Assembly (NCBI GenBank): GCA_964618625.1
Contig: CAZUBI010000001.1
Coordinates: 396,901 to 460,900, forward strand
From: an uncultured Candidatus Saccharibacteria bacterium
Lineage (GTDB): Bacteria; Patescibacteriota; Minisyncoccia; UBA6257
Direction: 5' to 3'
Length of the DNA stretch: 64,000 nucleotides
The notes below the pieces were generated by a model that worked only from the letters and a program-made list of their open reading frames with translations, made no database searches and was not told where the DNA came from. Within the stretch, counting starts at the first letter, position 1, and each line of letters begins with the position of its first letter. The translations under genes were made by a program, and so were the position numbers. This document shows positions 1 through 64,000 of this stretch, piece after piece.

Positions 1-1788
1 ATAATTCTGGATAGTTTTTCCACGTGATGTACGGGAGGTTTCTGTAATTTCAAAAGCGCGTAATTTAAAAAGACGTCCTCGGTCAGTGAAAAACAAAATT
101 TCATCCCTTGTATTACAAGAAACAAGATGTGTTAAAATATCTTCTTCATTTTTTGCTTCGTAAGCTATTACTCCTTTTCCTCCTCTTTTTTGTCCTCGTA
201 AAACATTTGGATTAAATCGTTTTACATATCCATTTTGGGAAAGGGCAATTAATGTTTCTTGCGATGGAATAAGTTGCTCTTCAGTAATGGCTTCTGGTAG
301 ATATGCACGTACTTCAGTTCGTCGTTCATCCCCATATTTTTCTTTTAGTTCTTTAATCTCTTCTTTAATGATATTAGAAATTCTTTTTGGCTTTTTTAGA
401 ATTAATGTATATTTTTCTATTAATTTTTGTTTTTCTGCTAATTCTTTTTCAAGTTTTTTTCTTTCCAATTTTGCCAGATTTTGAAGTTTCATTTCTAGAA
501 TAGCATTTGCCTGGATTTCACTGAAATGATATTTAGCTATAAGTTTTTTCTGCGCGTCTTCTTTGTTTTCAGATGCTTTTATTAATTTGATAATGTTATC
601 AATATGATCTAAGGCTTTTGAAAGCCCTTCTAGTATATGCGCTCTTTCCTTTGCTTTTTTGAGCAAATATTCAATGCGTCGTTTAACAATGTTTTTTCGG
701 TGCGCAACATATTCTTCCAAGATATCTTTTACTGAGAGAACCTGAGGTTGCAATCCGTTTTCTGTCAGAGACAGCATATTTAAATGAAAATTCTTTTCCA
801 GAGATGTAAATTTAAATAATTGATTGAGGATTCTTTTTGGAACTACATTGTTTTTTAACTCAATAACAATTCGAAGCCCTTCTTTATCAGATTCATCTCT
901 AAGGTCTTTTATTCCTTCGATTTTTTTTTCTTCCACCAAATGAGCAATATGAGTTATTAATTCAGCTTTATTTACTTGGTATGGGACTTCTGTAACAATT
1001 ATTTTTCTTGTTTTATCTTCTACGACTTCTGTTTTAGCTCGACAGATTATTTTACCTTTTCCATTTGCGTAAGCCTCCAAGATATTTTGTGTGCCAAAAA
1101 TAATTCCTCCAGTTGGAAAATCAGGACCTTTAATAAAGTTCATCAAATCTTCAACTGAAGCATGTGGATGATCTATTAAATATATAAGGGCATTTGCTAC
1201 TTCTTCTAAGTTATGAGGAAGAATGTTTGTTGCCATCCCTACGGCAATACCCATAGTTCCATTCAGGATAAGCTGTGGTAATTTTGCCGGTAAATATTTA
1301 GGTTCTGTTCTTGTCCCGTCATAATTAGGTATAAAATCTACAGTTTCTTTATCCAAATCTTCTAATAATTCTTCAGCTAAAGGAGTTAATTTTACTTCAG
1401 TATATCTCATTGCAGCTGCTGGATCTCCATCAACGCTACCAAAATTTCCTTGTCCTTTGACTAAAGGGTAACGCAATGAAAAATCTTGAGCCATTCTTAC
1501 CAAGGCGTCGTAAACAGCAATGTCGCTATGTGGATGGTATTTTCCTAATGTATCACCAACTACTGTGGCTGATTTTCTTGATTTTGAACCAGAACCCAGA
1601 CCCAATTCATGCATGGCAAAAAGAATTCGTCTCTGTACTGGTTTGAGCCCATCACGAACATCAGGTAATGCTCTTGAAATAATAATAGACATAGCATAAT
1701 CCAAATAAGACTCTCTGAGTTCCTCAGATATGTTTCTTGGTTGAATCGATTGGGCTTTTTCTTTTTTTTCTTCTTTCTTTTTCTCCAT
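1..1788 (-). CDS. gyrA: DNA gyrase / topoisomerase IV subunit A, N-terminal ~595 aa; the 3' end runs off the window start
   Basis: Manual minus-strand translation from ATG at 1786-1788: [19 protein letters not shown]...[24 protein letters not shown]...GKYHPHSD...[18 protein letters not shown], the GyrA/ParC breakage-reunion domain. Absent from the ORF track because the window edge truncates it. Confidence 0.8.
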
Positions 1789-1837
1789 AGAAATTAACGG
1801 ATTACGTTTAATGCGAATATTTTTATAAGGTTCGGAA

Positions 1838-1885
1838 ATGTTGTTGAGAAAACTATAGCGTTTTGCGTGTTTATGAAACAATATT
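1838..1885. repeat. Dyad-symmetric ~48-nt intergenic element, family 2, copy 1 of 3
   Basis: ATGTTGTTGAGAAAACTATAGCGTTTTGCGTGTTTATGAAACAATATT. Near-identical copies at 40721-40765 and 55326..55374. The arms TTGTTGAGAAAAC and GTTTTTGAAACAA are imperfect inverted repeats. Confidence 0.6.
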
Positions 1886-1898
1886 CCGAATCTTAAAT

Positions 1899-2507
1899 CT
1901 ATTGCTTATTAAGTGTTATTAATTTTGTTTCTCCTGGTAAATTATTTTTTCTAATAACTAATTTATCCAAAACCTCTGGTTTTTTGCTTATAGCTTTAAG
2001 AAATTTGTCAAGCGAATCTAATTTAATTTTTAAATTAGGCAAAGCATAATGCATAGGAATAATTATTTTCGGTTCTATTTGGTTAATTAGAGAAATTGCT
2101 TCTTCATGATCTATAGTATCATGTCCGCCTATGGGAACAAGGAGAATATCAACATTCGCAACTTTTTCTAAGAGTTCTTCTTTTAAATTCTTTTTCTCTA
2201 AATTGCCTAAATGGCAAAGCGTTATATCTTCTGATTTTACAAGATAAATTGTATTGGATTCTTGCGCTATTCCTTCAATAAAGATTCCTTTAGTTTCTAT
2301 TTCTCCGGGTCCTTCAAGAATTAAGGGATCACCCATAATGACACTTTTATTATTGTGGTTTTCTTGTTGCTGAGTAATGAGAAGGATATCAGATTTAAAT
2401 CGCGGAGGATTTAAACCAGTTGTTGATTTAGAATAAGGATCAATAGCAATAATTTTATTTTTGCTGTCAATACGAAAATATGAATGACCGAACCATTGAA
2501 TAATCAT
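1899..2507 (-). CDS. MBL-fold metal-dependent hydrolase (UPF0173-like)
   Basis: 202 aa; composition and motif [14 protein letters not shown] typical of small metallo-beta-lactamase-fold hydrolases. Confidence 0.45.
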
Positions 2508-2536
2508 AATATTTTTATTTTAACAATAAACATAGC

Positions 2537-3322
2537 TCAATTCAATTTTTTAAACACTCGAACGCTAAGAAACGTTATCACAATATTAAAAGCAAGAAGA
2601 AAAAGGAGGCATACAGGCAAAGAATGCGTAGTCATAAGTAAAATTTCTTCACTATCTAAGGACTTAGAAAGAACAACCCAACGCAGAGCATCTACACTAT
2701 AAGCCAAGGGATTATAATGCGCCATTGTTGCCATCCAAGAGGGGACATTTTTTAGAGGGAAAAAAGCCCCAGATAAAAAAGCCATTGGCGCAATAATTAT
2801 TTGGGAGAGAATGGAAAAACTTTCCATTCTTTTCAAACGGGAAGTAAAGAAAATTCCCAAAGCGGCCATTCCATAACCAATTAGAAAAATAACAAGAACA
2901 ATTTTTATAAATGAAAATATATCAACATTAATGCCCAAATAGGGCATTATGAGTAGAATAAGAACACCTTGCAAAAGGGCAGTTGTAGCTGCCCCTAAGA
3001 TTTTTCCTAAAGCAATATATGATCTACTAATGGGAGAAACCAGGATTTCTTTTAAAAATCCGAATTCTCTATCCCAGACAATAGACATAGTGGATGAAAT
3101 GGCCATAATACTAACACTTAAAGCTAATATTCCGGGAAAAAAGAATTGCACAAAATCATAATGTAAAACGGGTGTAGGAAATATTGTTTTTAATCCAGTA
3201 CCAAAAAATATTAAAATTAGAAGAGGCAAAAATATAGAAGTAAAGAATTTTAAAGAATTGCGTAAATAGATAAGCACTTCTCTATACCAGATTACATAAA
3301 GAGTTTGTAATTTTTTATTCAT
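2537..3322 (-). CDS. ABC-2 type transporter permease
   Basis: 261 aa with about six hydrophobic TM segments. Its start overlaps the stop of the upstream ATPase gene by 8 nt. Confidence 0.7.
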   Translation of the reverse strand: MNKKLQTLYVIWYREVLIYLRNSLKFFTSIFLPLLILIFFGTGLKTIFPTPVLHYDFVQFFFPGILALSVSIMAISSTMSIVWDREFGFLKEILVSPISRSYIALGKILGAATTALLQGVLILLIMPYLGINVDIFSFIKIVLVIFLIGYGMAALGIFFTSRLKRMESFSILSQIIIAPMAFLSGAFFPLKNVPSWMATMAHYNPLAYSVDALRWVVLSKSLDSEEILLMTTHSLPVCLLFLLAFNIVITFLSVRVFKKLN

Positions 3323-4406
3323 CGTTTCTCTGTTTTTGACTTTTTTCTTCTACCTCTGACGAATTAAAAAGAGTAAATAAAGAAGATATATCAAACCCCT
3401 GATTTTCCTCTTCTTCTAATTTTCCATTGATTTCTTCTCTTATTTTTCTGCCCGTAATTTCCAAAAAAACATCTTCTAAAGTGGGCTGCCTCAATTGCAT
3501 TGAAGTGATATGAGGGCTGATAGCCTTAACTAATATTGGCAAGAATTTATCGCCATTATCTATTTCGATTCTTAATTCTTTGCCAATCCATTTGATTGGA
3601 TATTCAGGAAATTTTTTTCGAAATTCTTTCTCCGCTTGTTTATTATTTTCAGTTTTGAAAATAATAATATCACCACCAATCATTCTTTTTAAATTTTTCG
3701 GAGTATCAATAGTTACAATTTTTCCATGGTCTATAATAGCAATTCTGTCGCATCTTTCCGCCTCATTTAGGTATTGGGTGGTTAAAAAAATGGTTGTATT
3801 TTTTTTGCTCCTTACAGTAAAAATATAATCCCAAATTTTTTTTCGTGTTTGTGGGTCTAATCCGACAGTCGGTTCATCCAAAAATAGAATTTGAGGCCAA
3901 TGTATTAAAGCCCGGACAAGTTCCAGTCTTCTTTTCATACCGCCTGAGAATGTTTCAACTTTCATTTTTCTTTTATTCCAAAGCTCACATAGCTTTAAAA
4001 TTTCCCTTTTCCTTATAATAAAATCTTTTCTAGAAACTCCGTAAAGCATTGCATGAAGATAAAGATTTTCTTCGGCAGTTAAGTGGTTGTCCAAAGTTGT
4101 CTCTTGAAAAACCAAACCAATAGATTCCCTTACAAGATTTGGTTGATTTACTACATGATAACCGTTTACATACGCTAATCCAGAATTAGGTAAAGTAAGT
4201 GTGCAGAGAATATTAATGGTTGTAGTTTTACCTGCTCCATTAGGACCCAAGAAACCAAAAACCTCACCCCTTTTTACAGAAAAAGAAATCCCATCAAGGG
4301 CTGTTATATGTTTATATCTTTTTTTGAGATTTTTTACTTGGATAATCTCAAGAATATTGTTTTGATTTTCTTCAGTTTGTTCAGCTTTTTCTGATAAATC
4401 CTCCAT
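3315..4406 (-). CDS. ABC transporter ATP-binding protein
   Basis: Walker A GPNGAGKTT, ABC signature LSGGMKRRLEL, Walker B ILFLDEPT. Confidence 0.85.
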   Translation of the reverse strand: MEDLSEKAEQTEENQNNILEIIQVKNLKKRYKHITALDGISFSVKRGEVFGFLGPNGAGKTTTINILCTLTLPNSGLAYVNGYHVVNQPNLVRESIGLVFQETTLDNHLTAEENLYLHAMLYGVSRKDFIIRKREILKLCELWNKRKMKVETFSGGMKRRLELVRALIHWPQILFLDEPTVGLDPQTRKKIWDYIFTVRSKKNTTIFLTTQYLNEAERCDRIAIIDHGKIVTIDTPKNLKRMIGGDIIIFKTENNKQAEKEFRKKFPEYPIKWIGKELRIEIDNGDKFLPILVKAISPHITSMQLRQPTLEDVFLEITGRKIREEINGKLEEEENQGFDISSLFTLFNSSEVEEKSQKQRNDE

Positions 4407-4428
4407 AGAATTAGATTAAAAATATTTT

Positions 4429-5439
4429 TTATATCAATCCCATCTTTTCTTTTACCTCTTTGAGAGTTTGTTTGGCAATTTGAGAAGCGTATTTTTGCCC
4501 CTGCTCTAAGATTTCATCTACTATTTCAGGTCGCTCTTCATAATATTTTCTTTTTTTCTGGATTGGTTTTAATTCTTTATATATTGCCTCAGCGAGTTCG
4601 TCTTTTAATCCTTTATATTTAATTCCTGAGCTAAGATATAATTTTTCATATGATTTTCTTTTTTCCTTGCCTTCAAACAATTCAATTAACATTAATAAAA
4701 CAGCTATTCCTCCTTTTTCTGGCACTTTTTTGCCTTTTCCTGAATCTGTTGGAACTTTTGCCAACTTTTTCTTAATTGTGGGTAAATCGTCAATCAGATT
4801 AATATAACTGCCTGGTTTTGATTTTGACATTTTTCCTTCTCCAGTTAAAGAAGGGATATAAGAAAATGGCATAAGATATGTTTGAGGCTCAGGAAAGGTT
4901 TGGCCAAAATGGCGGTTAAAAGCCCGCGCAATTTCTCTTGTTACTTCTAAGTGAGGAGCTTGGTCTTTCCCAACTGGGACAAATTGAGCTTTATATAAAA
5001 GAATATCTGCTGCCATAAGAATAGGATAATAAAAAAGTCCCATATTAATATATCTAGGTTGTTCTTTTTTCTTGTCTTTATAAGTAGGAAGTTGTTCTAA
5101 GCGGGACACTGGATAGATTGTGCTTAGAAGATATGCTAATTCTATATGTTCTGGAATTTGGGATTGAATTATTAAATGGCATTTTTTAGGGTCTAAACCG
5201 CATGCTAAATATTCTAAAACTACTTCTCGAACATTGTCTTGAAAAGTTTTTGGGTTATATGGCGAAGTAATACCATGAAGATCCACAACCGCATAGATAC
5301 AATCATGATTCTTTTTGTTCTGGAACTCAATATATCCTTTTAAGCCGCCTAAATAATTGCCTAAATGAAGAAAACCAGTAGGTCTGCTACCGGAAAAAAT
5401 TCGGGTTTTGAAATTGTCTTTTTTTGCCTTTTTATCCAT
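4429..5439 (-). CDS. trpS: Tryptophanyl-tRNA synthetase
   Basis: 336 aa; class I HIGH-type motif PTGFLHLGNYLG and KMSKS; size typical of TrpRS. Confidence 0.85.
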   Translation of the reverse strand: MDKKAKKDNFKTRIFSGSRPTGFLHLGNYLGGLKGYIEFQNKKNHDCIYAVVDLHGITSPYNPKTFQDNVREVVLEYLACGLDPKKCHLIIQSQIPEHIELAYLLSTIYPVSRLEQLPTYKDKKKEQPRYINMGLFYYPILMAADILLYKAQFVPVGKDQAPHLEVTREIARAFNRHFGQTFPEPQTYLMPFSYIPSLTGEGKMSKSKPGSYINLIDDLPTIKKKLAKVPTDSGKGKKVPEKGGIAVLLMLIELFEGKEKRKSYEKLYLSSGIKYKGLKDELAEAIYKELKPIQKKRKYYEERPEIVDEILEQGQKYASQIAKQTLKEVKEKMGLI

Positions 5440-5444
5440 GAATT

Positions 5445-5518
5445 TGGAGCGGGTAACGGGACTCGAACCCGTGTCTGAATCTTGGAAGGATTCCGTACTG
5501 CCACTATACTATACCCGC
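5445..5518 (-). tRNA. tRNA-Gly(UCC), CCA encoded
   Basis: Reverse complement GCGGGTATAGTATAGTGGCAGTACGGAATCCTTCCAAGATTCAGACACGGGTTCGAGTCCCGTTACCCGCTCCA. Anticodon loop CTTCCAA, T-loop GGTTCGAGTCC. Confidence 0.8.
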
Positions 5519-5600
5519 AAGTAAACAAAAGAGATCTTTAAAGACCTCTTTTTATTTTAACTCTTATTTTTCTAAAAATCAATCCTAATATTAGAAGGGG

Positions 5601-5628
5601 TTGACAAACTATTTTTCTTTGTTATAAT
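5601..5628 (+). promoter_or_regulatory. Consensus sigma70-type promoter TTGACA-N16-TGtTATAAT
   Basis: TTGACA at 5601-5606, extended -10 TGtTATAAT ending at 5628. Both hexamers match consensus fully. It points rightward, convergent with argS. Confidence 0.5.
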
Positions 5629-5634
5629 GGAAGT

Positions 5635-5682
5635 GCTGTCGTTTTGAGAAGCTTGCTTCAAAGAACGGCGGCATTTTTTTAT
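5635..5682 (+). ncRNA. Candidate small RNA: promoter-proximal stem-loop (GCUGUCG / CGGCGGC) followed by a U7 run
   Basis: Immediately downstream of the consensus promoter: gctgtcg...(24-nt loop containing the mini-palindrome gaagcttgcttc)...cggcggc attttttt. It ends 2 nt before the argS stop codon on the opposite strand. Confidence 0.3.
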
Positions 5683-5684
5683 CT

Positions 5685-7415
5685 TTAGATTTCCTTTAAA
5701 ACTTTGACCCCTAATATTTCTAATCCTTTTTCAAGAACATTAGTGGTAGCTTTTAGAAGAACAAGCTGGGCATTTTGCCGGGCTTTATTTTTTTCTTTTA
5801 ACACAGGCACAGTTTCGTAATATTTGTTAGTTAAATCAGCTAATGATAAAAGATAAGTAGCTAAATAATTTGGTGAGTATTTTTCAGCACTGGCTTGAAT
5901 TATTTCTGGAAATTCAGATAATTTTTTAATAAGATAAATTTCCAATTCATTGGTTAGTAATTTGCAATCATATTTTCCGATTTTTTTGGCTTTAAAGAGA
6001 ATTTTATTTATACGGGCATAGGCATATTGAAGGTAAACACTTGTATCTCCTGAAAAATCAAGAATCTTTTTCCAATCAAAAACAATATCAGAATTACGGA
6101 ATGATTTTAAATCGTTAAATTTCAAAGCACCAATTGCAATTGTTTGGGCTAATTTTTTTTGTTCTGCTAACGGCCATTGGGATTTCTTTTCTTTAATTAT
6201 TTCCAATGATTTTTCGATTACTTGATTAATAACCTGTTCGAGAGGGATAATTCCTCCTTCTCTAGTGGAGAACTTTTTCCTTTTTTCTGATAGGACTAAG
6301 CCAAATTTAATATGGACTAATTCAGTTTTTTCTTTTGGAAGAATAATTTTTAATAGAGTAAAAAGTTGTTTAAAATGCATGTCTTGTTCATTGCCAACAA
6401 CATAAAGAATTTTTGCAGGGCGATATTTCTTTAAACGGTATTTTAGTAAAGCTAAATCGCGGGTAAGATATAAACTTGCTTCGTCTGATTTTTGAATTAA
6501 GGCGGGGGGAAGATTATATTTTTCTAAAGGAACAATAAGCGCTCCTTGGCTTTTTTGCGCCAAATTCTTTCTTTTCAGAAGATTTACTAGCGGCATTAAA
6601 TCTTTTTCAAAAAAACTCTCGCCTAAAAGAAGGTCAAATTTAATATCTAAAAGCTTATATATTTTTTGAAAATCTTTTATAGATTCTTTTTTGAACCAGA
6701 GCCATAATTTCCTGTTTTCTTTGTTACCTTTTTCTAATTTTTTGAATTCTTCTTGTCCTAATTTTTGCAAATCCGGATCATTCTTCATTTCTTGGTGGAA
6801 TTTTATATAAAGGGTAAGAAGGGCAGAGATGGGGCTTTTTTCTATTTTCTTTTTTTCTCCCCAAAGTTTGTAAGCGGCAATTAACTTTCCAAATTGAGTA
6901 CCCCAATCGCCAAGATAATTCCAGCGGATAACTTTATAACCCAACGCCTCATATAAATTAGCCAATGTTTCACCAATGATTGTGGAACGTAAATGCCCAA
7001 TGTGCATTGGTTTGGCAATATTAGGGGAAGAATAATCAATTATTATCGTTTTGTTTTTACCTGTTTTTGAAAGCCCAAATTTTGTTTTTTGTTTATATAT
7101 GGTTTCTAATTCTTTCTCGATGAATTCTTTATTAATAAAGAAATTAATAAAACCATTTTTAGCTAATTCTATTTTTTTTATCTCCTTCGGCAGTTTTTTC
7201 TGCATCTGATTTATTAAAATTGTAGCTATGTCAAAAGGAGATTTTTTAATATCTTTACTAATGGAAAAAGCTATAGTTGTGCTGTAGTCTCCATATTGCT
7301 CGTTTTTTGGCATTCCTAATAAAACATTAGGGATGGAAGAAAGAGACCATTTATTTTTTATAGCTGTTTTTTTACAGGATTCTTGAACGAAGCTTTTGAT
7401 TATTTGTTTTAGCAT
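5685..7415 (-). CDS. argS: Arginyl-tRNA synthetase
   Basis: 576 aa; HIGH motif PMHIGHLRSTIIG; typical ArgRS length and anticodon-binding C-terminal domain. Confidence 0.9.
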   Translation of the reverse strand: MLKQIIKSFVQESCKKTAIKNKWSLSSIPNVLLGMPKNEQYGDYSTTIAFSISKDIKKSPFDIATILINQMQKKLPKEIKKIELAKNGFINFFINKEFIEKELETIYKQKTKFGLSKTGKNKTIIIDYSSPNIAKPMHIGHLRSTIIGETLANLYEALGYKVIRWNYLGDWGTQFGKLIAAYKLWGEKKKIEKSPISALLTLYIKFHQEMKNDPDLQKLGQEEFKKLEKGNKENRKLWLWFKKESIKDFQKIYKLLDIKFDLLLGESFFEKDLMPLVNLLKRKNLAQKSQGALIVPLEKYNLPPALIQKSDEASLYLTRDLALLKYRLKKYRPAKILYVVGNEQDMHFKQLFTLLKIILPKEKTELVHIKFGLVLSEKRKKFSTREGGIIPLEQVINQVIEKSLEIIKEKKSQWPLAEQKKLAQTIAIGALKFNDLKSFRNSDIVFDWKKILDFSGDTSVYLQYAYARINKILFKAKKIGKYDCKLLTNELEIYLIKKLSEFPEIIQASAEKYSPNYLATYLLSLADLTNKYYETVPVLKEKNKARQNAQLVLLKATTNVLEKGLEILGVKVLKEI

Positions 7416-7424
7416 ATTTTCATA

Positions 7425-8168
7425 TTAAATTAAAATTACCATGCTTAATATTATTAGATAAAGCGAGAACCAAAAATATTTTCCTCTTTTTAATATTTTT
7501 TCTAAAATTTTTAAACTAATAATTCCTATAAAGAATGAAATTAACATTCCTATTCCGCCTAATAAATAACTATTTTCTCCTTGTTGTATTAATGCAGGCA
7601 GTTGTAAGATAACAGCTCCGAAAATAACAGGAAGAGCTAAAAGAAAAGAAAATTTGAAAGCAATTTCCGGCTTTAATTTTCTTAATAATCCTGCAGAAAT
7701 AGTAAACCCAGAACGGGAAATTCCCGGGAAAAGAGCAACTGCTTGAGCAATTCCTATTATTAAAGCGTCAGACCAGGATATAGTATCTTTTTGAGCTTTT
7801 GAAAATTTAGTTAGTAAAAGGAACAAGGCAGTAATTAAAAAAGATAAACCGATAAATTTCAAAGACACAAAACTTTGTTCAATCTTTGTTTGGAAGAGAA
7901 CACCAAAAATTACGGCTGGAATTGTTCCAATAATAATAAGTTTAATTAATTGCCAGTTTTTACTGTAAAATATTCTTTTAATCTCTTGCCAAAATACTGC
8001 CAATATAGCTCCTAATGTTCCAAAATGAAGAAGAGCGTCAAATGTTATTGAAGATTTTGGCAAATTCCAGAGAATTTGCAGTACAGCTAAATGGCCAGAA
8101 CTGGAAATTGGCAGGAATTCAGTTATGCCTTGTGTAATAGCTAAAATAATTGCTTGAAATACGTTCAT
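7425..8168 (-). CDS. uppP: Undecaprenyl-diphosphate phosphatase (BacA/UppP)
   Basis: 247 aa polytopic membrane protein; conserved PGxSRSG-like motif (FPGISRSGFT). Confidence 0.8.
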   Translation of the reverse strand: MNVFQAIILAITQGITEFLPISSSGHLAVLQILWNLPKSSITFDALLHFGTLGAILAVFWQEIKRIFYSKNWQLIKLIIIGTIPAVIFGVLFQTKIEQSFVSLKFIGLSFLITALFLLLTKFSKAQKDTISWSDALIIGIAQAVALFPGISRSGFTISAGLLRKLKPEIAFKFSFLLALPVIFGAVILQLPALIQQGENSYLLGGIGMLISFFIGIISLKILEKILKRGKYFWFSLYLIILSMVILI

Positions 8169-8173
8169 ATTAT

Positions 8174-8247
8174 TGGTCGGGCCGCCGAGATTTGAACTCG
8201 GGCTAAATCCTCCCGGGGGATTCGTGCTGCCACTACACTACGGCCCG
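8174..8247 (-). tRNA. tRNA-Pro(CGG) with unusual C33; CCA encoded
   Basis: Reverse complement CGGGCCGTAGTGTAGTGGCAGCACGAATCCCCCGGGAGGATTTAGCCCGAGTTCAAATCTCGGCGGCCCGACCA. Anticodon stem AATCC/GGATT, loop CCCGGGA. Confidence 0.6.
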
Positions 8248-9756
8248 TTAATTTACATAATATTTCTTTTTAATTTCTTTTTCATCTTCTTCTAAAAGGT
8301 TTTTGTATTTTTTTTGGGCTATTTTGTGTTTTTTCTTTAATTCATTTTGAGAAAGCAGGCTTATTTCTTTAGCCTCTTTTTCCATATATTTTTTATTGTT
8401 CTTTTTAGGATCATCTAATACTTGTTCTAATAAAATACTTAAGATTGCTCCAATTTTAGGTCCTGGTTCAATACCTAATGTTTTTATTATATCATTTCCA
8501 TTTATTTTTAATATTTTAAGAGATGGCTGTTGTCCCTCTAATTCTTTCAATACTTTTTCTACGCGGAATAAGAAATGACGAAGACGAAAAGGAAGAGCTT
8601 TGGGGCATCCAGATCCTATTCTATCAGCCTCTCTTACTTGAGCTAATTCCTGAATATTTTCTTTTCCGACTTTAACTAATAATCTGCGTATAGCAGCATC
8701 TGTAGTAATTTCTGGATCATAAACAAAACCATGGTAACGTACTAATTTGATAATCTTTTCTGATTTATTTTTTGGAAATTTTAAACGATTTAAAATGCGA
8801 GCTGTAATTTTAGCTCCTTGCCATTCATGGTTATAAAAAGTAGCGTCTATGCCTTCGCCTTCTTTAGTATATGGTTTTCCAATGTCATGAAATAAACTGG
8901 CTAATTTTACTTCTAAACCATATTCTTTTTTGCAGGCATATTTTAAAGAGCGCCAAGCATGTTCCCAAACAGTATAAATATGGTGTTTGTTTTGAGTTAC
9001 CCCAATGCCTTTTTCTAATTCCGGAATAATTTGTTTTAACAAATCATTTTCTTGCAAAAGAAAAATTCCTTTAACTGCTTGTGGAGAATTGATAATTTTG
9101 ATTAATTCATCGCGAATTCTTTCTTTAGAAATAAAAGCGAGAAGAGAAGCATTATCTTTTATAGCTTTTGATGTTTTGGGTTCTACTTGAAAATTTATCT
9201 CGCAGGCAAAACGAATAGCTCGCATTAAGCGTAAGCCATCTTCAGAAAATCGTTCTTTTGCATTTCCTACAGTTCTGATAAGTTTGTTTTGAAGATCTTT
9301 CTGGCCATCAAAAGGATCAACTAAAGTGTATTCCGTATTCTGTATTGCGTATTCTGTGTTTTTGGGTTTTATTGCCATTGCATTTATTGTAAAATCACGG
9401 CGGCTCAAGTCTTCTTCAATTGTTTTAGCGAATTCTATTTTATCAGGGTGGCGTTTGTCGCTGTATTTTCCTTCTTTTCTAAAGGTGGTAATCTCAATAA
9501 TTTTTAGAGCAACATTTTCTGAACCGGTTTTTACCGCAACAGTGCCGAATTCATTTTCATAAACACAATCAGGAAAAATTTTCTGGATTTGTTCGGGCTT
9601 GGCATTAGTAGTGATATCCCAATCTTTAGGATTTCTTTTTAATTTTTTGGTTTCACTCAAGACAAGATATCTAACACAACCCCCAACAATATAGGCTTCA
9701 AAATCAGCTTGATTAAGTTTTTCTATTATTTCCATCACTTCTAAAGGTATTTGCAT
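8248..9756 (-). CDS. cca: CCA-adding tRNA nucleotidyltransferase with HD domain
   Basis: 502 aa; Pol-beta NTase head GGCVRYLVL...DWDITT; HD motif LFHDIGK. Confidence 0.8.
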   Translation of the reverse strand: MQIPLEVMEIIEKLNQADFEAYIVGGCVRYLVLSETKKLKRNPKDWDITTNAKPEQIQKIFPDCVYENEFGTVAVKTGSENVALKIIEITTFRKEGKYSDKRHPDKIEFAKTIEEDLSRRDFTINAMAIKPKNTEYAIQNTEYTLVDPFDGQKDLQNKLIRTVGNAKERFSEDGLRLMRAIRFACEINFQVEPKTSKAIKDNASLLAFISKERIRDELIKIINSPQAVKGIFLLQENDLLKQIIPELEKGIGVTQNKHHIYTVWEHAWRSLKYACKKEYGLEVKLASLFHDIGKPYTKEGEGIDATFYNHEWQGAKITARILNRLKFPKNKSEKIIKLVRYHGFVYDPEITTDAAIRRLLVKVGKENIQELAQVREADRIGSGCPKALPFRLRHFLFRVEKVLKELEGQQPSLKILKINGNDIIKTLGIEPGPKIGAILSILLEQVLDDPKKNNKKYMEKEAKEISLLSQNELKKKHKIAQKKYKNLLEEDEKEIKKKYYVN

Positions 9757-9827
9757 ATTTAAAGTTTTTTTACTATACTTGGAAGATTCCTCTAATCATA
9801 AAGCAAAACAGTTTTTTTTTCAATCCT

Positions 9828-9901
9828 GCCCTCGTAGCTCAACTGGATAGAGTGTGTGGCTTCGGACCACAAGGTTGCAGGTTCGAATCCTGCCGAGGGC
9901 A
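9828..9901 (+). tRNA. tRNA-Arg(UCG)
   Basis: GCCCTCGTAGCTCAACTGGATAGAGTGTGTGGCTTCGGACCACAAGGTTGCAGGTTCGAATCCTGCCGAGGGCA. Anticodon loop CTTCGGA. No CCA encoded. Confidence 0.75.
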
Positions 9902-9919
9902 CGACAATAAATTATTTGA

Positions 9920-9992
9920 GCCCCCATAGCTCAATTGGTAGAGCAGATTCCTCTTAAGAATAAGGTTCCAGGTTCGAGTCCTGGTGGGGGCA
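9920..9992 (+). tRNA. tRNA-Lys(CUU)
   Basis: GCCCCCATAGCTCAATTGGTAGAGCAGATTCCTCTTAAGAATAAGGTTCCAGGTTCGAGTCCTGGTGGGGGCA. Anticodon loop CTCTTAA. Confidence 0.75.
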
Positions 9993-10061
9993 CTATTTGA
10001 AAGGATAAATTTTAGAATAATTTTATTTGTTTTTGTACTTTTGTTGTGATAGAATGGAATA

Positions 10062-11096
10062 ATGGCTGGATTAGTACGGAATAATAAATATTGTCAGTTG
10101 GAAAAAAGAGTTATTTTTCATATTGGCGGACAATATCGATTTTTATTAAAAGCGAAAAAGAATCTAAAATTATCTTGGTTTTTGTTCGCACATGAAATCA
10201 GAGTAAATCAAAGAACACTTAATGATTGGAAAAGAGAGAAATATTCTTTGCCTTACGATATTTTTCAAAAAATTTCTAAGATTACAAAATCGAAAATACC
10301 ACATGGAATAAAGATTAAAGAACCTTTTTGGTATGTTCGTAAAGGAGCTAAGCTTGGTGGTATTGCTGTTTATAAAAAATATGGAAAAATTGGTGGCGAC
10401 CCAGAGATACGAAAACAGAAATGGTTAGAGTGGTGGGAAAGAGAAGGTAAATATAATCCAAAAGAATATTTTGTAACAAAGGAAATTATTGCACCACAAA
10501 AAGGAGTTGATTTATCTGAATTTGTTGGAATTATGATTGGAGATGGCGGGATTACTAATAAACAAGTTGTTGTAACCCTTAATAATAAAACAGATAAACT
10601 TTATAGCGTTTTTGTAGAAGATCTTATAAATAGACTTTTTGGGGTAAAAGCAAGTATGAATATTAGAAAAGAAGAATCTGTTGTTAATATTACTGTTTCA
10701 CGCATACGCTTAGTAGCTTTTTGCAAATCGATAGGTCTTAAGATTGGAAATAAGTTAAAACAAAATTTGGATATTCCTGCATGGGTTAAAAAAGATAAAA
10801 GTTTTAAAGTATCTTGTTTAAGGGGTTTAGTAGATACAGATGGTTGTTTTTTTGTTGAGCGTCATAAAATTAATAAGAAAAAATACTGTTATCCTAGATT
10901 GTCTTTCGTAAGTTATTCTAAACAACTCCGTGCTTCAGCTTTTAAGATATTAAAAGAATTAGAATTTTCGCCTAACATTCGTAGTAATAGAAGCGTGCAA
11001 TTAGAAAATATAGCAGACATTAAAAAATATTTTAATTTAGTAGGTACTCATAATCCAAAACATAAAGAGAGATTTAGATTATTTTTGGAGGGGTAG
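10062..11096 (+). CDS. HTH (Xre-like) + double-motif LAGLIDADG homing-endonuclease-like protein
   Basis: 344 aa; LAGLIDADG-type motifs FVGIMIGDGGI and LRGLVDTDGCF with acidic residues retained; N-terminal HTH-like segment LSWFLFAHEIRVNQRTLNDWKREK. The 3' end overlaps the first 10 nt of tRNA-Ser(TGA). Confidence 0.7.
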   Translation: MAGLVRNNKYCQLEKRVIFHIGGQYRFLLKAKKNLKLSWFLFAHEIRVNQRTLNDWKREKYSLPYDIFQKISKITKSKIPHGIKIKEPFWYVRKGAKLGGIAVYKKYGKIGGDPEIRKQKWLEWWEREGKYNPKEYFVTKEIIAPQKGVDLSEFVGIMIGDGGITNKQVVVTLNNKTDKLYSVFVEDLINRLFGVKASMNIRKEESVVNITVSRIRLVAFCKSIGLKIGNKLKQNLDIPAWVKKDKSFKVSCLRGLVDTDGCFFVERHKINKKKYCYPRLSFVSYSKQLRASAFKILKELEFSPNIRSNRSVQLENIADIKKYFNLVGTHNPKHKERFRLFLEG

Positions 11097-11175
11097 GGAG
11101 TGGTTATCCCAAGCGGTTTTGAAAACCGCTATTCGTTTACACGGATCGTGGGTTCGAATCCCACCCCCTCCGCCA
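11087..11175 (+). tRNA. tRNA-Ser(UGA), long variable arm, CCA encoded
   Basis: GGAGGGGTAGGGAGTGGTTATCCCAAGCGGTTTTGAAAACCGCT...CGTGGGTTCGAATCCCACCCCCTCCGCCA. The ORF-track protein at 11100 reads through this tRNA as a false N-terminus. Confidence 0.85.
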
Positions 11176-11186
11176 TATTTATTAAT

Positions 11187-12668
11187 ATGAAAGATAAAAG
11201 CAAACAATTAGGTTTGGTTTCTCGTCCTCCGATTATTGTAGTTTTGGGACATGTTGATCATGGCAAGACAAGTCTTTTAGATTATATAAAAAAAACTAAA
11301 ATTGCTGAAAAAGAATCAGGTGGAATTACTCAACATATTGGTGCTTATGAAATAGAGATAAAAGATAAAAAGATTACTTTTATTGATACTCCTGGGCATG
11401 AAGCATTTTCTAAAATTCGTTCTAGGGGAGCAAAAGTCGCTGATATTGCTCTTTTAGTAGTTGCCGCTGATGAAGGGGTAAAAGTGCAAACTAAAGAATC
11501 ATTAAAAGATATAAAAAAAGTTCAAATTCCTTATATCGTAGCAATTACTAAAATTGATAAGGAAGGGACTAATTTAGAAAAAGTAAAAAACGAATTATCA
11601 GAAGCAGGCGTATTATTAGAAGGCCGTGGTGGCGATATTCCTTTTGTAGGCGTTTCTTCAAAAACAGGGCAAGGCATTGATGAACTTTTAGAACTTATTC
11701 TTTTGTTATCAGAGATGCAGGAATTAAAAGCTGATCCAAACAATCAAGCCATAGGATTTGTAATAGAGTCTCATCTAGATAGGTCTAGAGGAAATACAGC
11801 TAGCTTAATTATTACTGATGGAACTTTACATCTTAAAGATGAAATTATAGTGGATCAGATAAAAATAGGAAAGGTAAAGATTCTAGAAAATTTCAAAGGG
11901 GAATCTATTTCAGAGGCAACTTTTTCTTCACCTGTAAGAGTTCTTGGCTTTGAAACATCAGTACCAGTTGGAGCGAAACTTTCAGCAGGTGGTCTTAAAG
12001 ATAAAACAATGGCATCTGCTCAAGAATCAAAAACAATTGGTAAGGAATTAGGAAGTCACGATTCAAAAATTAAAATTCCTCTTATTATTAAAAGTGATGC
12101 TTCTGGTTCGGGCGAGGCGTTAGAACAAGTTATAGTGCAATTAGGAAAAAAGAACGATTGGCTTTTTTTCCTTTTGAAAAACGAGACTGGTGATATCTCT
12201 GAAAGTGATTTTAAGATAATACCTTTAGGGAAAACTTTAATCATAGGTTTTCGAGTTAGAAAAAGACCTGAAATAAATAATATTCTTTTAACTAATAAGA
12301 ATTTACTATTGATTGAAGGGGATATTATTTATGAAATAGAAAATAAAATTAAAGAATTGGTAGAAAATAAATTTGTAAAAAAACCAACTGAAGAAATACT
12401 TGGGAAATTGGAAGTTTTAGCTGTGTTTAACCCTATAAAAGGTAGTCAATTAATTGGAGGGAAAGTTGTTGAAGGTAATGTTCAAAATAAAATTCGTTTT
12501 CGTTTAGTGCGTAATGAAGAAATTATAAGCCAAGGAAAAATTTTAAACTTACAAAAGAATAAGGTAGATATAACAGAAGTAAAGATTGGAGGAGAATGTG
12601 GTTTATTAATAAATTGCCCAGAAAAAGCAGAACAAGGAGATTTACTTGAATTTTTTAGAAAAATTTAA
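11187..12668 (+). CDS. infB: Translation initiation factor IF-2 (short form; start reassigned to ATG 11187 after the tRNA)
   Basis: G domain [17 protein letters not shown]...[10 protein letters not shown]...ITKIDK, followed by the beta-barrel and C-terminal IF-2 domains. The first 29 ORF-track codons are a translated tRNA-Ser. Confidence 0.85.
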
Positions 12669-12683
12669 TATGATTATACTAAC

Positions 12684-12755
12684 GGCCTAGTGGCGAAGTG
12701 GTAACGCGACTGTCTGCAAAACAGTTATGCGTCGGTTCGAATCCGACCTAGGCCT
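12684..12755 (+). tRNA. tRNA-Cys(GCA)
   Basis: GGCCTAGTGGCGAAGTGGTAACGCGACTGTCTGCAAAACAGTTATGCGTCGGTTCGAATCCGACCTAGGCCT. Anticodon loop CTGCAAA; discriminator U. Confidence 0.85.
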
Positions 12756-12782
12756 CAAGATTTACCAGTTGGTAAATTAATT

Positions 12783-12870
12783 GCCGGGGTGGTGGAATTG
12801 CTAGACACGAAGGATTTAAAATCCTTTGGAGGAATACTCCGTGCGGGTTGGAGTCCCGCCCTCGGCACCA
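12783..12870 (+). tRNA. tRNA-Leu(UAA), long variable arm, CCA encoded
   Basis: GCCGGGGTGGTGGAATTGCTAGACACGAAGGATTTAAAATCCTT...GCGGGTTGGAGTCCCGCCCTCGGCACCA. Confidence 0.85.
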
Positions 12871-12881
12871 TTTGAAATTTT

Positions 12882-13634
12882 ATGGGAGGTTTATTTACAA
12901 AACATATTAATCAAGATTTTTTTAAAACTTGGACATATGAAATGAGTTATGTTTTGGGTTATATTACTGCTGATGGTTGTATTACCGTGAGTAAAGATAG
13001 AACAAAACACCCTTTTTCATTAAATATTACTTCTATTGATAAAAAACATTTATATAGGATTAGAAAAGTATTAGAATCTGAGCATAAAGTTGGTAGGAAG
13101 TCAGCAGGGAGATTAAATGCTTTTGCCTATCAATTAGTCATACGCAACCCAGTTATAACTAGAGACTTGATGGATTTGGGAATATTACCTAGAAAGACTT
13201 ATAATTTAGGACCTATTGAAGTTCCGAAGAAATATTTCCCTGACTTTGTTCGTGGATTTTTTGATGGAGACGGAACAGTTTATATTTATAAAGTTAATGG
13301 AACACGACAAATTAAAGCTGGCTTCGTAAGTTCAAGTTTGCCTTTTATAACGAGATTTAATCAACAGCTTTGCGAAAGTCTAAATATTTCTATAAAATCT
13401 ATTCACAAAACAATTGATAGACGAAAAAATAGGATGATTCAATATAATATTTGTTTCTATATTGATGATTGTGAGAAATTGAGCGACTTTATGTATGGAA
13501 ATAATTCAACTTTATTTTTGCCTCGTAAATATAGAATTTTTAAGAAATGGAAGTCAATGAAAAGACGACATTATGTAAAGCAAAATTATCCCTCAAAAAT
13601 CGGCTGGCGGTTAAATGAAAAAGTCACTGTTTAA
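12882..13634 (+). CDS. LAGLIDADG homing-endonuclease-like protein (two motifs)
   Basis: 250 aa; motifs VLGYITADGCI and FVRGFFDGDGTV. It starts 12 nt after tRNA-Leu(UAA). Confidence 0.75.
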   Translation: MGGLFTKHINQDFFKTWTYEMSYVLGYITADGCITVSKDRTKHPFSLNITSIDKKHLYRIRKVLESEHKVGRKSAGRLNAFAYQLVIRNPVITRDLMDLGILPRKTYNLGPIEVPKKYFPDFVRGFFDGDGTVYIYKVNGTRQIKAGFVSSSLPFITRFNQQLCESLNISIKSIHKTIDRRKNRMIQYNICFYIDDCEKLSDFMYGNNSTLFLPRKYRIFKKWKSMKRRHYVKQNYPSKIGWRLNEKVTV

Positions 13635-13700
13635 AGAATTAACGAAATATTAATTAAAGAATTTATCGTTAAAGTAAGATTTGGAATTGTATAACAATAC

Positions 13701-13733
13701 AAAAACACCCTGTCTTTGGCAGGATGTTTTTAA
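13701..13733. terminator. Bidirectional rho-independent-type terminator
   Basis: AAAAACACCCTG-tctttgg-CAGGATGTTTTT: 11-bp stem with one mismatch, flanked by an A-run and a T-run. It lies between convergent genes 12882..13634(+) and 13759..14262(-). Confidence 0.5.
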
Positions 13734-13758
13734 TTATCTTGTTATTAATATTAGGTAG

Positions 13759-14262
13759 TTATCTCAATATTTCCATTATTGTTTCTTTAATTCCGAACTC
13801 TTTTGCCGATTCTCTGTCAGGAAACCAGATATCTACTCTCGTATCAGTAAAACGATTATGCATTTTGTCGTCAACAGTAAAAATTTTATCCCTAAATAAT
13901 TCAGGGAATCTTACTTTTGTTCCAAATGGTAGAAAATTAGAGGCGACAATTCCATCATAAACCCAAGCGCCAGAAGCAGTGATGAATGGAGTATCATCTG
14001 TTTGGTCAGGAGTGGAAGAATAGGCTGTTACAGTAATTTTTCTCGTTTCAATTGAAGGCTGAAGAGAATTTGCTGTAGTAAAGAAAGTATCACTTGAATT
14101 ATGGTAAAATTCTTCATCAGTGCTAAGAATTTCTTGTTCAGAGCTATTAATAATAGTGGATGGCGAGCCTTCTACTATTAATCCTGACAAAGGGCTAAAA
14201 AAGCTAAAACTTAAGACCATAGCAAGGATTCCAGCTTTCGTGACTCTATTAAGAATATTCAT
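13759..14262 (-). CDS. Secreted 3D-domain (MltA-like, Asp-Asp-Asp) protein
   Basis: 167 aa; N-terminal signal peptide; C-terminal TVTAYSS..DQTDDTPFITASGAWV..FGTKVRFPE...TVDD..TRVDIW resembles a 3D domain. Confidence 0.5.
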   Translation of the reverse strand: MNILNRVTKAGILAMVLSFSFFSPLSGLIVEGSPSTIINSSEQEILSTDEEFYHNSSDTFFTTANSLQPSIETRKITVTAYSSTPDQTDDTPFITASGAWVYDGIVASNFLPFGTKVRFPELFRDKIFTVDDKMHNRFTDTRVDIWFPDRESAKEFGIKETIMEILR

Positions 14263-14331
14263 AATATTTTAATTCCGCATTAAAAAACTCCCTTCTTGGG
14301 AGACTTTTTAGATTCTATCATATAAATAACT

Positions 14332-14408
14332 TTTGTCAACCCCCACACTATAACAAGGACTGGTTTTACCCCCACAACACCTATGCATAAGTGTGGGGGT
14401 TGATCAAA
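14332..14408. repeat. 18-bp perfect inverted repeat (TTTGTCAACCCCCACACT / AGTGTGGGGGTTGATCAAA) with a 40-nt spacer
   Basis: Left arm 14332-14349 is exactly complementary to right arm 14390-14408. The spacer contains a partial copy ACCCCCACAACACC. It sits in the divergent intergenic region between the 3D-domain gene and tRNA-Ser(GCT). Confidence 0.6.
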
Positions 14409-14523
14409 TTGATGCCTTCGGCATTTGTCCTTATTTGGTGTGAGGGTCAAGGTTTTGGTTGCATTTTTATTATTTTTTAGATAAACTTAATAACATAGAT
14501 CTTATTAGATTTATATTTTGATT

Positions 14524-14613
14524 GGAGGAGTGCGCCGAATGGTAAGGCAGCAGATTGCTAATCTGTGACGGTGTAAAAGCCGTTTGCGGGTTCGACTCCC
14601 GCCTCCTCCGCCA
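14524..14613 (+). tRNA. tRNA-Ser(GCU), long variable arm, CCA encoded
   Basis: GGAGGAGTGCGCCGAATGGTAAGGCAGCAGATTGCTAATCTGTGACGG...GCGGGTTCGACTCCCGCCTCCTCCGCCA. Confidence 0.85.
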
Positions 14614-14664
14614 TAACAACTTAGTATCGGATAGGCCTATTTAGTTGAGATAGCAGGGCGACAC

Positions 14665-14691
14665 GAGTGGTTCGAATTCAAGTCCCCCAGC
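14665..14691 (+). repeat. Post-tRNA-Ser T-loop-like motif GAGTGGTTCGAATTCAAGTCCCCCAGC, copy 1 of 2
   Basis: 23/27 identical to 56276..56304, which follows tRNA-Ser(CGA). Contains a GGTTCGAAT T-loop-like core and a terminal CCCCAGC. Confidence 0.5.
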
Positions 14692-14757
14692 CGTCTAGTT
14701 TTTATCAAGAGACCGAGAAAATCGTATATTAAACACTTTTTCGAGTTTAGTTTGCTT

Positions 14758-14773
14758 CCTGCCTCCTCTGCCA
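14758..14773 (+). other. Degenerate duplicate of the tRNA-Ser 3' end (CCTGCCTCCTCTGCCA)
   Basis: 14/16 identical to the 3' terminus of tRNA-Ser(GCU) (CCCGCCTCCTCCGCCA at 14598-14613); lies 145 nt downstream of that tRNA. Confidence 0.4.
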
Positions 14774-14778
14774 AGTTT

Positions 14779-14810
14779 AAAAAGTCCCATAAAGGGACTT
14801 TTCTGATTTT
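14779..14810 (+). terminator. Rho-independent-type terminator
   Basis: AAAAAGTCCC-ataaa-GGGACTTTT followed by ctgatttt. Confidence 0.55.
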
Positions 14811-14858
14811 GAATGTTGCTTTAGCAAATAAATTATGATAATATAAAGATATTAAAAT

Positions 14859-15119
14859 ATGCTTACTGCAAAACAAAAAGAAAAAGTTATTGAGGAGTTT
14901 GCCACTCATAAGAAAGACACTGGATCGCCTGAGGTGCAAATTGCTTTATTAACAAAAGAAATAAAATTATTAAGTACGCATTTAAAAAAACATCCAAAAG
15001 ATTACCATTCAAGGAGAGGTCTTTTGGGGATGGTTTCTGACAGAAGAAGACTCCTTTCTTATTTAAAAAAAGTATCGCTTCGTCGTTATAATAAAACGAT
15101 GAAGAAACTTGGTTTATAA
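14859..15119 (+). CDS. rpsO: 30S ribosomal protein S15
   Basis: 86 aa; [12 protein letters not shown]...[31 protein letters not shown] is canonical S15. Confidence 0.9.
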
Positions 15120-15128
15120 TTTTAATTT

Positions 15129-15698
15129 ATGCTTATCAGACACAAAAACCAGCGCGTAGCGGTTTTGATAGATGTTCAAAATCTTTATCATTCTGCAAAG
15201 AATCTTTATGGCGCCAGAGTAAATTTTAAGAATCTTCTTTTAGAAGCAACAGCTGGTCGTCAGTTAATTAGAGCAATTGCATATGCGACTAAAGCCGATG
15301 AACCTGGCGAGGCTTCTTTTTTTGATGCTTTAGAAAAAGCCGGGATTGAAGTTCGATTAAAGGATTTGCAAGTTTATCCTGATGGAACAAAAAAGGGAGA
15401 TTGGGATGTAGGATTGGCAGTAGATGCTATCAGGTTATGCGCCAATATTGATGTGATAGTTTTAGTAACTGGAGATGGAGATTTTATTCCCATGGTTGAA
15501 TACTTAAAAGCACTAGGAAAACATGTAGAACTTATGGGTTTTGGGAAAACTTCTTCCTTCCATTTAAAAGAATTAGTTAATGAGTTTACAGATTTAGATT
15601 CTCGCCCAGATTATTTTCTTTTTAAATCCCAAAAACAGAGTTTTGCAAAAAAATTGCCTAATATTATTAAAAGCAGGTTGAGAAGGCATAACAAATAA
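15129..15698 (+). CDS. NYN-domain (LabA-like, PIN-fold) protein
   Basis: 189 aa; VAVLIDVQNLYHSA...VIVLVTGDGDFIPMVEYLK typical of NYN/LabA. Inserted between rpsO and pnp. Confidence 0.55.
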   Translation: MLIRHKNQRVAVLIDVQNLYHSAKNLYGARVNFKNLLLEATAGRQLIRAIAYATKADEPGEASFFDALEKAGIEVRLKDLQVYPDGTKKGDWDVGLAVDAIRLCANIDVIVLVTGDGDFIPMVEYLKALGKHVELMGFGKTSSFHLKELVNEFTDLDSRPDYFLFKSQKQSFAKKLPNIIKSRLRRHNK

Positions 15699-15728
15699 AA
15701 CAAATAAAACAGAATTAGGATAATATTA

Positions 15729-17846
15729 ATGGAAAAAAAAGAATATCAATTAAAAATTGGAGATAAGATTATAAGTGTAGAATTTTCTAATCTTGTCGAA
15801 CAGTCTAATGGTTCAGTAATGGTAAGAATGGGAGATACTGTGGTATTGGCTTCTGCGGTTATGGGCAAGGAAGACAGAATGGATTTAGATTACTTTCCCC
15901 TTATGGTCAATTACGAAGAAAAATATTATGCTGCTGGTAAAATTTACGGCAGTCGTTTCCTTAGAAGAGAATCCAGGCCATCAGACAGCGCAATTTTGAC
16001 TAGTCGCCTTATAGACAGAACTATTAGGCCTCTTTTTCCCGCTGATATGAGAAGAGATGTTCAGATTGTGATTACTTGTTTATCAATTGATGAGGAGAAT
16101 GATCCTGATATTTTAGGGATTATTGCCGCTTCATTGGCTTTAGGTACTTCCAATATTCCATGGCAAGGACCAATAGCGGCAGTGAGAATTAGTTGGTCAG
16201 AAAAAACAGGATTTGTTATTAATCCAATTTACAAACAAAGAGAGGAAGCGCTATTAAATATGGTAGTTTCAGGCCCCGATAATGTAATAAATATGCTAGA
16301 GGCAGAATCTAAGGAGGTTGCAGAGGATATTGTCAAAGAGGCTATGGGAATCGCTCAAAAAGAAATTACGGAGCTTAATAAAGGAGTAAATAATATTATT
16401 ACGAAAGAGGGCTCTTCTAAAGATAGAGTTATCTTAAAAGAATATGACAAAAATATTAAAGAAGAAGTAAAGAACTTTTTAAAAGACAAATTAGAATCTG
16501 CTATTTATGTTGTAGATAAAACCGAAAGAGAAAATAAACTATCATTTTTAAAAGAAGAATTAATAAGCCATCTTCATGATAAAGATTATTCAGAAGAGAG
16601 TTTAATTGGTGCTAAATCTATTTTTGAACAAGAAATTGACGAAGTTGTGCATAAAAATATTTTAGAGAAAGATAAAAGGCCTGATTCGCGAAAATTAGAT
16701 GAAATTAGGCCCTTGGAAGTGGCTATAGATATTTTGCCGCGGCCTCATGGTTCAGCTTTATTTATGAGAGGTAAAACTCACGTTTTGTCAGTTGTTACTT
16801 TAGGTTCTCCTGGTGATGTTTTGCTTTTACAGGGAATGGAAATTTCAGGAGAAAAAAGATTTTTGCATCATTATAATTTTCCAGCTTATTCATCAGGGGA
16901 GATAGCGCCTTTAAGAGGTCCAGGCAGGAGAGAAATTGGGCATGGCGCCTTAGGTGAAAAGGCCATTTTACCAATGATTCCTTTGCAGGAAGAATTTCCT
17001 TATACAATTCGGGTAGTTTCAGAAATTTTATCTTCAAATGGCTCTACTTCCATGGCAGCTACTTGTGCTTCATCATTAGCTTTAATGGCTAGCGGAGTGC
17101 CAATTAAAGAGCATGTTGCTGGAATTTCTATGGGTTTGATAATGGGTGAAGAGAATAGGTATAAAATTTTAACTGATATTCAAGGGTTTGAAGATCATTA
17201 TGGAGATATGGATTTTAAAGCAGCTGGAACTAAAAATGGAATAACCGCTTTACAAATAGATGTGAAAATAAAAGGAGTAGAATCAAAGGTTTTGTCAGAA
17301 ATTTTAGATAAAGCTAAAAATGCAAGACTTTTTATTTTAGAAAAAATGAATGAAGTTATTTCTGAGTCAAGAAAAAATCTTTCTCCTTTTGCTCCAAGAA
17401 TATTTACTCTTAAAATAAAACAAGAACAAATAGGTAGCCTTATTGGTCCTGGTGGTAAAATTATAAATAAGATTATTGAAGATACTGGTGCTGCTATTGA
17501 TATTAATGATGATGGCACTATTTTTGTGACAGCTCCTGATGAAGAAAAAGCTCAGTCAGCAATTTCCAGAATTAAAGAAGTAACCAAAGAATTTTTAGCA
17601 GGGGAATTGGTGCAAGGGACAGTGTCAGAAATTAGAGATTTTGGGGCCATTATAAATTTAGGCGGTCGCAAAGAAGGTCTTCTTCATATTTCAGAACTAG
17701 CTTCTCGTCATGTAGCTAAGGTAGAAGATGTTGTTCACTTAGGCGATGTTTTAAAGTTAAAAATTAGAAAAGTGGAACCAAATGGCAAGATCTCTCTTTC
17801 TTTGAAAGATGTTTCTGATCAAAATGATAAAAGTAAATTTTCTTGA
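15729..17846 (+). CDS. pnp: Polynucleotide phosphorylase
   Basis: 705 aa; two RNase PH domains, a KH domain (IGSLIGPGGKIINKII) and a C-terminal S1 domain. Confidence 0.95.
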   Translation: MEKKEYQLKIGDKIISVEFSNLVEQSNGSVMVRMGDTVVLASAVMGKEDRMDLDYFPLMVNYEEKYYAAGKIYGSRFLRRESRPSDSAILTSRLIDRTIRPLFPADMRRDVQIVITCLSIDEENDPDILGIIAASLALGTSNIPWQGPIAAVRISWSEKTGFVINPIYKQREEALLNMVVSGPDNVINMLEAESKEVAEDIVKEAMGIAQKEITELNKGVNNIITKEGSSKDRVILKEYDKNIKEEVKNFLKDKLESAIYVVDKTERENKLSFLKEELISHLHDKDYSEESLIGAKSIFEQEIDEVVHKNILEKDKRPDSRKLDEIRPLEVAIDILPRPHGSALFMRGKTHVLSVVTLGSPGDVLLLQGMEISGEKRFLHHYNFPAYSSGEIAPLRGPGRREIGHGALGEKAILPMIPLQEEFPYTIRVVSEILSSNGSTSMAATCASSLALMASGVPIKEHVAGISMGLIMGEENRYKILTDIQGFEDHYGDMDFKAAGTKNGITALQIDVKIKGVESKVLSEILDKAKNARLFILEKMNEVISESRKNLSPFAPRIFTLKIKQEQIGSLIGPGGKIINKIIEDTGAAIDINDDGTIFVTAPDEEKAQSAISRIKEVTKEFLAGELVQGTVSEIRDFGAIINLGGRKEGLLHISELASRHVAKVEDVVHLGDVLKLKIRKVEPNGKISLSLKDVSDQNDKSKFS

Positions 17847-17910
17847 CATTTGTTTTTATGGTACAATATAAATAAATATGAGCAAGCTTAAACTTTAATT
17901 TTTTAAAAAC

Positions 17911-19062
17911 ATGCCAGAAAATTTTTCTTTACCTTCTAATGTTTCTAATGAAGATTCTGGAGTAAAACCAGAACAATCTTCTGAGCAAGTTCCTGAGAAA
18001 CAGGAACCAGCACAAAGATTTTCTCCCCCACCTTCAAATGTTTTTATAAGAACATCACAGTCAGACTTAGAAAAGATTAAATCTGAAGGAGGGGCAATTT
18101 CAGGAATGCCGCCTCCACCTTCTTCACCGCCTCCCGTTACTCCTACACCTACTCCTGTTCCTCCTATGGAACAGGAACCCAGTGTGCAAGGTGTGCAAGC
18201 AGAGCCTGGTATACAACCAGAACCGGCTTTTTCTGAATCAGAGCCTTCTTTTGCGCCAGAAGCGCCAGTTGGAATATCTGAGTTTCCAACTACTGAGGCA
18301 GAACCTCCACAGAAAAATAAATTATTGCCTTTTATCATTATAGGTGTATTAATTGTGGCAGTAGCTGCATTAGGATATTTTTATCTTTGGCCTAAGTTTT
18401 TTGAAGCTAAACCTGTTGTTACTACTACGACAACCACAACTACAAGTACAACAACTACAACTTTAGCTGCTTCGCCATATCCTCAAATCAGTGGTCCGTT
18501 TCAAAAATCCCTTTTTAATATAGAAATCAGCGGTTCAGACATTGTTAAAGCCATAAAAGATACAGCCACTTCTGAAATGGCTGCTCCTGGAACTTTCAAA
18601 ATTCTTATTCCTAAAGTACACAATGATGCTCTTACAAATGAAGAAGTAGTTCTTTCTCTTATTCCGCAACTGCCAACAAGATTAAAGCCTTATATGTTGG
18701 CCCGTAAATACCTAGTTTATTCTTATTATGGGGAAGTTAATCCATCGCTTGGTTTAATTATTGATATTGGAGAAGAAAGCAAGGAGGAAGTAAAATCTAT
18801 TTTCTTAGCTTGGGAAAAAAGATTAGGAATTTTGAATGATTTAAAAGATTTCTTCCTTGTAAGTATTCCTAAGAAAACTGTTAATGATTTTAAAGAAACT
18901 ACTAATGCAGGTGCAGAAATTCGTTACTTTACTTATTCTGGAGAAGAAGCGGCTATTACTTATGCTTTTTCTGATAAATATCTTATAATGAGTTCTTCTT
19001 TGGAGTCAGTAAATAGCGCTATTTCCCATCTTCAGGGTATAACTGAACCTATCTATCCATAA
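17911..19062 (+). CDS. Hypothetical single-pass membrane protein with a Pro-rich N-terminus and a poly-Thr linker
   Basis: 383 aa; PPPPSSPPPVTPTPTPVPP, TM helix LLPFIIIGVLIVAVAALGYFYLW, TTTTTTTTSTTTTT run, then a globular C-terminal domain. The stop TAA is embedded in repeat family 1. Confidence 0.5.
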   Translation: MPENFSLPSNVSNEDSGVKPEQSSEQVPEKQEPAQRFSPPPSNVFIRTSQSDLEKIKSEGGAISGMPPPPSSPPPVTPTPTPVPPMEQEPSVQGVQAEPGIQPEPAFSESEPSFAPEAPVGISEFPTTEAEPPQKNKLLPFIIIGVLIVAVAALGYFYLWPKFFEAKPVVTTTTTTTTSTTTTTLAASPYPQISGPFQKSLFNIEISGSDIVKAIKDTATSEMAAPGTFKILIPKVHNDALTNEEVVLSLIPQLPTRLKPYMLARKYLVYSYYGEVNPSLGLIIDIGEESKEEVKSIFLAWEKRLGILNDLKDFFLVSIPKKTVNDFKETTNAGAEIRYFTYSGEEAAITYAFSDKYLIMSSSLESVNSAISHLQGITEPIYP

Positions 19063-19107
19063 GAACTTGCTTCGCAGGACCTTGTTTCTCACTTTGCTCG
19101 AAATAAA
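19059..19107 (-). repeat. Dispersed intergenic repeat family 1, copy A (consensus strand is minus)
   Basis: Reverse complement TTTATTTCGAGCAAAGTGAGAAACAAGGTCCTGCGAAGCAAGTTCTTAT. The 32-nt 5' core is shared with 45423, 45978 and 47851. It overlaps the stop codon of 17911..19062. Confidence 0.65.
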
Positions 19108-19145
19108 TTGCTTTTTAGTTTAGTTTAAGATAAAATAGTATTGCT

Positions 19146-20954
19146 ATGAATAAATTAGCTAAGTCTTTTTTAATAGTGTTTCTTCTTTTTTTGGCTCTTT
19201 CTTTACTTTTTTCTGCTATAGAAGGCACGTCTTTAGAGACAAAAAAAGTAAGTTTTTCTGAAGCAATTCAAGCTTTAAGAGAACAAGAAATAACAAAAAT
19301 TGTAATTCATCCTAGCCGCATTAATATTTTTCTTCAGGATGATACTGTTTTAATTACAGAGAGGGAAGTAAACGTTTCTTTTCCAGAAACACTTCAAAGT
19401 TTTGGTTTTTCTTCAGAAGAAATATCTTCTTTAAATATAGAAATTGAAAGTGATGGTGCGTCAGCTATCTTCTTTACTATAATATTGCCGATACTTATTC
19501 CGATTCTTTTAATAGGATTTTTGTTGTTCTACTCTCTTCGTCGTGCTAACCAAGGAGCAATGCAGATTTTTTCTTTTTCTCGTTCTAATATTAAATTATT
19601 TTCTCCTTCTAAAGACAGAATTACTTTTAAAGACGTGGCTGGTTTGAAAGAAAGCAAGGAAGAATTAAAAGAAGTTGTTGAGTTTTTAAAAACTCCAAAG
19701 AAATTCCATGATTTAGGAGCTAAAATTCCTCGTGGCGTTCTTCTAATGGGGCCGCCGGGCTCGGGAAAAACTTTATTAGCCCGTGCAGTGGCAGGGGAGG
19801 CTAAAGTACCTTTTTTTCATATTTCTGGATCAGAATTTGTTGAAATGTTTGTTGGAGTTGGCGCAAGCAGAGTGAGGGATACTTTTGCTACAGCTAAAAA
19901 AGCAGCCCCTTCAATTTTGTTTATTGATGAAATAGACGCTATTGGTAGAGTAAGAGGCGCTGGTATTGGTGGAGGTCATGATGAAAGGGAACAAACATTG
20001 AACCAGATTTTAGTTGAAATGGATGGTTTTGACAGAGATACTAAAACCATAGTTATTGCGGCGACAAATAGACCAGATGTTTTAGACCCTGCTTTATTAC
20101 GCCCAGGGCGTTTTGATAGACGGGTGATTTTAGATTTACCTAGTATTAATGATAGGGAAAAGATATTAGAAATTCATGTTAAGGGGAAAAGTTTGGCTCC
20201 ATTAGTTAATTTAAGAGAAATAGCAGAACGAACTCCAGGCTTTTCTGGTGCTGATTTAGCTAATTTAACAAATGAGTCTGCTATTTTGGCAGCTAGAAGG
20301 AATCAAAAAACTATTACTCAGAAGGAATTATTAGATTCTATAGAAAAAGTTATTTTAGGGCCAGAAAGAAGAAGTAGGGTTTTAACAAAGAAAGAAAAAG
20401 AAATTACTGCTTATCATGAAGCTGGTCATGCTTTAATATCCGCTTTACTTCCTAATACAGCTCGTGTAAGAAAAATTTCTATTATAACGCGCGGAAGAGC
20501 AGCTGGTTATACAATGCGAATGCCAACTGAAGAAAAATATATGAAAACTCGCTCAGAATTTTTAGATGATTTGTGTGCTCTTTTAGGAGGATATGCAGCT
20601 GAAGAGATTAAATTTAAAGAAATATCAACAGGTGCGGCGAATGATTTAAAAGAAGCAACAGATATAGCAAGAGGGATAGTAACTAAATATGGGATGAGTA
20701 AGAAAATGGGACCAATTTCTTTTGGTAGGACAGAAGAATTGATATTTTTAGGCAGAGATATTTCTACTGAGAGACAATATTCAGAAGAAACTGCAGCGAA
20801 AATAGATAAAGAAGTAATTAGTATTCTTAAAAAGTGTTACAATAACACAAAACGGTTACTAAAGAAAAATATAGATAAGCTGGAAAAAGTTACTAAAGAA
20901 TTGATGAAGAAAGAAACTTTGGAAAAAGAAGAATTTGAAAAATTGGTAAAGTAG
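19146..20954 (+). CDS. ftsH: ATP-dependent zinc metalloprotease FtsH
   Basis: 602 aa; N-terminal TM segments, AAA Walker A GPPGSGKT, second region of homology, zinc motif HEAGHAL. Confidence 0.95.
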
Positions 20955-20965
20955 CTAGTTTTTAT

Positions 20966-20994
20966 TTGTTCTTTAAAAATATTAGTGGTATAAT
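20966..20994 (+). promoter_or_regulatory. Putative promoter (TTGTTC-N17-TGgTATAAT) for the 21041 gene, overlapped by the inverted repeat ATGAAC-N8-GTTCAT (20993-21012)
   Basis: Extended -10 TGgTATAAT at 20986-20994. The 6-bp inverted repeat spans the predicted +1 region and is candidate operator-like. Confidence 0.35.
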
Positions 20995-21040
20995 GAACCT
21001 GGGACTGTTCATGAAATAGATATAATCTAAAGGTTTAATT

Positions 21041-21715
21041 ATGGCACGTTTTAAAGATCGCGAAAAAGCGATAATTTTGAGAAAGCAAGGGATGAGTTAT
21101 AGCCAGATAAAGAAGATTTTAAAAGTATGTAAAGGTACTTTAAGCACTTGGCTCAGGAATTATCCCCTTCCAGAAGCGAGAATAAGACAATTAAGGGATT
21201 GGAGTGAACAAAGAATTGAAAGATGCCGTGAAACAAAGAGAAAAAAGAAGGAAAGAAGACTAGAGGGTTTTTATCAAGAACAAAAAGAATTTATTTTTCC
21301 TTTTAATAAACGTGAATTATATCTCGCAGGTTTATTTCTCTATTGGGGAGAGGGAGCAAAAACTAGAATGACTGAATTGTCTATTTCCAATACAGATCCT
21401 TCTGTCATTAAACTTTTCCTTTTTTGGTTTACAAAATCTTTGCTAGTTCCAAAAGAAAGAATTAAAATTGGATTGCATTTGTATAAAGATATGAATATTA
21501 GTAAAGAGATAAATTTTTGGTCAGATATTTTGAAAATTCCTCTAAAACAATTTTATAAACCTTATATAAAAAAAAGTTTACTCAAATCTATAAATCATAA
21601 AGGAGGATTTGGTCATGGTACTTGTAATATAAGAGTTTCAGATGCAAGGCTTTCAGAGAAGATATTGATGGCTCTAAAAGTAATTAGCGATAAATATAAT
21701 AAAATGCGCACGTAG
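21041..21715 (+). CDS. HTH + divergent LAGLIDADG-like (LAGLFLYWGEGAK) protein
   Basis: 224 aa; N-terminal HTH-like KQGMSYSQIKKILKVCKGTLSTWL; single LAGLIDADG-like motif YLAGLFLYWGEGAK with E replacing D. The 3' end overlaps tRNA-Ile by 10 nt. Confidence 0.5.
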   Translation: MARFKDREKAIILRKQGMSYSQIKKILKVCKGTLSTWLRNYPLPEARIRQLRDWSEQRIERCRETKRKKKERRLEGFYQEQKEFIFPFNKRELYLAGLFLYWGEGAKTRMTELSISNTDPSVIKLFLFWFTKSLLVPKERIKIGLHLYKDMNISKEINFWSDILKIPLKQFYKPYIKKSLLKSINHKGGFGHGTCNIRVSDARLSEKILMALKVISDKYNKMRT

Positions 21716-21781
21716 CTCAGTGGTAGAGCAGGGTCCTTATAAGGCCAAGGTTCGCAGGTTCGATCCCTGCCGTGCGCACCA
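21706..21781 (+). tRNA. tRNA-Ile(UAU) (rare AUA-decoding anticodon), CCA encoded
   Basis: GCGCACGTAGCTCAGTGGTAGAGCAGGGTCCTTATAAGGCCAAGGTTCGCAGGTTCGATCCCTGCCGTGCGCACCA. Anticodon loop CTTATAA (U33, UAU, A37). Confidence 0.6.
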
Positions 21782-21783
21782 GA

Positions 21784-21857
21784 GGGTGATTAGCTCAGTG
21801 GTTTAGAGTGCTTCGTTGACATCGAAGAGGTCGCTGGTTCAATTCCAGCATCACCCA
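21784..21857 (+). tRNA. tRNA-Val(GAC)
   Basis: GGGTGATTAGCTCAGTGGTTTAGAGTGCTTCGTTGACATCGAAGAGGTCGCTGGTTCAATTCCAGCATCACCCA. Anticodon loop TTGACAT. Confidence 0.85.
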
Positions 21858-21888
21858 CAAAATTGCCTAGTATTAGGTGATTTTTTAT

Positions 21889-21918
21889 TTGTTAAGTAAT
21901 ATCTGTTTTTGTTATAAT
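21889..21918 (+). promoter_or_regulatory. Promoter module TTGTTA-N18-TATAAT, copy 1 of 2
   Basis: TTTTTTATTTGTTAAGTAATATCTGTTTT is repeated at 23746-23774; both copies are followed by a -10 hexamer (TATAAT / TATACT). Confidence 0.45.
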
Positions 21919-22008
21919 GTTAGTAAGTTTTGATGGTTTTACAACTAAATCCACGAATCTTGGAGAGGTTGATTTTTAAGTAAGTTTTTTTGAATGCGCA
22001 TTTAAAAC

Positions 22009-22572
22009 TTGTTATCCGTAATTTTCTCGGGTGCCTTTTGTGCAGGCTCCTTTTCAAAAGAATTAAAAATATTGAAGATAAACTATCATAATATGAGCAA
22101 TATCGAAATCCTACAATACAAAAACCATAAGTTTATGTTTATAGATGGCCGTTTATGGATGTGGGATACTCCAGAAGAAAGAGAACTTCAAAAAGAATTG
22201 GGCGAACAAGCTTTTGGAGATGTTTTAATAGCTGGTTATGGTTTTGGAATTTTAACCGAATTTTCGATGAAAAATCCTAAAGTAAATTCTGTTACAACAG
22301 TTGAGAAATATCAAGAAGTAATTAAAAAAATGAAAGAGTTTAGTAAAATACATGGTAAAATTATAATTAGTGATTTTTACACTCTGTCAGAAAATCAAAA
22401 ATTCAACTGTATTATTAGTGATATTTGGCCAGATATTGATGCAAAATTTCTAAAAGATTATGTAAAATTCAAAAAGAAAGCTAAAAGACTTTTGAAAAGA
22501 AATGGGCTCATCTTAGCATATGGTAAAGATTTTTTTGAATATTTACTAAAAAACAAAATTAAAAAGTCATAA
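22009..22572 (+). CDS. Minimal spermidine-synthase-like aminopropyltransferase (likely start at Met28, nt 22090)
   Basis: FIDGRLWMWDTPEERELQKELGEQAF, VLIAGYGFGILTE and KFNCIISDIWPD align to the PABS N-terminal / SAM-binding / active-site regions of SpeE, but the protein is only ~160 aa. Confidence 0.5.
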   Translation: MLSVIFSGAFCAGSFSKELKILKINYHNMSNIEILQYKNHKFMFIDGRLWMWDTPEERELQKELGEQAFGDVLIAGYGFGILTEFSMKNPKVNSVTTVEKYQEVIKKMKEFSKIHGKIIISDFYTLSENQKFNCIISDIWPDIDAKFLKDYVKFKKKAKRLLKRNGLILAYGKDFFEYLLKNKIKKS

Positions 22573-22573
22573 A

Positions 22574-22927
22574 ATGAAAGACGGTACTCATTTAATTCTT
22601 GATTTGAAAGAATGCAAAAATGTAGATAATCTTTCAAATGAAAGGTTTATAAAAAACCTTATTCTTGATTTAATAAAAATTACGGGGATGAAAGCTATAA
22701 CAAAACCAAGCGTGTTATACTACGAACATAAAGAGAAAAAAGAAAGTGGTATCACAGGATTTGTAATAATTTCTGACAGTCATACAAGTATTCATGCCTA
22801 CCCCTTCAAGAAATCTTTATATCTTGATTTATTTTCATGTAGAAATTTTGGTTCCAAAGAAATAATTAACTGTATAAAAGAAATATTTAAACCAGAAAAA
22901 TTAACAAAAAGAATAATTAGAAGATAA
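22574..22927 (+). CDS. speD: S-adenosylmethionine decarboxylase proenzyme, class 1b (pyruvoyl-dependent)
   Basis: 117 aa; GFVIISDSHTSIHAYPF...YLDLFSC aligns to B. subtilis SpeD GVVIISESHLTIHSFPE...IDVYTCG, including the cleavage Ser. Confidence 0.8.
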   Translation: MKDGTHLILDLKECKNVDNLSNERFIKNLILDLIKITGMKAITKPSVLYYEHKEKKESGITGFVIISDSHTSIHAYPFKKSLYLDLFSCRNFGSKEIINCIKEIFKPEKLTKRIIRR

Positions 22928-23004
22928 TATTTTTGGTGTTCTTGGAGATTCGGAGGCGCCCTTAAAACCAAATTTTTATAAATAAAGAAGAATAAAGAAA
23001 TATT

Positions 23005-23616
23005 ATGGAACAGGAGACAAAGTTTATAATTTTAGCATCGTTATTTGTCACATTTTTAATGACCGCTGTATTAACTGGATCAAAAATAGTTGAATTTCTT
23101 GGATTAACTTTTTCAGCTGGAACTTTAGCAGCCTCACTAACTTATCCAATAACAGATGTTATTTGTGAAGTATGGGGAAAAGCTAAAGCAAGGAAAGTAA
23201 TATTTGCAGCTTTGATTTGTTGGATAGTTGTACTAATTTTACTTTACATATCAATAATGGCTCCTCCTGCTTCTTTCTGGAAACTGCAGGCAGCTTATGC
23301 AAAAATTTTTAGCACAAGTATGCGGCTTATTTTAGCAGGATTTATAGCTTACACTGTTGCACAATTTCATGATATTTGGGCCTTTATGTTTTGGAGAGAG
23401 AAAACAAAAGGAAGACATCTCTGGTTAAGGAATAATCTTAGTACTATTATGAGCCAATTGTTGAATACAATCATAATAGTAATGATTGGTTTTTATGGCT
23501 TAATTCCGCATACTGCAATAATACCAACAATATTTGGATGGTGGTTGATTAAAATTTTAATTGCTGTTTGTGATACACCCGCTGTTTATTTACTGGTAAA
23601 ATGGGCAAAGAAATAA
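23005..23616 (+). CDS. yhhQ: Queuosine-precursor transporter, YhhQ/VUT family (DUF165)
   Basis: 203 aa; about six TM segments; conserved LTYPITDVICEVWG motif. Confidence 0.65.
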   Translation: MEQETKFIILASLFVTFLMTAVLTGSKIVEFLGLTFSAGTLAASLTYPITDVICEVWGKAKARKVIFAALICWIVVLILLYISIMAPPASFWKLQAAYAKIFSTSMRLILAGFIAYTVAQFHDIWAFMFWREKTKGRHLWLRNNLSTIMSQLLNTIIIVMIGFYGLIPHTAIIPTIFGWWLIKILIAVCDTPAVYLLVKWAKK

Positions 23617-23753
23617 TTTCATCGTGTCACCTTGCACCACAAAAATTCAATTTTTCCTAATCACAATATTATACGCTGTGAATTTCTAAAAATTAGAAAG
23701 ATTATGTAAGAAATCTACGCCTCATATTTACTCGCTAACAGCGGGTTTTTTAT

Positions 23754-23782
23754 TTGTTAAGTAATATCTGTTTTGCTATACT
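23754..23782 (+). promoter_or_regulatory. Promoter module TTGTTA-N17-TATACT, copy 2 of 2
   Basis: Same 29-nt module as at 21885. The ORF-track TTG start at 23754 is part of this element; the real start is ATG 23793. Confidence 0.45.
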
Positions 23783-23792
23783 GATAAAAACT

Positions 23793-24983
23793 ATGAAGAT
23801 ATTTTATGCTCTAGAGACTTTTTTACCCCATATTTCTGGCGTAACAATTTCTACAGAGAGATTGGCTGATTATTTTAGTCAGAATAAAAAAAATAAGGTC
23901 TATATAATTACTGCCTCACCTGATGGGGATTTTCAAATTGATTCAGATTCCCATAATTATACTATTATACGGATTAAATCTCATCCAAATCCTATAAGAA
24001 AAAAATTAAAAGTCAGTTATTTAGCTTCATTGCATATTAGAAAAATATTAGATGATTTTAAGCCCGATGTTATTCATCTTCAGGATCCTTTTTTTATTTC
24101 TCAATCTTTGGCTTTTGAAGCAAAAAAAAGAAAGATTCCTGTAGTTCTTACGCAACATAGTTCTTTAAAATTCCCTTTGTCATATTTAAAATTGCCCAAA
24201 TTTTTACAAAAAACTACAGAAAAAACAATGGCAAAAGTTTTAGCGGTTTTTATTAACAATTATTGTAAAATTTTAATTACGCCAAGTGAATTTATTAAAG
24301 AGCAGGCAATTAAATGGGAGATAAATATTCCAGTGGAAGTTATTTCTAATGGAGTCAATCTTGATGCTTTTGCAAAAAGTCGGATTTCCGAAGAATTTTT
24401 AAAAAAATATAAGATCGAAGATTTTATTTCCAGACCGATTGTTTTTTATAGCGGACGCATTGATAAAGATAAAAATTTAGAGACGCTTATTAAAGCAATT
24501 CCATTGGTTTTAAAAGAAGTTGATGTTAATTTTCTTTTTTTAGGGGGCGGTGACTTAAAAGAAGAATTGATTTGCCAATTGGCGGATAAAGACTATTCTT
24601 TTAAAGAAAACGTGTGTTTTTTAGGACCTATCGAGTCCCAAGATCCAGATTTGACGAAATTTTATCGCTTAGCCACTCTTTTTGTAATGCCATCTCCAAT
24701 TGAAGCTCAAAGTTTGGCAACAATGGAAGCAATGGCCTCTGGCCTGCCTGTTGTTGCCGCTAAAAAAGGAGCTTTGCCAGAATTGATAAAAAACAGGGAA
24801 AATGGATTTTTAGTAGAAGCGTTTAATCCAAAAGGATACGCTGAAGCGATTATAGAAATTATTAAAAACAAAAATTTAAGGAGAAAATTAGAAAAAAAGA
24901 GCTTGGAATTAATTACTTCTCATGATTTTGAAAAAACTTTTCAAAAAATAAAAAAGATTTATGCCAAAAATTATAAAAGTTGA
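23793..24983 (+). CDS. GT4-family glycosyltransferase (start reassigned to ATG 23793)
   Basis: MKIFYALETFLPHISGV...; C-terminal EAQSLATMEAMASGLPVVA (E-x7-E motif). Confidence 0.75.
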   Translation: MKIFYALETFLPHISGVTISTERLADYFSQNKKNKVYIITASPDGDFQIDSDSHNYTIIRIKSHPNPIRKKLKVSYLASLHIRKILDDFKPDVIHLQDPFFISQSLAFEAKKRKIPVVLTQHSSLKFPLSYLKLPKFLQKTTEKTMAKVLAVFINNYCKILITPSEFIKEQAIKWEINIPVEVISNGVNLDAFAKSRISEEFLKKYKIEDFISRPIVFYSGRIDKDKNLETLIKAIPLVLKEVDVNFLFLGGGDLKEELICQLADKDYSFKENVCFLGPIESQDPDLTKFYRLATLFVMPSPIEAQSLATMEAMASGLPVVAAKKGALPELIKNRENGFLVEAFNPKGYAEAIIEIIKNKNLRRKLEKKSLELITSHDFEKTFQKIKKIYAKNYKS

Positions 24984-25962
24984 AAAGCTTTCCAAGCCTA
25001 TTCGCATAGATAAATATTTAAAGAAGGAAATAAAGGATATTTCCCGTGAAAAGATTATTTATTGCATTAAAGAAGGGAAAATAAAAATTAAAGGCAAAAC
25101 TAAAATTAAGCCAAGTTTTATTTTAAAGGGAGAAGAAAAAATCGTGTTAGAAATTTCCAATTTTCTAAACTCAACTAAAAAATCATTTTCAATAAAACCT
25201 CAGTTTGTCTTTCCTGAACCAAAAATCTTGTATGAGGATAAAGATTTATTAATTATTGATAAACCCGCAGGAATAATAGTTCATTCGACTATTAATAATA
25301 TTAATAATCCATCAATTGCAAGCTGGTTTTTACAAAAATATCCTTTTGTTTCCAATGTGGGTGACCCTTCGACAGGCTCAGGGCAGGCTCCTTCGGTAAA
25401 CTTAGGGCAAGAGAATTTGCGGCCTGGTATTGTGCATCGTTTAGATAAAGAAACATCAGGTACGCTCATTCTTGCTAAGAATAATTTTATATTTAATTAT
25501 TTAAAAAATCTTTTCAAAACAAGAAAAATAAAAAAGAAATACATTGCGTTAGTGAAAGGAGAAATTAAAAAACAGCAAGGGACAATAAATTTGCCTTTAA
25601 TACGCTCTAAAAGATTACCCATGAAAAGGAAAGTTGTGATCAAAAAAGATAAAGGAAAGATTGCTTTAACAAAATATAAGGTTCTAAAACTATATAAAGG
25701 ATATACACTTCTAGAGATTTTTCCTAAAACTGGCCGGACTCATCAAATAAGGGTACATTTAGCAAGTATTGGTTTTCCTGTGGTTGGCGATAAGATGTAT
25801 GGTAAGCCGAAAAAATTAAATAAATTAAATTTATCTCACCATTTTCTTCATGCTCAAACAATTTCTTTTGTTTTGCCTTCTGGAGAGTCCATTAAAATAC
25901 GAGCGCCTTTACCAGAGGATTTAAAGAATATATTGCAACAAATAGAGCCTAAAGTTGACTAA
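24961..25962 (+). CDS. rluD: RluA-family 23S rRNA pseudouridine synthase (RluD-like)
   Basis: N-terminal S4-like domain; catalytic motif GIVHRLDKETSGTLILAK. Carries a ~20-aa GC-rich insertion (DPSTGSGQAPSVNLGQENL). Overlaps the upstream gene by 23 nt. Confidence 0.8.
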   Translation: MPKIIKVEKLSKPIRIDKYLKKEIKDISREKIIYCIKEGKIKIKGKTKIKPSFILKGEEKIVLEISNFLNSTKKSFSIKPQFVFPEPKILYEDKDLLIIDKPAGIIVHSTINNINNPSIASWFLQKYPFVSNVGDPSTGSGQAPSVNLGQENLRPGIVHRLDKETSGTLILAKNNFIFNYLKNLFKTRKIKKKYIALVKGEIKKQQGTINLPLIRSKRLPMKRKVVIKKDKGKIALTKYKVLKLYKGYTLLEIFPKTGRTHQIRVHLASIGFPVVGDKMYGKPKKLNKLNLSHHFLHAQTISFVLPSGESIKIRAPLPEDLKNILQQIEPKVD

Positions 25963-26010
25963 AGCCATTTATCCGTGTTAGAGTAATGATAATCAACTTG
26001 ATTTATTAAT

Positions 26011-26334
26011 ATGATTGAAATAAAAGCAGAAGGAATAAAGCCCGGAATGTATATTAAGATTTCCCAGAGAATTAAAGATGGAGATAAAGAAAAAACACAG
26101 CATATAGAAGGGTTAGTAATAGCAAGAAAGCATGGCAAAGAACCAGGCGCCACCATTACTATAAGAAGAATAATGGACGGAATAGGTGTGGAATGGATAT
26201 TACCGGTTTTTTCTCCAAAAATAAAAAAGATTGAATTAGTTAGAGCTGCTCGAGTAAGGAGGGCAAAATTGTATTTTCTTAGGGATAAATCTCAGAAACA
26301 GATTCGCGCCAAATTGAAAAAGGAGGTCAAATGA
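26011..26334 (+). CDS. rplS: 50S ribosomal protein L19
   Basis: 107 aa; canonical L19 (KPGMYIKISQRIKDG...HIEGLVIARKHGK...TITIRRI). Confidence 0.9.
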   Translation: MIEIKAEGIKPGMYIKISQRIKDGDKEKTQHIEGLVIARKHGKEPGATITIRRIMDGIGVEWILPVFSPKIKKIELVRAARVRRAKLYFLRDKSQKQIRAKLKKEVK

Positions 26335-26604
26335 TAATAAACTGAATATTTCTCCCTTCACTCCTTCATTCCAGCAGAGACAAATTAAGCTCGAAATATA
26401 GTTTTCGAAAACGTCCAAAATCCCCAGCGAGGATTTTAGGACTCGCCAAACCTCCTCGCTCTCCGCCAGCTGGCGGAACCATGCCCGCTCGTCGGCTTGA
26501 GCGTTTCTCAAACTACATTTTCTCGCTTCTTTCACTAATGTCGTTCAGGAAGAAATATTCAATTTATATTAAGAATTATTGGAGAACCGAAATAGTATAA
26601 TTTT

Positions 26605-26692
26605 GCGCGGGTGCTGTAACTTGGTAGCCAGGCAGGATTGAGGTTCCTGTGTCCGTAAGGACGTGGAGGTTCGAGTCCTCTCCCGCGCACCA
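26605..26692 (+). tRNA. tRNA-Leu(GAG), long variable arm, CCA encoded
   Basis: GCGCGGGTGCTGTAACTTGGTAGCCAGGCAGGATTGAGGTTCCTGTGTCCGTAAGGACGTGGAGGTTCGAGTCCTCTCCCGCGCACCA. Confidence 0.8.
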
Positions 26693-26820
26693 GTAAGGAA
26701 TTTTGTCTACTCCGTAGCCAACCGAAAATTCTACTATTGGGTGGCGAAAAATCAGTTAATGATTTTGTGCCAGCGGAACTGAAAACAAAAGAAAATTTTT
26801 AAATACATTCAACAAAAACT

Positions 26821-28371
26821 ATGTCAAAATTTGAAGGTGCTTCAAATTTAAATAATCCCGAACTAAACCCGAGCGAACTTGAGGATAGTGTTAATGTTGA
26901 GAAAAAACAGGGAGAGGGAAAAGAAATAATTGAAATGCTGCAAAAAGAATGCAGCGAACCAATTAGTGAAATTACTAAAATGCCAATATATTCTTTTAGC
27001 AAATTGATGGAAAAATTTGAAACGAATGACCTAAAGACCATTACTGAAACCGGTGAATATAAAGAAATGATTAAAAATGGTTTTATATTGGGTTCTGGCG
27101 AAGAAAGAATTTATTATGAACAAAAACCAGGCAGAATTTCCGAGAAAGAACCAACTAATATTCATCTAGGGGTTGATTTTATGGTTGAAAACGGTAAAGA
27201 TGTTTTAGCTATAAATGATGGCGAAGTTGTAGATATTGAAAATATAGATATTAAATCACAGCCTAAAGATCAAAGTATTTATAAAGGAGAAGGTGGTTAT
27301 GGAAATATGCTTGTTCTGAAACATAAATTAGAATCAGGCGAAGAAATTTACTCGCTTTATGGACATCTGTCTTCTTCTGAAAAACCGTTAAAGTTGGGCG
27401 ATGTTGTTAAAAAAGGACAAATTATTGGTAATGTTGGAAGATCTTTCAGTCACGAAAATGGTGGTTGGCCATCTCATTTACATTTTTCGATTTTAAAAGA
27501 AAAAATTGCTATTGCTGGTTATGGGGCAGGGAAAGATGCTGAAAAAATTATTGATCCGTTAAAAATATGGATTCAAGAAAAAGGAGTCGATTCAGGAGAA
27601 CTTCCCCTTGAAAAATTGGAAGTACGGAAAACAGAAAGGGGAGCAGAAAAACCAGAGCTATCGCCAGAAGAACAACTTAAAAATTTAGAGGGCGAAGCTG
27701 AAATGAAGCAACAAGAAATCGCTAGATTAACTGAATCAGTCGCAGGAACAAAAGTAAGACTAAACGAAGCTCGAGAAAAACTCGGATTGCCCCCGACCGA
27801 GGAAGATCCGCCAAGTGTATTTTCAGAAAAAGATAAATTGGAAAAGCTCCAAACTGAACAAAAAACTCTGGACAAACAAAAAGAAGAAATTATTAGCCAA
27901 CAGGAAAAAGAGCGAATGATTCGCGAGGAAAAAGAGAAAATTTTGCAGGAAAAGATTGACGAATTGTTTAAGGAATTTGAAGGGCTTACCTCGCGTGATT
28001 TTGAAAGCATTTTTAAGAATGGTAGAACTAAAGAAGGTAGAAATGTTGAAAGCCCTTCAATGGGAGAACTTAACCCAGAAATTGCTAAGTCGTTGGCAAA
28101 GGCTTTCAAAAAAGGGATTAAACTGCTTCCAAAAATTCTTGAAATTTTGCCGGAGCTTTTGAAAAAGTTTGATAAGGATTTAACAAAGGAAGCAACAGAG
28201 CGCGTGGAAGAAAAATTGGAGGAAGAAAAGAAAGAGTTAAAAGAGAAGGAAGTAAAAGAAAAAAAGCCGGCTGAACAAAAACCGGAAGAAAAACGAGAAG
28301 TTCCGGGAAGTAAAATTAAACAAGAGCTAAACCCCATTGAAGGTGGGAATATCAAAAATCCTAAAGCGTAG
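26821..28371 (+). CDS. M23/LytM-family peptidase with a ~300-aa K/E-rich coiled-coil C-terminal tail
   Basis: HLGVDFMVENG...INDGEVV...GGYGNMLVLKH...SLYGHLSS...HLHFSI (M23 HxxxD / HxH motifs). No obvious signal peptide. The C-terminal half is a low-complexity E/K-rich coiled coil. Confidence 0.7.
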   Translation: MSKFEGASNLNNPELNPSELEDSVNVEKKQGEGKEIIEMLQKECSEPISEITKMPIYSFSKLMEKFETNDLKTITETGEYKEMIKNGFILGSGEERIYYEQKPGRISEKEPTNIHLGVDFMVENGKDVLAINDGEVVDIENIDIKSQPKDQSIYKGEGGYGNMLVLKHKLESGEEIYSLYGHLSSSEKPLKLGDVVKKGQIIGNVGRSFSHENGGWPSHLHFSILKEKIAIAGYGAGKDAEKIIDPLKIWIQEKGVDSGELPLEKLEVRKTERGAEKPELSPEEQLKNLEGEAEMKQQEIARLTESVAGTKVRLNEAREKLGLPPTEEDPPSVFSEKDKLEKLQTEQKTLDKQKEEIISQQEKERMIREEKEKILQEKIDELFKEFEGLTSRDFESIFKNGRTKEGRNVESPSMGELNPEIAKSLAKAFKKGIKLLPKILEILPELLKKFDKDLTKEATERVEEKLEEEKKELKEKEVKEKKPAEQKPEEKREVPGSKIKQELNPIEGGNIKNPKA

Positions 28372-28455
28372 GTGAAAATAAAAAGGATTTATCAATAAGG
28401 ACAAAAGAAATTTTTTCATAAAAGGTCGACATATTAATTTAAAATTTTCCTTACT

Positions 28456-29211
28456 ATGAATTTATTTGAAAAGGGGCCAAACCCCAAACAACTTCCCAAA
28501 CAACTTAACGAAGAATCCTTGGAAAAAGTTGAAGAAAAAAAAGAAGGATTGGAAGATAAAGAAGATAAATTTGAAATAGAGCCTGCTCTTCAGGAAGAAG
28601 AAAGCATCCTTGGACGATTTAGGGGGAAAGCAAAAACAGCAGCTAGGGTAATGGTAGTGATTTCTCTTCTGTCTATTGGTTTAGGAATCGTTAAAGAAAC
28701 GCATGCACATGCACAGGAAGCGCAACCTCTTACTAAAAGCGAAGAAGTTGAGCAAGAGAAACAGGAGGAAGAGAAAGAGGAAGAGAAAATAGAAATAAAT
28801 GAAGCAAACCTTACCGCATCAAGTATGTGGTCTGGGAATATTATTGAATCTGCACGAAATGATATGGATAAAATTAAAACTGCTGAGGATGCTGAGTGGT
28901 TAGTGAGATCATATTTTAATCAATTTGTTTCCGAATATTACATGCCGACCAAAGGTAATTTGAAAGAAGGGCCATACGGAATTAAAATGAGAGATTATTC
29001 GGAAGATGACTCAAAATTCTTACTCCAGAACGCACAAGAAATGAAAGAATTACTACAAGAACTTAATGAGAAGTTCGGCATAGAGGCGTACGAAAAGCGC
29101 ATGGAACAAATTGATGATATGATTACGAAACTTGAAAGGCAGTCATCATATGTAGGACAGAAACAGAAAGAAGTGCTTGAGCGCCTGGAAAAAATGTTAC
29201 AACAACCATAA
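28456..29211 (+). CDS. Hypothetical coiled-coil protein with one TM segment
   Basis: 251 aa; E/K-rich; TM VMVVISLLSIGLGIV. Confidence 0.4.
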   Translation: MNLFEKGPNPKQLPKQLNEESLEKVEEKKEGLEDKEDKFEIEPALQEEESILGRFRGKAKTAARVMVVISLLSIGLGIVKETHAHAQEAQPLTKSEEVEQEKQEEEKEEEKIEINEANLTASSMWSGNIIESARNDMDKIKTAEDAEWLVRSYFNQFVSEYYMPTKGNLKEGPYGIKMRDYSEDDSKFLLQNAQEMKELLQELNEKFGIEAYEKRMEQIDDMITKLERQSSYVGQKQKEVLERLEKMLQQP

Positions 29212-29224
29212 CTCATAAATTTTT

Positions 29225-29494
29225 ATGAACACAAATTTTCAAAAGATTAAAGAGCTGGTTTTGAAGTCTGACATTCCTCTTGTTGAACAAGAAGAGTTGA
29301 TGCTAGCCTTTTCTAGTGCTGGTGACGCCGATTTAGAACCAATATTCAAACTATTTTCCGAAGATCAATCATGGATTCGCAAGATCAATGATAATTATAA
29401 AGCAAAACATGCAGCTATGGTTACTGGAGATACAGAATTGTGGAAACGGATAGTTCAGGACGAAGAAACCCAACTTAAGAAACTGGAACAATAA
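29225..29494 (+). CDS. Small hypothetical protein
   Basis: 89-aa ORF co-directional with its neighbours and tightly spaced after them. Confidence 0.3.
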   Translation: MNTNFQKIKELVLKSDIPLVEQEELMLAFSSAGDADLEPIFKLFSEDQSWIRKINDNYKAKHAAMVTGDTELWKRIVQDEETQLKKLEQ

Positions 29495-29626
29495 GAATTT
29501 GCCGCCAAAGAAAAACTTGAAATTGTTAAAGAACGCGGCGAGCCCGTTTAATCATCAGAGAGCTTACCCTCGTCGCTGAAGGCAGCGAAAAATGTTCGAA
29601 CTATTTTCAATATACCGTACAAAACT

Positions 29627-30625
29627 ATGTTTTTTTCAGAATCTAATCAAACTATTAAAGCAGTAAAAACAGCTACTCCTTCAGTGGTAGCTGTTTTAAT
29701 GTCTAAAGAGTTGTCAAAAGTCAAAAAAGAGATAGGAGCAGATACGGCAAGATATTTAGTTGATGAAAAAGGCATGGTTAAAATTGGTGGATGTTCAGGT
29801 TTTTTTGTTTCTTCAGATGGTTATATTTTAACAAATCGCCATATAGTTGAAGATGAAGATGCTTCTTATACAATAGTTTGGCAAAATAAAACTTATTCAT
29901 GCCAGATTTTGGTTAGAGATAAAATAACTGATATTGCCGTTTTGAAAATTAATGGAGATAATTTTCCTTATCTAAAGTTTGCCAATTCTTCAGAATTAAA
30001 ATTAGGGCAGACTGTTATGGCTATTGGCAATGCCTTAGGTGAATTTCAAAATACTGTTTCCCGCGGGATTGTTTCAGGGCTTTCACGAGACATAAAGACA
30101 GAAATCGGAGAAGATATTCAAGAATTTTTTGGTTTGATTCAAACAGACGCAGCAATTAATCCTGGAAATTCTGGCGGGCCTCTAATCAATCTTTCGGGAA
30201 AAGTTATAGGTATTTGCACAGCAGTGGTTTTAGGTGTGGAAAATATTGGTTTTGCTATTCCTGTTAATCAAGCTAAAAGTATTTTGGAGGATGTAAAAAA
30301 ATATGGGAAGATATGCCGTCCCAGCTTAGGTGTAAGATATTTTTTGATTGATGAAGAGATGCAAAAACTTCATCATTTTTCTTTTGATTATGGCGCTTTT
30401 ATTATTTATGAGACAATTCCCGGGCGAGGTGGAATAGTTTCTGGAGGGGCAGCAGAAAAAGCCGGGTTAAAAGAGGGTGATATTATATTAGAAATTAATA
30501 ACGAAAAAATAACTAAACGATCTAATTTATCTCGAATATTAGCGCAATATAAAATTGGCGATGTAATTAAAATTATTTATTGGAACAAAGAAGGGAAAAA
30601 AGAGATTGAGATTAAGTTATTCTAA
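29627..30625 (+). CDS. htrA: HtrA/DegP-family trypsin-like serine protease with PDZ domain
   Basis: 332 aa; catalytic-His region LTNRHIV, catalytic Ser GNSGGPLIN, C-terminal PDZ domain. Confidence 0.8.
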   Translation: MFFSESNQTIKAVKTATPSVVAVLMSKELSKVKKEIGADTARYLVDEKGMVKIGGCSGFFVSSDGYILTNRHIVEDEDASYTIVWQNKTYSCQILVRDKITDIAVLKINGDNFPYLKFANSSELKLGQTVMAIGNALGEFQNTVSRGIVSGLSRDIKTEIGEDIQEFFGLIQTDAAINPGNSGGPLINLSGKVIGICTAVVLGVENIGFAIPVNQAKSILEDVKKYGKICRPSLGVRYFLIDEEMQKLHHFSFDYGAFIIYETIPGRGGIVSGGAAEKAGLKEGDIILEINNEKITKRSNLSRILAQYKIGDVIKIIYWNKEGKKEIEIKLF

Positions 30626-32772
30626 GATAGGCGTGTCTTTTGAGTAAATTCTTGAAAATTGGCCAATAATAAAGGCCATTTTTTTAATGTTGGATCCTGT
30701 TGGAGGATTTCTTGTGCTTGTTTATGAACTTTTTCTATAAATTTTTTATCAAGGAGCGAGCTCATAACTAAATCAGGGATTCCAGATTGTTTAGTGCCTA
30801 AAAATTCCCCAGGCCCTCTTAAAGAAAGATCCATTTCTGCTAAGCGGAATCCGTCATTACATTTAACCAATATTCTCAGACGACTGGTAATAGAATGATT
30901 AGGCGATCCAGAAAAGAGAAAACAATAAGATTGATAATAAGATCTGCCTATTCTGCCTCTAAATTGATGCAATTGCGCTAAGCCAAAATGTTCTGCTCCT
31001 TCAATTATCATTAGGGATGCGTTTGGAATATCAACACCTACTTCTATTACAGAAGTGGATACCAAAAGGTTGATTGTCTTTTCTTGAAAATCTTTCATCA
31101 CAATTTCTTTTTCTTTTGGCTTCATTTTTCCATGTAGCATAGCAACCTTTAAGTCAGGGAAGATTTCTTCAGATAGTTTTTTATATTCTTTTTTAACTGC
31201 TTTTACTTCATAATTTAGTCGTTCTGATAAAGTGATTAAGTCTTTTGCCTTAATATCAGATGTTTCTGTTTCTTCAATTCTTGGGCAAATAACAAAAGCT
31301 TGCCTGCCTTTATTAATTTCTTCACGAATAAAATCATAAACTTTTTCTCTGCCTTTTGGAGTGATAACTTTGGTAATTATTTTTTTTCTTCCTTTTGGTA
31401 ATTCATCTAATATAGAAAGGTCTAAATCTCCATAAAAAGCCAGAGCCAAAGTACGGGGAATAGGCGTGGCTGTCATTGATAAAAGATGCGGCGTTTCATT
31501 TTTATTAGCGTTTTTAGCAATAAGTTTTTTTCTTTGCTCTATGCCAAAGCGATGTTGTTCATCAACAATAATTAATCCTAAGCGGCTAAAGCGGACATTT
31601 TTTTGAATAAGAGCATGAGTTCCGATTACAAGGATAGGATTTGAGGAAGCAATGATTTTATTTAATGATTGTTTAGAAATTTTACCTTCTAATTCATCGT
31701 TATAAATTTTTGTTGTTGAAGATGTTAAGAGGGCGATTTTTACTTGAAATGGTTTAAGAATCTTTTTAAATTCATTAAAATGTTGTTTGGCCAATATTTC
31801 TGTTGGGGCCATTATAGCCACTTGATATCCTGATTTTATTGTTAATAAACTTGCGGCAACAGCGACTATAGTTTTTCCAGAGCCTACTTCTCCTTCTAAA
31901 AGCCGATTCATGGGTCTTTGATGAAGATTTTTAGCGATTTCCCATATTGTTTTCCTTTGACATTCAGTAAAAGGAAATGATAAAGAACCTGTAAATGATT
32001 GAAGAAGAGGAATGTCAAGATTAATTTTTGGGGTTTTTAAAAGGGCGTTTTTCCTTTTTATTTTTAAAAGATAAAGCTGGGAAAGCAATAATGATTCAAA
32101 AACAAATCTTCTTTTCGCTTTTTTTGCCAGAAGCAAAGATGATGGAAAATGAATTTGATTAAGTGATTCTTGGAGTCCAATCAGTTGATGTTTTTTAAGT
32201 ATAAAATCAGGAAGCGTATCCTCCATATTTTGGGCCAATTCCAGAAGTGGTTTAATAAAATGACGTAACATTTTAGAACTTAAGCCTTTTGTTTCTGAAT
32301 ATATAGGGATTAAGCGACCAGTATGCACGGCTTCTTGATAAAATTCTTTTTCCAGTTTTTGCTTTGAAATGATTTCATAAGATGGACTGGAAAGGATTAA
32401 TTTTTTCCCTTTTCTTTTTACTTTTCCTGATAGAGAAAGAGTTGCGCCCAAGGGTATATTTTTTAATAAATAAATTTGATTAAACCAAATTGCGGTAATC
32501 TCACCAGTGCTATCTTCAATTACAGCCTCAATAATAATCATTTTTTTTCTGAAAGTCCGTCTTACATTGATTCTTTTAACAGTTCCTATCATTGAGCACT
32601 TTTCTTCTGGTTCTAACTCATTTATCTTTTTAATTTTGGAGAAATCTTCGTAACGAAAAGGAAAATACCAAAGTAAATCTTTTATTGTTTTTATTCCTAA
32701 TTTTTCCAAGTACTTTAAATAACGCGGACCAATACCGTGTAGTTCTGATACAAAGTTAGAGAGTTTAATCAT
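30622..32772 (-). CDS. recG: ATP-dependent DNA helicase RecG (start reassigned to Met18 at 32772)
   Basis: MIKLSNFVSELHGIGPRYLKYLEKLGI..., wedge domain, DEQH-box helicase motifs GEVGSGKT / VDEQHRFG. The 17 upstream ORF-track codons are a translated tRNA-Arg. Confidence 0.9.
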   Translation of the reverse strand: MIKLSNFVSELHGIGPRYLKYLEKLGIKTIKDLLWYFPFRYEDFSKIKKINELEPEEKCSMIGTVKRINVRRTFRKKMIIIEAVIEDSTGEITAIWFNQIYLLKNIPLGATLSLSGKVKRKGKKLILSSPSYEIISKQKLEKEFYQEAVHTGRLIPIYSETKGLSSKMLRHFIKPLLELAQNMEDTLPDFILKKHQLIGLQESLNQIHFPSSLLLAKKAKRRFVFESLLLSQLYLLKIKRKNALLKTPKINLDIPLLQSFTGSLSFPFTECQRKTIWEIAKNLHQRPMNRLLEGEVGSGKTIVAVAASLLTIKSGYQVAIMAPTEILAKQHFNEFKKILKPFQVKIALLTSSTTKIYNDELEGKISKQSLNKIIASSNPILVIGTHALIQKNVRFSRLGLIIVDEQHRFGIEQRKKLIAKNANKNETPHLLSMTATPIPRTLALAFYGDLDLSILDELPKGRKKIITKVITPKGREKVYDFIREEINKGRQAFVICPRIEETETSDIKAKDLITLSERLNYEVKAVKKEYKKLSEEIFPDLKVAMLHGKMKPKEKEIVMKDFQEKTINLLVSTSVIEVGVDIPNASLMIIEGAEHFGLAQLHQFRGRIGRSYYQSYCFLFSGSPNHSITSRLRILVKCNDGFRLAEMDLSLRGPGEFLGTKQSGIPDLVMSSLLDKKFIEKVHKQAQEILQQDPTLKKWPLLLANFQEFTQKTRLS

Positions 32773-32774
32773 AG

Positions 32775-32846
32775 TGCCCCCGGGAAGAATCGAACTTCCA
32801 TCACAGGCTCCGCAAGCCCGCATTCTATCCGTTGAACTACGGGGGC
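32775..32846 (-). tRNA. tRNA-Arg(GCG) (unusual G34 anticodon)
   Basis: Reverse complement GCCCCCGTAGTTCAACGGATAGAATGCGGGCTTGCGGAGCCTGTGATGGAAGTTCGATTCTTCCCGGGGGCA. Anticodon loop TTGCGGA. Abuts the recG start codon with a 2-nt gap. Confidence 0.6.
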
Positions 32847-32925
32847 TTGATTTTAAATTATCACAAAATATTCATATTTTCAAGACATTTTTTAATATTT
32901 TTCTTTTGTGATATGATAAATCCAA

Positions 32926-33648
32926 ATGGAACATTACTCAACTTTAGCTTTTGTTTTAAAGCAAGAATCAATTAAAGAGCATGATCGCCGCTATATCTTT
33001 TTTACCCAAGAATTTGGAAAATTAAGTTTATTAGCTCCAGGGGCAAGAAAAATTAATGCTAAACTTGCAGGACATTTGGAAGCACCAACGTTAGTGCAAA
33101 TTCAATTTACAATGGTCCATAATCCGCGCTTGATTACTGCATTGGAAGAAATTCCTTATTTGGGGATAAAGAAAAAAAAGAAAGCTCTTACTATAGCTTT
33201 TTGGATTACAGATTTAGTTAACGGGTTAGTTATAGAGAAACAATCTGATGCTGATATTTGGAAACTACTTCTTGATACCTTTTATTTTTTAGAAAAGAAT
33301 TTAAATAAATTTCCTGAAATAGCTGATTTTACATGGATATATTTTAATGCTCAATTTTTGAAAATTCTTGGTTTTTTACCATTTTTAGATAGATGTATCG
33401 AATGTGGTAGTAAAACTAATAATAAATTTTTTAGTTTTGAGAGAAAAGGAACTATTTGTCAGTTACACCATGACAAAAATGACAGGCCTATTAGCGGCCA
33501 ACAAAGAAAATTTCTAAATTTTTTATTTAATTCCACTTTTCGAGATTTCTCACAAGTCATTCTTGTTAGAGAGATTCTCAAAGAAAAGGAATATCTTCAG
33601 CAGTTTCTTAATAAATTTACTTTAATCATAAAATCAGATATAATATAG
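32926..33648 (+). CDS. recO: DNA repair protein RecO
   Basis: 240 aa; N-terminal OB fold; C-terminal Cys cluster CIECGS...C..H. Confidence 0.75.
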   Translation: MEHYSTLAFVLKQESIKEHDRRYIFFTQEFGKLSLLAPGARKINAKLAGHLEAPTLVQIQFTMVHNPRLITALEEIPYLGIKKKKKALTIAFWITDLVNGLVIEKQSDADIWKLLLDTFYFLEKNLNKFPEIADFTWIYFNAQFLKILGFLPFLDRCIECGSKTNNKFFSFERKGTICQLHHDKNDRPISGQQRKFLNFLFNSTFRDFSQVILVREILKEKEYLQQFLNKFTLIIKSDII

Positions 33649-33722
33649 TAATATTGCTAACGTAATACAGTAGTATTGTCGATATAACATAAAGTAATTA
33701 TTATAAATTAGAAACAAATATT

Positions 33723-35462
33723 ATGAAAATCAAAGATTTTTTAAAAACTTTTTGGGGTGGAGCATTGGTCACAATTTTTATCTTAGCTGCAAGTTATTTT
33801 GTTTGGAGTTTTGTAAAAAGTGGAGGAATAACTTTTGCTTTTTCAGGGCCAGATGAAGCAAAGTCAGGCGAGATAAAAGAATTTCATTTTGTTTTAAATA
33901 ATAATTCTAGAGTAAGCCTCCAAGAAGTAGAAGCGGAGATTAATCTTCCAGAGGGGGTGATAGCTGTTGACAATCCAGACCAGCAAACTATCTCATATAG
34001 TTTAGGCGAAATGGCTCCTCGTGGCTCAGAAGATAAAATAATAAAATTATTAATTACTGGTGAACCCAAGACAGTTAAAAATATTGAGGCTATACTTCGC
34101 TATCGCCCCAAAACGCTTAGTTCTGTTTTCGAAAAAAAGGAAATAAAAACTGTTTTAATCTCCGGCTCTTCTTTTCGGCTGGAGTTAGTAACCCTTAATC
34201 AGGTTTTTTCTGAACAGATTTTTCCCTTAGAAATAAATTGGGAAAATCTTTCCAGCTATACATTTGATAATGTTGAAATTAGGGCAGAATGGCCATCGGG
34301 ATTTGTTTTTCAGGAATCTAATCCCGAGATTTTTTCTGAGAGCTCAGAATATAACAGATGGACATTAGGAGAATTGAGTTCAGCCAGCCATGGAAAAATA
34401 ATAGTAAAAGGATTTACTACTGGTCAACCAGGCGAGACAAAAAGGATAATTTTGCATTTAGGCATGGTTAAAGATAATGTTTTTCTTCCTTTGGCTAAAA
34501 CCGAAGGCTATACAACTTTAATAAGAAATCCTTTATTAATTTCATCTTTAGTTAACAGTGAAATAATTCATAATGCCGATTTGGGCAAAACATTAAATTT
34601 TGTTATTAATTACCAGAATAATTATTCTGCTACTTTAAGAAATTTGGTAGTAAAGGTAGTTTTTAGCGGGGATGTTTTTGACTTCTCTACTTTAAGAGCG
34701 CCTAATGGTGCGTTTTCTTCGCGTTTAAAAATTTTAACTTGGGAAGGAACAAAAGTACCCCAGCTTTACGCGCTTAATCCTGGCGAGCGTGGAAATCTTC
34801 CGTTTTCCATAAAGCTTAAAAAGGATTGGCCAATGAGAAGCCAAGCTCAAAAAAATATAGTTTTGGAAACACATATTACTATTGAGAGCTCTAATATTCC
34901 GGAGCAGTTAGAAGTTTCTGAGTTACCGCGCGCAGCTGCTTTAAATACGATTAAACTTAATTCAAATAGTAAAGTGACAATTGGCAGTTATTTTCGTGAT
35001 GCTTCTGCAGGAATTGCTAACACAGGAAGCCTTCCCTTGAAAGCAGGTGAGTCAACTGATTTTACTATTCATTGGAAGATTATTAATAATTTCAACTCTC
35101 TAAAAGATATAACCATAAGAACCACATTGCCTCTTTGGGTGGAATTTACTGGTCAAATTGCAGGGGATTATGGGCAAAATCCGCCATATTATGATTCTGC
35201 AATAAGGGAAGTTTCGTGGGCTATTCCTTCTGTTCCTGCCGGCTCAGGAGTTTTAACCAAAGCATCAGAAGCTATCTTTCAGATTAAAGTTACTCCTTCA
35301 TCGTCCCAAGTAAATCAGGAGATTGATTTACTTGCTAATACAATTTTTACAGCCACAGATGCGTTCACAGGAAAAAATATTTCACTTAGTTATCCTGTTG
35401 TTAAATCTACGCAATTAACTGATAAGACTGTTTTTGCTGGAGATGGAATAGTAAGACCTTAG
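33723..35462 (+). CDS. Large hypothetical exported/anchored protein (N-terminal TM, beta-rich ectodomain)
   Basis: 579 aa; TM GGALVTIFILAASYFVWSFV; no recognisable catalytic motifs. Confidence 0.45.
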   Translation: MKIKDFLKTFWGGALVTIFILAASYFVWSFVKSGGITFAFSGPDEAKSGEIKEFHFVLNNNSRVSLQEVEAEINLPEGVIAVDNPDQQTISYSLGEMAPRGSEDKIIKLLITGEPKTVKNIEAILRYRPKTLSSVFEKKEIKTVLISGSSFRLELVTLNQVFSEQIFPLEINWENLSSYTFDNVEIRAEWPSGFVFQESNPEIFSESSEYNRWTLGELSSASHGKIIVKGFTTGQPGETKRIILHLGMVKDNVFLPLAKTEGYTTLIRNPLLISSLVNSEIIHNADLGKTLNFVINYQNNYSATLRNLVVKVVFSGDVFDFSTLRAPNGAFSSRLKILTWEGTKVPQLYALNPGERGNLPFSIKLKKDWPMRSQAQKNIVLETHITIESSNIPEQLEVSELPRAAALNTIKLNSNSKVTIGSYFRDASAGIANTGSLPLKAGESTDFTIHWKIINNFNSLKDITIRTTLPLWVEFTGQIAGDYGQNPPYYDSAIREVSWAIPSVPAGSGVLTKASEAIFQIKVTPSSSQVNQEIDLLANTIFTATDAFTGKNISLSYPVVKSTQLTDKTVFAGDGIVRP

Positions 35463-35496
35463 TAAATAATTTTTAATTTTGAATTTTTAATTTGTT

Positions 35497-36864
35497 ATGG
35501 CAAATGATTTAATGGAAAAAATTATATCTTTGTGCAAAAGGCGTGGTTTTGTTTATCCTTCTTCTGAGATTTATGGAGGATTTGCTAATATTTATGATTT
35601 TGGGCCATTAGGTTCGCTTTTAGCTAAAAATATTCGGGACGTCTGGATTAAAAAAATGGTCCAGGAACGAGATGATATGTATCTAATTGATGGCTCGATT
35701 TTAATGCACCCAAAGGCATGGGAAGCCAGCGGGCATACTGCTGCTTTTACTGATCCTTTAATACAATGCTCATCATGTAAAAAAAGATTTCGGGCAGATC
35801 AATTAGAAGGCTGGAAATTGGAAAAAGATAATCAAACAGGGAAATGGAATGTTTTAAAACAAGGAAGTTTAATTTGCCCAGATTGTAACGGGGATTTAAT
35901 CCCTGAAGTTAAAGAATTTAATCTTTTAATGACAACAACTGTAGGTTCAATTGAAGGGGAAAAGACAAAGGCATATCTTAAAGGTGAATCATGTCAAAAT
36001 ATTTATCTTGATTTTTTACCAATAAGGGATACGATGGGAGTAAAAATACCATTTGGTGTTGCGCAAATTGGCAAAGCTTTTCGTAATGAGATTACATTAG
36101 GCAAATTTCTGTTTAAGGTGAGAGAATTTGAGCAAATGGATATTGAATATTTTTGCTCACCAGAAGAGGCAAAGAAATTATATGAAGAATGGAAAAACAT
36201 TAGATTTAACTGGTATATTGATACAATCGGCTTAAGTAAGGATATGCTTCGTTGGAGGCAGCATTCTTCTGAAGAAAGAATTTTTTATGCCAGAGATGCA
36301 TGGGATATTGAGTACAAATTTTTCGATGAGTTTGAGGAATTGGAAGGAATTCATGATCGTTCTGATTATGATTTAAAACAACAAGGGAAGTTTTCTGGAA
36401 AAACACTTGATTATTTTGATCCAGTAAGCAAAACGAGATTTATTCCTAATATTATTGAATGCTCTGGTGGCCTTCAAAGGACATTTTTGGCTATTTTAGC
36501 AGAGAGTTATCAAGAAGAAAAAGTAAATAATGAAAAAAGAGTGTTTTTGAAAATTAAACCAATCCTTTCCCCATACAAAGTAGCGGTTTTCCCTTTAGTT
36601 GCAAATAAAGATAATTTAACTGAAAAAGCTAAAGATGTTTTTAATCTTTTAAAACCGGAATTTATGACAATGTGGGATAACATTGGCAATATAGGAAAAA
36701 GATATCGACGCCAAGATGAGATTGGTACACCGTGGTGCATAACAATTGATTATCAAACTTTAGAAGATAACACTGTTACCCTTCGCTGGAGGGATACAAT
36801 GAAGCAACAAAGAATTAAAATTGAAGAGATTATTGGATGGATAAAAAAACATTTAAATGTATAA
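35497..36864 (+). CDS. glyQS: Glycyl-tRNA synthetase, dimeric (GlyQS) type
   Basis: 455 aa; N-terminal VYPSSEIYGGFANIYDFGPLG; class II core; C-terminal anticodon-binding domain. Confidence 0.9.
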   Translation: MANDLMEKIISLCKRRGFVYPSSEIYGGFANIYDFGPLGSLLAKNIRDVWIKKMVQERDDMYLIDGSILMHPKAWEASGHTAAFTDPLIQCSSCKKRFRADQLEGWKLEKDNQTGKWNVLKQGSLICPDCNGDLIPEVKEFNLLMTTTVGSIEGEKTKAYLKGESCQNIYLDFLPIRDTMGVKIPFGVAQIGKAFRNEITLGKFLFKVREFEQMDIEYFCSPEEAKKLYEEWKNIRFNWYIDTIGLSKDMLRWRQHSSEERIFYARDAWDIEYKFFDEFEELEGIHDRSDYDLKQQGKFSGKTLDYFDPVSKTRFIPNIIECSGGLQRTFLAILAESYQEEKVNNEKRVFLKIKPILSPYKVAVFPLVANKDNLTEKAKDVFNLLKPEFMTMWDNIGNIGKRYRRQDEIGTPWCITIDYQTLEDNTVTLRWRDTMKQQRIKIEEIIGWIKKHLNV

Positions 36865-38128
36865 ATTCAAGCTGACAAAATTAAGTAATGGATTGAGAGT
36901 TCTTATGGTTCCTTCAAAAGAATCACTTTCAACTAGAATAATGGTCTTAGTTAATACAGGCGCTGATTTTGAAACAAAAGAAAATAACGGGATCTCTCAT
37001 TTTTTGGAGCATATGTGTTTTAAGGGGACAAAAAAGCGTCCTTCTAGTCTTGCAATTAGTCAAGAATTAGATGCTGTTGGCGGTTCCTTTAATGCTTTTA
37101 CCGGCGCAGAACATACAGGTTATTATGCAAAAGTAGCTCATCAGAACAAAGAATTGGCTTTGGATATTGTTTCTGATATTTACTTAAATTCACAATTTCC
37201 TGAAAAAGAAATGAAAAAAGAGAAAGGAGTAATAATTGAAGAAATCAATATGTACAAAGATAATCTCCAGGCTTATATTTGGGATCTTTGGGAAAAATTA
37301 TTGTATGGTGATCAAGCGGTTGGGCGTTCTATTTTAGGGACAAAAACAAATATTAAAAATTTTAAAAGAGAAGATTTTCTAGAATATTATAAGTCCCAGT
37401 ATAAAGTTAGGTCTACTTTAGTAGTAGTGAGTGGGAATTTTAATGAGAGGGAGATTATTAGTAAGGTAAAAGATCGTTTTTGCGATATTAAATTAGGCAA
37501 AGGAAAGGCCAAGGAATTAGTAAAAGAAAAGCAAAATAAACCGCAAGTGTTTATAAAAAACAAAAAAACAGATCAAACTCATTTAATTTTAGGATTTAGG
37601 GGTATAAGTTTATTTGATAAAAGACTTTATGCCTTAAAAGTGCTTGATGTTATTTTTGATGGTGGTATGTCTGGTATTCTTTTTCAGACAATTCGAGAAA
37701 AATTAGGCGTAGCTTATTATATATACAGTACTATTTCTTGTTCTACTGATTATGGCTTTTGGGCAGTGGCAGCAGGAATAGATAATAATCGTTTAGAAGA
37801 AGTGATTAGCTCAGTTTTAGAAGAATGGAAAAAGTTTAAAACAAAACCGGTTGATATTAAAGATATTAAAAAAGCTAAAAGTTTTATTACTGGTAAACTT
37901 GCTTTAAGATTGGAAAATGTTCATAATGTAGCCAGAAGCTTTGCTTTTCAAGAATTATTAAAGAGAAAAATAGAAACCCCAGGTCAATATTTAAAAAAGA
38001 TTAAACAAGTTACTGCACGCGATATCCAAAAAGTGGCAGAAGACTTATTAAAACCTCAGTCTCTGAATTTAGCTTTGATAGGTCCTTATAAAAATAAACA
38101 AAAATTACAAAAGTTACTTTATGTTTAA
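36857..38128 (+). CDS. M16-family (insulinase-like) zinc peptidase
   Basis: HFLEHMCFKGT inverted zinc motif (HxxEH); 423 aa. Confidence 0.8.
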   Translation: MYKFKLTKLSNGLRVLMVPSKESLSTRIMVLVNTGADFETKENNGISHFLEHMCFKGTKKRPSSLAISQELDAVGGSFNAFTGAEHTGYYAKVAHQNKELALDIVSDIYLNSQFPEKEMKKEKGVIIEEINMYKDNLQAYIWDLWEKLLYGDQAVGRSILGTKTNIKNFKREDFLEYYKSQYKVRSTLVVVSGNFNEREIISKVKDRFCDIKLGKGKAKELVKEKQNKPQVFIKNKKTDQTHLILGFRGISLFDKRLYALKVLDVIFDGGMSGILFQTIREKLGVAYYIYSTISCSTDYGFWAVAAGIDNNRLEEVISSVLEEWKKFKTKPVDIKDIKKAKSFITGKLALRLENVHNVARSFAFQELLKRKIETPGQYLKKIKQVTARDIQKVAEDLLKPQSLNLALIGPYKNKQKLQKLLYV

Positions 38129-39173
38129 AACAACCCAAAATATAGATATTTCCTGGCAAAGCATTCTACGGCTCTATATCATTTTATTGGCTTTTATCGC
38201 AGCTTGGTATTTTCGGCAGGTTATTTTTATTATTTTACTTGGTTTTATTGTAGCTTCGCTTCTGGATAGGCCAATAGATTATTTTGAAGAAAAATGGAAA
38301 AGTCGCTGGTTAGCAACTTTTATCATTTATTTTATCTTTTTAAGTGTTTTAGGGTTGATTGCTTATTTATTTATCCCAGTTTTTAATAATTATATAGTTG
38401 GGTTTTTAGATTTTTTTCCGTCATGGATGAATAAAGGAGCTTTTCTTCAATTATGGCAAGGATGGCAATCTGTAGAATTTCCAATGCAAAATTGGCTAAG
38501 TTTGTTAGGTATTTCCCAAGGCCAATTGTCAGAATTTTTGCTTCAGTCTGGTAATTTACTTACTAAAATTTTAGGAGGAGCTTTTTCCGCTTTTTTTGTT
38601 CTTCTTTTATCCTTCTTTATTAATACAGAAAAAAAGGGAATTGAAAAAGCAATTCGTTTGATTTTTCCAAGCGCTTATGAAGATTATGCGGTTCATCTTT
38701 GGGAAAAAACACGTCGTAAAGTTGGAACTTGGTTTTTTAGCCAGTTAATTCTTAGTTGTATAGTTGGAGGATTGGTTTTTATTAGCTTAAAGATTTTAGG
38801 AATTCCTCAGGCTGAATTTTTAGCGATATTGGCGGCTTTATTTGATTTTATTCCTTATATCGGTCCTTTAATTATTGGTTTTATAGTATTCTTAGTTGGA
38901 ATAAGCCAAAGTTTATTCCTTGGAACTTCAATAGTAATTGTTTTTATTATTATTCAGGCCATTGAAGGCTTTATTGGCCCTCTATTGCGGGCTAAAACAA
39001 TGAAATTAAATCCTTTAGTAATTATTCTGGCTGTTTTAATAGGAGGAAAATTAGCTGGAGTTGCTGGAATTATTATTGCTTTGCCATTAGCAGCAGCCGC
39101 AATTGGATTGATTAGGGATATTCAGACAGGCCGTATTGCCGCTTATTTGCCGCAGAAAAAACTTTTGCAATGA
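38121..39173 (+). CDS. AI-2E family transporter (PerM/UPF0118-like)
   Basis: 350 aa; about eight TM segments; typical AI-2E topology and glycine-rich C-terminal helices. Confidence 0.7.
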   Translation: MFKTTQNIDISWQSILRLYIILLAFIAAWYFRQVIFIILLGFIVASLLDRPIDYFEEKWKSRWLATFIIYFIFLSVLGLIAYLFIPVFNNYIVGFLDFFPSWMNKGAFLQLWQGWQSVEFPMQNWLSLLGISQGQLSEFLLQSGNLLTKILGGAFSAFFVLLLSFFINTEKKGIEKAIRLIFPSAYEDYAVHLWEKTRRKVGTWFFSQLILSCIVGGLVFISLKILGIPQAEFLAILAALFDFIPYIGPLIIGFIVFLVGISQSLFLGTSIVIVFIIIQAIEGFIGPLLRAKTMKLNPLVIILAVLIGGKLAGVAGIIIALPLAAAAIGLIRDIQTGRIAAYLPQKKLLQ

Positions 39174-39220
39174 TTTATTAAGTTTCGTTAAGATTTTTAT
39201 TAGACAAATTATAAAGAATT

Positions 39221-40696
39221 ATGAGGAGAATATTAATTACAACTCCGATTTATTATGTTAATGATAAACCGCACATAGGTCATGCTTATACTACTTTAGT
39301 TGCAGATGTTTTGACGCGGTTTTTTAGAATGCAGGGAAAAGAAGTTTTTTTCTTGACTGGGACAGATGAACACGGAGCGAAAATTACTGAAGTAGCAGAA
39401 AAAGCGGGGAAAACACCAAAAGAAATTTGTGATGAAAATAGCGAGGATTTTAAAAAGGCATGGCAGAATTTAGAGATAAAATACGATTACTTTATAAGAA
39501 CAACTGATAAACGACACGAAGAGGCAGTCAAGAAATTTCTTGAAAAACTAAAAGAAAAAAACGCTATTTACGAAAAAGAGTACGTGGGTTTGTATTGTGT
39601 TGGCTGTGAGAAATTTTTAACTGAAAAAGATTTGGTTGATGGTTTATGCCCTGATCATAAAAGAAAGCCGGAAACAATTTCAGAGAAAAATTATTTTTTT
39701 AAGTTAAACTTAAAAGCAGTAGGAGAATTAATTAAAACAAAAAAATTAAAAATTTTGCCTTGTAGAGCAGAAAGTGAGGTTTTGGGATTATTAAATCAGA
39801 AGCTAGACGATTTTTCTATTTCTCGGCAAAAAGAAAGGGTAAAATGGGGGATTGATCTGCCATTTGATAAAAATCAAACTACTTACGTATGGGTGGACGC
39901 ATTGCTGAATTATATTTCAGCAGTTGGTTATAATGATAATGAAGAAGAGTTTAAAAAATGGTGGGTGGACGCCAGAGTCATTCATTTACTAGCTAAGGAT
40001 ATTTTGAAATTTCATGCAGTTTATTGGCCGGCAATGTTATTGTCAGTTGAAATTAAAACTCCAGACGAGGAATTTGTTCACGGATTTTTTACAATTAATG
40101 GGCAGAAAATGAGCAAAACATTAGGCAATTTTATCGACCCGAATGATTTGGTTAAAAAATTTGGTGCTGAAGTTACACGCTATCTTTTACTCTCGCAATT
40201 TCCTCTTAGTCAAGATGGTGATGTTAAAGAAGAAAAATTTGCTGAAAAATATAATTCTGATTTAGCACAAGGAATAGGAAATTTAGTTTCACGGGTTTTG
40301 GCTTTAGGAGAACAGTATGGTAAGCAGATAATGGTTCAATGTCCAGATCCTGATCTGACTATTAAATACTTCAATGATTATAAAAAACAAATGGAAGAAT
40401 TTCGTTTTAATGATGCTTTAGCAACTACTTGGAATTTAATTTCTTATTGCGATAAATATATAAGCGACACGAAACCGTGGGAAAAAATAAGTGATGAAAA
40501 AGAATTCCAGAAGATTTTAGGCGAATTAATATATATGCTAGGCAATATTTCTTTAATGCTTTCTCCTGTAATGCCTAAGACATCTCAAAAAATACTTGGA
40601 TTTCTTAAATTGCAAGGTATATCAAAACAAGATTGGTTATTACAAAAAGTTTCCTTAGAAAAACAACCAGCTTTGTTCCCGAAGAATGAATTATAA
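39221..40696 (+). CDS. metG: Methionyl-tRNA synthetase
   Basis: HIGH motif PHIGHAYTTL, KMSKS motif KMSKT, zinc knuckle CVGCEKF...CPDH. Confidence 0.9.
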   Translation: MRRILITTPIYYVNDKPHIGHAYTTLVADVLTRFFRMQGKEVFFLTGTDEHGAKITEVAEKAGKTPKEICDENSEDFKKAWQNLEIKYDYFIRTTDKRHEEAVKKFLEKLKEKNAIYEKEYVGLYCVGCEKFLTEKDLVDGLCPDHKRKPETISEKNYFFKLNLKAVGELIKTKKLKILPCRAESEVLGLLNQKLDDFSISRQKERVKWGIDLPFDKNQTTYVWVDALLNYISAVGYNDNEEEFKKWWVDARVIHLLAKDILKFHAVYWPAMLLSVEIKTPDEEFVHGFFTINGQKMSKTLGNFIDPNDLVKKFGAEVTRYLLLSQFPLSQDGDVKEEKFAEKYNSDLAQGIGNLVSRVLALGEQYGKQIMVQCPDPDLTIKYFNDYKKQMEEFRFNDALATTWNLISYCDKYISDTKPWEKISDEKEFQKILGELIYMLGNISLMLSPVMPKTSQKILGFLKLQGISKQDWLLQKVSLEKQPALFPKNEL

Positions 40697-40720
40697 GAGT
40701 TAATAAAAAAGCGAAAGTAG

Positions 40721-40765
40721 ATTGTTGAAAAAACCATAGCGATTAGCGTGTTTTTGAGACAATCC
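40721..40765. repeat. Dyad-symmetric intergenic element, family 2, copy 2 of 3
   Basis: ATTGTTGAAAAAACCATAGCGATTAGCGTGTTTTTGAGACAATCC, between metG and tatD. Confidence 0.6.
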
Positions 40766-40784
40766 TACTAAGTTTTAATTAATT

Positions 40785-41636
40785 ATGTTTTTTGACTCTC
40801 ATACGCATTTAAATTTAGCTGCTTTTGACAAAGATAGAGAAGAAATAATAAAAAAAACCCTGGATCAGGGTGTTTTTGTAATTAATATAGGAACTTGCTA
40901 TGAAACTTCTAAAAAAGCAATAGAAATTGCTCAACAATATGAAAATTGCTGGGCCACAGTAGGGTTACATCCTAGCCATACAATACCAATGAAAATTGAT
41001 AAAAGTGAATTAGTAATAAATACCAAGGAAGATATATCTGAAGCAGAAGTTTTTAATGAAAAATTTGAATCATTTTTAAAAGAACCATTCGACTTTGCTC
41101 AGGGCAGGTCCAAGGTAGTAGCAATAGGAGAGTGCGGGCTGGATTATAGCTATCTGAAAGATTTTTCTAAAAAGGATAAAGCAAAGTATGAAAAAATGGA
41201 AGAGGAAGGGTTTAGAAAACAAATTCAGGCTGCCAAAAAATATAATTTACCTTTGTCTCTTCATGTACGTGATTTATATGCAAAAGCTCTAATTATTTTG
41301 GAAGAAGAAAAATATAAAGGAGGGGCAGTATTCCATTTTTTCACTGGTAACGTAAATCAGGCGCAGAAGATTTTAGAAAGAGGGTTTTATTTAGGTTTTT
41401 CAGGCATCATTACATATTCAGAAATAATGAAAGATGTGATTAAAAGCGCGCCGCTTGAGAAAATATTAATTGAAACAGACGCTCCCTATGTAGCGCCAAT
41501 TTCTTATAGGGGCAATAGGAATGAGCCAATCTATGTAAGAGAAGTGGCTAAAAAAATTGCCCAGATAAAAAAACTTCCTCTAAAAAAAATAGAGGAAGCT
41601 ACATTCAAAAATACCCTTCGATTATTCGGAATATAA
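40785..41636 (+). CDS. tatD: TatD-family metal-dependent hydrolase/DNase
   Basis: MFFDSHTHLN...; conserved His/Glu/Asp TIM-barrel residues (IGECGLDY, FHFFTG, ETDAPY). Confidence 0.85.
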   Translation: MFFDSHTHLNLAAFDKDREEIIKKTLDQGVFVINIGTCYETSKKAIEIAQQYENCWATVGLHPSHTIPMKIDKSELVINTKEDISEAEVFNEKFESFLKEPFDFAQGRSKVVAIGECGLDYSYLKDFSKKDKAKYEKMEEEGFRKQIQAAKKYNLPLSLHVRDLYAKALIILEEEKYKGGAVFHFFTGNVNQAQKILERGFYLGFSGIITYSEIMKDVIKSAPLEKILIETDAPYVAPISYRGNRNEPIYVREVAKKIAQIKKLPLKKIEEATFKNTLRLFGI

Positions 41637-41671
41637 TTTTTAAAGGTTCGGAATATTCAGTTTATTATCAT

Positions 41672-43375
41672 TTATATTTCAATAACAACTGGTAATACCA
41701 TTGGGCGACGTTGTGTTTTTTTAAATAGGAATAGACCTATTTCATTTCTTAAATTGTTACGGATATAACCTTCATTAAATGTGTTTCCGCTAGTAGAGCG
41801 GCTAACAATTTCTCTGACTAGTTTTTTTGTTTGATTTATTAGTTCTTTTGATTCTTTCATATAAACAAATCCTTGTGAAATAATTTCAGGATTATTATGA
41901 AGTAATCCTGTTTTTCTATCCACCAAAGCAATAACGATAAAAATTCCATCCTTGGAAAGGGTTTGCCTTGCCCGAAGTACTACTTCTTTAACATCTCCTA
42001 CTCCTAATCCGTCAACCATTATGTAGTTTGTCGGAACAAATTTTTCTGTAGCCATAATTTTATTGCTGGTTAATTCAACTATTTGACCATTAGCAGTTAC
42101 CATTATATTTTTTTTAGGAATTTCTAAAGATTCTGCTAATTCTGCATGGAGTTTTAACATAGAAAAGTGGCCAAGAATGGGCATAAAGAATTGCGGCTTA
42201 GTAAGGTTAATCATCATTTTTAAGTCTTCCTGATAGCCATGACCAGAGGCATGAATATCAAGCATTTTATAGTGATAAACTTTAGCTCCTTGTTTTGCTA
42301 AATTATCTTTTAAATTTTGGACAGCTAATTCATTTCCCGGGACAACAGAAGAAGAGAAAATTACGGTATCTCCTTTCTGTATTTTTAAATGCTTATGTTC
42401 TCTATTTACTATTCTCATTAAAGTTGCTTCACTTTCGCCCTGTGCGCCAGTACATAGTATTGTTAATTTTTGTGGATCTAGACGGTTGGCTTCTTTCCAA
42501 TTAATTAAAGTTCCTTTTTTTATGTTTACATATTTTAGTTTTTCTGCAATGGCTAAATTGGTTCTCATTGCATACCCTTGTATAATAACTTTCCTGTCAT
42601 ATTTTTCTGATAACCAGATAGCTTGCTGGAGGCGGTTAATTAATGAAGCAAAGGCGGCTAAAATAATTCTTCCTTTACATTGCCCAAAAATAGAATCTAA
42701 ATTATCCATTATTGTTTTTTCTGAAATTGAGTGCCCAGTATTTTCTACGCCAGTTGAATCAGACATTAAAAGCTGAACTCCTTGGGAAGCAAGTGTAGTA
42801 ATACGTGATAAATCAGCTGGTTTATCACCCACTGGATGAAAATCAAATTTAAAATCAGTCGCATACATAATTAATCCATATGGTGTATCAATAGCCAGCC
42901 CTAAAGTATCAGGTATATTATGGTTTAAATGAAATGGAGAAATTTTAAAAGGGCCTAAGGTTATAGATTTATTTGGATTTATTTCTTCAATATTTAATTT
43001 TTTCAAATGAGGGAAATCCTCCTGCCTTTTTAAAATTATTCCCCGACTAAGAGGAGCAGTATAAATAGTAGGATAATTTAATTTATCAATTAAGTAAGGT
43101 ATGGCTCCTATGTGGTCATAATGAGCATGAGTAATCAAAATCCCCAATATTTTTTTCTCTGGATGGTTAATTAAATATTCTATATTAGGAATAATAAAAT
43201 CAATACCTGGCATATTTTCGTCAGGAAACTGTAGCCCCATATCAACAATTAGGATCTGATTCTCGTATTCAAAAAGAGTCATATTGCGGCCAACTTCTTC
43301 CAATCCTCCTAATGGAATAATTTTTAATGGGTTAGAAGATATTTTTGTTTTTTTACGAAATTTTTTACGTTCCAT
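41672..43375 (-). CDS. rnj: Ribonuclease J (start reassigned to Met35 at 43375)
   Basis: MBL motif ILITHAHYDHIGAIPYL, beta-CASP and a C-terminal domain. The 34-codon ORF-track N-terminal extension (MPRWRNWQTRTVQNRVPKFWDVGSNP...) is a translated tRNA-Leu. Confidence 0.9.
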   Translation of the reverse strand: MERKKFRKKTKISSNPLKIIPLGGLEEVGRNMTLFEYENQILIVDMGLQFPDENMPGIDFIIPNIEYLINHPEKKILGILITHAHYDHIGAIPYLIDKLNYPTIYTAPLSRGIILKRQEDFPHLKKLNIEEINPNKSITLGPFKISPFHLNHNIPDTLGLAIDTPYGLIMYATDFKFDFHPVGDKPADLSRITTLASQGVQLLMSDSTGVENTGHSISEKTIMDNLDSIFGQCKGRIILAAFASLINRLQQAIWLSEKYDRKVIIQGYAMRTNLAIAEKLKYVNIKKGTLINWKEANRLDPQKLTILCTGAQGESEATLMRIVNREHKHLKIQKGDTVIFSSSVVPGNELAVQNLKDNLAKQGAKVYHYKMLDIHASGHGYQEDLKMMINLTKPQFFMPILGHFSMLKLHAELAESLEIPKKNIMVTANGQIVELTSNKIMATEKFVPTNYIMVDGLGVGDVKEVVLRARQTLSKDGIFIVIALVDRKTGLLHNNPEIISQGFVYMKESKELINQTKKLVREIVSRSTSGNTFNEGYIRNNLRNEIGLFLFKKTQRRPMVLPVVIEI

Positions 43376-43389
43376 ATTTTTTATTTTAG

Positions 43390-43475
43390 TGCCGCGGGTG
43401 GGATTTGAACCCACATCCCAAAATTTTGGGACACGGTTCTGAACCGTGCGCGTCTGCCAATTCCGCCACCGCGGC
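43390..43475 (-). tRNA. tRNA-Leu(CAG), long variable arm
   Basis: Reverse complement GCCGCGGTGGCGGAATTGGCAGACGCGCACGGTTCAGAACCGTGTCCCAAAATTTTGGGATGTGGGTTCAAATCCCACCCGCGGCA. Anticodon loop TTCAGAA. Confidence 0.8.
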
Positions 43476-43487
43476 AAATTTATTTAT

Positions 43488-45170
43488 TTACTTATTTATT
43501 ATTGTACGTTTTGTATATATATACCAATTCTCAATGTCAGCGAATTTTTCTGATGGCAGATTGGCATATTGAATATTATAACCTTTTATTTTTTGCGGAA
43601 GGATATAGAGATAAAAGGGATTATAAAGAAAAAGGGCAGGTTTGTCTTCGAAAAGTATGCTTTGAATTGTTTTTAGGTCATTTGTTCGTTGTTCTTCATC
43701 AAAGGTTTGTCTCGTTTTTTCTAAAAGTTCGTCTAAATCTTTGTTTTGATAGGCAGAAAGATTAAGGCCCGGATCAGTTATTTGTGAAGAGTGCCAAAAA
43801 GAAAATAAATCAGGGTCTTGTCCTATAATTTCTCCGAAAAGCAATGCGTCGTAAGATCTAGTTTGAATAATTTCTTTTTCCAAAGTAGCTAATGGAAGAA
43901 TTTGTAATTCCACAGAAATTCCTATTTTTTCCCAGCAAGTTGCTAAATAATTAGCCACTCTGATTAATTCTAAGTTATCAGGAAGTGAAAGGATAAAAGT
44001 TCTTTGGTCTGGTTCTAATTGTTCAATGATTTCTTTTGCCTCTTGTAGCGAATATTCTGGCAAGAGATTAAATTCTTTTTCTAAGAATCCGGGAGTAAAA
44101 GGGCCTCCCAAAGGGAAAGCTTGTTCTTTTAATATTTCTGTCATTAATTCTTGCCGTGGTATTGCTAAATCTAATGCCTGTCGAATTTCTTTTTGATCAA
44201 ATAAAGAGTTTTTTAGATTCAAAAACACTGCATAATAGCGGGGAAGATACAAAGAAGCTATTTGGATGTTCTTTTTGCTTGCAAAAAAATCTACATCTTC
44301 GATTAAAACAGGAGAGAATCCGTCGATTTCTTTTTTTAATAATCCGCTTTTAGCTAAATCATAATTATCGTAAGAACGGAAGATTAATTTGGAAATATAA
44401 GGTTCTTTTTTAAAATAATTTTCATTAGCTACCAGAGAATAACTAATAATCTTTCCAGGTTTGTTTTTTTCCAAACTGTCAAAAAGATATGGTCCTGTTC
44501 CAATTGGTTTAAGATTATAATCCGCTGATAAAAAATTTCTTGATTCAATATTTTCCCAGATATGTTTTGGAATTATTTTTAAAGTAAGGTTTTGTAAGAA
44601 TGGCTTATAAGGGTTTTTAAGATTAAAACGTATAACATGTGTCCCTAATTTTTCTACAATAACTCCTCCCCAATTTAACCTCAATGGGCTTCTTATACTT
44701 GGATTTTGGATTGTCTCAATTGTAAAAATTACATCATCTGCCGTGAAAGTCACTCCATCATGCCAAAAAACATTGTCCTTAAGAAATATGATATAGGTCT
44801 TGCCATCTTTACTAACTTCTGTTTTTTCTGCTAAATTAGTGATTAATTTTCCTTGTCCATCAATAGAATATAAACCGTCATAAATTAATTCTATCAAATC
44901 CTTATCATAGTCGTTGGATTGAGCTAAAACAGGGTTAATATAAGATGGGCGGCCAATGATGCCTAAATGTAAGACTCCTCCTTTTTCTGGTTCAAGTGTT
45001 GTAAATTTGCAAATAAAATTAAAAATTAGAAGAAAAATGCCGGCAAGCAGAAAGCATAAAAATAGAAAACCGAGAGCTTTCTTTTTTGATGGCAATTTTA
45101 ACCACTTTCTAAATAAGGAGTACCTTGTTTCTCCCTTCGCTCGAAATAAAGAACTAAAAATGGTTTTCAT
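43488..45170 (-). CDS. ABC transporter substrate-binding protein, family 5 (oligopeptide/dipeptide type), N-terminally membrane-anchored
   Basis: 560 aa; N-terminal TM LGFLFLCFLLAGIFLLIF; SBP_bac_5-like architecture. Confidence 0.7.
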   Translation of the reverse strand: MKTIFSSLFRAKGETRYSLFRKWLKLPSKKKALGFLFLCFLLAGIFLLIFNFICKFTTLEPEKGGVLHLGIIGRPSYINPVLAQSNDYDKDLIELIYDGLYSIDGQGKLITNLAEKTEVSKDGKTYIIFLKDNVFWHDGVTFTADDVIFTIETIQNPSIRSPLRLNWGGVIVEKLGTHVIRFNLKNPYKPFLQNLTLKIIPKHIWENIESRNFLSADYNLKPIGTGPYLFDSLEKNKPGKIISYSLVANENYFKKEPYISKLIFRSYDNYDLAKSGLLKKEIDGFSPVLIEDVDFFASKKNIQIASLYLPRYYAVFLNLKNSLFDQKEIRQALDLAIPRQELMTEILKEQAFPLGGPFTPGFLEKEFNLLPEYSLQEAKEIIEQLEPDQRTFILSLPDNLELIRVANYLATCWEKIGISVELQILPLATLEKEIIQTRSYDALLFGEIIGQDPDLFSFWHSSQITDPGLNLSAYQNKDLDELLEKTRQTFDEEQRTNDLKTIQSILFEDKPALFLYNPFYLYILPQKIKGYNIQYANLPSEKFADIENWYIYTKRTIINK

Positions 45171-45191
45171 TAGGATAAATAAGCAAAAAGA

Positions 45192-45410
45192 TTAAATCAG
45201 GAAGCAAATAATTGATAGAGCGATAAATAACCCGCCTAATATAATAGTGAATACAAAAATTGTTTTTTCCAAGCCCCTTCTCGTACCATAGAATTGAGAA
45301 GATATTCCTCCTAATACTCCCATTCCCCCTCCTCGCTGTTGCAAAAGAACAAGAATTATAAGAAGGATACCGATAACGATTTGAGCAATAGCTAAATCAA
45401 GTTGATTCAT
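45192..45410 (-). CDS. secG: Preprotein translocase subunit SecG
   Basis: 72 aa; two TM helices flanking a Gly-rich loop QQRGGGMGVLGGISSQ. Confidence 0.7.
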   Translation of the reverse strand: MNQLDLAIAQIVIGILLIILVLLQQRGGGMGVLGGISSQFYGTRRGLEKTIFVFTIILGGLFIALSIICFLI

Positions 45411-45422
45411 AATTAAAATATA

Positions 45423-45481
45423 TTTATTTCGAACAAAGCGAGAAACAAGGTTCTCTTGAGCGAAGCGAAAGAGGTCCTTAT
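45423..45481 (+). repeat. Dispersed intergenic repeat family 1, copy B
   Basis: TTTATTTCGAACAAAGCGAGAAACAAGGTTCTCTTGAGCGAAGCGAAAGAGGTCCTTAT, followed by further GCGAAG(C/A) short repeats to ~45540. Confidence 0.65.
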
Positions 45482-45564
45482 TTTAATTTCAACATCCTTA
45501 AGCGAAGACACGTTAAACGTGGCGAAGCGAAAGGTTGTTATAATTGTTTAATTTTTAATCATCA

Positions 45565-45927
45565 CTACTTAATCCGATGTAAAAAAGAATTAAAAATGCT
45601 AATAATAATGGATGCAGCTAACCAAGTTATAGGATACTGAATTACTAACACGGGCATGAAAATAGTCGCAACTTTTAGCAGGATGATATTGATAATAAAG
45701 ATAAAAATACCAAGAGTTACCCAAATGAGCGGGAGAAAAAGAATTCGTAAGATTGGTTTTATTAGTAAATTAAGGAGCGAAAGAATCAAAGCGAGAAGAA
45801 TAAGTTGTTCTAATGTGCCTTGAAAATAAAAATCATTAAATAAATAATTTAATAATCTCTGGCAGAGCAAAATCGCCGCAATATTGAGAATAACACCAAA
45901 AAGAAGCCTCTTTAAAAAACGCATCAT
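45565..45927 (-). CDS. Small 4-TM membrane protein (YvlD/DUF360-like)
   Basis: 120 aa; four hydrophobic helices. Bracketed by family-1 repeat copies on both sides. Confidence 0.35.
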   Translation of the reverse strand: MMRFLKRLLFGVILNIAAILLCQRLLNYLFNDFYFQGTLEQLILLALILSLLNLLIKPILRILFLPLIWVTLGIFIFIINIILLKVATIFMPVLVIQYPITWLAASIIISIFNSFLHRIK

Positions 45928-45977
45928 TTAATAGATGTATTATACGTTAATAAGAATAAAAAGTCAAAAGCAAGAGA

Positions 45978-46033
45978 TTATTTTGAGCAAAGCGAGAAAC
46001 AAGGTTCTACGAGCAAAGTGAGCAGGTTCTTAC
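45978..46033 (+). repeat. Dispersed intergenic repeat family 1, copy C
   Basis: TTATTTTGAGCAAAGCGAGAAACAAGGTTCTACGAGCAAAGTGAGCAGGTTCTTAC. Its terminal GTAAGAAC supplies the gpmI stop codon (TAA on the minus strand). Confidence 0.65.
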
Positions 46034-47628
46034 TTTTTAATTCCAAGTAATGGAATTAAGCTTTGCCCCGTCATTTCTGAAGGGATTGGTAAACCAAATA
46101 ATTCTAAAATTGTAGGTGTAACATCGGCAAGCATTCCTCCAGCCCATTTTTCTATTTCCAAAATTCTTTTTATTGAACGAGGAGAGGAAAATTTCCACCT
46201 TTTATCTATTAAATAAAAAGGAACAAGGCTGGTATCATGCTTGGTTTCTATTTCTCCTGTCAGAGGATTTATCATTCTTTCTAAATTGCCATGGTCAGCG
46301 GTAATAATGGTAGTATAATTCAATGCTTGGATTTTTTGAATTATTTTTGCCACTTCCTGATCCATAATTTTCGCGCATTGAATACCCGCTTTCATATTGC
46401 CTGTATGGCTTATTAAATCAGGATTAGCGTAATTTACTAATATAAAATCATAAATATTTTCATCAAAAGATTGAAAAAGCCGCGTAGTAATTTCTGGAGC
46501 CCTCAATTCCGGATAATCTTCAAGATGCAATGTTTTTATAGAAGGAATAATTACCCAATATTCACCCGGGAATGGTTTTTCTTTAAATCCGTCGAAAAAA
46601 TATGTAACATGGGCGTATTTTTCTGTTTCTGCTAAATGAAGTTGTCGTTTTCCAGCCTTAGAAAGTATTTGAGATAAACAGGTAGAGATTTTTTGAGGAG
46701 GGAATGCTACTGGTAAAGCAAAATCTCTTTTATATTGAGTAAATGTAGTAATTTTCAATTCTTGGAATTTTTTAATAGGAAATTTGTCAAATTGAGGATT
46801 AATAAAAGGTTCTACCAATTGTCGCATTCTTTCTTCGCGAAAATTGAAGAATATAATACCATCTCGTTCTTTGATAATACTTGAAGGCTCTTGTTCGTTT
46901 GGATCACCAATCAGTGCCGGAACAATAAATTCATCAGTAATGCTTCCTTTATAAGATTTTTCTAAATAAGCGAGAGCATCATTTTCTGTTTTGCATTTAC
47001 CAAAAACCAAAGCGTCATAACATTTAGCTATTCTGTTAAAATTATTATCTCTATCCATAGCATAAAAACGTCCTGACAAGCTGGCGATTTTGCCTTTTCC
47101 TCGTATTTTTATATCTTCTTGCAATTGAGTTATTAATTCTTTTGCTTTTGTCGGAGAGGAATCTCGTCCATCAGTAAAAAGATGCAAATTTATTTTTTCT
47201 ATCTTTAGAGAATTGGCTAAATCCAAAAGCGCCATAAGGTGCTCGTAAGAACTATGAACAATATTATTACTAAATAAACCGGCTAAATGTAATGTGCTAT
47301 TATTCTTTTTAACATGGTTATATGTTTCCAACAAAGCTGGGTTTTGGAAAAAAGATCCATTTTGTATGCTTTGTGAAATACGGACAGAATATTGGTATAA
47401 AATTTGACCAGTGCCTAATGTTAAATGGCCTACCTCGCTGTTTCCAGCTTTGTTAAATGGCAATCCTACAGAAATGCCTGATGCTTGTAAGGCGATCATA
47501 GGATAATATTTTTTAATCTCATCAATATTTGGAGTACCAGCTCGATGGATAGCATTAGAAAAATCTTTTTTTCCTATTCCCCAACCATCTAAAATTATTA
47601 AACAAATTTTTGAACAAAGACCAGGCAT
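46030..47628 (-). CDS. gpmI: 2,3-bisphosphoglycerate-independent phosphoglycerate mutase
   Basis: 532 aa; N-terminal ILDGWG, catalytic Ser region, C-terminal metal-binding ADHGN. Confidence 0.9.
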   Translation of the reverse strand: MPGLCSKICLIILDGWGIGKKDFSNAIHRAGTPNIDEIKKYYPMIALQASGISVGLPFNKAGNSEVGHLTLGTGQILYQYSVRISQSIQNGSFFQNPALLETYNHVKKNNSTLHLAGLFSNNIVHSSYEHLMALLDLANSLKIEKINLHLFTDGRDSSPTKAKELITQLQEDIKIRGKGKIASLSGRFYAMDRDNNFNRIAKCYDALVFGKCKTENDALAYLEKSYKGSITDEFIVPALIGDPNEQEPSSIIKERDGIIFFNFREERMRQLVEPFINPQFDKFPIKKFQELKITTFTQYKRDFALPVAFPPQKISTCLSQILSKAGKRQLHLAETEKYAHVTYFFDGFKEKPFPGEYWVIIPSIKTLHLEDYPELRAPEITTRLFQSFDENIYDFILVNYANPDLISHTGNMKAGIQCAKIMDQEVAKIIQKIQALNYTTIITADHGNLERMINPLTGEIETKHDTSLVPFYLIDKRWKFSSPRSIKRILEIEKWAGGMLADVTPTILELFGLPIPSEMTGQSLIPLLGIKK

Positions 47629-47668
47629 AAATTTAAAATTGTTTATAGTATATCTTATTTTTTTCTCT

Positions 47669-47698
47669 TTGACAAAGGATGTATCTTTCTGATAGAAT
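47669..47698 (+). promoter_or_regulatory. Putative promoter TTGACA-N18-TGaTAGAAT upstream of rny
   Basis: TTGACA at 47669-47674 and an extended -10 at 47690-47698. It predicts a ~250-nt rny leader containing family-1 repeat copy D. Confidence 0.4.
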
Positions 47699-47850
47699 TA
47701 TATTGTTCTACATTTAAACTTTAACTTAGGCACTATTTATTCTCTCGCGATTAACTTTTTAGGATGTTTTACCTGAAAGATTTCTATCAAATCATATTTT
47801 ATTTATTAAAGTTAAATCAAAAACTCTTAAGGGTTTCTTAGGTTTAATTT

Positions 47851-47918
47851 ATAAGAACCTGCTCGTTTCACTCGCAGAACCTTCGCAGAACCTTGTTTCT
47901 CACTTTGCTCGAAATAAA
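47851..47918 (-). repeat. Dispersed intergenic repeat family 1, copy D (consensus strand is minus)
   Basis: Reverse complement TTTATTTCGAGCAAAGTGAGAAACAAGGTTCTGCGAAGGTTCTGCGAGTGAAACGAGCAGGTTCTTAT, which contains an internal 11-nt tandem AAGGTTCTGCG x2. Confidence 0.65.
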
Positions 47919-47949
47919 CATAGAGGATAATAGGCCTTAAATTAAAATT

Positions 47950-49476
47950 ATGGCTATATTAGATATATCAAGCATAGTTCTGTCTATTGGGATAGGCTTG
48001 TTTTTGGGGTATGTTATTCGTCAGAAAATTGCCCAAAAATATTCTGATTCTATCGAGACTAAATTAAAGTCCCGTATCGAGAAAGTTCGTGAAGAAGCAA
48101 AAAAAGTTGTTTTAGAAGCCAGAGAAAAGGCTACGAAAATCTTAGAAGAATCTGAAGAAGAAAACAAGAAGAGAAAGATTCAGATTGATAAAATGGAAGA
48201 AAGATTATTCCAACGGGAAGAGTTGGTTGATAAGAAACAAAAAGAATTAACAGAGGAAGAGAAAGAGAATAAAAGAATCTTTGAGAAAATACAAAACTTA
48301 AAAACAGAACTGGAAAAACTTCAAAAAAGCGAATTAGAATCCTTGGAAAAGGTAGCAGGATTATCAGTAAAAGAGGCAAAAGAGGAACTTCTTCAAAGAG
48401 CAGAAAAAGAATATAAAGAGGATATATTGAAATCATTAAAAAAATTAGAAACAACAAGGAAAGAAGAAATGGAGAATAAAGCGAAAGATATAATGGTAGA
48501 CGCAATTCAAAAATACAGTCGTTCCAATGTTAGTGAAATTACTACCACTATAATGAATTTGCCTTCAGAGGATATAAAGGGAAGGATAATAGGCCGTGAA
48601 GGAAGAAATATTCGTCATTTTGAGAGACTTTCAGGAGTGGAATTGATAATGGATGATTCACCAAACACAATTATTCTTTCAAGTTTTGATCCTGCAAGGC
48701 GCGAAGTTGCGAGGATAGCTTTAGATAAATTAATCAAAGATGGTCGTATTCAACCAGCTAGAATTGAAGAAAAAATTATAGAGGCTCAGGCAGAAATTAG
48801 GGATACAATTAAAAAAGCAGGTGAAGATGCTGTATATGAAGTTGGCATATTAGATTTACCGCCAGAAATAATTTATTTATTAGGGAGATTAAACTTTAGG
48901 ACAAGCTATGGTCAGAATGCTTTAATGCATTCAATGGAAGTTGCTTTATTAAGCGCGGCTTTGGCTTCAGAACTTGGAGCTGATGTTGAAGTGGCCAAAA
49001 AAGCAGGACTACTTCATGATATTGGAAAAGCGGTTGATCAGGAGATTGAAGGCACTCATTTGGAATTAGGGAGGAAAATATTAAAAAAATATCATCAGTC
49101 AGAGGAAATAATTAAAGCAATGCAGTCTCATCATGATACATATCCTGTAGAGACTTTAGAAGCGGCTATTGTAAATGCTGCCGACGCTATTTCCGCTGCT
49201 CGTCCTGGAGCAAGAAAAGATAATGTTGAGGCATATCTTAAACGATTAGCTAATTTAGAAGAAATAGCTTATTCTTTTAAAGGGGTTGAGAAGGTTTATG
49301 CTGTTTCTGCTGGCAGGGAAATTAGAGTTTTTGTTCATCCGAATCAGATTGATGATCTTGGGGCAATGAAATTAGCAAAAGATTTAGCCAAACGTATAGA
49401 GGAAACATTGAAATATCCTGGCGAAGTTAAAGTCGCGATAATTCGTGAAACAAGAGCTATTGAAATTGCCAGATAA
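47950..49476 (+). CDS. rny: Ribonuclease Y
   Basis: N-terminal TM, coiled coil, KH domain GRIIGREGRNIRHFERLSGV, HD domain HSMEVALLSA...LLHDIGKA. Confidence 0.9.
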   Translation: MAILDISSIVLSIGIGLFLGYVIRQKIAQKYSDSIETKLKSRIEKVREEAKKVVLEAREKATKILEESEEENKKRKIQIDKMEERLFQREELVDKKQKELTEEEKENKRIFEKIQNLKTELEKLQKSELESLEKVAGLSVKEAKEELLQRAEKEYKEDILKSLKKLETTRKEEMENKAKDIMVDAIQKYSRSNVSEITTTIMNLPSEDIKGRIIGREGRNIRHFERLSGVELIMDDSPNTIILSSFDPARREVARIALDKLIKDGRIQPARIEEKIIEAQAEIRDTIKKAGEDAVYEVGILDLPPEIIYLLGRLNFRTSYGQNALMHSMEVALLSAALASELGADVEVAKKAGLLHDIGKAVDQEIEGTHLELGRKILKKYHQSEEIIKAMQSHHDTYPVETLEAAIVNAADAISAARPGARKDNVEAYLKRLANLEEIAYSFKGVEKVYAVSAGREIRVFVHPNQIDDLGAMKLAKDLAKRIEETLKYPGEVKVAIIRETRAIEIAR

Positions 49477-49546
49477 CTTTTAGAGTATTTGCTTTATTTA
49501 AGCCATTTTGATATAATTGAAATGGGTACATTCCAATATAACGTTC

Positions 49547-49575
49547 TTGAGCGATAGCGAAAAGGGTGTTATAAT
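49547..49575 (+). promoter_or_regulatory. Putative hup promoter TTGAGC-N17-TATAAT
   Basis: TTGAGC at 49547-49552 and TATAAT at 49570-49575, ~85 nt upstream of the hup ATG. Confidence 0.45.
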
Positions 49576-49659
49576 TGAGACATAAGGTAAAAGGTCGAAC
49601 CCTGTTTAGGCAGTATCTATTAGCCTAAAAAGGTAAAAAATATTATAAAAATTATTACA

Positions 49660-49932
49660 ATGACAAAAGAAGGTTTAACTGAGTCCATTGTTAACAAAGT
49701 TGGTTGTTCTAAAGCAGATGCAGGCAGGGCTTTAGACGCAATTCTTGAAGCAATTACTAAAAGTTTAACAAGTGGAGATTCTGTAACAATAACAGGTTTT
49801 GGTACTTTTAGCGCTAGAGCAAGAGCTGCCAGAGCTGGAGTAAATCCTAAGACCGGCGAGAAGATTCAGATTCCTGCTATGACAGTTCCAAAATTTAAAG
49901 CAGGAAAAGGCCTTAAAGAGGCTGTAAGATAA
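49660..49932 (+). CDS. hup: HU-family nucleoid-associated DNA-binding protein
   Basis: 90 aa; ITGFGTFSARARAARAGVNPKTGEKIQIPA is the canonical HU arm. Confidence 0.9.
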   Translation: MTKEGLTESIVNKVGCSKADAGRALDAILEAITKSLTSGDSVTITGFGTFSARARAARAGVNPKTGEKIQIPAMTVPKFKAGKGLKEAVR

Positions 49933-49951
49933 AAGAGATAGATTCCTTTTT

Positions 49952-49982
49952 AAAACCCCGACTAATTTAGTCGGGGTTTTAA
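49952..49982. terminator. Bidirectional rho-independent-type terminator
   Basis: AAAACCCCGACT-aattt-AGTCGGGGTTTT: perfect 8-bp GC-rich stem with an A-run and a T-run. It lies between convergent hup(+) and the S1-domain gene(-). Confidence 0.7.
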
Positions 49983-50003
49983 TAATTTGAGTTTTTTATC
50001 CTA

Positions 50004-50828
50004 TTAAGCTTTTTTTGGTTCCTTTTCTTTTAAATCTTTAAAAGATAATGAAATTTTGTCATCTTCTATACTAATAATTTTTGCTTCTTTTATTTCTCCT
50101 TCTTTTAAAATATCGTTAATCTTGGCAGCTGATTCATTAGGGATTTGCGATATATGAACAAGTCCATCGATTCCGCTATCCTCTAATTTTACAAAAGCGC
50201 CGAAATCTACAATTTTAGTAATTTTTACCTGTATTTTATCTCCAATATTATATTTATTTATAATATTTTTTATTTTATCTTTTTCTACCAATTTTTCAGA
50301 AAAGATTAATTTATTTGCAGCAGGGTCAAAGTCCAATATTTTAACTGGTATTTTTTCCCCGATTAAAAAATTTAGTTTTTCTAATATTTTATTCTTATTA
50401 CCTTCACCTACTTTTGGATAATGTTCTGTTGATAATTGGGAAGCAGGAAGGAATCCTTTAATGTTTTCTACTTTTCCCATTAAACCCCCGGCATTAGCTT
50501 CTGAGATTAACAAAGGAAATGTTGTTTCCTGTTTTTTCATTTCTTTTATTTTTTCCCATGCTTTTTCTTTTTCTAAATTTTGCAAAGCCATTTCTATTAG
50601 TCCATCTTCATTATTCCAATCAAGAATTTTTACTAAAACCTTAGTACCTATTTCCAATTTTTTGATATAATTTTTTGTTTCTATATAATTTACTCCTTGA
50701 ATAATACCTGTGCCATAAGGAGACAGGTCTATAAATAAAGATCTTTCTTTTTTTTCTAAAATAAATCCCTCAACAAAAGATCCAATTGAGGGCATAGAAA
50801 TTGAATTATTTTTTTTCTCAGAATACAT
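50004..50828 (-). CDS. S1 RNA-binding-domain protein (short RpsA-like, three S1 repeats)
   Basis: 274 aa; three S1-like segments (GSFVEGFIL.., GGLMGKVENIKGFLPAS.., IGDKIQVKITKIVDFGAFVKL..). Confidence 0.6.
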   Translation of the reverse strand: MYSEKKNNSISMPSIGSFVEGFILEKKERSLFIDLSPYGTGIIQGVNYIETKNYIKKLEIGTKVLVKILDWNNEDGLIEMALQNLEKEKAWEKIKEMKKQETTFPLLISEANAGGLMGKVENIKGFLPASQLSTEHYPKVGEGNKNKILEKLNFLIGEKIPVKILDFDPAANKLIFSEKLVEKDKIKNIINKYNIGDKIQVKITKIVDFGAFVKLEDSGIDGLVHISQIPNESAAKINDILKEGEIKEAKIISIEDDKISLSFKDLKEKEPKKA

Positions 50829-50878
50829 TGATTATTTTAATTTTTTAATCTGTTTTTTGATTCTTGTTTTTTTGTGTG

Positions 50879-50950
50879 TGCCTGGGCGGTGAATCGAACA
50901 CCGGACGCTTTGCTCTTCAAGCAAACGCTCTACCACTGAGCTACCCAGGC
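50879..50950 (-). tRNA. tRNA-Phe(GAA)
   Basis: Reverse complement GCCTGGGTAGCTCAGTGGTAGAGCGTTTGCTTGAAGAGCAAAGCGTCCGGTGTTCGATTCACCGCCCAGGCA. Anticodon loop TTGAAGA. Confidence 0.85.
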
Positions 50951-51013
50951 TTAAACTCAGATTACCAGTTTAGCATAATAGATTTTTAAAGTAAATACGA
51001 TGAGAGGAATTAG

Positions 51014-51087
51014 TGGGCGTGTCCCGACTCGAACGGGAGGCCTTCTCGGTGTAAACGAGACGCTCTAACCAGCTGAGCTACACGCCC
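51014..51087 (-). tRNA. tRNA-Val(UAC)
   Basis: Reverse complement GGGCGTGTAGCTCAGCTGGTTAGAGCGTCTCGTTTACACCGAGAAGGCCTCCCGTTCGAGTCGGGACACGCCCA. Anticodon loop TTTACAC. Confidence 0.85.
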
Positions 51088-51135
51088 AAAATTTTTCGCC
51101 GCCAATCTGATAAATAAAATGATTTTTTTCATAGG

Positions 51136-52143
51136 TTATTTTCGACGATCAATCATCCCTTTGTTTGATTGCGCCGTTCCAATAAGCGTTATTGGTACTC
51201 CCAAATTGCTCTCAAGATTTTCAATATAGGTTTTGGCCTCTTGGCTTAAAGAATCCCAAGAATTTTTCCCTTCATCTTGTGGGTAAAGATAATTTAAGAA
51301 TTGAAGTGCAATTTGTGTTGGACGGTTCACTAAAATCGCCTTTTTAACAATTTCAATATCAAACTCGGCTACTCGTCTAATTTTTTTAGTAACTGTTGTT
51401 TTTTCTTCAACTTTCTTACCAATACGATTAGATAATTCTTCCCAGGTGATTTCATTTTTTAATGGTCCGGAATTTCCGGCGACTCTTATAGGATAGGTGC
51501 GTATAACAAGAATAATTTCGGTTGCAAGCCGTGGAGAAATTCCAGCTTCTGCTAAAAAGTTTGCGGCATTTGTATCACGAGAAGTAACGAACGGATAAAT
51601 GCCATGATAGATTGATAGTCCAAATCCTTGTGTGCCCTCAACGAGAACATTTTTACCCTCATCAACCCCCCGATTGAGAATTTCTGCTACATTGGCAATT
51701 TGAAAATCTTTCAAAATATCTTTTGCAAGCTTAAAATCTTTTCGCCAAATTCTGTCTACTAGCGCTGCACCGCAACCCTTTCCTGTGCTTCCGATTTTTT
51801 CAATAAGCTCACCTTCTTGTAAAGAATGCTTTTCTTCTATAATGCCAGCTTGTGGATCGATAAAAAGGCGTTCTTTTGTGTTGGTGCGTTCAACTTCTTT
51901 TCTTAGAATGTCGGGGTTTATAAGTGCGCCTGCTCCGATACAAAGAATGCATTTCTGATTTAAAAAAGTTGCTGGAATTTGTTGAAGCGGATATATTTCA
52001 TCGTCTTTTAAAACAGTATGCCCTGCGTTTGGTGCTCCAGTTCTTACGGCAATATCAAATTCATTAGCAAGGAATGAAATTACTTTGCCTTTTGCCTCCG
52101 AGCCGAATTGTCCACCGATAACAATTGTTATTTTGCCTTTCAT
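51136..52143 (-). CDS. purA: Adenylosuccinate synthetase-like protein, short (archaeal-type, ~335 aa)
   Basis: P-loop GGQFGSEAKGKV, GHTV, and GTTxxGxG-like GSTGKGCGAA; about 100 aa shorter than bacterial PurA. Confidence 0.65.
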   Translation of the reverse strand: MKGKITIVIGGQFGSEAKGKVISFLANEFDIAVRTGAPNAGHTVLKDDEIYPLQQIPATFLNQKCILCIGAGALINPDILRKEVERTNTKERLFIDPQAGIIEEKHSLQEGELIEKIGSTGKGCGAALVDRIWRKDFKLAKDILKDFQIANVAEILNRGVDEGKNVLVEGTQGFGLSIYHGIYPFVTSRDTNAANFLAEAGISPRLATEIILVIRTYPIRVAGNSGPLKNEITWEELSNRIGKKVEEKTTVTKKIRRVAEFDIEIVKKAILVNRPTQIALQFLNYLYPQDEGKNSWDSLSQEAKTYIENLESNLGVPITLIGTAQSNKGMIDRRK

Positions 52144-52231
52144 AATAAATTATTCATTTTAACCACAAAGACTTTCGCAATTTTTTGCATAATTTTAAGC
52201 GATAGGCCAAGACAAGATATATCGCTTATAG

Positions 52232-52302
52232 TGGACCCAGTGGGAGTCGAACCCACGACGCCTCTATGCCATAGAGGTATTTTACCACTAGACTATGGGC
52301 CC
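52232..52302 (-). tRNA. tRNA-Ala(GGC) with G3:U70
   Basis: Reverse complement GGGCCCATAGTCTAGTGGTAAAATACCTCTATGGCATAGAGGCGTCGTGGGTTCGACTCCCACTGGGTCCA. Anticodon loop ATGGCAT. Acceptor G3 pairs with U70, the Ala identity element. Confidence 0.75.
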
Positions 52303-52413
52303 ATGCTGTATTTAGGAATCTTATCAGTTTTTTTATCAATTTTCAAGAAAAATCTGCATTTCTTTATTTATTTTAATAAATAAACATGGTATTATTAAAG
52401 ATATAAATTATTT

Positions 52414-53280
52414 TTGTTTATTATAATTATGAAGCTAACACTAAAAGAGATGGAAGATTTGACGATAACTATTCGTCAAGAAATAATTAAAATGCTTTTA
52501 GAAGCAAAATCAGGTCATTGTGCAGGGCCTTTAGGCGCAGTGGAATTATATGTTGCTCTTTATTTTAGTGGGATTTTAAATTATGATCCTAAAAATCCAA
52601 ATTGGGAAAAAAGGGATAGGGTTGTTATTTCCAATGGACATTATGCGCCTTTACTTTATACAGTTTTAGCTCATGCTGGATATTTTCCTTTGGAAGAATT
52701 GAAAACTTTAAGAAAATTAGGGAGTAATCTTCAAGGTCATCCTCATCGTCTATTATTACCAGGAATTGAAACTTCTTCTGGTCCAGTAGGTGAAGGTCTT
52801 TCTCAGGCAGTTGGTATGGCTTTGGGGGCAAAAATGAATAAAAAGAAACTTCAAGTTTATTGTTTAATGGGAGATGGAGAGCAAGATTGCGGAAATACTT
52901 GGGAAGCAGTAATGACAGCAGGGAAATATCGTTTAGATAATTTAACAGCTATTATTGATAGAAATAATATTCAAATTGATGGGTTTACTGAAAATGTTAT
53001 GCCTTTAGAACCTTTAAAAGAAAAATATGAATCTTTTGGTTGGAAAGTTTTAGAAATAGATGGTCATAATATTCCAGAAATTATTAAAGCTGTTAATGCT
53101 TCAAAATCCGTTTTTGTTAAACCAGTCGTAATTATTGCTAATACTATTCCCGGAAAAGGAATAGATTTTATGCAATGGGAATATCAATGGCATGGAAAAA
53201 CGCCAAGTTCTAAAGAAACAGAAGAAGCCTTACGCCAATTAAGGAGTATGAACGGACAAATTGAATCAGAAATAGAATAA
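52414..53280 (+). CDS. tkt: Transketolase, N-terminal (TPP-binding) subunit of a split enzyme
   Basis: 288 aa; GHCAGPLG, GDGE..G TPP-binding motif. The C-terminal half is encoded by the next gene. Confidence 0.9.
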   Translation: MFIIIMKLTLKEMEDLTITIRQEIIKMLLEAKSGHCAGPLGAVELYVALYFSGILNYDPKNPNWEKRDRVVISNGHYAPLLYTVLAHAGYFPLEELKTLRKLGSNLQGHPHRLLLPGIETSSGPVGEGLSQAVGMALGAKMNKKKLQVYCLMGDGEQDCGNTWEAVMTAGKYRLDNLTAIIDRNNIQIDGFTENVMPLEPLKEKYESFGWKVLEIDGHNIPEIIKAVNASKSVFVKPVVIIANTIPGKGIDFMQWEYQWHGKTPSSKETEEALRQLRSMNGQIESEIE

Positions 53281-53293
53281 TTAATTTTTAAAT

Positions 53294-54289
53294 ATGCTTA
53301 ATCCTGATATTAAATTTAATCCGAAAATCTTTACAGAGAAGATTAAACAAATTTCTATTCGCGATGGTTTTGGCGAAGGTTTGGTTATAGCTGGGGAAAT
53401 GGATGAAAGAGTAGTTGCTTTATGCGCTGATGTGACAGAATCTCTAAGAATGCATTTATTCAGAGGCCGTTTTCCAGAAAGATTTATTCAAGTAGGGATT
53501 GCTGAACAAAATATGGTTGGTATTGCTTCAGGTTTAGCAGCTTCAGGAAAGATTCCTGTGATTGGATCTTATGCTGTTTTTTCTCCTGGAAGAAATTGGG
53601 AGCAGATTAGAACAACTATTTGTTACAATCAACAAAAAGCTATTTTTATTGGCTCGCACGCTGGATTAAATGTAGGGCCTGATGGTGCTAGTCATCAGGC
53701 CTTGGAAGATATTGCTTTAATGAGGGTTTTACCCAATATGGCAGTTGTATGCCCTGCTGATGCCTTGGAAGCTCGTAAAGCTATCCTTTCAGCAATTGAG
53801 TACAAGGATTCAGTATATATCCGTTTGCCTCGGGAAAAATCACCAATTTTCACAACAGAAGAAACATCTTGGGAAATTGGAAAGTCTCAAGAACTTTGGA
53901 TTCCAAAACAAGGAGAACAGTTCTCCGGCATTACAATTTTTGCTTGTGGGTATTTAGTATATAAAACATTGGAAGCGGCTAAAGAATTAGAAAAAGAAGG
54001 CATATTAATAACTGTTATAAACAATTCTGCAATTAAACCATTAGATGAAAAAATGATATTAAAATGGGCTAAAAAATCCAAAGCCATAATTACTTTAGAA
54101 GAACATCAAGTAGCTGGAGGAATGGGATCAGCCATAGCAGAATTTTTAAGTGAAAATCATCCTTTGCCAATTAAATTTATGGGCATAAAAGATAGATTTG
54201 GACAAAGTGGGCAAACAGAAGAATTATTAACAAAATATAATCTTAATAAGGAAGCGATAAAAGAAAGAGTAAAAGAGCTTCTTAATTAA
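53294..54289 (+). CDS. tkt: Transketolase, C-terminal (pyrimidine-binding + C-terminal domain) subunit
   Basis: 331 aa; FIQVGIAEQNMVGIASGLA, SHAGLNVGPDGASHQALEDIA. Confidence 0.9.
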   Translation: MLNPDIKFNPKIFTEKIKQISIRDGFGEGLVIAGEMDERVVALCADVTESLRMHLFRGRFPERFIQVGIAEQNMVGIASGLAASGKIPVIGSYAVFSPGRNWEQIRTTICYNQQKAIFIGSHAGLNVGPDGASHQALEDIALMRVLPNMAVVCPADALEARKAILSAIEYKDSVYIRLPREKSPIFTTEETSWEIGKSQELWIPKQGEQFSGITIFACGYLVYKTLEAAKELEKEGILITVINNSAIKPLDEKMILKWAKKSKAIITLEEHQVAGGMGSAIAEFLSENHPLPIKFMGIKDRFGQSGQTEELLTKYNLNKEAIKERVKELLN

Positions 54290-54302
54290 ATAGATATTTA
54301 TT

Positions 54303-55304
54303 ATGTTTGACGTAATTACAATTGGTTCTGCCACTCGTGATGGATTTTTTGAAGGGATTGATTTTTTATCTGTTGAAGGAAAATGTTTTGTGGCTAATAA
54401 GGGTATTTGTCTTCCTTTAGGAGCTAAATTAAGAATTCCAAAAGTTCATTTTCTTACTGGAGGGAGTGCTACAAATACTGCAGTTAGTTTTGCTCGGCAG
54501 GGATTAAAAACCGCAATTATTTGCCGTGTTGGTAATGATATTTCAGGAAAAACAATTATTGAAGAGCAAAAAGATGAAAAAATAGATATTCAATTTATTC
54601 AAAAAGATTATACTGTACCCACTGCTTATTCAGTTATCTTTTTAACTTCTTCAGGAGAAAGAACAATTCTTTCTTATAAAGGTTGTGCTGAGAATTTGAC
54701 TATTCAGGAAATCCCTTGGAAAAAGATAAAAACTCGTTGGTTATGTATTGGGTCTTTGGGAAAAGAAAAGAACATTTTAAAAAAGGTAATTGAATTTGCT
54801 GTTTCTAAAAATATTAAATTAGCAATTAATCCTGGTTGGTATGAATTGAATTGGTTAAAGAAACATCCAAAATGGTTAGAAAAATTTGAAATATTTATAT
54901 GTAATCAAGAAGAAGCAGCATATTTTACAGATATTCCATACACCAAAGAAAAGAAAATCTTTAAGAAGTTAGATGATTTTGTAAAAGGAATAGTCGTAAT
55001 GACAAAAGGTGAAAATGGTGTTAGTATTTCTAATGGAAAAACTCTATGGAAAGCAGGCGTTTTTAAGAAAAAAAAGACGATAGATACTACGGGTGCTGGT
55101 GATGCTTTTGCGTCTGCGTTTATATCAACATTTATTAAAAAAGAAAAAATAAATGAAAAGATAATAGAAGAGGCGATTCGTATAGGAAGCGCTAATGCTT
55201 GTTCAGTAGTAGAATATATTGGAACAAAACCCGGTATTCTTTATAAAAAAGATTTTAAGAAATCCCGTTTCCAGCATCTTAAAATAAAAAGAGTATTACT
55301 TTAA
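54303..55304 (+). CDS. PfkB-family (ribokinase-like) sugar kinase
   Basis: GG motif near the N-terminus; C-terminal DTTGAGDAFASAF catalytic motif. Confidence 0.75.
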   Translation: MFDVITIGSATRDGFFEGIDFLSVEGKCFVANKGICLPLGAKLRIPKVHFLTGGSATNTAVSFARQGLKTAIICRVGNDISGKTIIEEQKDEKIDIQFIQKDYTVPTAYSVIFLTSSGERTILSYKGCAENLTIQEIPWKKIKTRWLCIGSLGKEKNILKKVIEFAVSKNIKLAINPGWYELNWLKKHPKWLEKFEIFICNQEEAAYFTDIPYTKEKKIFKKLDDFVKGIVVMTKGENGVSISNGKTLWKAGVFKKKKTIDTTGAGDAFASAFISTFIKKEKINEKIIEEAIRIGSANACSVVEYIGTKPGILYKKDFKKSRFQHLKIKRVLL

Positions 55305-55325
55305 GAATAATAAAAAGGTTTAGAG

Positions 55326-55374
55326 ATGTTGTTGAGAAAACTGTAGCGATTAGCGTGTTTTTGAAACAATATTT
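55326..55374. repeat. Dyad-symmetric intergenic element, family 2, copy 3 of 3
   Basis: ATGTTGTTGAGAAAACTGTAGCGATTAGCGTGTTTTTGAAACAATATT, between the pfkB-like kinase and the aldolase. Confidence 0.6.
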
Positions 55375-55401
55375 CAAACCTTAAACTTTAAAATTAAAAT
55401 T

Positions 55402-56163
55402 ATGAATAGTAATTTCCTTCAGCCATTTTTATACAAAGACAGGGCTTTGTTTTTGTCTTATGATCATGGCTTTGAACATGGCCCAAAAGACTTAATAGGT
55501 GAAAGCATAGACCCAGAATATATTTTAGATTTAGCAGTAAAAGGAGACTACACAGGGATTATTTTACAAAAAGGAATTGCGGAAAAATATTATACAGGTA
55601 CTAAGTATGAGAGAACAGTCCCGCTGATTTTGAAAATTAATGGTAAGACTAATATTCCACAAACTACTGATCCTTATTCTTCAATTAATTGTTCAGTAGA
55701 TTATGCTAAGAAATTAGGGGCTAAAGCAGTGGGCTATACTATTTATTTAGGAAGTAAATATGAAGAGAAAATGTTTTCGGATTTTGGAAAGATTCAAGAA
55801 CAAGCTCATAAATTAAAAATGGCAGCAATTGCTTGGATATATCCTCGAGGTTCAGCAGTAGAAGATGAAACCTCTCCAGAAATGACAGCTTATGCTGCCA
55901 GAGTCGGGTTGGAATTAGGAGCTGATATGATAAAGATAAAATATTGTGGTTCTGAAGAAACATTTAGAAAAGCAGTGCAAGCAGCTGGAAAAACAAAAGT
56001 CATTTTGTCAGGAGGACCGAAAATAGAAGACGAGGAAATTCTAAAAATAATTAAATCTGTTATGAAAGCTGGAGCAACAGGAATAGCTGTAGGACGTAAT
56101 GTTTTTCAGCACCAAGATTCATTAGCTATGACTGAAAAAATAAAGAAAATTGTTTTTGATTAA
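55402..56163 (+). CDS. Class I fructose-bisphosphate aldolase (DhnA/archaeal type)
   Basis: 253 aa; LSYDHGFEHGP, Schiff-base Lys region IKIKY, and C-terminal GATGIAVGRNVFQ typical of the DhnA family. Confidence 0.65.
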   Translation: MNSNFLQPFLYKDRALFLSYDHGFEHGPKDLIGESIDPEYILDLAVKGDYTGIILQKGIAEKYYTGTKYERTVPLILKINGKTNIPQTTDPYSSINCSVDYAKKLGAKAVGYTIYLGSKYEEKMFSDFGKIQEQAHKLKMAAIAWIYPRGSAVEDETSPEMTAYAARVGLELGADMIKIKYCGSEETFRKAVQAAGKTKVILSGGPKIEDEEILKIIKSVMKAGATGIAVGRNVFQHQDSLAMTEKIKKIVFD

Positions 56164-56175
56164 AAAATCTTACTG

Positions 56176-56264
56176 GGAGGAGTACCGAAGTGGTCATAAC
56201 GGAGCCGTTTCGAAAACGGTTAGTCCTTTTTTAGGACACGTGGGTTCGAATCCCACCTCCTCCG
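56176..56264 (+). tRNA. tRNA-Ser(CGA), long variable arm
   Basis: GGAGGAGTACCGAAGTGGTCATAACGGAGCCGTTTCGAAAACGGTTAGTCCTTTTTTAGGACACGTGGGTTCGAATCCCACCTCCTCCG. Anticodon loop TTCGAAA. Confidence 0.8.
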
Positions 56265-56275
56265 CATTTGAAGAT

Positions 56276-56304
56276 CCGAGTGGTTCGAATCCTAGTTCCC
56301 CAGC
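56276..56304 (+). repeat. Post-tRNA-Ser T-loop-like motif GAGTGGTTCGAATCCTAGTTCCCCAGC, copy 2 of 2
   Basis: Related to 14665..14691 and to the 31-bp R1 repeat (GGTTCCAACATCGTTCCATAGCCCCAGC). Begins 12 nt after tRNA-Ser(CGA). Confidence 0.5.
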
Positions 56305-56342
56305 AAATTAGAATAGCCAAAGAGGCGATTTTTTGGTAGAAT
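56298..56342 (+). promoter_or_regulatory. Terminator + extended -10 promoter module (R2), copy 1
   Basis: CCCCAGCAAATTAGAATAGCCAAAGAGGCGATTTTTTGGTAGAAT: imperfect hairpin, T6 run, then TGgTAGAAT extended -10, ~35 nt upstream of the 56380 ATG. 39/45 identical to copy 2 at 58374..58417. Confidence 0.5.
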
Positions 56343-56379
56343 ATCTAAAATATTTAAAAATATTAATTAATAAAAAAAT

Positions 56380-56850
56380 ATGGAAGAATTTAATAAAATT
56401 AATTATTCTCCAGAAAATTCCAGAGATGGAAATCCTCCTGTTGATAAAGATAAAATTGAACAGTTAGAAAAAGATAGAGAAGAGGAAATTAATAAAATAA
56501 TTGCTGATTTTTTGATTTCGCCAAGGAAATTTATCGAAAAGCCTAATAATGAAAATAAATTAGATAAAAAAGTAGCTATTAAACTTATTGAAGAGTATAG
56601 GGCATCTGCGCTTTTAAACTATATTGATAAATTTCAAGGCTTAGATAAAGAAGTAGCTCTTAATCTTATTGAAAGCGGTTGTGCATCTGCTATTCTTAAA
56701 AATTTTAATAAATTTCAAGGCTTAGATAAAGAAGTAGCTCTTAATCTTATTGAAAGTGGTGATGCAGATGCTGTTCTTGATAATATTGATAAATTCCAAG
56801 GACTAGATAAAGAATCAACTCTTAAGATGATTGAAGAAAGCGATAGCTAG
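56380..56850 (+). CDS. Hypothetical acidic protein with 3.5 tandem ~27-aa repeats (IDKFQGLDKEVALNLIESG...)
   Basis: 156 aa; DNA-level near-identical 51-nt repeats at 56629-56679 and 56710-56760 (period 81 nt), indicating recent internal duplication. Confidence 0.4.
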   Translation: MEEFNKINYSPENSRDGNPPVDKDKIEQLEKDREEEINKIIADFLISPRKFIEKPNNENKLDKKVAIKLIEEYRASALLNYIDKFQGLDKEVALNLIESGCASAILKNFNKFQGLDKEVALNLIESGDADAVLDNIDKFQGLDKESTLKMIEESDS

Positions 56851-56890
56851 TATAGCTAGTAATGAAGTGGAGTAAAGCTACATAGTTGCT

Positions 56891-56921
56891 AAAAAGGTTC
56901 CAACATCGTTCCATAGCCCCA
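56891..56921 (+). repeat. 31-bp perfect direct repeat R1 (AAAAAGGTTCCAACATCGTTCCATAGCCCCA), copy 1 of 3
   Basis: Identical 31-mer at 58347..58377 and 59381..59411. Lies 41 nt after the stop of 56380..56850. Confidence 0.7.
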
Positions 56922-57052
56922 CGGATTTCGAAAATAAACAGTAAAATATATAAGCCAATTCTATAATAATAATTTTTAAGCTTTTATGTTAGAGTTAAAA
57001 TATTAGAAAGGTCGATTCCAAGTAGTAAATAAAATAATAAAAAAAACAAATT

Positions 57053-57886
57053 ATGTCAGAAGAATATACAAAAAGTGAAAGTAATTCTGTAGTTAAAATT
57101 ATTAAAGATGTAGTAATTGCTTTAATCGCAGTAATCTTAGTATTCGGTACTTTCGGAATGGTGGGAGCTGGACACAGAGGAGTTATGCTTAACTTCGGTG
57201 CAGTTCAAGATAAAGTTTTAGGTGAAGGATTCTATATTAAGATTCCTATCGCTCAGAAAGTAGTTAAGATAGATGTTAGAACAGTTAAAATGGAAGTTCA
57301 GGCACTCTCTTATTCAAGAGATATTCAGATAGTAGATAGCACAATAGCATTGAATTATCATCTATCTCCTAAGGCAGTTAATAAGCTTTATCAGGAAATA
57401 GGTTTGGACTTTGAGTCAAGAATTATAAGTCCAGCAATTCAAGAATCTGTTAAGGCAACAATAGCTAATTATACAGCCCAGGAATTAGTTGAAAAAAGAG
57501 GAGAAGTTAAGGATGGTATTAAAGTATTCTTAACAGAAAGATTATTAAGACAAGATATAATCGTTGATGAATTATCAATAGTTAACTTCGATTTCTCTGA
57601 TACATACGAAGCAGCTATCGAAGCTAAACAGGTAGCACAACAAGAAGTTCTAACAGCTAAGAACAAATTAGAACGAGTTAAATTTGAAGCAGAACAAAGA
57701 ATTGCTCAAGCTAAAGGTGAGGCAGAAGCTATTAAGATTCAAGTTGAAGCTATTACTCAGCAAGGTGGAAAAGATTATGTAAATCTTAAATGGGTTGAAG
57801 CTTGGGGTAGTGGCCTTGCACCAGTCCCTCAAACATTAATTGGAGAGGGAAGTGGAAGCTTTTTATTCAATTTGAATAGTAAATAG
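57053..57886 (+). CDS. SPFH/band-7 (prohibitin/HflK-like) membrane protein
   Basis: 277 aa; N-terminal TM IALIAVILVFGTFGMVGA; SPFH core; C-terminal coiled coil (QQEVLTAKNKLERVKFEAEQRIAQAKGEAEAI). Confidence 0.75.
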   Translation: MSEEYTKSESNSVVKIIKDVVIALIAVILVFGTFGMVGAGHRGVMLNFGAVQDKVLGEGFYIKIPIAQKVVKIDVRTVKMEVQALSYSRDIQIVDSTIALNYHLSPKAVNKLYQEIGLDFESRIISPAIQESVKATIANYTAQELVEKRGEVKDGIKVFLTERLLRQDIIVDELSIVNFDFSDTYEAAIEAKQVAQQEVLTAKNKLERVKFEAEQRIAQAKGEAEAIKIQVEAITQQGGKDYVNLKWVEAWGSGLAPVPQTLIGEGSGSFLFNLNSK

Positions 57887-57979
57887 TATAGGTGATTAAG
57901 TCCCACCGTTTTAAATATTTAAATGGTCGATAGTTTAATTAAATTAATGCTATGAAAAATCAATTTTAATTATAAAAAT

Positions 57980-58276
57980 ATGTTAAAATTCAAAAACGCA
58001 AAAAAATTTAATAGGACTAGTATAAAAAAGTTACCAGAAGAAAAACCAATTATTTATAAACTTTTAAATAATACTAGAAAAGAATTGTATGTTGGCGTGG
58101 CAAAAAGGAATAGAGTTCAAGAGCGTTTATTGGAGCATTTAACCTTGAAGGAAGAAAAGATTCCAGGTGTGGTAAAAGTTAAATTTGTACAGTTCTCAAG
58201 TATAGAGAAAGCAAAAAAGGCAGAAAAGCAATTAATAAAAAAGATACAACCAAAATTCAACGAACAAAATAAATAG
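57980..58276 (+). CDS. Small GIY-YIG nuclease-superfamily protein
   Basis: 98 aa; IYKLLN...ELYVGVAKRNRVQERLLEHL matches GIY...YVG...R..ERL..H catalytic core. Confidence 0.6.
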   Translation: MLKFKNAKKFNRTSIKKLPEEKPIIYKLLNNTRKELYVGVAKRNRVQERLLEHLTLKEEKIPGVVKVKFVQFSSIEKAKKAEKQLIKKIQPKFNEQNK

Positions 58277-58346
58277 TTAGAAACTTAGGAGGGTATAATT
58301 AAGCTAAAAAACGCTTCATATCTAGCATCATACGTTTTTTAAAGCC

Positions 58347-58377
58347 AAAAAGGTTCCAACATCGTTCCATAGCCCCA
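58347..58377 (+). repeat. R1 31-bp direct repeat, copy 2 of 3 (fused to R2 copy 2)
   Basis: Perfect match to 56891..56921. The same CCCCAGC runs straight into the R2 module. Confidence 0.7.
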
Positions 58378-58417
58378 GCAAATTAGAATCGCCAAAAAGG
58401 CGATTTTTTGGTAGAAT
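58374..58417 (+). promoter_or_regulatory. Terminator + extended -10 promoter module (R2), copy 2
   Basis: CCCCAGCAAATTAGAATCGCCAAAAAGGCGATTTTTTGGTAGAAT: perfect 6-bp hairpin ATCGCC/GGCGAT, T6 run, then TGgTAGAAT, 10 nt upstream of the 58427 ATG. Confidence 0.55.
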
Positions 58418-58426
58418 TATTAAAAG

Positions 58427-59341
58427 ATGAAATTAGAAAAAGTTTTAGAAAAATTAAAAGAGCTTTTCGGTAAATGGGGTCTTGAGCAGAAAGATTGGAT
58501 TTTGGTTGCTAACTATGCTGTTAAACTACAAGGCTATGACGTAAGATTAAGAAAAGGCCATTTTAATACCATAGTTGATAAGAAAAAACTTCCTTGGAAC
58601 GTGAAGGAAGGTTTTGAAATTTTTCCACCGAAAAATTCAATATGGTCCAAGGATTATATTGAATGGATGAAATTAACTGGTTTTGAAACTGACCTGATAG
58701 CTTATGATAGCAGGAAGATTAAAAAGTATTTAAAATATAGTATCACTTATAAGCTTCCAAACAAGGGATCTATTTATTTAATAACAATGGAAGGTAATTT
58801 AATCAGCCTTAATGATTTTTTGGTTCATTGTCGAGAAGAAGAAGCAGGCATTGCTAAAGGTATGTACTTATTAGATGTTATTAAAAATTTACAAAAAGCA
58901 TCTAGAGAAAAAAAAGATGAAAAATCAATTCTTCTATCTGATAAAATATTGAAAAAGTATCAATTTTTAAATAAGAAAAAACCCCGGGAAGAAAAAATAA
59001 TATTTAAAGGAAGTATAAAAGGAGATGGAGTTTGCAGTGGAAAGGTTGTAGGTAGAGCAAAATTAATTAAAGGTAAAGGTAATAAATATATGGATATTAA
59101 GGGAAAGGTAATTTTAGTAGCTAAAATGACCTCTCCTGATTTTGTTATTATTATTAATAAAATTAAAGGCATGATTACTGATGAAGGTGGTAAATTATGC
59201 CACGCGGCAATTTTAGCAAGAGAATTTGAAATTCCTTGTATAATTGGGACGAAAGTAGCTACCAAAGTTATAAATAATGGTGATCTTATAGAATTGGATG
59301 CTGATTTTGGGATAGTAAGAATATTAGAAAGAAAGAAGTAA
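58427..59341 (+). CDS. Protein with C-terminal PEP-utilising-enzyme mobile (phosphohistidine swivel) domain and an N-terminal domain of unknown function
   Basis: 304 aa; GGKLCHAAILAREFEIPCIIGT matches the PEP-utiliser phosphohistidine signature. The N-terminal 180 aa have no motif I recognise. Confidence 0.55.
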   Translation: MKLEKVLEKLKELFGKWGLEQKDWILVANYAVKLQGYDVRLRKGHFNTIVDKKKLPWNVKEGFEIFPPKNSIWSKDYIEWMKLTGFETDLIAYDSRKIKKYLKYSITYKLPNKGSIYLITMEGNLISLNDFLVHCREEEAGIAKGMYLLDVIKNLQKASREKKDEKSILLSDKILKKYQFLNKKKPREEKIIFKGSIKGDGVCSGKVVGRAKLIKGKGNKYMDIKGKVILVAKMTSPDFVIIINKIKGMITDEGGKLCHAAILAREFEIPCIIGTKVATKVINNGDLIELDADFGIVRILERKK

Positions 59342-59380
59342 GTTACAGAAAAAATCTAATATTATTTAATTCCTAAGGTC

Positions 59381-59411
59381 AAAAAGGTTCCAACATCGTT
59401 CCATAGCCCCA
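59381..59411 (+). repeat. R1 31-bp direct repeat, copy 3 of 3
   Basis: Perfect match. It lies between the convergent 3' ends of 58427..59341(+) and comF(-). Confidence 0.7.
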
Positions 59412-59420
59412 GCCAAATAT

Positions 59421-60167
59421 TTATCCTCTAGCTAATACCAAACCGATGATTTTCTTCGCCCCTGATTTTTTTAATATACGAGCCGCTTCTTGCATTGTTG
59501 CTCCGGAGGTATAAACATCGTCAATTAAAATTATCCACTTATTTTTAATTAGATTTAAGCTAGAAATAGGAATTTGAAAAACATCTTTGGTATTTTTTTC
59601 TCTTTCAATAAAATTATTGATTTTTGCTTGAGGTGGATTATTTTTAATCCTAAGAAGAATTTTAGAATGAAAGTTTAGAGAAAAATGAGAAGCAATAACT
59701 TCTGTTAATAATTCTGATTGATTAAATCCTCTTTGCCTCTTTTTTCTTTTATGAAGTGGAATTGGAATTAGTAATATATTCTTTTTATTAATTTCAGAAA
59801 AAAAGTTGGTTTCTTTTAAAAATCTTATTATTAAACTAGCCAAAGGTTTTTGTAATGAAATAATTGGTTGATATTTAAAAAGATGAATAGTTTTTCTAAT
59901 AATTGAATTTTCATAAAAAGAAACTACGCCCAAAGCGAATAAATTGGTTTTACAAAAACAACAACGTTTTGAAAAATTAATTACTCTTTTTTTACAAACA
60001 GGACAAATAAAGGAATAATTAATTGGGATATTTTTTTGGCATTTTTTACAAAGCGGATAAGAAAGATGAACTTCTCTTTTGCAAGAAACGCATTGCCAAG
60101 GGAAAAAAGTGTCTAAAAATAATTTTAAAAAACGGCGGGGCATAGATATTATGTTTGCATTTGGCAA
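59421..60167 (-). CDS. comF: ComF-family phosphoribosyltransferase-domain protein (competence protein F-like)
   Basis: 248 aa; N-terminal double Cys-pair zinc finger (CVSCK...CKKC, CPVC...C); PRT motif IILIDDVYTSGATMQEA. Confidence 0.7.
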   Translation of the reverse strand: MPNANIISMPRRFLKLFLDTFFPWQCVSCKREVHLSYPLCKKCQKNIPINYSFICPVCKKRVINFSKRCCFCKTNLFALGVVSFYENSIIRKTIHLFKYQPIISLQKPLASLIIRFLKETNFFSEINKKNILLIPIPLHKRKKRQRGFNQSELLTEVIASHFSLNFHSKILLRIKNNPPQAKINNFIEREKNTKDVFQIPISSLNLIKNKWIILIDDVYTSGATMQEAARILKKSGAKKIIGLVLARG

Positions 60168-60227
60168 AACATGTACTATATTATATAATATAGTTATAAT
60201 GTTGTATATAGTTATTTAGTAAAATAT

Positions 60228-61286
60228 ATGTTTTTCAATTTTTTTAAACAGAATATTTTTTTAGGCATAGACATTGGAACCACTTCAATTAAATTAGTGG
60301 AATTGCTAAAAACCAGACAAAAGATAGAATTGACTAATTATGGAATTTTGGAAAAGTACGGGCATTTAGAAAGGATCAATGACGCTATTCAAACTAATAG
60401 TTTTAAATTGTTAGAAGAAAGTACTGCTTTGCTTTTGAAGCAATTGATAGAGAAATCAAAAACGAAGAATCGGAAAACCTATATGGCTTTACCAAGTTTT
60501 TCTGGGTTTGTTTCAATTATGGAACTTCCAGAAATGTCAGATAAAGAACTTACTAAAGCAGTGAATTTTCAAGCAGGGCAGTATATCCCTATGTCTCTGC
60601 AGGAAACAACTTTAGATTGGCAAATTATAGAAAGAACAAATGGTAAAATTTTTGTTCTTTTAATGGCTGTACCAACTGATATTGTTAAAAGATATGTCCA
60701 AAGCGCAGAACTGGCTAAAATTAATTTAAAAGGTTTGGAATTAGAAACTGTGGCGGTTGCTCGCTTATTAGGTAAGAAAGAAACGGGTGTGGTAGCTTTA
60801 GTGGATATTGGGGGAAGAAGTACATCTATTAATATAATGGACAAGGGAGCGTTGAGAACAAGCCATAATGTAGATACTGCTGGTGGAGATTTTACCCAAG
60901 TTATTAGTAGTGGGTTGGGGATTAATCCTTTCAGAGCCGAGAAATTAAAAAGGGCATATGGTTTGAATATTCAGGCGCGCGGAGGAGTTAAAATTACAAA
61001 TCTTTTAATGCCATTATTAGATGTTATAAAAAGAGAAACAGAAAAAGCTATTAATAATTACTTTTTAAGAACCAAGAAGAAAGCAGAGAAGGTAATTTTA
61101 ACTGGTGGAGGCGCGAATCTTCAGGGATTGGAAGATTATTATTCTAAACAATTGGCTTTGCCTGTTATTAAAGGTGATCCTTTTTCTTGGGGATTAATTT
61201 CTTATAACCCAAATCTTTCTCCTATTATGAAAGATATTGGTCCAAGTTTAACCAGTGCTTGCGCTGTAGTATTTAAAGATATTTAA
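60228..61286 (+). CDS. pilM: Type IV pilus assembly protein PilM (actin-like ATPase)
   Basis: 352 aa; N-terminal LGIDIGTTSIKLVEL; actin/HSP70 fold motifs. Confidence 0.8.
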   Translation: MFFNFFKQNIFLGIDIGTTSIKLVELLKTRQKIELTNYGILEKYGHLERINDAIQTNSFKLLEESTALLLKQLIEKSKTKNRKTYMALPSFSGFVSIMELPEMSDKELTKAVNFQAGQYIPMSLQETTLDWQIIERTNGKIFVLLMAVPTDIVKRYVQSAELAKINLKGLELETVAVARLLGKKETGVVALVDIGGRSTSINIMDKGALRTSHNVDTAGGDFTQVISSGLGINPFRAEKLKRAYGLNIQARGGVKITNLLMPLLDVIKRETEKAINNYFLRTKKKAEKVILTGGGANLQGLEDYYSKQLALPVIKGDPFSWGLISYNPNLSPIMKDIGPSLTSACAVVFKDI

Positions 61287-61361
61287 TTCCCTTGCCCCAT
61301 TAGAAGTTTACTTCTAATGGGACTTGCTTGATTTTTTAAAAAGAGGTAAAATATATAAAAT

Positions 61362-61904
61362 ATGCAGAATTTTGATTTAGAATCTCTAAAACCAAAAGAA
61401 CTTCCTCCTACTTGGCCAAAGGGGCTTTTGACATTTACTTTGGTGGTTTTTCTTATTACTGTGGGCGCTTATTTTGGATTAGATTATTGGAATAAGAATG
61501 AAGATGCGCAATTGGTTGTTTTGGAGGAAGAATTTCAAAATTTAAGATCTGATTTTCCTTTGCAAAAAGAGCGAGAAGCTATCCTTTTTGAAAAAAAATT
61601 AAATAGTTTAAGCAAACTGCTAACTAACCATACATATTTTTCTAAAGTATTGCTAGTTTTAGAAGAATTAACTCACCCTCAAATTTATTATACTAATCTG
61701 GATTTTTCAACAGATACAAATATGTTGATTTTAGAAGGTGTGGCTAGAAGCCAGGCGGTATTTAGTGAAGCTGTAAGCGGATTAGTAAATACTCCAGACA
61801 AAATTAAAGCTGTGGCAGTAAAGGATATGAAAATTGATAAGAATAAAAATATTGCTTTTTCTTTGTATGTTTTTATTCAACCAAGTTTATTAAAATATCA
61901 ATAA
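61362..61904 (+). CDS. pilN: PilN-like bitopic pilus assembly protein
   Basis: 180 aa; single N-terminal TM (LLTFTLVVFLITVGAYFGL); position between pilM and pilO. Confidence 0.5.
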   Translation: MQNFDLESLKPKELPPTWPKGLLTFTLVVFLITVGAYFGLDYWNKNEDAQLVVLEEEFQNLRSDFPLQKEREAILFEKKLNSLSKLLTNHTYFSKVLLVLEELTHPQIYYTNLDFSTDTNMLILEGVARSQAVFSEAVSGLVNTPDKIKAVAVKDMKIDKNKNIAFSLYVFIQPSLLKYQ

Positions 61905-61905
61905 G

Positions 61906-62460
61906 ATGACGGAGACTACTAAACAAAATCTTTCAATTTTATCAATTACTTTATTAATAGCAGCAACTATTTTTTTACTTGCTCGCTTTATTAAACCATC
62001 CTTTGACAAGACAAAAGAATTAACGCTAGGGATAAAGGAAACAGAAGAAAACATAAAGCTTTTACAAGAACATAAAACCAGGTCAGAGTTTTTAATCCAA
62101 AGTTATTTGAATTTAGGAGAGCAGGTAGAAAGTATTAACTTGGCCTTACCTGACAATCCGCAAACAGCTCAGGTGCTAGCTGTTCTGGATATGATTTCTA
62201 AAAATACTGGTATTTCTTTGAATAGTTTAAGTTTTCGTGAGATCACTAAAGATAGCCAGAATCATTTAGAAATTAAAACAAGATTTTCTGCAACCTATGA
62301 GAGTGCTAAAGAATGGATTAAAGAAGTTGAAAAAGAACTGCGTATCATTGACATTACTGAGTCTGATATTAAATCAAGTATTTCCTCAAAAGGTAAAGTA
62401 TCAGATATTTTAGAATATAATATTACACTAGTAACGTACTTTTTGTCTTATGGCGATTGA
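61906..62460 (+). CDS. pilO: PilO-like bitopic pilus assembly protein
   Basis: 184 aa; N-terminal TM then coiled coil; gene order pilM-N-O. Confidence 0.5.
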   Translation: MTETTKQNLSILSITLLIAATIFLLARFIKPSFDKTKELTLGIKETEENIKLLQEHKTRSEFLIQSYLNLGEQVESINLALPDNPQTAQVLAVLDMISKNTGISLNSLSFREITKDSQNHLEIKTRFSATYESAKEWIKEVEKELRIIDITESDIKSSISSKGKVSDILEYNITLVTYFLSYGD

Positions 62461-62743
62461 AATTAAAAAACAAAAAAAGAATAATATTTTACTATATCTC
62501 TTAATAATTTTAGTTTTATTTTTAATTGGCTGGATAGGTTGGAGTTTTTTTAAGCCTGGAGAAATCTTTCAAAAATCAGATATTGAAGATCTGCTTCCTC
62601 CTTCTTCGCAAGAATTAATTGAAGCCAAATTGGATATTGGGATAATTTTAAATCATTCTGTTTTCCAAACATTAAGCCCGCATATTACTTGGCCATTGGA
62701 TGTTCCTGATTTAGGCCGCGCCAATCCTTTTAAAGTGTTCTAA
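62450..62743 (+). CDS. Small bitopic membrane protein in the pilus cluster (PilP-like?)
   Basis: 97 aa; TM ILLYLLIILVLFLIGWIGW; overlaps pilO by 11 nt. Confidence 0.3.
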   Translation: MAIEIKKQKKNNILLYLLIILVLFLIGWIGWSFFKPGEIFQKSDIEDLLPPSSQELIEAKLDIGIILNHSVFQTLSPHITWPLDVPDLGRANPFKVF

Positions 62744-62823
62744 AGCCGTATTCAGTATTTTGTATTGAGTATAATTGATTATTATTCGTATATTTGTAAT
62801 AGATTCGTTATTCGTTGATTACT

Positions 62824-64000
62824 ATGATTCAAGAAGAACTTTTTCTTTCTGCTCTTATTCAAAAAGGGCTGATAAAACAAGCAGATGCTTACACGCTTTT
62901 ACAGGAAGCAAAAAGCCTGGAGAAAAGAGTTGAGGACATAATTTATGAGAAAAATTTAGTTGATGAGAAAAAACTCTCGCAGATTAAAAGCGAGCTTTTT
63001 AAATTACCAGTAAAAATATTTTCTAAAACCGAAATTATTCCTCAAAATGTTTTAAATTTGATTCCTGAAGACACAGCTCGTCATTATGGATTTATTGCTT
63101 TTAATAAGGAGAAAGATGTTTTAGATGTTGGAATGGTTTATCCTGATGATACAAAGGCGCAAAAGGCTGTAAAATTTATAGTAGAGCGATTAGGTTTAAA
63201 AATAAGGGTTTCAATCATCATTCCTTCTGATTTTAAAAATATTCTAAAGCAATACCAAACATTTGCTAAAGAGTTTGATAAGCTTTTGCAGGATTTTCAC
63301 AAAAGATTTAGTGGTGTGAAAAAAAAGAAATCACCTTTTGCGTTAGTGGATTTAGAATCTACTGTTGGGGCTGTAGCTGAAGAAGCGCCAATTATTAAAC
63401 TTTTTGCCTCAATATTAAAATATGCTGTTCGTTCACGGGCTTCTGATATACATATTGAACCTGAGCGTAATAAATTGAGGGTGCGTTTTCGTGTTGATGG
63501 CAATCTTTCCAGTACATTAAGTTTGCCTTTGGCAGTTCACCAGGCCATTATCACCCGTGTGAAAATAATGACTAATTTGAAAATTGATGAAACACGCTTG
63601 CCGCAAGATGGGCGTTTTTTCACTATTATAGATGATAAAGAAATAGATTTTAGAGTATCTACTTTTCCAACTGCTTTAGGAGAAAAAATAGCAATTAGAA
63701 TTTTGGATCCAACTTCTGGATTAAAAAGCATTCATGAATTAGGTTTGGAAGGAAGAAATTTGGAGATCCTTCAGACCGAAATGTTTAAACCGTACGGAAT
63801 GATTTTAATTACAGGGCCTACAGGTTCAGGAAAAACAACTACTTTATACGCAATCATGCAAATATTGAATCAAGATAAAGTAAACATTGTTAGCTTGGAA
63901 GATCCTGTTGAATATACAATGGAAGGGATTAATCAGTCCCAGGTTCTTCCTGAGATTGGATATACTTTTGCGCGCGGATTACGCCATATGGTTAGGCAAG
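62824..64000 (+). CDS. pilB: Type IV pilus assembly ATPase PilB (GspE family), N-terminal 392 aa; the 3' end runs off the window
   Basis: Manual translation from ATG 62824 shows no stop before 64000. It ends with Walker A ITGPTGSGKTTTLYA. Absent from the ORF track because the window edge truncates it. Confidence 0.85.
   Translation, partial: MIQEELFLSALIQKGLIKQADAYTLLQEAKSLEKRVEDIIYEKNLVDEKKLSQIKSELFKLPVKIFSKTEIIPQNVLNLIPEDTARHYGFIAFNKEKDVLDVGMVYPDDTKAQKAVKFIVERLGLKIRVSIIIPSDFKNILKQYQTFAKEFDKLLQDFHKRFSGVKKKKSPFALVDLESTVGAVAEEAPIIKLFASILKYAVRSRASDIHIEPERNKLRVRFRVDGNLSSTLSLPLAVHQAIITRVKIMTNLKIDETRLPQDGRFFTIIDDKEIDFRVSTFPTALGEKIAIRILDPTSGLKSIHELGLEGRNLEILQTEMFKPYGMILITGPTGSGKTTTLYAIMQILNQDKVNIVSLEDPVEYTMEGINQSQVLPEIGYTFARGLRHMVRQ

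What the first reader, a model, noticed from the sequence alone, without database searches (positions are those of the whole stretch)
9828..13634. Two LAGLIDADG homing-endonuclease-like genes interleaved with a tRNA cluster (Arg-Lys-[HTH-LAGLIDADG]-Ser-infB-Cys-Leu-[LAGLIDADG])
ORF 10062..11096 (Xre-type HTH plus two LAGLIDADG motifs, acidic residues intact) ends inside the first 10 nt of tRNA-Ser(UGA). ORF 12882..13634 (two motifs) begins 12 nt after tRNA-Leu(UAA). A third, more divergent HTH-LAGLIDADG-like gene at 21041..21715 likewise overlaps tRNA-Ile(UAU) by 10 nt. None of the tRNAs appears interrupted by an intron, so these are free-standing genes using tRNA flanks as landing sites, or tRNA-associated regulators or maturases. 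The consistent N-terminal HTH fusion reverses the WhiA architecture. Three copies in 12 kb is a strong association.
Basis: partly seen in the sequence, partly recalled or inferred. Interest (0 to 1): 0.65.

Follow-up and report, generated by a model that had tools for sequence, protein, structure and literature searches.

The report
Selfish endonuclease genes parked beside tRNAs
Three small, unrelated genes in this ultra-small (CPR/Patescibacteria-type) bacterial genome each sit against one particular tRNA gene; two are certainly LAGLIDADG DNA-cutting enzymes, and all three behave like selfish mobile genes that come and go between close relatives, two of them apparently taking their neighbouring tRNA gene along.

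Summary
P1 (10062-11096) is an N-terminal HTH fused to a two-domain LAGLIDADG endonuclease, by Pfam and by fold match to I-Tsp061I. P2 (12882-13634) is a plain two-motif LAGLIDADG enzyme with no HTH. P3 (21041-21715) has an HTH plus an invariant GEG-motif domain; it matched no LAGLIDADG model or structure, with only a weak co-linear profile match to P1. The three are not paralogs and no intron is present. Comparative data decide the case. Each gene is a clean indel at a tRNA boundary, missing from relatives 92-94% identical. Catalytic residues are invariant. In 75 of 77 metagenomic loci a P1-family gene lies directly 5' of tRNA-Ser (UGA or GCU), whatever lies upstream. P2 always follows tRNA-Leu(UAA), and P3 always precedes tRNA-Ile(UAU). 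The tRNAs next to P1 and P2 are foreign alleles: tRNA-Leu is 72% identical to a close P2-less relative but 93% to a distant P2-bearing genome. A P2 pseudogene and an empty site keeping a P2-type tRNA allele also occur. Best reading: free-standing homing endonuclease genes that use tRNA boundaries as landing sites and co-convert the tRNA, mechanistically like phage T4 SegB. Cleavage and target sites are untested.

The parts
9828..9993 (+). tRNA-Arg(UCG) and tRNA-Lys(CUU): the host left flank of the P1 insertion. In P1-less relatives tRNA-Lys is followed after 8-11 nt by tRNA-Ser(UGA).
9994..11150 (+). P1 element as delimited against a close P1-less relative: leader, P1 ORF and most of the linked tRNA-Ser allele. 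It replaces 71 nt of L092.
   Evidence: blastn boundaries; sequence comparison
10027..10061 (+). Promoter-like leader conserved in the P1 family: TTGTTT, 17 nt, TGATAGAAT, GGAATA, then ATG. The -10 box is 6 nt from the start codon, so the mRNA is probably leaderless (inferred).
   Evidence: the same motif in 8 of the 9 other P1 loci shown, of both tRNA-target types; L101 differs; the generic promoter scan was not above chance
10062..11096 (+). P1: 344-aa protein with an Xre-like HTH (about residues 23-75), a helical linker, and a two-domain LAGLIDADG endonuclease core (about 149-343). Catalytic D161 and D260.
11087..11175 (+). tRNA-Ser(UGA), P1-linked allele. It is 99% identical to the allele in P1-bearing L088 but 75% identical to the allele of P1-less close relatives. 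Its first 10 nt encode the last P1 codons and the stop codon.
11187..12668 (+). infB (short-form IF-2, 493 aa) and, at 12684-12756, tRNA-Cys(GCA): host genes between the two elements, 92% identical in protein to L092.
12783..12870 (+). tRNA-Leu(UAA), P2-linked allele with a G4 acceptor stem and a C19/G56 elbow. It is 93% identical to the allele of a distant P2-bearing genome and 72% identical to that of close P2-less relatives.
12869..13700 (+). P2 insertion as delimited against L094 (94.5% nt identity on the upstream side; the downstream flank, window 13701-14339, is 84.5% identical). These 832 nt are replaced by 2 nt in L094, between the tRNA-Leu 3' end and the terminator hairpin.
12882..13634 (+). 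P2: 250-aa two-motif LAGLIDADG endonuclease without an HTH. Catalytic D31 and D130. An 11-nt spacer after the tRNA leaves no room for a promoter, so co-transcription with the tRNA is inferred.
13700..13732 (.). Bidirectional terminator-like hairpin that directly follows tRNA-Leu(UAA) in P2-less relatives. It is the right boundary of the P2 insertion.
20953..21703 (+). P3 insertion as delimited against L008 (ftsH 92% identical). These 751 nt are replaced by 1 nt in L008, between the ftsH stop codon and tRNA-Ile(UAU).
21041..21715 (+). P3: 224-aa protein with a homeodomain-like HTH (about residues 1-40), a long helix, and a C-terminal alpha/beta domain with invariant G97, Y101, E104, G105, K107 and N117. 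Its nuclease class is unresolved.
21706..21858 (+). tRNA-Ile(UAU) and tRNA-Val(GAC), to the right of P3. The tRNA-Ile allele is essentially the same in P3-bearing and P3-less relatives.

Best explanation
P1, P2 and P3 are three independent free-standing homing-endonuclease-type selfish genes. Each is inserted in the spacer at the boundary of one specific tRNA gene: P1 on the 5' side of tRNA-Ser(UGA), P2 on the 3' side of tRNA-Leu(UAA), and P3 on the 5' side of tRNA-Ile(UAU).

Shown here: P1 and P2 are LAGLIDADG endonucleases with intact catalytic residues. All three are clean single-gene indels that are absent from very close relatives. Each family keeps its link to one tRNA species across many genomes. 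The tRNA genes next to P1 and P2 are replaced alleles that resemble those of distant genomes carrying the same gene.

Inferred mechanism: when DNA carrying the element meets an element-free genome, for example after DNA uptake, the enzyme cuts the element-free allele in or next to the tRNA gene. The break is repaired from the element-bearing copy. This copies in the endonuclease gene and co-converts the adjoining tRNA, whose sequence differences would protect it from re-cutting. This is intronless homing, as for phage T4 SegB in its tRNA cluster.

No intron or intein is needed, because the insertion lies in a spacer and leaves the tRNA intact. P2 has no room for a promoter and presumably rides on tRNA transcription. 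P1 and P3 carry their own promoter-like leader plus an HTH, which may add DNA recognition or autoregulation (inferred). P3 shows the same population behaviour, but its catalytic class is not established.
For: Identity of the proteins:
- P1 and P2 pass the Pfam LAGLIDADG cutoffs.
- The P1 model (pLDDT 87.7) matches I-Tsp061I, VMA inteins, the bI3 maturase and I-AniI.
- P2 matches phage endonuclease phrog_4645 (2e-37) and intron ORFs of phages.
- Catalytic residues are invariant: P1 D161 and D260 in 120/120 and 80-81/81; P2 D31 and D130 in 121/121; P3 E104 in 120/121.

Patchy presence among relatives:
- L092 (infB 92%, ftsH 93%) lacks P1 and P2.
- L094 (94.5% nt identity) has P1 (98%) but no P2.
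- L008 (ftsH 92%) lacks P2 and P3.
- L009 and L010 lack P1 and P2.
- Boundaries are exact.

Incongruence with host phylogeny:
- P2 is 66% identical in L088 (infB 85%) but 72% in L090 (infB 47%).
- P2 is 65% against infB 46% in CP179888; P3 is 72% against ftsH 58%.

Target linkage:
- 75 of 77 assessable P1-family loci (72 clusters at 90% identity) have tRNA-Ser immediately downstream on the same strand, with variable upstream context. The protein tree largely follows the UGA or GCU target.
- P2 lies 11-46 nt after tRNA-Leu(UAA) in 6 independent contexts.
- P3 lies directly before tRNA-Ile(UAU) in 7 independent contexts (window/L092, L009, L005, L178, L182, L184, L187), one of them with different upstream genes.

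Co-conversion:
- Control tRNAs between the window and L092 are 96-100% identical (Leu-GAG 91%).
- tRNA-Ser(UGA) is 75% identical to L092 but 99% to P1-bearing L088.
- tRNA-Leu(UAA) is 72% identical to L092 but 93% to distant P2-bearing CP179888.

Life-cycle states:
- The P2 of L088 has a stop at codon 2.
- L094 has the same P2-type tRNA-Leu allele but no P2.

Generality:
- L124 has an HNH endonuclease ORF at the 5' edge of tRNA-Leu(UAA).
- L178 has a P2-like ORF before tRNA-Leu(GAG).
- P3-like paralogs lie before tRNA-Ser(CGA), tRNA-Lys and tRNA-Gln.

Precedent: SegB (PMC2330249).
Against: - No cleavage activity, target site or immunity has been shown; all mechanism steps are inferred.
- P2 and P3 are almost always in the same synteny (infB-rbfA-tRNA-Leu; ftsH-tRNA-Ile). 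Vertical descent with repeated loss could therefore explain part of the pattern.
- The families are strongly conserved over their whole length, and only one pseudogene was seen. This could equally indicate a host-beneficial role.
- Across all loci, linked and unlinked tRNA-Ser alleles are not cleanly separable, so no general 'immune allele' signature exists.
- The numerical signal for tRNA-Ser between distant hosts is weak (79% against 75%).
- Two tRNAs next to none of these genes in the window also differ between close relatives: Ser-GCU 78% and Val-GAC 75% against L092. tRNA alleles therefore turn over for other or past reasons too.
- Most P1, P2 and P3 loci were fetched with the gene itself as query, so they say nothing about how common the gene is.
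- P3 has no recognised nuclease fold.
- How two alleles meet in these bacteria is unknown.
Confidence: 0.75

Rival explanations
1. The genes are domesticated host proteins, either tRNA-gene-specific transcription regulators or processing factors derived from homing endonucleases (in the way WhiA is). They are kept next to the tRNA they serve.
For: - The link to one tRNA species is strict.
- Full-length conservation is strong and lengths are uniform across hundreds to thousands of homologs.
- P1 and P3 have HTH domains.
- P3 is more conserved than FtsH between the same genomes.
- WhiA appears among the structural matches of P1 (rank 44).
Against: - The genes are absent from the closest relatives, which keep the same tRNAs (L092, L094, L008).
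- A pseudogene exists in L088.
- Catalytic acidic residues are invariant, whereas, from general knowledge, WhiA has lost them.
- An unrelated HNH endonuclease occupies the same kind of position in L124.
- There is no intron for a maturase to act on.
Confidence: 0.13
2. The genes are ordinary accessory genes inherited vertically and lost repeatedly. The tRNA adjacency is just conserved synteny in compact, tRNA-dense genomes, and no homing is involved.
For: - P2 and P3 are nearly always in the same gene neighbourhood.
- Other housekeeping ORFs in the window also abut tRNAs.
- Divergence of P1 among the P1-bearing close relatives (80-98%) is about that of host genes.
Against: - P1 keeps tRNA-Ser downstream while upstream contexts differ (tRNA-Lys, tRNA-Ser(GCU), tRNA-Arg on the opposite strand, or no tRNA).
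- P3 keeps tRNA-Ile with different upstream genes in L187.
- A simple deletion would leave the linked tRNA allele, but P1-less relatives carry a different tRNA-Ser allele.
- tRNA-Leu is 93% identical to that of a genome whose infB is 46% identical.
- P2 identities contradict host distances.
Confidence: 0.08
3. The genes are remnants of larger integrative elements (integrase-borne islands or prophages that target tRNA genes), or of tRNA introns whose ribozyme has been lost.
For: From general knowledge, tRNA genes are classic integration sites. Group I introns with endonuclease genes occur in Patescibacteria tRNAs (PMC13011429).
Against: - Each insertion is 0.75-1.16 kb with a single ORF, no integrase and no repeat of the tRNA end.
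- The tRNAs are uninterrupted and no intron model matches.
- The described Patescibacteria tRNA introns sit at position 35/36 and carry HNH genes, not flanking LAGLIDADG genes.
Confidence: 0.03

Closest known systems
Phage T4 SegB and other free-standing seg/mob homing endonuclease genes (intronless homing)
   Same: The endonuclease gene sits in an intergenic spacer inside a tRNA gene cluster and is absent from close relatives at the same place. Inheritance of the gene is coupled to replacement of the neighbouring tRNA region. [quoted passage not shown]
   Different: SegB is a GIY-YIG enzyme of a virus and spreads in mixed infections. Here the genes are LAGLIDADG (plus one unclassified family) in cellular chromosomes of Patescibacteria, and each family is tied to one tRNA species across hundreds of lineages. 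Cleavage is untested here.
Monomeric two-motif LAGLIDADG homing endonucleases of introns and inteins (I-Tsp061I, I-DmoI, I-AniI, PI-PfuI; the CPR rRNA-insertion enzymes of PMC11270868)
   Same: Same fold, two motifs and conserved catalytic acidic residues. Patchy, mobile-type distribution.
   Different: These genes are not inside an intron, intein or rRNA insertion. P1 carries an additional N-terminal Xre-like HTH and helical linker of about 145 residues. P1 has no phage relatives.
WhiA (domesticated LAGLIDADG plus HTH regulator of Gram-positive bacteria)
   Same: It combines a two-domain LAGLIDADG scaffold with an HTH, and it appears among the structural matches of P1 (8dy9_I).
   Different: The HTH is C-terminal in WhiA and N-terminal in P1. 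From general knowledge, WhiA lacks the catalytic residues and is a universally conserved, single-copy gene in its lineages. P1 keeps the catalytic residues and is patchy.
Free-standing LAGLIDADG ORFs of fungal and algal organelle genomes
   Same: They are LAGLIDADG genes outside introns in intergenic regions of compact, tRNA-rich genomes (literature list).
   Different: They are organellar. No family-wide specificity for the boundary of one tRNA species, and no co-travelling tRNA allele, turned up in the papers I searched.

Membership tests
LAGLIDADG homing endonuclease (two-motif, monomeric) | Matches a curated LAGLIDADG profile above its cutoff | tested here: met
   P1: LAGLIDADG_3 27.0 bits (cutoff 22.5). 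P2: LAGLIDADG_3 43.7 and LAGLIDADG_1 39.6 bits. P3: no hit, nor for 81 superfamily members, so this feature is NOT met for P3.
LAGLIDADG homing endonuclease (two-motif, monomeric) | Two LAGLIDADG helices, each ending in a conserved catalytic Asp or Glu | tested here: met
   P1 GDG (D161) and DTDG (D260); P2 ADG (D31) and DGDG (D130). They are invariant in 120-121 homologs and in 81 metagenomic P1 genes. P3 has one motif-like helix ending in an invariant GEG.
LAGLIDADG homing endonuclease (two-motif, monomeric) | Alpha-beta-beta-alpha-beta-beta-alpha fold, duplicated | tested here: met
   P1 model against PDB: 2dch E=1.8e-11, with 118 hits at E<=1e-3, dominated by LAGLIDADG enzymes among the 50 listed. 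P2 was not modelled. P3 is inconclusive: no significant hit and hhalign to P1 at 20-43%.
LAGLIDADG homing endonuclease (two-motif, monomeric) | Site-specific cleavage of a long (about 14-22 bp or more) target in the element-free allele | not testable with these tools
   Needs enzyme assays on the empty-site DNAs defined.
LAGLIDADG homing endonuclease (two-motif, monomeric) | Housed in a self-splicing intron or intein | tested here: not met
   The tRNAs are intact and no intron family matches. The ORFs lie in spacers. This is the usual housing rather than a requirement, so the genes are free-standing members.
Free-standing homing endonuclease gene with intronless homing (SegB type) | Single endonuclease gene inserted between conserved genes and absent at the same site in close relatives | tested here: met
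   Exact indels: window 12869-13700 against L094; 9994-11150 against L092; 20953-21703 against L008. Presence/absence tables.
Free-standing homing endonuclease gene with intronless homing (SegB type) | Co-conversion of flanking markers together with the gene | tested here: met
   The linked tRNA-Ser and tRNA-Leu alleles are replaced, while control tRNAs (Arg, Cys, Ile, Lys) are 96-100% identical to the close relative. tRNA-Leu is 93% identical to the allele of a distant P2-bearing genome. This is met for P1 and P2 as a sequence pattern, not as an observed event. It is not seen for P3, whose tRNA-Ile is the same in P3-bearing and P3-less genomes.
Free-standing homing endonuclease gene with intronless homing (SegB type) | The enzyme cuts the element-free allele near the insertion point, and its own allele is immune | not testable with these tools
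   Only indirect evidence: allele differences lie next to the insertion.
Free-standing homing endonuclease gene with intronless homing (SegB type) | Gain, decay and loss states in populations | tested here: met
   For P2: intact (window), stop at codon 2 (L088), an empty site with a P2-type tRNA allele (L094), and empty sites with the other allele (L092, L008).
WhiA | LAGLIDADG scaffold followed by a C-terminal HTH, with catalytic residues lost, universally conserved in the lineage | tested here: not met
   P1 has an N-terminal HTH and P2 has none. Catalytic residues are invariant. Distribution is patchy.
Intron maturase or tRNA group I intron ORF | ORF lies inside a group I intron that interrupts the tRNA | tested here: not met
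   Rfam finds only tRNAs in 64 kb and ARAGORN finds uninterrupted tRNAs.
Integrase-borne island at a tRNA gene | Integrase gene and a direct repeat of the tRNA 3' end flanking a multi-gene insert | tested here: not met
   The inserts are 751-1157 nt with one ORF each. No tRNA-end repeat is visible at the junctions.

The most novel reading that the evidence does not exclude
tRNA-gene boundaries are the main landing pads for a whole guild of free-standing homing endonuclease genes in Patescibacteria. The guild would include HTH-LAGLIDADG, plain LAGLIDADG, HNH, and the very large HTH-GEG family of P3, which would then be a new or extremely divergent half-LAGLIDADG class of homing endonuclease (at least 3,794 clusters at 50% identity). 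These genes would drive turnover of the tRNA genes themselves, acting as a natural 'cleave and replace' drive on tRNA alleles. That could explain odd tRNAs such as the C19:G56 elbow-swapped tRNA-Leu as target-site escape variants.
Probability: 0.35. Interest if true: 0.8.

Novelty: new variant of a known kind. Interest (0 to 1): 0.68.

Why it matters
**New place and target for a known mechanism.** Homing endonuclease genes in bacteria are known mainly from introns and inteins. In Patescibacteria they are known from rRNA insertions and a few tRNA introns. Here, whole protein families live as free-standing genes at the edges of specific tRNA genes and seem to carry the tRNA allele with them. If confirmed, this shows that intronless homing, known from T-even phages, operates on cellular chromosomes of a major bacterial radiation.

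**tRNA evolution.** It offers an explanation for sharp tRNA allele differences between near-identical genomes.

**Possible tools.** It would supply hundreds of natural LAGLIDADG enzymes whose likely targets (tRNA genes) can be read from context. That could be useful for meganuclease engineering.

**An unannotated family.** It points to a very large uncharacterised family (P3) that may be a new nuclease class.

**Annotation.** 'HTH domain protein' genes next to tRNAs in these genomes are probably mobile elements rather than regulators.

Tried and rejected
- **Paralogy of the three genes.** phmmer among all window ORFs gives nothing significant.
- **Hidden introns or ribozymes.** Rfam at gathering threshold finds only tRNAs.
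- **More members among other tRNA-adjacent ORFs of the window.** These are DeoC, adenylosuccinate synthetase, an S1 protein and others, all ordinary. hhalign of 55402-56160 against P3 gives 3.8%.
- **A universal 'immune' tRNA-Ser signature.** Linked and unlinked alleles overlap across lineages. My first linkage rule there also mis-scored tRNA-Ser(UGA) genes that merely follow a linked tRNA-Ser(GCU).
- **The C19:G56 elbow swap as a general mark of P2-linked tRNA-Leu.** It occurs only in the window and CP179888 alleles.
- **Generic promoter scan.** Not above shuffled expectation.
- **infB-anchored scan of species genomes.** It returned only three close and about six mid-distance CPR relatives; the rest were unrelated phyla.
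- **Defence-system membership.** Only weak 'homing endonuclease' models matched.
- **Phage origin of P1.** No phage match.
- **Literature.** I found no paper describing free-standing LAGLIDADG genes flanking tRNAs in CPR bacteria. The search covers open-access text only.

Full report

The window is low-GC (32.6%). Its closest database relatives are Patescibacteria/Parcubacteria (Nealsonbacteria, Paceibacteria). The three ORFs exist as described.
- The P1 stop codon TAG is nucleotides 8-10 of tRNA-Ser(UGA).
- P2 starts 12 nt after the last base of tRNA-Leu(UAA).
- P3 overlaps the 5' end of tRNA-Ile(UAU).
- The listed GTG start of infB at 11100 overlaps the tRNA. The real start is the ATG at 11187.

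**2. What are the proteins?**

- **P1** passes Pfam LAGLIDADG_3 and has a weak Xre-type HTH. A confident AlphaFold model (pLDDT 87.7) matches two-domain LAGLIDADG enzymes. The best match is the archaeal intron enzyme I-Tsp061I (E=1.8e-11, TM 0.76 of the target), followed by VMA inteins, the bI3 maturase and I-AniI. WhiA is only at rank 44 (profile search).
- **P2** passes two LAGLIDADG models. It belongs to a phage 'endonuclease' family (phrog_4645, 2e-37) and has 28-31% identical relatives in phages, some annotated as intron ORFs. It has no HTH.
- **P3** gives only sub-threshold HTH matches.
  - Its profile finds nothing in the PDB.
  - Its confident model (pLDDT 88.9) has no significant Foldseek match in PDB or BFVD.
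  - None of 81 diverse superfamily members hits a LAGLIDADG model.
  - The only link is a weak profile-profile alignment to P1 (probability 20%, rising to 43% with a more diverse profile). It is co-linear: HTH on HTH, 'LAGLFLYWGEG...SNTD' on 'FVGIMIGDGG...NNKTD', and the next helix on the next helix. The predicted order of secondary-structure elements is compatible with one LAGLIDADG-like domain carrying an insertion. That is my reading, not a test.
  - P3 is therefore an HTH protein with an invariant G97/Y101/E104/G105/K107/N117 core of unresolved class.
- The three proteins are not paralogs of each other.
- The catalytic acidic residues are invariant in all three families.

**3. Is tRNA adjacency meaningful?**

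Within the window alone it is not. There are 17 tRNAs in 64 kb, and ordinary genes (DeoC, adenylosuccinate synthetase, an S1 protein) also abut tRNAs. The comparative evidence is what counts.

I fetched 80 metagenomic loci with a P1-family alignment. In 75 of the 77 that can be assessed, a tRNA-Ser gene lies immediately downstream on the same strand.
- In 37 loci it is tRNA-Ser(UGA), usually overlapped by the last 10-37 nt of the ORF.
- In 38 loci it is tRNA-Ser(GCU), usually 10-30 nt after the stop codon.
- The upstream neighbour varies: tRNA-Ser(GCU), tRNA-Arg on the other strand, tRNA-Lys, tRNA-Val, or no tRNA.
- These loci represent 72 clusters at 90% identity.
- The protein tree largely follows the target: one clade of 30 UGA-linked genes, one of 33 GCU-linked genes, and one mixed clade.

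P2 homologs lie 11-46 nt after tRNA-Leu(UAA) in six independent contexts. P3 orthologs lie directly before tRNA-Ile(UAU) in seven independent contexts (window/L092, L009, L005, L178, L182, L184, L187). One of these, L187, has upstream genes other than ftsH.

More distant P3-superfamily members sit directly before tRNA-Ser(CGA), tRNA-Lys(CUU) and tRNA-Gln(UUG). A P2-like ORF precedes tRNA-Leu(GAG). In L124 a bona fide HNH endonuclease ORF (Pfam 29.2 bits) ends inside the 5' end of tRNA-Leu(UAA).

**4. Mobile or domesticated?**

Relatives anchored on housekeeping genes, or fetched through one of the three genes, show patchy presence.

| Relative | Similarity to the window | P1 | P2 | P3 |
|---|---|---|---|---|
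| L094 | 94.5% nt | present (98%) | absent | not covered |
| L092 | infB 92%, ftsH 93% | absent | absent | present (95%) |
| L088 | infB 85% | present (80%) | pseudogene (stop at codon 2) | not covered |
| L008 | infB 83%, ftsH 92% | unknown (contig end) | absent | absent |
| L009 | infB 72% | absent | absent | present (79%) |
| L010 | infB 70% | absent | apparently absent (contig ends about 650 nt after tRNA-Leu) | not covered |
| L090, L174 | infB 47% | not seen in locus | present (72%, 67%) | absent |
| CP179888 (complete Nealsonbacteria genome) | infB 46% | present (57%), other neighbourhood | present (65%) | absent at the ftsH/tRNA-Ile junction |

Nucleotide alignments give exact indels.
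- Window 12869-13700 is replaced by 2 nt in L094.
- Window 9994-11150 replaces 71 nt of L092.
- Window 20953-21703 is replaced by 1 nt in L008.

Identities contradict host distances. P2 is 66% identical in the genome with infB 85% but 72% in one with infB 47%. P3 is 72% where FtsH is 58%.

**5. The tRNAs travel with P1 and P2.**

Between the window and L092, four control tRNAs are 96-100% identical (Arg-GCG 96, Arg-UCG 100, Cys 100, Ile-UAU 99, Lys 97), and Leu-GAG is 91%. Two further tRNAs not next to these genes are not conserved (Ser-GCU 78%, Val-GAC 75%); see section 9. The linked tRNAs break the pattern.
- tRNA-Ser(UGA) is 75% identical to L092 but 99% identical to the P1-bearing L088.
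- tRNA-Leu(UAA) is 72% identical to L092 but 93% identical to the P2-bearing CP179888 genome. The other tRNAs of that genome are 70-89% identical to the window's.
- All P1-less relatives from 70% to 92% infB identity share one tRNA-Ser(UGA) allele. The window-type D-arm (GGGAGYGGTTRTCCC) occurs only next to P1 genes.
- All P2-linked tRNA-Leu genes have G at acceptor position 4. Most P2-less ones have C.
- The exception is L094, whose allele is identical to that of L088 although P2 is gone and the terminator follows directly.

Together with the L088 pseudogene, this gives four states at one site: empty, occupied and intact, occupied and decaying, and empty with the element-type tRNA. That is the pattern expected from the gain, decay and loss cycle of homing endonuclease genes.

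For P3 there is no such allele replacement.

Caveat: across all lineages, linked and unlinked tRNA-Ser alleles are not cleanly separable.

**6. How it most likely works.**

Shown: endonuclease identity (P1, P2), intact active sites, exact single-gene indels at tRNA boundaries, tRNA-specific linkage, allele replacement, and a pseudogene.

Inferred: the enzyme cuts the element-free allele in or beside the tRNA gene. Recombinational repair from an element-bearing copy then installs the gene and converts the neighbouring tRNA, whose differences protect it. This is the intronless homing of T4 seg/mob genes. [quoted passage not shown]

P2 lies 11 nt from the tRNA-Leu 3' end, next to the T-arm, with a conserved short spacer and no room for a promoter. 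Expression by read-through from the tRNA is likely.

P1-family genes carry a conserved leader: TTGTTT, 17 nt, TGnTAnAAT, GGAATA, then ATG (window 10027-10061). This suggests an own promoter and a leaderless mRNA. P3 likewise has conserved TATAAT-like boxes upstream. The HTH of P1 and P3 may extend DNA recognition or repress their own promoter; that is speculation.

**7. Rivals.**

- A host function (regulator or processing factor) fits the strong conservation and the HTH domains. It does not fit absence from the nearest relatives, retained catalytic residues, the pseudogene, or the HNH gene in the same kind of position.
- Vertical descent with loss does not explain the replaced tRNA alleles or the variable upstream contexts.
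- Integrase islands and introns are excluded by the size and content of the inserts and by the Rfam result.

**8. Comparison with what is known.**

In the literature I could search, LAGLIDADG genes of CPR bacteria are described inside rRNA insertions (PMC11270868). tRNA introns of Patescibacteria are described at position 35/36, with HNH genes (PMC13011429 and its preprint). Neither mentions free-standing genes flanking tRNAs. Free-standing LAGLIDADG ORFs are known from organelles.

I therefore file P1 and P2 as members of the LAGLIDADG family that work like SegB-type free-standing homing genes. This is a new variant: cellular chromosomes, family-wide specificity for one tRNA boundary, a co-travelling tRNA allele, and an HTH-first architecture in P1. 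P3 is not filed under LAGLIDADG.

**9. Side observations.**

- The P2-linked tRNA-Leu has C19 and G56 in place of the near-universal G19:C56 elbow pair. The covariance-model alignment confirms the positions, and the L092 allele is canonical. It could be a target-escape variant with a compensating change, but it is not general among P2-linked alleles.
- tRNA-Ser(GCU) and tRNA-Val(GAC) also differ sharply between close relatives. This may be a footprint of past invasions.

**10. Verdict.**

The 'landing site' interpretation is supported and extended. The mechanism is inferred, not shown. Confidence is 0.75 for the homing reading overall, about 0.85 that P1 and P2 are mobile endonuclease genes, and about 0.5 that P3 is itself an endonuclease.

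Noticed in passing
window 12783-12870 (also L004 5901-5988): tRNA-Leu(UAA) has C at position 19 and G at position 56, a swap of the near-universal G19:C56 elbow pair. The covariance-model alignment confirms the positions. The allele in the close relative L092 is canonical.
   Followed up: partly
L008 1603-1676, L009 4212-4287, L004 5826-5898 (tRNA-Cys); L013 and L101 (tRNA-Leu(UAA)): Several CPR tRNAs have the T-loop TGCAA(A/G)T instead of TTCGA(A/G)T, that is, G at position 55, together with D-loops lacking GG. This is another non-canonical elbow.
   Followed up: no
window 11087-11096: The P1 stop codon lies inside tRNA-Ser (nt 8-10). If the two are co-transcribed, RNase P cleavage at the tRNA 5' end would remove the stop codon and leave a non-stop P1 mRNA. 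This could limit expression of the endonuclease.
   Followed up: no
window 14524-14613 and 21784-21858: tRNA-Ser(GCU) and tRNA-Val(GAC) are only 78% and 75% identical to those of L092, although other tRNAs are 96-100% identical. The window's tRNA-Ser(GCU) resembles alleles that elsewhere lie next to GCU-type P1 genes (for example L132 and L167). It may be a relic of a past invasion.
   Followed up: partly
L124 5760-6257: A 158-aa HNH endonuclease ORF (Pfam HNH 29.2 bits) lies between tRNA-Cys and tRNA-Leu(UAA) in a close relative and ends inside the first bases of tRNA-Leu. The window has only a 26-nt spacer there.
   Followed up: yes
L088 14764-15381; L178 12157-12813 and 14564-15235; L101 1511-2179; L108 1864-2475; L155 5025-5678: Further P3-like and P2-like genes lie at other tRNA boundaries (Ser-GCU/rpsO spacer, Leu-GAG, Val-UAC/Phe, Ser-CGA, Lys-CUU, Gln-UUG). 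The corresponding window sites are empty.
   Followed up: partly
L004 1-1696, L088 19867-21035 (ftsH); L088 1-1845, L178 1694-5503 (gyrA): Relatives carry inteins in ftsH and gyrA; those of L004 and L088 also have LAGLIDADG_3 domains, while only the intein-splicing domain is on record for the L178 gyrA. The window's ftsH (19146-20954, 602 aa) is intein-free. These genomes are rich in homing elements of several kinds.
   Followed up: no
L176 11098-12138: A reverse-transcriptase gene (RVT_1, 346 aa) lies immediately after the P2 homolog in one genome. It may be a group II intron or retron-type element at the same hotspot.
   Followed up: no
window 21706-21781: The AUA codon is read by a tRNA-Ile with anticodon UAU, conserved across all relatives examined, rather than by the usual lysidine-modified CAU tRNA.
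   Followed up: no
window 11100-11186: The mechanical ORF call for infB starts at a GTG inside tRNA-Ser. The real start is the ATG at 11187. IF-2 here is a short 493-aa form.
   Followed up: yes
P0417, P0420, P0434, P0437, P0463, P0464, P0467: Some P3-superfamily proteins are 290-576 aa long with 2-4 tandem copies of the module. This would fit a protein that normally acts as a dimer, as single-domain LAGLIDADG enzymes do.
   Followed up: no

Follow-up and report, generated by a model that had tools for sequence, protein, structure and literature searches.

What does a protein with helix-turn-helix (HTH) and LAGLIDADG-like features do beside a single tRNA gene, and what has kept it there? The question is raised by a 224-aa ORF in a 64-kb window (the whole stretch of DNA analyzed) from an uncultured Candidatus Saccharibacteria bacterium, whose stop codon lies within a tRNA-Ile(UAU) gene. 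We used profile, fold and promoter analyses combined with the comparison of related loci to examine the gene, its protein and its surroundings.

Organization of the locus

The 224-aa ORF and its motif YLAGLFLYWGEGAK, described in an earlier note made from the letters of this DNA, are present in the sequence and in the ORF list (Table 1). Of 80 related loci, 55 have an FtsH homolog beside the cassette; it is upstream when encoded on the same strand and downstream when on the opposite one. tRNA-Val(GAC) follows tRNA-Ile(UAU) in many related loci, though not all, and an RluA-family pseudouridine synthase is encoded just 3' in 25 loci. No terminator was predicted between the ORF and the tRNAs at this locus.

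Table 1. Features of the cassette locus, numbered from the first letter of the 64-kb window
Feature	Position	Strand	Basis or remark
ftsH, 602-aa ORF	19146..20954	+	Conserved upstream neighbor; ORF list
-35-like hexamer TTGTTC	20966..20971	+	Read from sequence; TTGTTCTTT kept in relatives
Extended -10 TGGTATAAT (TGgTATAAT)	20986..20994	+	Read from sequence
ATGAAC, first arm of the inverted repeat of the earlier note	20993-20998	+	Read from sequence
Half-site TGAACC, promoter-proximal, 5' arm of the conserved inverted repeat	20994..20999	+	
GTTCAT, second arm of the inverted repeat of the earlier note, unconserved	21007..21012	+	Read from sequence
Half-site GGTTTAAT, start-proximal, overlaps Shine-Dalgarno AAAGG	21032..21039	+	
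HTH + LAGLIDADG-like ORF, 224 aa	21041..21715	+	ORF list
N-terminal three-helix HTH, aa 2-41	21044..21163	+	Pfam HTH_23, AF2 model, profile match
Single long basic helix, aa 45-85, linker from HTH to C-terminal domain	21173..21295	+	AF2 model
LAGLIDADG-type helix motif YLAGLFLYWGEGAK, aa 94-107, with E104 and K107	21320..21361	+	
Ortholog-specific conserved loop INHKGGFGHGTC, aa 184-195	21590..21625	+	
TATAAT within the last codons of the ORF, 5 nt 5' of the tRNA; possible tRNA promoter	21695..21700	+	Read from sequence
tRNA-Ile(UAU), anticodon 21738-21740, CCA encoded	21706..21781	+	ARAGORN, Rfam
ORF stop TAG (tRNA nucleotides U8-A9-G10)	21713..21715	+	Read from sequence
tRNA-Val(GAC), 2 nt 3' of tRNA-Ile(UAU)	21784..21858	+	ARAGORN, Rfam

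The adjoining tRNA-Ile(UAU)

ARAGORN called the tRNA as tRNA-Ile with the anticodon TAT, in agreement with the earlier reading, and its Rfam score is 64 bits against a tRNA gathering score of 29. The overlap with the last codons of the ORF was borne out at 10 nt, and the linkage of the two genes is stronger than had been noted. ARAGORN placed tRNA-Ile(UAU) next to the cassette gene in 76 of 80 loci; in two of the other four the tRNA is broken by masked Ns (L079) or cut by the contig end (L004), and the last two (L010 and L080) end at the cassette gene and were excluded as uninformative. The tRNA thus adjoins the cassette gene in all 78 informative loci. The same overlap (-10) is shared by about 31 of 77 orthologous loci, and most of the others have a gap of 1-15 nt.

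In an alignment of some 76-77 orthologous tRNAs, every anticodon loop reads CTTATA(A/C/T). The UAU anticodon had been described as uncommon in bacteria; this holds for textbook bacteria (PMC3575796), but UAU is the anticodon in every CPR locus that we retrieved, and genes for tRNA-Ile(UAU) are common in metagenomic sequence. Mycoplasma mobile and other tilS-less bacteria carry tRNA-Ile(UAU) for the AUA codon (PMC3575796). ARAGORN found no CAT-anticodon tRNA in the 64-kb window, and no TilS-like neighbor was present among 693 flanking ORFs of related loci, neither of which bears on the whole genome. Our literature search on CPR tRNA-Ile(UAU), tilS or the cassette protein returned nothing relevant. 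The TATAAT within the last codons of the ORF is possibly the -10 element of the tRNA itself: TAnnnT-type hexamers lie 5-8 nt 5' of the tRNA in many orthologous loci, and two cassette-free loci (L117 and L144) and the L057 orphan have TATAAT 7-9 nt 5' of the same tRNA.

The encoded protein

Profile comparisons and the AF2 model together show a predicted architecture in which a 40-residue helix joins the N-terminal HTH to a C-terminal domain similar to domain 2 of I-DmoI. The window protein matches Pfam HTH_23 below threshold (E 5.7e-5), 62 of 78 family members match the same model (best E 1.3e-19), and the family profile matches the Sleeping Beauty PAI subdomain (E 2.8e-4). The AF2 model places the HTH helices at residues 2-15, 20-27 and 31-37, followed by the helix 45-85 with pLDDT > 90. 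For the 78-member profile, the best match among solved structures (PDB) is I-DmoI, whose second LAGLIDADG domain aligns with it over the motif (E 1.7e-4). The proposed HTH + LAGLIDADG-like architecture is therefore upheld by sequence profiles, but not by curated LAGLIDADG models or by Foldseek against PDB. No LAGLIDADG Pfam model (LAGLIDADG_1, _2 or _3) appeared among the matches of the window protein at E<=10, no LAGLIDADG family was among the 25 most often matched of the 51 families hit by the 78 members (E<=0.01), and the C-terminal domain went unrecognized by the models of Pfam, NCBIfam and PHROG. Curated LAGLIDADG models do match the two other ORFs of this type in the window. Fold searches, which depend on the AF2 model, lend weak support to a LAGLIDADG fold. 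Foldseek against PDB, with either the full-length model or the C-domain, gave no LAGLIDADG match and nothing significant, the top matches being OmpA-like and IspF folds (TM 0.38), while the C-domain against BFVD returned a homing endonuclease and many intein-bearing proteins (probability 0.6-0.94, TM ~0.4, E 0.1-1).

The LAGLIDADG-type helix of the YLAGLFLYWGEG motif ends in the acidic residue E104, invariant in orthologs. In both this protein and I-DmoI, the acidic residue that closes the helix motif comes just before G-x-K (LYWGEGxK and LYVAEGDK, respectively), and in the profile alignment E104 and K107 fall on I-DmoI E117 and K120. Both of these are catalytic in I-DmoI, E117 is a native Glu that is essential for catalysis, and both are lost in the non-nuclease WhiA (PMC3384342). 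The remark that a Glu replaces the catalytic Asp is consequently misleading, as the Glu has a native catalytic counterpart (PMC3384342). Among 36 orthologs, G97, L100, Y101, G103, E104, G105 and K107 are invariant, and E104 and K107 are kept in at least 90% of 78 distant members. The loop INHKGGFGHGTC, a low-confidence region of the AF2 model, is invariant or nearly so among orthologs, and G193 is its only residue that is invariant across the superfamily.

Paralogs and the wider family

Judged by sequence, the gene belongs to an extensive, undescribed family of compact HTH + LAGLIDADG-type (homing-endonuclease-like) cassettes located directly 5' of tRNA genes in phages and in the ultra-small bacteria of the CPR. 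The family exceeds 5,000 clusters at 50% identity, and its members are labeled in public records merely as 'helix-turn-helix domain-containing protein'. Paralogs of about 30% identity adjoin other tRNAs, and 8 of 11 paralog representatives have a tRNA at the 3' end of the ORF. Copies on viral contigs lie inside tRNA arrays in 21 of 23 loci, typically 47-63 nt from the preceding tRNA and -15 to +10 nt from the next, and in two phage loci (L220 and L221) the ORF stop overlaps the tRNA as in the window gene. A tblastn search of GenBank phages gave no match for the ortholog.

Within the 64-kb window, neither tblastn nor the family HMMs detected a paralog of the 224-aa protein. The two other LAGLIDADG ORFs of the window were considered as relatives and set aside as unrelated at tblastn/HMM sensitivity, hhalign against ORF 12882 being uninformative. 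One of these two LAGLIDADG ORFs (10062-11096) ends on nucleotides 8-10 of a tRNA-Ser(UGA), and the other starts 12 nt after a tRNA-Leu.

Promoter and conserved inverted repeat

The extended -10 element TGgTATAAT proposed earlier is present and is conserved in most orthologous loci, where TGnTAnAAT is placed -53 to -57 relative to the ATG. In most Paceibacteria-type loci TTGTTCTTT is kept 17 nt 5' of the -10 box. Most orthologous loci share TTGTTC-N17-TGnTAtAAT at a constant distance to the ATG, so the promoter exceeds chance expectation; a consensus promoter scanner did not report this -10 since its -35 score is too low.

The inverted repeat ATGAAC-N8-GTTCAT, which had been suggested as an operator, does exist in the window, but it is at chance level and its second arm is unconserved. 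Perfect 6-nt inverted repeats with loops of 3-12 nt turn up in 19% of shuffles and in 20% of all 61-nt windows of the sequence, and GTTCAT is missing in the close relatives L001 (82% identical), L002 and L005. The idea of autoregulation through a promoter repeat remains plausible with a different partner: the conserved partner of ATGAAC is GGTTCAAT (GGTTTAAT here), at an offset of 38 bp. The conserved repeat, TGAACC ... GGTTCA(AT), spans from the -10 box to the ribosome-binding site with this offset and is found superfamily-wide. GAAC-N32-35-GTTC occurs in 41 of 81 upstream regions, against an expectation of 0.002 per region, and in 40 of 46 loci the half-sites are offset by 36-39 bp (mode 38), the value in the window being 38 bp from GAAC at 20995 to the start-proximal half-site. 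This half-site reads GGTTCAAT or GGTTCGAT in most relatives, with GTTC fixed at -8 from the ATG in most loci (aaGGTTCAATTATG), and phage paralogs carry the same repeat with the start-proximal form GGAGGTTCGAttATG.

We also considered the operator as a mimic of a tRNA gene and rejected this, as a diagonal comparison of 75 operator/tRNA pairs gave only the GGTTC-on-GGTTC register, with 0.288 matches against a mean of 0.237, and no longer stretch of mimicry.

Conservation and inheritance

The search for homologs returned 2683 sequences at E<=1e-3, which sets the ORF, like the tRNA, clearly above chance; the best 120 of them have 64-95% identity and a length of about 224 aa, and the Patescibacteria orthologs form a tight group of 50-95% identity. 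Comparison of the orthologs shows a signature of strong purifying selection on the ORF, with dN/dS of 0.07-0.21. Mean pairwise identity is 55.5% for the cassette protein and 56.5% for FtsH, and the two identities track each other (r = 0.54) with no outliers. From these alignments the ortholog group looks vertically inherited, a pattern without outliers that is uncommon among selfish endonucleases and in keeping with domestication. We rejected a recent horizontal transfer of the ortholog, since no pair has a cassette identity far above its FtsH identity; dS comparisons gave an ambiguous picture owing to AT-biased saturation.

The ORF is more AT-rich than its neighbors (GC3 0.31 vs 0.41), and ATA makes up 0.39 of its Ile codons against 0.23 in the neighbors, with enrichment in 70 of 77 loci. 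We considered whether translation of the ORF might report the supply of tRNA-Ile(UAU), as an AUA-codon sensor. However, A-ending Thr, Ala and Leu codons are equally enriched (odds ratios 1.9-2.1); with the lower GC3, this makes the ATA enrichment a composition effect, and the sensor idea was rejected.

Empty sites and tRNA fragments

At the empty site L106, ftsH is followed after 6 nt by tRNA-Ile(UAU) and then tRNA-Val(GAC). Further CPR-like empty sites are L126 and L135 (ftsH, then the tRNA), L117, L111 and L144. The cassette therefore displays presence/absence polymorphism at an otherwise conserved site, as expected of a mobile element. Cassettes are flanked by truncated 5' fragments of tRNAs, which we count, with the AT-richness of the ORF, as further signs of mobility. 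These fragments end in the anticodon arm (positions 26-39), in two cases exactly after A35. The idea of one fixed break point at A35 was given up when a wider scan gave fragment ends across positions 26-39, and the claim about the break point is accordingly weakened to the anticodon arm. Conversion of tRNA-Ile(CAU) to UAU by homing found no support, as the orphan 5' halves have T34 and not C34. Tested against Rfam, the tRNA-like fragments 5' of cassette-free tRNAs matched no family.

Interpretation of the cassette

We favor, with slightly more confidence than doubt, a long-resident free-standing cassette of the homing-endonuclease type that has docked on a tRNA gene and has a self-repression operator built in. 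The unit, of about 0.75 kb, would comprise its own promoter, a palindromic putative operator and the HTH/single-LAGLIDADG ORF, and cassettes of the family would lodge immediately 5' of tRNA genes. The protein would dimerize via its LAGLIDADG helices, a homodimer being implied by the single motif as for I-ShaI (PMC11270868). Its two HTH domains, carried about 60 Å out on the long helices, could then bind the outer half-sites some 39 bp apart, and this binding would repress the cassette's own promoter, as with I-TevI. The tRNA T-arm has an identical GGTTCRA box, on which the HTH may dock as well; the nuclease core would then extend as far as the anticodon arm. Transcription of the tRNA probably has two sources, read-through from the cassette promoter and the -10 element in the last ORF codons. 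In support of this reading stand the profile match to I-DmoI with its conserved catalytic equivalents, the linkage to tRNA-Ile(UAU), the signs of mobility, the tRNA association of the wider family, the conserved inverted repeat and the purifying selection. The lack of matches to curated models and in PDB and the vertical-like inheritance count against it, and so does one further point: the tRNA next to a cassette has the same anticodon loop as the tRNAs of empty sites, and if the tRNA were the cleavage target, this unchanged loop would leave self-immunity unexplained.

The main alternative, which we consider unlikely, is a domesticated, non-cutting transcription factor of the WhiA type. Through negative feedback on its own gene at the palindromic operator, it would control how strongly the operon with tRNA-Ile(UAU) (and tRNA-Val) is expressed, and it would be retained since a wrong dose of a U34 tRNA-Ile would lead to stalling at AUA or misreading of AUG. 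FtsH-level conservation, the vertical-like pattern and the low dN/dS agree with such a regulator, as do the overlap of the putative operator with both promoter and ribosome-binding site, the tight ORF/tRNA junction and the lack of a predicted terminator between ORF and tRNAs. There are also precedents in WhiA, which autoregulates and is no longer a nuclease, and in I-TevI, an active endonuclease that represses its own gene (PMC3384342). However, the equivalents of the catalytic Glu and Lys, both lost in WhiA, are kept superfamily-wide; the tRNA can do without the cassette, since CPR-like genomes that lack it have the same tRNA; and the tRNA appears to have its own -10 element. The settings of the paralogs, beside many different tRNAs and within phage tRNA arrays, are more in line with a mobile element than with a regulator specific for tRNA-Ile.

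It is rather improbable that the inverted repeat acts in RNA, as a 5'-UTR hairpin that sequesters the Shine-Dalgarno sequence or stabilizes the mRNA without binding of the encoded protein. The 3' arm does cover the Shine-Dalgarno sequence, some lineages (e.g., L053, L058 and L062) have long complementary arms, and complementarity at the inner positions +7 to +12 is 0.46-0.66 within loci and 0.34-0.46 between loci. Mismatches compatible with G.U outnumber those of the opposite kind by 60 to 30, but this asymmetry is confounded by the Shine-Dalgarno requirement in one arm. Against a hairpin, the invariant TGAAC core of the 5' arm adjoins the -10 hexamer directly (in distant lineages it is found between the -35 and -10 elements), which places the arm at or upstream of the transcription start; positions +1 to +5 beside the core are only 29-49% complementary; and the spacing held at 36-39 bp suggests protein geometry.

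A bolder version of the cassette model is distinctly improbable. Here the HTHs would read the universal T-arm box GGTTCRA with the core one ruler length away, making these proteins generic tRNA-gene cutters of the anticodon arm. The tRNA-Ile(UAU) lineage would be an ancient gene-drive-like cassette that carried or protected a UAU-type tRNA-Ile through much of the CPR radiation, and would now be kept because its self-repressing promoter also doses the tRNA. Three observations agree with this version: operator arm and T-loop box are identical, a distance of 16 nt separates both the operator dyad from GGTTC and tRNA position 35|36 from G52, and the tRNA 5' fragments break in the anticodon arm.

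Finally, we regard as highly improbable a tRNA factor whose LAGLIDADG-derived domain binds pre-tRNA-Ile(UAU) in a maturase-like manner, aiding folding, processing or wobble-base modification with the gene kept in cis with its substrate: the invariant adjacency to tRNA-Ile(UAU), the strongly conserved ortholog-specific loop, the LAGLIDADG maturases (a known RNA-binding offshoot of LAGLIDADG proteins) and the RluA-family gene just 3' in the 25 loci speak for it, but cassette-free CPR loci have the same tRNA, paralogs are tied to many tRNA species and phage arrays, both the HTH and the palindrome in the DNA suggest a DNA-binding protein, and we found no similarity to any known tRNA-modifying enzyme.

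Comparison with known systems

The free-standing cassette that we favor has a positional parallel in SegB of phage T4, reportedly described by Brok-Volchanskaya et al. in 2008 as a homing endonuclease of the GIY-YIG type that stands free within the tRNA gene cluster of T4. In both cases an endonuclease-type gene is lodged between tRNA genes, as are 21 of the 23 viral-contig paralogs here. The present family differs in being LAGLIDADG-like, in having a conserved palindromic element in the cassette and in reaching bacterial chromosomes, with one lineage fixed beside a single tRNA species. With LAGLIDADG homing endonucleases it shares presence/absence polymorphism at a conserved RNA gene, and its single motif and predicted homodimer would resemble I-CreI and I-ShaI, the latter being a homodimeric CPR enzyme of rRNA insertions (PMC11270868). 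In contrast to these endonucleases, it has an N-terminal HTH on a 40-residue helix and an insertion of about 45 residues between the last two strands, it stands free beside tRNA genes rather than inside rRNA introns or inteins, and it has no Pfam LAGLIDADG match and an ortholog group conserved like FtsH.

I-TevI is a transcriptional autorepressor whose HTH-containing DNA-binding part sits on an operator over its own promoter (according to Edgell et al. 2004, as cited in PMC3384342). The putative operator here, an inverted repeat over promoter and ribosome-binding site, would be similar, but it is a symmetric pair of half-sites 38 bp apart, and the nuclease family differs. WhiA/DUF199 likewise pairs an HTH with a LAGLIDADG-type scaffold; it regulates its own gene and is kept throughout a large clade of bacteria (PMC3384342). 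It has two degenerate LAGLIDADG domains and a C-terminal HTH, whereas one motif and an N-terminal HTH are found here, and it has lost the acidic and basic catalytic residues that are kept here as E104 and K107. The tRNA itself resembles tRNA-Ile(UAU) of Mycoplasma mobile in being a bacterial tRNA with a UAU anticodon for the AUA codon (PMC3575796), but here it is physically fused to an endonuclease-like gene.

If the favored reading is correct, there would be a class of tRNA-gene-associated endonuclease cassettes common to jumbo-phage tRNA arrays and CPR chromosomes. Such a class would explain the small ORFs and truncated tRNA fragments that litter the tRNA arrays of phages and CPR, as well as the persistence of an endonuclease gene under FtsH-level constraint beside one tRNA. 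It would link a selfish-element family with the unusual AUA-decoding tRNA-Ile(UAU) of CPR, the handling of which is apparently unstudied, and could be a source of enzymes with long recognition sites specific for tRNA genes. The cassette is also present in a cultured relative, the Minisyncoccus/Microsyncoccus co-culture (L030), which is available as a test system.

Linkage of the cassette to tRNA-Ile(UAU)

The finding of the earlier note is real, and more interesting than was stated: our best reading is a homing-endonuclease-type cassette that has a putative operator of its own and is docked on tRNA-Ile(UAU). In the main rival reading, the gene would be a regulator of the tRNA operon that has become domesticated. 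In the window (32.6% G+C, 17 tRNA genes by ARAGORN), the ORF, its motif YLAGLFLYWGEGAK, the promoter element TGGTATAAT and a short inverted repeat all lie where that note had placed them, and its claim that the ORF end overlaps a tRNA with a UAU anticodon is borne out by ARAGORN and Rfam.

Features of the window and of related loci (positions after an L number are those of that locus)
Feature	Position	Strand	Detail
344-aa ORF	10062-11096		Pfam LAGLIDADG_3 (27 bits); two motifs, IGDGG and VDTDG
tRNA-Ser(UGA)	11087-11175
tRNA-Leu(UAA)	12783-12870
Two-domain LAGLIDADG endonuclease gene	12882-13634		Pfam LAGLIDADG_3 + LAGLIDADG_1; phrog_4645 'endonuclease', E 2e-37
ftsH	19146-20954
Promoter element TGGTATAAT	20986-20994		read from sequence
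ATGAAC-N8-GTTCAT	20993-21012		read from sequence
3' arm of putative operator	21032-21039		GGTTTAAT
ORF of the 224-aa protein	21041-21715	+	224 residues; ORF list
Motif YLAGLFLYWGEGAK	residues 94-107		224-aa protein
TATAAT	21695-21700		codons Tyr-Asn
tRNA-Ile(TAT)	21706-21781	+	ARAGORN; Rfam 64 bits
TAG stop of ORF	21713-21715		tRNA-Ile nucleotides 8-10
Anticodon region of tRNA-Ile	21735-21744		CCTTATAAGG; perfect 10-bp palindrome, centre between A35 and U36
tRNA-Val(GAC)			2 nt 3' of tRNA-Ile(UAU)
Orphan or duplicated tRNA 5' fragments	L057 2657-2690; L014 6666-6701; L038 6434-6467; L001 6797-6820; L208 122-148
tRNA-like 5' fragment, then TTACCCGTCYGCC	L135 434-458 onward; L144 8451-8477 onward
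P0180 gene	L086 1497-3227; L087 483-2213		576 aa
Paralog and two tRNA-Cys genes	L213-L215 2180-2381

A scan at one genome per species gave 247 relatives, of which the best 80 loci (L001-L080, from many classes of the ultra-small CPR bacteria) were analysed. ARAGORN places tRNA-Ile(TAT) directly 3' of the gene in 76 of these 80, including L077, where the tRNA is inverted yet adjacent. As for the four exceptions, the tRNA is present in part in L079 (broken by masked bases) and L004 (cut by the contig end), whereas the contigs of L010 and L080 stop at the gene and are uninformative, so that tRNA-Ile(UAU) adjoins the gene in 78 of 78 informative loci. In about 31 of 77 loci U8-A9-G10 of the tRNA doubles as the stop codon, and elsewhere a gap of 1-15 nt is usual. 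Other neighbours are variable. As in the window, ftsH adjoins the cassette in 55 of the 80 loci. In many other bacteria hpt-ftsH is immediately preceded by tilS, whose product serves the other route of AUA decoding; that ftsH here stands beside the cassette and tRNA-Ile(UAU) may be a coincidence. No TilS-like neighbour was seen in the flanks of the 80 loci. Frequent neighbours also include S1-like and L19 genes, and in 25 loci a gene for an RluA-family pseudouridine synthase follows the tRNA-Ile(UAU)/tRNA-Val pair within 0.2-1 kb.

A TATAAT lies within the ORF, 5 nt 5' of the mature tRNA end, and cassette-free loci carry TATAAT 7-9 nt 5' of the same tRNA, which suggests that tRNA-Ile(UAU) may be transcribed almost leaderless from an ORF-embedded promoter.

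A putative operator upstream of the gene

The repeat ATGAAC-N8-GTTCAT, which the earlier note described as operator-like, is at chance level, as about 19-20% of comparable 61-nt windows contain one. The ortholog upstream regions are strikingly conserved, with the layout TTGTTCTTTnAAAA...TGnTAtAAT-GAACC...~30 nt...AAAGGTTCAATT-ATG. GAAC-N32-35-GTTC occurs in 41 of 81 such regions, against 0.002 expected per region; in 40 of 46 loci the two arms are offset by 36-39 bp (mode 38), and GTTC keeps a constant place at -8. The 5' arm of distant lineages is found between -35 and -10 and not just after the -10 box, and phage paralogs show (T/C)GAACC...GGAGGTTCGAtt-ATG. Both arms share the core (A/T)TGAAC, beside which five positions are poorly complementary and the block +7 to +12 shows some within-locus excess. 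The 3' arm of the window has a C-to-T variant that is also present in its three closest relatives. Because the spacing is constant and the 5'-arm core is no further downstream than the expected transcription start, we favour a putative DNA operator of two half-sites over an RNA hairpin.

Protein family and catalytic signature

In Pfam the 224-aa protein matches only HTH_23, below threshold, at residues 2-41; PHROGs matches the HTH and no other part, and no NCBIfam model matches. At E<=1e-3, a search of a 90%-identity collection gave 2683 relatives; of these, the best 120 are nearly all of ~224 aa and 64-95% identical, with names such as Pacebacteria, Nealsonbacteria, Staskawiczbacteria, Falkowbacteria and other Patescibacteria. 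When 1.84 billion representatives were searched with a profile, they yielded 5156 clusters at E<=1e-3 and only 174 at E<=1e-30; to judge from these counts, the protein belongs to a tight ortholog group nested within a very large superfamily. G97, L100, Y101, G103, E104, G105 and K107, among others, and the loop NHKGGFGHGT are invariant in 36 orthologs.

HTH_23 is matched by 62 of 78 diverse members, and the 25 Pfam families (of 51 at E<=0.01) that these members match most often include no LAGLIDADG family. The best solved-structure match of the 78-member profile is the second LAGLIDADG domain of I-DmoI (E 1.7e-4), with 'lYwgEGaKt' of the family aligned to 'LYVAEGDKT'. I-DmoI needs E117 for catalysis and has K120 as a catalytic basic residue, and the equivalents of both are lost in WhiA, a domesticated relative (PMC3384342). 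The glutamate that the earlier note regarded as replacing a catalytic Asp is thus no sign of inactivation: unlike WhiA, the family keeps both residues, as E104 and K107. AlphaFold predicts with confidence (pLDDT 86 over the full length, 88.5 for the C-domain) a three-helix HTH, then a single helix of 40 residues and an alpha/beta domain whose last strand is preceded by a long insertion. Foldseek found no significant match in the PDB; among viral models the more probable matches are intein-bearing proteins and a homing endonuclease (probability up to 0.94, TM ~0.4, E at least 0.1). The C-domain is likely a divergent LAGLIDADG domain with an intact catalytic signature, which argues against a domesticated regulator.

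In L107 (metagenome contig Ga0209340_1001048), an ortholog of the 224-aa protein lies ~690 nt upstream of the tRNA-Ile(UAU), and TGA must be read as Trp for it to be intact; TGA stands where W37 and W102 are conserved, a sign that the cassette is carried there by a recoded (code-4-like) genome. The GC-rich P0180 has three stretches matching the family profile, possibly fused or tandem copies, and its gene (in L086 and L087) overlaps an antisense tRNA-Gln(UUG) at the 3' end.

Spread, empty sites and inheritance

The spread of the family over many tRNAs and phage arrays also weighs against domestication. Among 11 paralog representatives (~30% identical to the 224-aa protein) located on contigs, eight have a tRNA at the ORF 3' end (Arg-GCG, Pro-CGG, a CAT tRNA, Phe, Cys, two cut by contig ends and one antisense Gln), in one of the other three a tRNA lies 9 nt upstream, and the last two lack one. 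In IMG/VR, 21 of 23 paralog loci lie within tRNA arrays, where the gap is typically 47-63 nt on the side of the preceding tRNA and -15 to +10 nt on that of the next, and in the viral loci L220 and L221 tRNA nucleotides 8-10 again serve as the stop codon. The earlier note had called the gene the third of its kind; the window does hold two more tRNA-linked LAGLIDADG ORFs, but neither has a detectable relationship to the 224-aa protein. The 344-aa ORF lies between tRNA-Lys(CUU) and tRNA-Ser(UGA), its TAG stop forming nucleotides 8-10 of the latter as with tRNA-Ile, and the two-domain gene begins 12 nt past tRNA-Leu(UAA).

Empty sites are a further point against a domesticated regulator. In a metagenome pattern scan, tRNA-Ile(UAU) was common and nearly always without the cassette gene. 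Several loci of this kind resemble CPR genomes: their FtsH, or another protein of the flanks, is 62-84% identical to that of carrier loci. In L106 the ftsH stop is followed after 6 nt by tRNA-Ile(UAU) and then tRNA-Val(GAC), and in L126 and L135 the distance from ftsH to the tRNA is 154 and 106 nt; L117, L111 and L144 are further empty slots. The cassette is dispensable. Many pattern-matched tRNA-Ile(UAU)-like genes (L101, L110, L118, L154, L170, L187, L207) run into unrelated sequence past CTTATA and receive no tRNA-Ile(TAT) call from ARAGORN; these are probably intron-containing archaeal or eukaryotic tRNA genes.

What favours a domesticated regulator is FtsH-like conservation and a vertical pattern. 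dN/dS is 0.07-0.21 for the cassette ORF versus 0.03-0.13 for ftsH in the same genome pairs, and mean pairwise identity over 46 loci is 55.5% for the cassette protein versus 56.5% for FtsH (r = 0.54), with no pair whose cassette is far more similar than its FtsH. The ortholog group thus looks mostly vertically inherited and strongly constrained. We still favour a homing-endonuclease-type cassette, given the catalytic signature, the empty sites and the spread over tRNAs and phage arrays.

Geometry of the putative operator, and tRNA fragments

The half-site centres lie ~39 bp (~130 Å) apart, and a LAGLIDADG dimer seated on the dyad could, by means of its two 40-residue helices (~60 Å each), set the HTHs on the half-sites. 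In sequence the 3' arm is identical to the T-loop box that tRNA genes carry (GGTTCAATTCC in the tRNA-Val of the window), and 16 nt separate the operator dyad from GGTTC, as they do tRNA position 35|36 from G52. Truncated tRNA 5' fragments occur beside cassettes, in empty slots or by tRNA genes. The tRNA-Ile(UAU) allele resident in L057, which has a TGGTATAAT promoter of its own, breaks off after A35, exactly at the cassette start; L038 has a tRNA-Val(UAC) 5' half, also broken after A35, and in L014 the end of the ORF is joined to a duplicated 5' portion of a tRNA, with the intact tRNA ~100 nt further on. Since breaks in a wider scan fall anywhere from position 26 to 39, and operator and tRNA show no extended match past GGTTC, docking of the HTH on the T-loop box with the core reaching the anticodon region is kept only as a speculative case.

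In four cassette-free, CPR-like loci (L135, L144, L126 and L111), a tRNA-like 5' fragment (acceptor strand and D arm), which matches no Rfam family, and after it a shared TTACCCGTCYGCC motif stand just 5' of the intact tRNA-Ile(UAU). L213-L215 have a paralog with a tRNA-like 5' fragment upstream; 2 nt past this paralog comes an 85-nt tRNA-Cys(GCA)-like gene, whose variable arm is long, and next a normal tRNA-Cys(GCA).

Follow-up and report, generated by a model that had tools for sequence, protein, structure and literature searches.

Dispersed short repeats in Patescibacteria as probable copies of a small non-autonomous mobile DNA element

Comparison with described repeat families

The genomes of CPR bacteria (Patescibacteria) rank among the smallest and most streamlined known, and the usual description is that they contain few repeats and little mobile DNA. 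Elsewhere, REPs and BIMEs are short imperfect palindromes that are strictly extragenic, occur in hundreds of copies per genome and possess a cognate RAYT. MITEs are characterised by terminal inverted repeats and target-site duplication. Integron attC sites, which delimit gene cassettes, each form one long imperfect palindrome carrying the cores R'' and R' (RYYYAAC / GTTRRRY). Lagging-strand orientation bias is typical of IS200/IS605 elements.

Members of the IS200/IS605 family carry subterminal hairpins, have no inverted repeats, produce no duplication, insert 3' of a fixed short sequence and transpose one strand (PMC5027513). IS608 hairpins include non-canonical pairs, and the IS608 target resembles the right end of the element (PMC5027513, PMC3201880). 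RPEs, repeats of about 100-150 bp that are confined to Rickettsia, occur intergenically and, with unusual frequency, in frame within unrelated housekeeping genes and have no known mobilising enzyme (PMC10969869). Occasional in-frame intragenic fusions and terminator-like hairpins are also described for MITEs, Correia, ERIC, BOX, RUP and SPRITE repeats (PMC10969869). GCGNAGC, in turn, forms an unusually stable mini-hairpin in single-stranded DNA (PMC13037366).

The repeats analysed here come from a 64-kb stretch of DNA (the window). They are probably copies of a selfish mobile DNA element, small and non-autonomous, which is widely distributed among Patescibacteria. With the IS200/IS605 group, including PATEs and the REP/RAYT pair, the element shares subterminal hairpins with non-canonical pairs, lack of terminal inverted repeats and of duplication, strand-specific structure and clean empty sites; it also prefers to insert 3' of a short sequence resembling the right end. 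In contrast to that group, no TnpA, RAYT or autonomous partner was found for it, and its copies in the window display no lagging-strand orientation bias. Also, the ends of IS608 are fixed, whereas the sequence of hairpin 2 of the element (see below) varies between copies.

RPEs are similar in being short, structured, non-autonomous repeats of a reduced-genome lineage that insert into genes in frame and leave a conserved, tolerated peptide. They differ in size and host (about 100-150 bp in Rickettsia versus 33-63 nt in Patescibacteria) and bear no sequence relationship to the element, as judged from the description of RPEs. That description (PMC10969869) mentions no TTA|TTT-like target, no similarity between the target and the ends, no head-to-tail arrays and no stop-preserving insertion.

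The element resembles MITEs, Correia, ERIC, BOX, RUP and SPRITE repeats in being small, non-autonomous, dispersed and mostly intergenic. However, it has neither the terminal inverted repeats nor the target-site duplication of MITEs and is much shorter, and MITEs and other small repeats are species-specific, whereas the element is common to very divergent genomes. Like REPs it contains hairpins, but 16-27 of its copies lie in ORFs, and there are at most three exact-core copies per representative genome (five copies in the 64 kb of the window). The original prediction had called the repeat REP/MITE-like; this is supported as far as a dispersed, mobile repeat of non-coding origin is meant, although the formal definitions of MITE and REP do not apply. 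Hairpin 1 and many variants of hairpin 2 are centred on GCGAAGC or GCAAAGC, as in the GCGNAGC mini-hairpin. The latter is a structural motif, not a genetic element, and its relevance here would lie in stabilising the folded single strand.

Two further candidates were rejected. A gene cassette with attC sites was considered because copies bracket small genes, but secG, the PF04020 gene and gpmI are housekeeping genes in conserved synteny; moreover, the ends of the unit depart from the attC cores, and it does not form a single long palindrome. The arms TATTTC...GAAACA might be read as parS-like, but these half-sites are 11 nt apart and the copies are dispersed.

Structure and distribution of the repeat unit

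The unit consists of TTTYGAGCRAAGYGAGAAACAAGGTTCT, a variable hairpin and AGGTTCTTA. It is 33-63 nt long (mode 48 nt) and extends from TTTYGAGC to GGTTCTTA. These boundaries are set by head-to-tail arrays, in which identical units of 33, 39, 46, 48, 50 or 54 nt abut exactly at ...GGTTCTTA|TTTYGAGC.... The two ends, TTTYGAGC... and ...GGTTCTTA, are not reverse complements, i.e. terminal inverted repeats are missing. Hairpin 1 is conserved in sequence (TTTC-GA-GC-RAA-GC-GA-GAAA) and contains tandem G.A mismatches and a GNA-type loop; it is based on 4 + 2 canonical pairs plus assumed G.A pairs. It is followed by the linker CAAGGTTCT and by an optional hairpin 2 region, made up of one or more GC-rich hairpins of variable sequence and conserved structure, and then TTA. 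The 7-nt direct repeat AGGTTCT occurs on both sides of hairpin 2.

The absence of a strong hairpin, noted in the original prediction, was confirmed for the window copies: nearest-neighbour folding is no better than that of shuffled sequences (DNA folding z-scores -0.6 to +1.4). The alignment of copies that had been proposed along with it revealed covariation, both in hairpin 2 and in the inner pair of hairpin 1. Hairpin 2 contains 36 double-change cells versus 16.3 in shuffles (counts that ignore shared ancestry), and 87% of its cells are paired, compared with 29-55% in slid controls. At the inner pair of hairpin 1 we counted 108 G-C, 23 A-T, 22 G-T and 6 A-C combinations (Fisher p = 2e-10). 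Wobble pairs are consistent with the forward strand only. RNA folding offered an alternative long-range helix between GYGAGAA and UUCUUAY, which was dismissed, as the commoner C at Y is mismatched there and paired in hairpin 1. Perfect palindromes found in hairpin 2 could be a product of the mechanism, e.g. of fold-back synthesis, rather than of selection.

Using one 21-nt core as search pattern, 185,579 species-representative genomes were scanned. The core was retrieved from 38 stretches, 33 of them with full element context; its hosts are nearly all MAGs labelled as Parcubacteria, Paceibacteria, Wildermuthbacteria, Nealsonbacteria or Saccharibacteria (Patescibacteria). A scan of metagenomes yielded more than 120 stretches among the matches listed, and identical units repeated head to tail make up many of the finds. 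With so many further copies in representative genomes and metagenomes, chance local duplication, which had been named as the outcome that would speak against a repeat family, is not borne out. No representative genome holds more than three exact-core copies, and because of this low number the activity of the element seems modest. A core of about 30 nt is near-identical across lineages whose housekeeping proteins are only about 50-60% identical.

Viral origin was discarded, since the core pattern gave just two matches in IMG/VR, both by chance and in the same methyltransferase-like gene. When ORFs lying up to 0.4 kb and 1.5 kb from copies were compared all against all by BLASTP, no recurrent neighbour gene emerged; the matches comprised just housekeeping genes and ORFs reading through the element. 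The element had been said to match no known class, and comparison with Rfam agrees with this: tRNAs were the only hits at gathering score in the whole window and in perfect copies from eight other loci, and no family with E up to 10 overlaps the copies in the 44.9-48.1 kb region. Literature queries by sequence and keyword retrieved no description of the element, which is apparently undescribed.

Copies in the window and in its relatives

Window copies were detected with covariance model R1 and by search with a 32-nt consensus, which at <=3 mismatches gives five matches versus 0.00 expected from shuffles. The four copies originally reported were all found in their places, 19059-19107(-), 45423-45481(+), 45977-46033(+) and 47851-47918(-), with covariance model E ~1e-11. 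Their number was too low, however: a fifth copy, here called E, had been overlooked at 45113-45150 on the minus strand (covariance model E = 6e-7). In total, the window contains five copies and one degenerate variant (B2) that abuts copy B.

Copy A (19060..19103, minus strand) is a full 44-nt unit, TTTCGAGCAAAGTGAGAAACAAGGTCCT-GCGAAGC-AAGTTCTTA. The stop codon of ORF 17911..19062 is supplied by the TTA that ends this unit (TAA at 19060-19062), and the presumed original TAA of this ORF is still present at 19104-19106, right after the copy. An ortholog of copy A exists in L015, a 90%-identical relative.

Copy E (45114..45146, minus strand) represents a 33-nt short form that comprises hairpin 1 and AAGGTACTCCTTA and is devoid of hairpin 2. 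It is located at the 5' end of the SBP_bac_5 (solute-binding-protein) gene 43488..45170, in frame and in sense orientation, and extends the gene by 11 codons. The resulting peptide, FRAKGETRYSL, is placed between conserved MKTIFSSL and FRKWLKLP. TTATTT borders the copy on both sides because of the element's own ends. The same 33-nt subfamily occurs in L060 and L121.

Copy B (45427..45480, plus strand; full 54-nt unit), with TTA at 45424-45426 as its left flank, separates the PF04020 membrane gene from secG and is antisense to the two genes. Directly after its terminal TTA begins B2 (45481..45540, plus strand), a degenerate variant unit TTTTAATTTC...GCGAAGC...AAGGTTGTTA. Judged by its sequence, B2 may tentatively be assigned to a divergent subfamily ending in AAGGTTGTTA; it does not match covariance model R1.

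Copy C (45981..46032, plus strand; full 52-nt unit, left-flank TTA at 45978-45980) has the gpmI stop on one side and, on the other, the conserved PF04020 gene promoter. The TTA with which it ends (46030-46032) provides the TAA stop of gpmI on the minus strand, and the original TAA persists immediately after the copy. Both cases in which the element had been predicted to supply the stop of the upstream gene, ORF 17911..19062 and gpmI, are therefore real, and so is the bracketing of a small membrane gene by two copies, B and C enclosing the PF04020 gene 45565..45927 (120 aa). Copy D (47852..47914, minus strand) is a full 63-nt unit with the predicted internal 11-nt tandem duplication (GGTTCTGCGAA/GGTTCTGCGAG). 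It lies between the divergent genes rny and gpmI, 35 nt ahead of the rny ATG and also upstream of the conserved promoter of gpmI (47675..47647).

On the other hand, copies are not always co-oriented with their flanking genes, given the divergent surroundings of D and the frequency of both orientations in related loci. Nor does the transcript always carry the reverse complement, as E is sense to its gene and lies within the coding sequence. Related loci comprise 29 copies antisense to both neighbours and 13 sense to both, along with 19 sense and 8 antisense copies inside ORFs.

The window was compared with five syntenic relatives, whose gpmI is 93-78% identical. Presence of the copies is polymorphic among these close relatives: some sites are empty, one retains the remnant of a deletion, and there are independent insertions at TTATTT sites close by. 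Filled as well as empty sites are rich in AT, and their alignment can be shifted by a few bases. In L043-L047, none of the sites B, C, D and E is occupied. At site B, the intergenic gap amounts to 5-15 nt in L043, L044 and L046, and L042 has an ortholog of copy B, without B2; the insertion is not clean when L042 and L043 are compared. Site C is likewise empty in L043, L044 and L046, the stop at the same codon in L044 being TGA, and in L042 a 48-nt deletion has left a 15-nt remnant, TAAGAACCTGCCCAC. The D site is empty in L042, L044 and L046, and the element is absent from the E site in L042, L043, L044 and L046. L042 instead carries short-form copies at two other positions in the vicinity. One is a TTATTT site at a distance of 30 nt from E, and about 190 nt separate a short-form copy of L042 from site D. 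Array length differs between related contigs, with three versus four units in the ClpB-like gene and one versus two in the FtsA-like gene. Contigs with identical SecG only repeated the same sequence (100% over 2,010 nt) and displayed no strain variation.

Insertion sites, genic copies and possible mechanisms

To the left of 120 non-tandem copies, TTA is found in 53%, NTA in 72% and A at position -1 (NNA) in 92% of cases. IS608 requires a fixed TTAC; the preference of the present element is strong but shorter and less strict, and A at -1 argues for a defined position of cleavage or joining. On the right, the flank is rich in T. The right end of the unit is always ..CTTA, also when the left flank is CTA, TAA, TGA or CAA; the right side does not follow such variation of the left flank, so no target-site duplication is made. 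Insertion would occur 3' of a T-rich ...TTA|TTT... site that resembles the joined ends of the element (GGTTCTTA|TTTYGAG). Because of this resemblance, new copies would also land directly behind old ones and form head-to-tail arrays.

The same target choice explains the stop codons. Since the unit inserts at TTA sites, i.e. the antisense of TAA, and itself ends in TTA, antisense insertion at a TAA stop swaps in the TAA of the element without altering the protein. In 17 of 102 copies, a converging ORF of at least 80 codons ends at the TAA of the element; the other two frames account for 4 and 6. The stop-codon effect is real and recurrent, and it is a by-product of target choice. What had appeared as a curiosity in the original prediction becomes a mechanistic consequence.

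Long ORFs contain 16 of 167 element groups or, by another count, 27 of 166 copies (~10-16%). Pfam domains span the insert in QueA, TatD, KsgA/RrnaAD, POR_N and Obg, and in GH3 and ClpB-like proteins as well; further in-frame copies are found in genes for FtsA-like proteins, RseP and YchF and in the SBP gene of the window. The encoded peptides are short and hydrophilic, YFE(Q/R)SEKQGS..GSY in sense and NKN..QNLVSRFAR in antisense orientation. The length of 59% of units is a multiple of 3 nt, and no stop codon interrupts any of the three forward frames in 31% of distinct units, as compared with 1.7% of shuffles. Owing to this depletion of stop codons and to lengths that are often a multiple of 3 nt, copies in genes are tolerated as short peptide inserts.

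The mobilising activity itself is inferred. The likeliest, though still tentative, candidate would be an enzyme acting in trans that, like HUH/Y1 transposases of the IS200/IS605 or RAYT type, binds single-stranded DNA, here the forward strand in its folded state. With approximate IS608/IS200 TnpA queries, tblastn over 1.15 Mb around copies gave no match at E up to 1, a weak negative. An autonomous version with a gene between its ends (e.g. tnpA) was not present among 167 loci, including copies without a normal right end. GC skew is positive across the whole window, in which two copies lie on the plus and three on the minus strand, so that lagging-strand orientation bias is not seen in this single 64-kb sample. 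It appears unlikely that the copies are the footprint of a CPR-wide mobilisation system, whose enzyme would recognise the folded strand (GA-mismatch/GNA mini-hairpin) and paste 33-54-nt units at TTA|TTT across phylum-level Patescibacteria lineages, writing peptide inserts into essential proteins.

Other explanations assign mobility a smaller role or dispense with a dedicated enzyme. E. coli REPs and pneumococcal SPRITEs are thought to be terminator-like or mRNA-stabilising elements, and the repeat might be a cis-acting RNA or DNA regulatory module kept for such a host function, mobility being secondary. On the forward strand, UCU/AGG pairs lengthen hairpin 2 and UUCUUAUUU follows directly, which is the form of an intrinsic terminator; the wobble pairs suit this strand only, copies are mostly intergenic and often stand directly after stop codons, and D could supply promoter sequence 35 nt upstream of the rny start. 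A terminator scan flags none of the window copies, however, their folds are weak, and three of the five give the mRNA the non-terminator strand. Both orientations relative to transcription are common, antisense being the commoner, and a working terminator would be lethal in obg, queA, ftsA-like and clpB-like genes, all of which contain sense copies or arrays. Close relatives lack copies at the same operon junctions, and no Rfam family corresponds to the repeat. A regulatory function of this kind is therefore doubtful, and the cis-regulatory RNA of invariable orientation suggested originally conflicts with the occurrence of both orientations and with in-frame genic location of one window copy and of ~10-16% of copies elsewhere.

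Spread by host processes alone (replication slippage, unequal crossing-over, microhomology or gene conversion between TTATTT-like sequences) would account for arrays of identical units whose copy number changes by whole units. It is in line with the AGGTTCT repeat around hairpin 2, the 11-nt slippage duplication in D, the loss of C in L042 through deletion between short repeats and the likeness of target and element junction, which have up to 10 nt in common at the L081 site. Arrays can be put down to slippage, but it does not account for new copies dispersed over unrelated loci of genomes that are divergent and number in the dozens; a 30-nt core that stays near-identical where housekeeping proteins are ~50-60% identical and the defined joining position marked by A at -1 in 92% of left flanks also make this explanation improbable. 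Finally, genic copies may, in a more radical version, be removed at the RNA level as hairpin-defined mini-introns, or the element may be a multicopy small-RNA gene. Strand-specific structure with two hairpins, copies within conserved domains of essential genes and a forward hairpin 2 with a U-tract that could terminate a short transcript would fit. Yet all genic cases are in frame (a one-sided observation, as detection is blind to frame-breaking copies), arrays change by 33, 48 or 54 nt, and units are depleted in stop codons, all of which speaks for translation and against removal; there is no conserved promoter upstream of copies, and arrays leave no room for promoters. Both variants are thus highly improbable.

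As a mobile element, the repeat is tiny, crosses deep CPR lineages and is still polymorphic between 90%-identical genomes. Together with its in-frame copies in obg, queA, ksgA, tatD and clpB, it opens a new way to study how genomes change and proteins evolve in CPR bacteria, and it constitutes a concrete ssDNA or RNA substrate for finding the responsible enzyme. It accounts for odd insertions in CPR gene predictions and for starts and stops called in the wrong place. It also offers a marker for strain typing.

Copies in the window and structure of the unit

A search with a 32-nt consensus (at most 3 mismatches) matched the window at five places; the number expected by chance, from dinucleotide shuffles, is 0.00. 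With a covariance model built from copies of other genomes, copies A (19059-19107, minus strand), B (45423-45481, plus), C (45977-46033, plus) and D (47851-47918, minus) scored E about 1e-11 and copy E (45113-45150, minus) E = 6e-7; beyond these, no match in the window had E better than 1. Both searches thus bear out the positions of the four copies in the original prediction. Since E is matched by the model as well, one copy had been overlooked and the total is five. Copy B is followed immediately by a degenerate unit (45481-45540), tentatively assigned to a divergent subfamily whose end reads AAGGTTGTTA. The 11-nt internal duplication described for copy D is present, and copies A and C do supply, with their terminal TTA/TAA, the stop codons of ORF 17911..19062 and gpmI (46030..47628, minus strand), respectively.

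The genes beside the window copies have ordinary housekeeping roles (pnp, ftsH, rnj, SBP, secG, gpmI, rny). The main RNA-decay enzymes PNPase, RNase J and RNase Y are all encoded in the window (15729-17846, 41672-43477 and 47950-49476), each gene at most 1.7 kb from an element copy. In other genomes no association with RNA-decay genes was seen, except for conserved synteny near pnp at 4 loci, and this proximity is therefore read as coincidence.

The forward strand was defined as that reading TTTYGAGC...GGTTCTTA, and unit anatomy was worked out by aligning 32 copies drawn from many genomes. The first part, TTTC GA GC RAA GC GA GAAA, is conserved in sequence and has the potential to form a hairpin whose stem contains two tandem G.A mismatches and whose three-base loop is of GNA type; GCGAAGC and GCAAAGC fall in a class of extraordinarily stable DNA mini-hairpins (PMC13037366). 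A linker, CAAGGTTCT, forms the second part. The third, variable in sequence and length, is usually a perfect GC-rich hairpin (for example GGCGAAGCC, CGCCGAAGGCG, CCGATGAAATCGG or GATTGCCGAAGGCAATC), with AGGTTCTTA after it. Boundaries are set by head-to-tail arrays of identical units, in which GGTTCTTA is joined exactly to TTTYGAGC, with periods of 33, 39, 46, 48, 50 and 54 nt. The short form of 33 nt, to which copy E belongs, has no hairpin 2.

Both hairpins show compensatory changes. In hairpin 2, 36 cells are altered on both sides versus 16.3 in shuffles, and 87% of cells pair versus 29-55% when the partner column is slid. The sole pair of hairpin 1 left free by the search pattern (G-C 108, A-T 23, G-T 22, A-C 6) covaries with Fisher p = 2e-10, a value that ignores shared descent. 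The G-T and T-G wobbles are compatible with the forward strand only, an indication that folding takes place in a single, defined strand, either ssDNA or RNA. Folding of the window copies is no better than that of shuffled sequence, in agreement with the absence of a strong hairpin noted originally. Their apparent lack of structure is explained by the variable segment, which in some copies (B and C among them) is no clean palindrome but a second motif of the GAGCGAAGCGA type.

Hairpins can accumulate in the element, which is modular. Three or four different GC-rich hairpins occupy the position of hairpin 2 in some units (L118 4970-5125, L087 5560-5650, L084 6321-6400; for example CGCCCAGAAGATTCTGGGCG, CGCCCCCTTCGGGGGCG and GCCGACTTCGTCGGC), in total ~80-130 nt between AAGGTTCY and AGGTTCTTA. 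On two metagenome contigs (L055 and L109), a copy directly beside the 3' end of the 23S rRNA gene has ~90 nt of unrelated sequence in place of hairpin 2.

Gain, loss and target site

Syntenic loci from 5 relatives were found by their gpmI homologues (identity 93%, 86%, 80%, 78%) and compared along the order rny <> gpmI - PF04020 - secG - SBP - rnj. Among them the covariance model detected copies only in the closest, L042. Copy B is shared with L042 (93%) and absent from L043, L044 and L046 (86-78%), where the PF04020-secG gap measures only 5-15 nt. At site C, L042 keeps the first 15 nt (TAAGAACCTGCCCAC), the missing 48 nt having been lost between short direct repeats; L043, L044 and L046 are empty, and L044 has a TGA stop at the exact codon holding the element's TAA in the window. 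Copy D is absent from L042 and, where the region is covered, from L044 and L046; a short-form copy occurs in L042 ~190 nt from this site, where the window has none. Copy E is a 33-nt in-frame insertion in the SBP gene (MKTIFSSL-FRAKGETRYSL-FRKWLKLP), absent at this site from L042, L043, L044 and L046, all 4 reading MKTIF.SLFRKW. TTATTT stands on both its flanks and a single TTGTTT at empty sites; in L042 a short-form copy lies at another TTATTT, 30 nt upstream of the ATG. These site-by-site differences show several independent gains and losses within a single 3-kb region of genomes still >90% identical. Elsewhere, related contigs have arrays of unequal length, the difference being whole units (ClpB-like 3 versus 4, FtsA-like 1 versus 2, GH3 3 versus 2).

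Near-consensus promoters lie just upstream of the PF04020 gene (TTGACT-17-TATAAT, 45939-45967, minus) and gpmI (TTGTCA-17-TATACT, 47647-47675, minus), conserved in all syntenic relatives, element copies present or not. Transcription thus seems to be initiated near each gene, not as one long operon.

Among 120 non-tandem copies, the trinucleotide adjoining the unit on its left is TTA for 53%, NTA for 72% and NNA for 92%. In its wider form the target logo, t-Y-Y-T-T-A/T-T-T-y, is similar to the joined ends of the element itself, GGTTCTTA/TTTY; arrays form because the unit end is itself a target. Target-site duplication was rejected as the source of the flank similarity, since the right end (..CTTA) stays unchanged when the left flank deviates. 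The stop-codon observation of the original prediction is correct and is accounted for by target choice, as insertion occurs 3' of TTA, the antisense of a TAA stop. After such an insertion the gene would read its last codon, then TAAGAACC...CGAAA and TAA, so that the element's TAA would take over from the original stop with the frame kept and the protein unaltered. In A and C a second TAA is still present directly after GAAA. The element's TAA is the exact stop of a converging ORF (at least 80 codons) in 17 of 102 non-redundant copies, and the other two frames gave 4 and 6. Elements may abut start codons as well: a short-form copy in a Nealsonbacteria MAG (L038 2301-2353, minus) ends ...GGTTCTTATG, and a DUF59/SufT-like gene (MSVKDLKKEVL...) apparently starts at its ATG.

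Copies are also found inside genes. ORFs reaching at least 60 codons on both sides contain 16 of 167 element groups; a second count gave 27 of 166 copies. Pfam domain matches run continuously across the insert in QueA, TatD, KsgA/RrnaAD, POR_N and Obg, whole arrays are carried by GH3 and ClpB-like proteins, and further hosts are an FtsA-like protein, GT2 glycosyltransferase, YchF and, in the close relative L008, RseP. Sense copies mostly encode YFE(Q/R)SEKQGS...GSY, antisense copies NKN...QNLVSRFAR. Unit length is a multiple of three in 59%, and in 31% of 130 distinct units, versus 1.7% of shuffles, each of the three forward frames is open, both figures being inflated by shared ancestry. Similar in-frame behaviour within genes is what made Rickettsia palindromic elements (RPEs) notable (PMC10969869).

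Distribution and hosts

A one-genome-per-species collection contains 38 stretches with the 21-nt core GARCRAAGNGAGAAACAAGGT. Five of them, without any element context, are chance matches, about as many as estimated for a pattern of such information content. The 33 true stretches come from MAGs labelled Parcubacteria, Paceibacterota, Wildermuthbacteria, Nealsonbacteria, Saccharibacteria or Patescibacteria, except for one Pacearchaeota label and a few others. Representative genomes hold at most 3 exact-core copies each, and the element is therefore a low-copy family. A metagenome scan yielded at least 120 stretches; the core search of IMG/VR returned nothing but a chance match in a methyltransferase-like gene. 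Comparison with Rfam, proposed at the outset, gave nothing matching the element, and our literature search found no paper describing it. The element is a real feature and the family is apparently undescribed.

Taxon labels of some bins look unreliable. The relative L015, labelled Saccharibacteria, has 90% DNA identity to the window, and Pacebacteria/Paceibacterota proteins are the nearest to the window's gpmI; for the MAG CAYZJA01 (L015, L008, L010), the deposited label 'Candidatus Saccharibacteria' is at odds with the evidence. In the 'Gammaproteobacteria' MAG CAYTZB01 (L007, L020, L028), RpoA and S4 proteins are ~63% identical to those of CPR loci.

Function, proposed mode of movement and other repeats

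An RNA of fixed orientation, co-oriented with its genes and always transcribed as the reverse complement, had been suggested. This is refuted: copy E is sense to its own gene, D falls within a divergent promoter region, on the upstream side of the conserved gpmI promoter, and copies commonly occur in either orientation relative to transcription. With its UCU/AGG extension and UUCUUAUUU behind it, forward hairpin 2 does look terminator-like, but a terminator scan flagged 0 window copies and sense copies sit within essential genes. Given these copies and the two orientations, a dedicated cis-regulatory RNA or efficient terminator is unlikely. No recurrent neighbouring gene was found beside the copies.

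We consider the element to be probably mobile, selfish and non-autonomous. Its movement would follow a set of rules: a strand-specific fold, subterminal hairpins containing non-canonical pairs, neither inverted repeats nor duplication, insertion preferentially 3' of a short sequence mimicking the right end, and clean empty sites. These rules match peel-and-paste single-strand transposition of IS200/IS605 elements and their gene-less derivatives (PMC5027513, PMC3201880). Against this model, no Y1 transposase was found near any copy (1.15 Mb searched with IS608 and IS200 TnpA queries, a weak negative), no autonomous version was seen among the copies inspected, and window copies lack orientation bias despite uniformly positive GC skew. 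HUH-type movement is a tentative proposal, less likely than not; the agent may instead be a site-specific recombinase with a TTATTT-like core as its substrate, or copies may have spread via host slippage and microhomology. The element is closest to RPEs in behaviour and to IS200/IS605-type elements in insertion rules, and formally belongs to none of the MITE, REP and RPE classes.

The window contains a second intergenic repeat family, unrelated to the element, of 71-83 nt (1827-1897, 40708-40778, 55315-55385, all plus), situated between co-directional genes and without an Rfam match. Each repeat folds into a long and almost perfect hairpin (-20 to -27 kcal/mol by RNA folding, z -5.0 to -6.5); the plus strand folds clearly better than the minus strand, which suggests G.U pairs and a role at the RNA level. 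Further repeats cluster at 56298-59419. They comprise an 81-nt coding tandem repeat in 3 copies (56560-56802, within ORF 56380..56850) and repeated ~66-82-nt segments (56298-56379/58373-58454 and 56864-56929/58320-58385/59354-59419) adjoining a tRNA (56176-56264). The cluster has the appearance of a gene family duplicated in place, or of a further mobile region.
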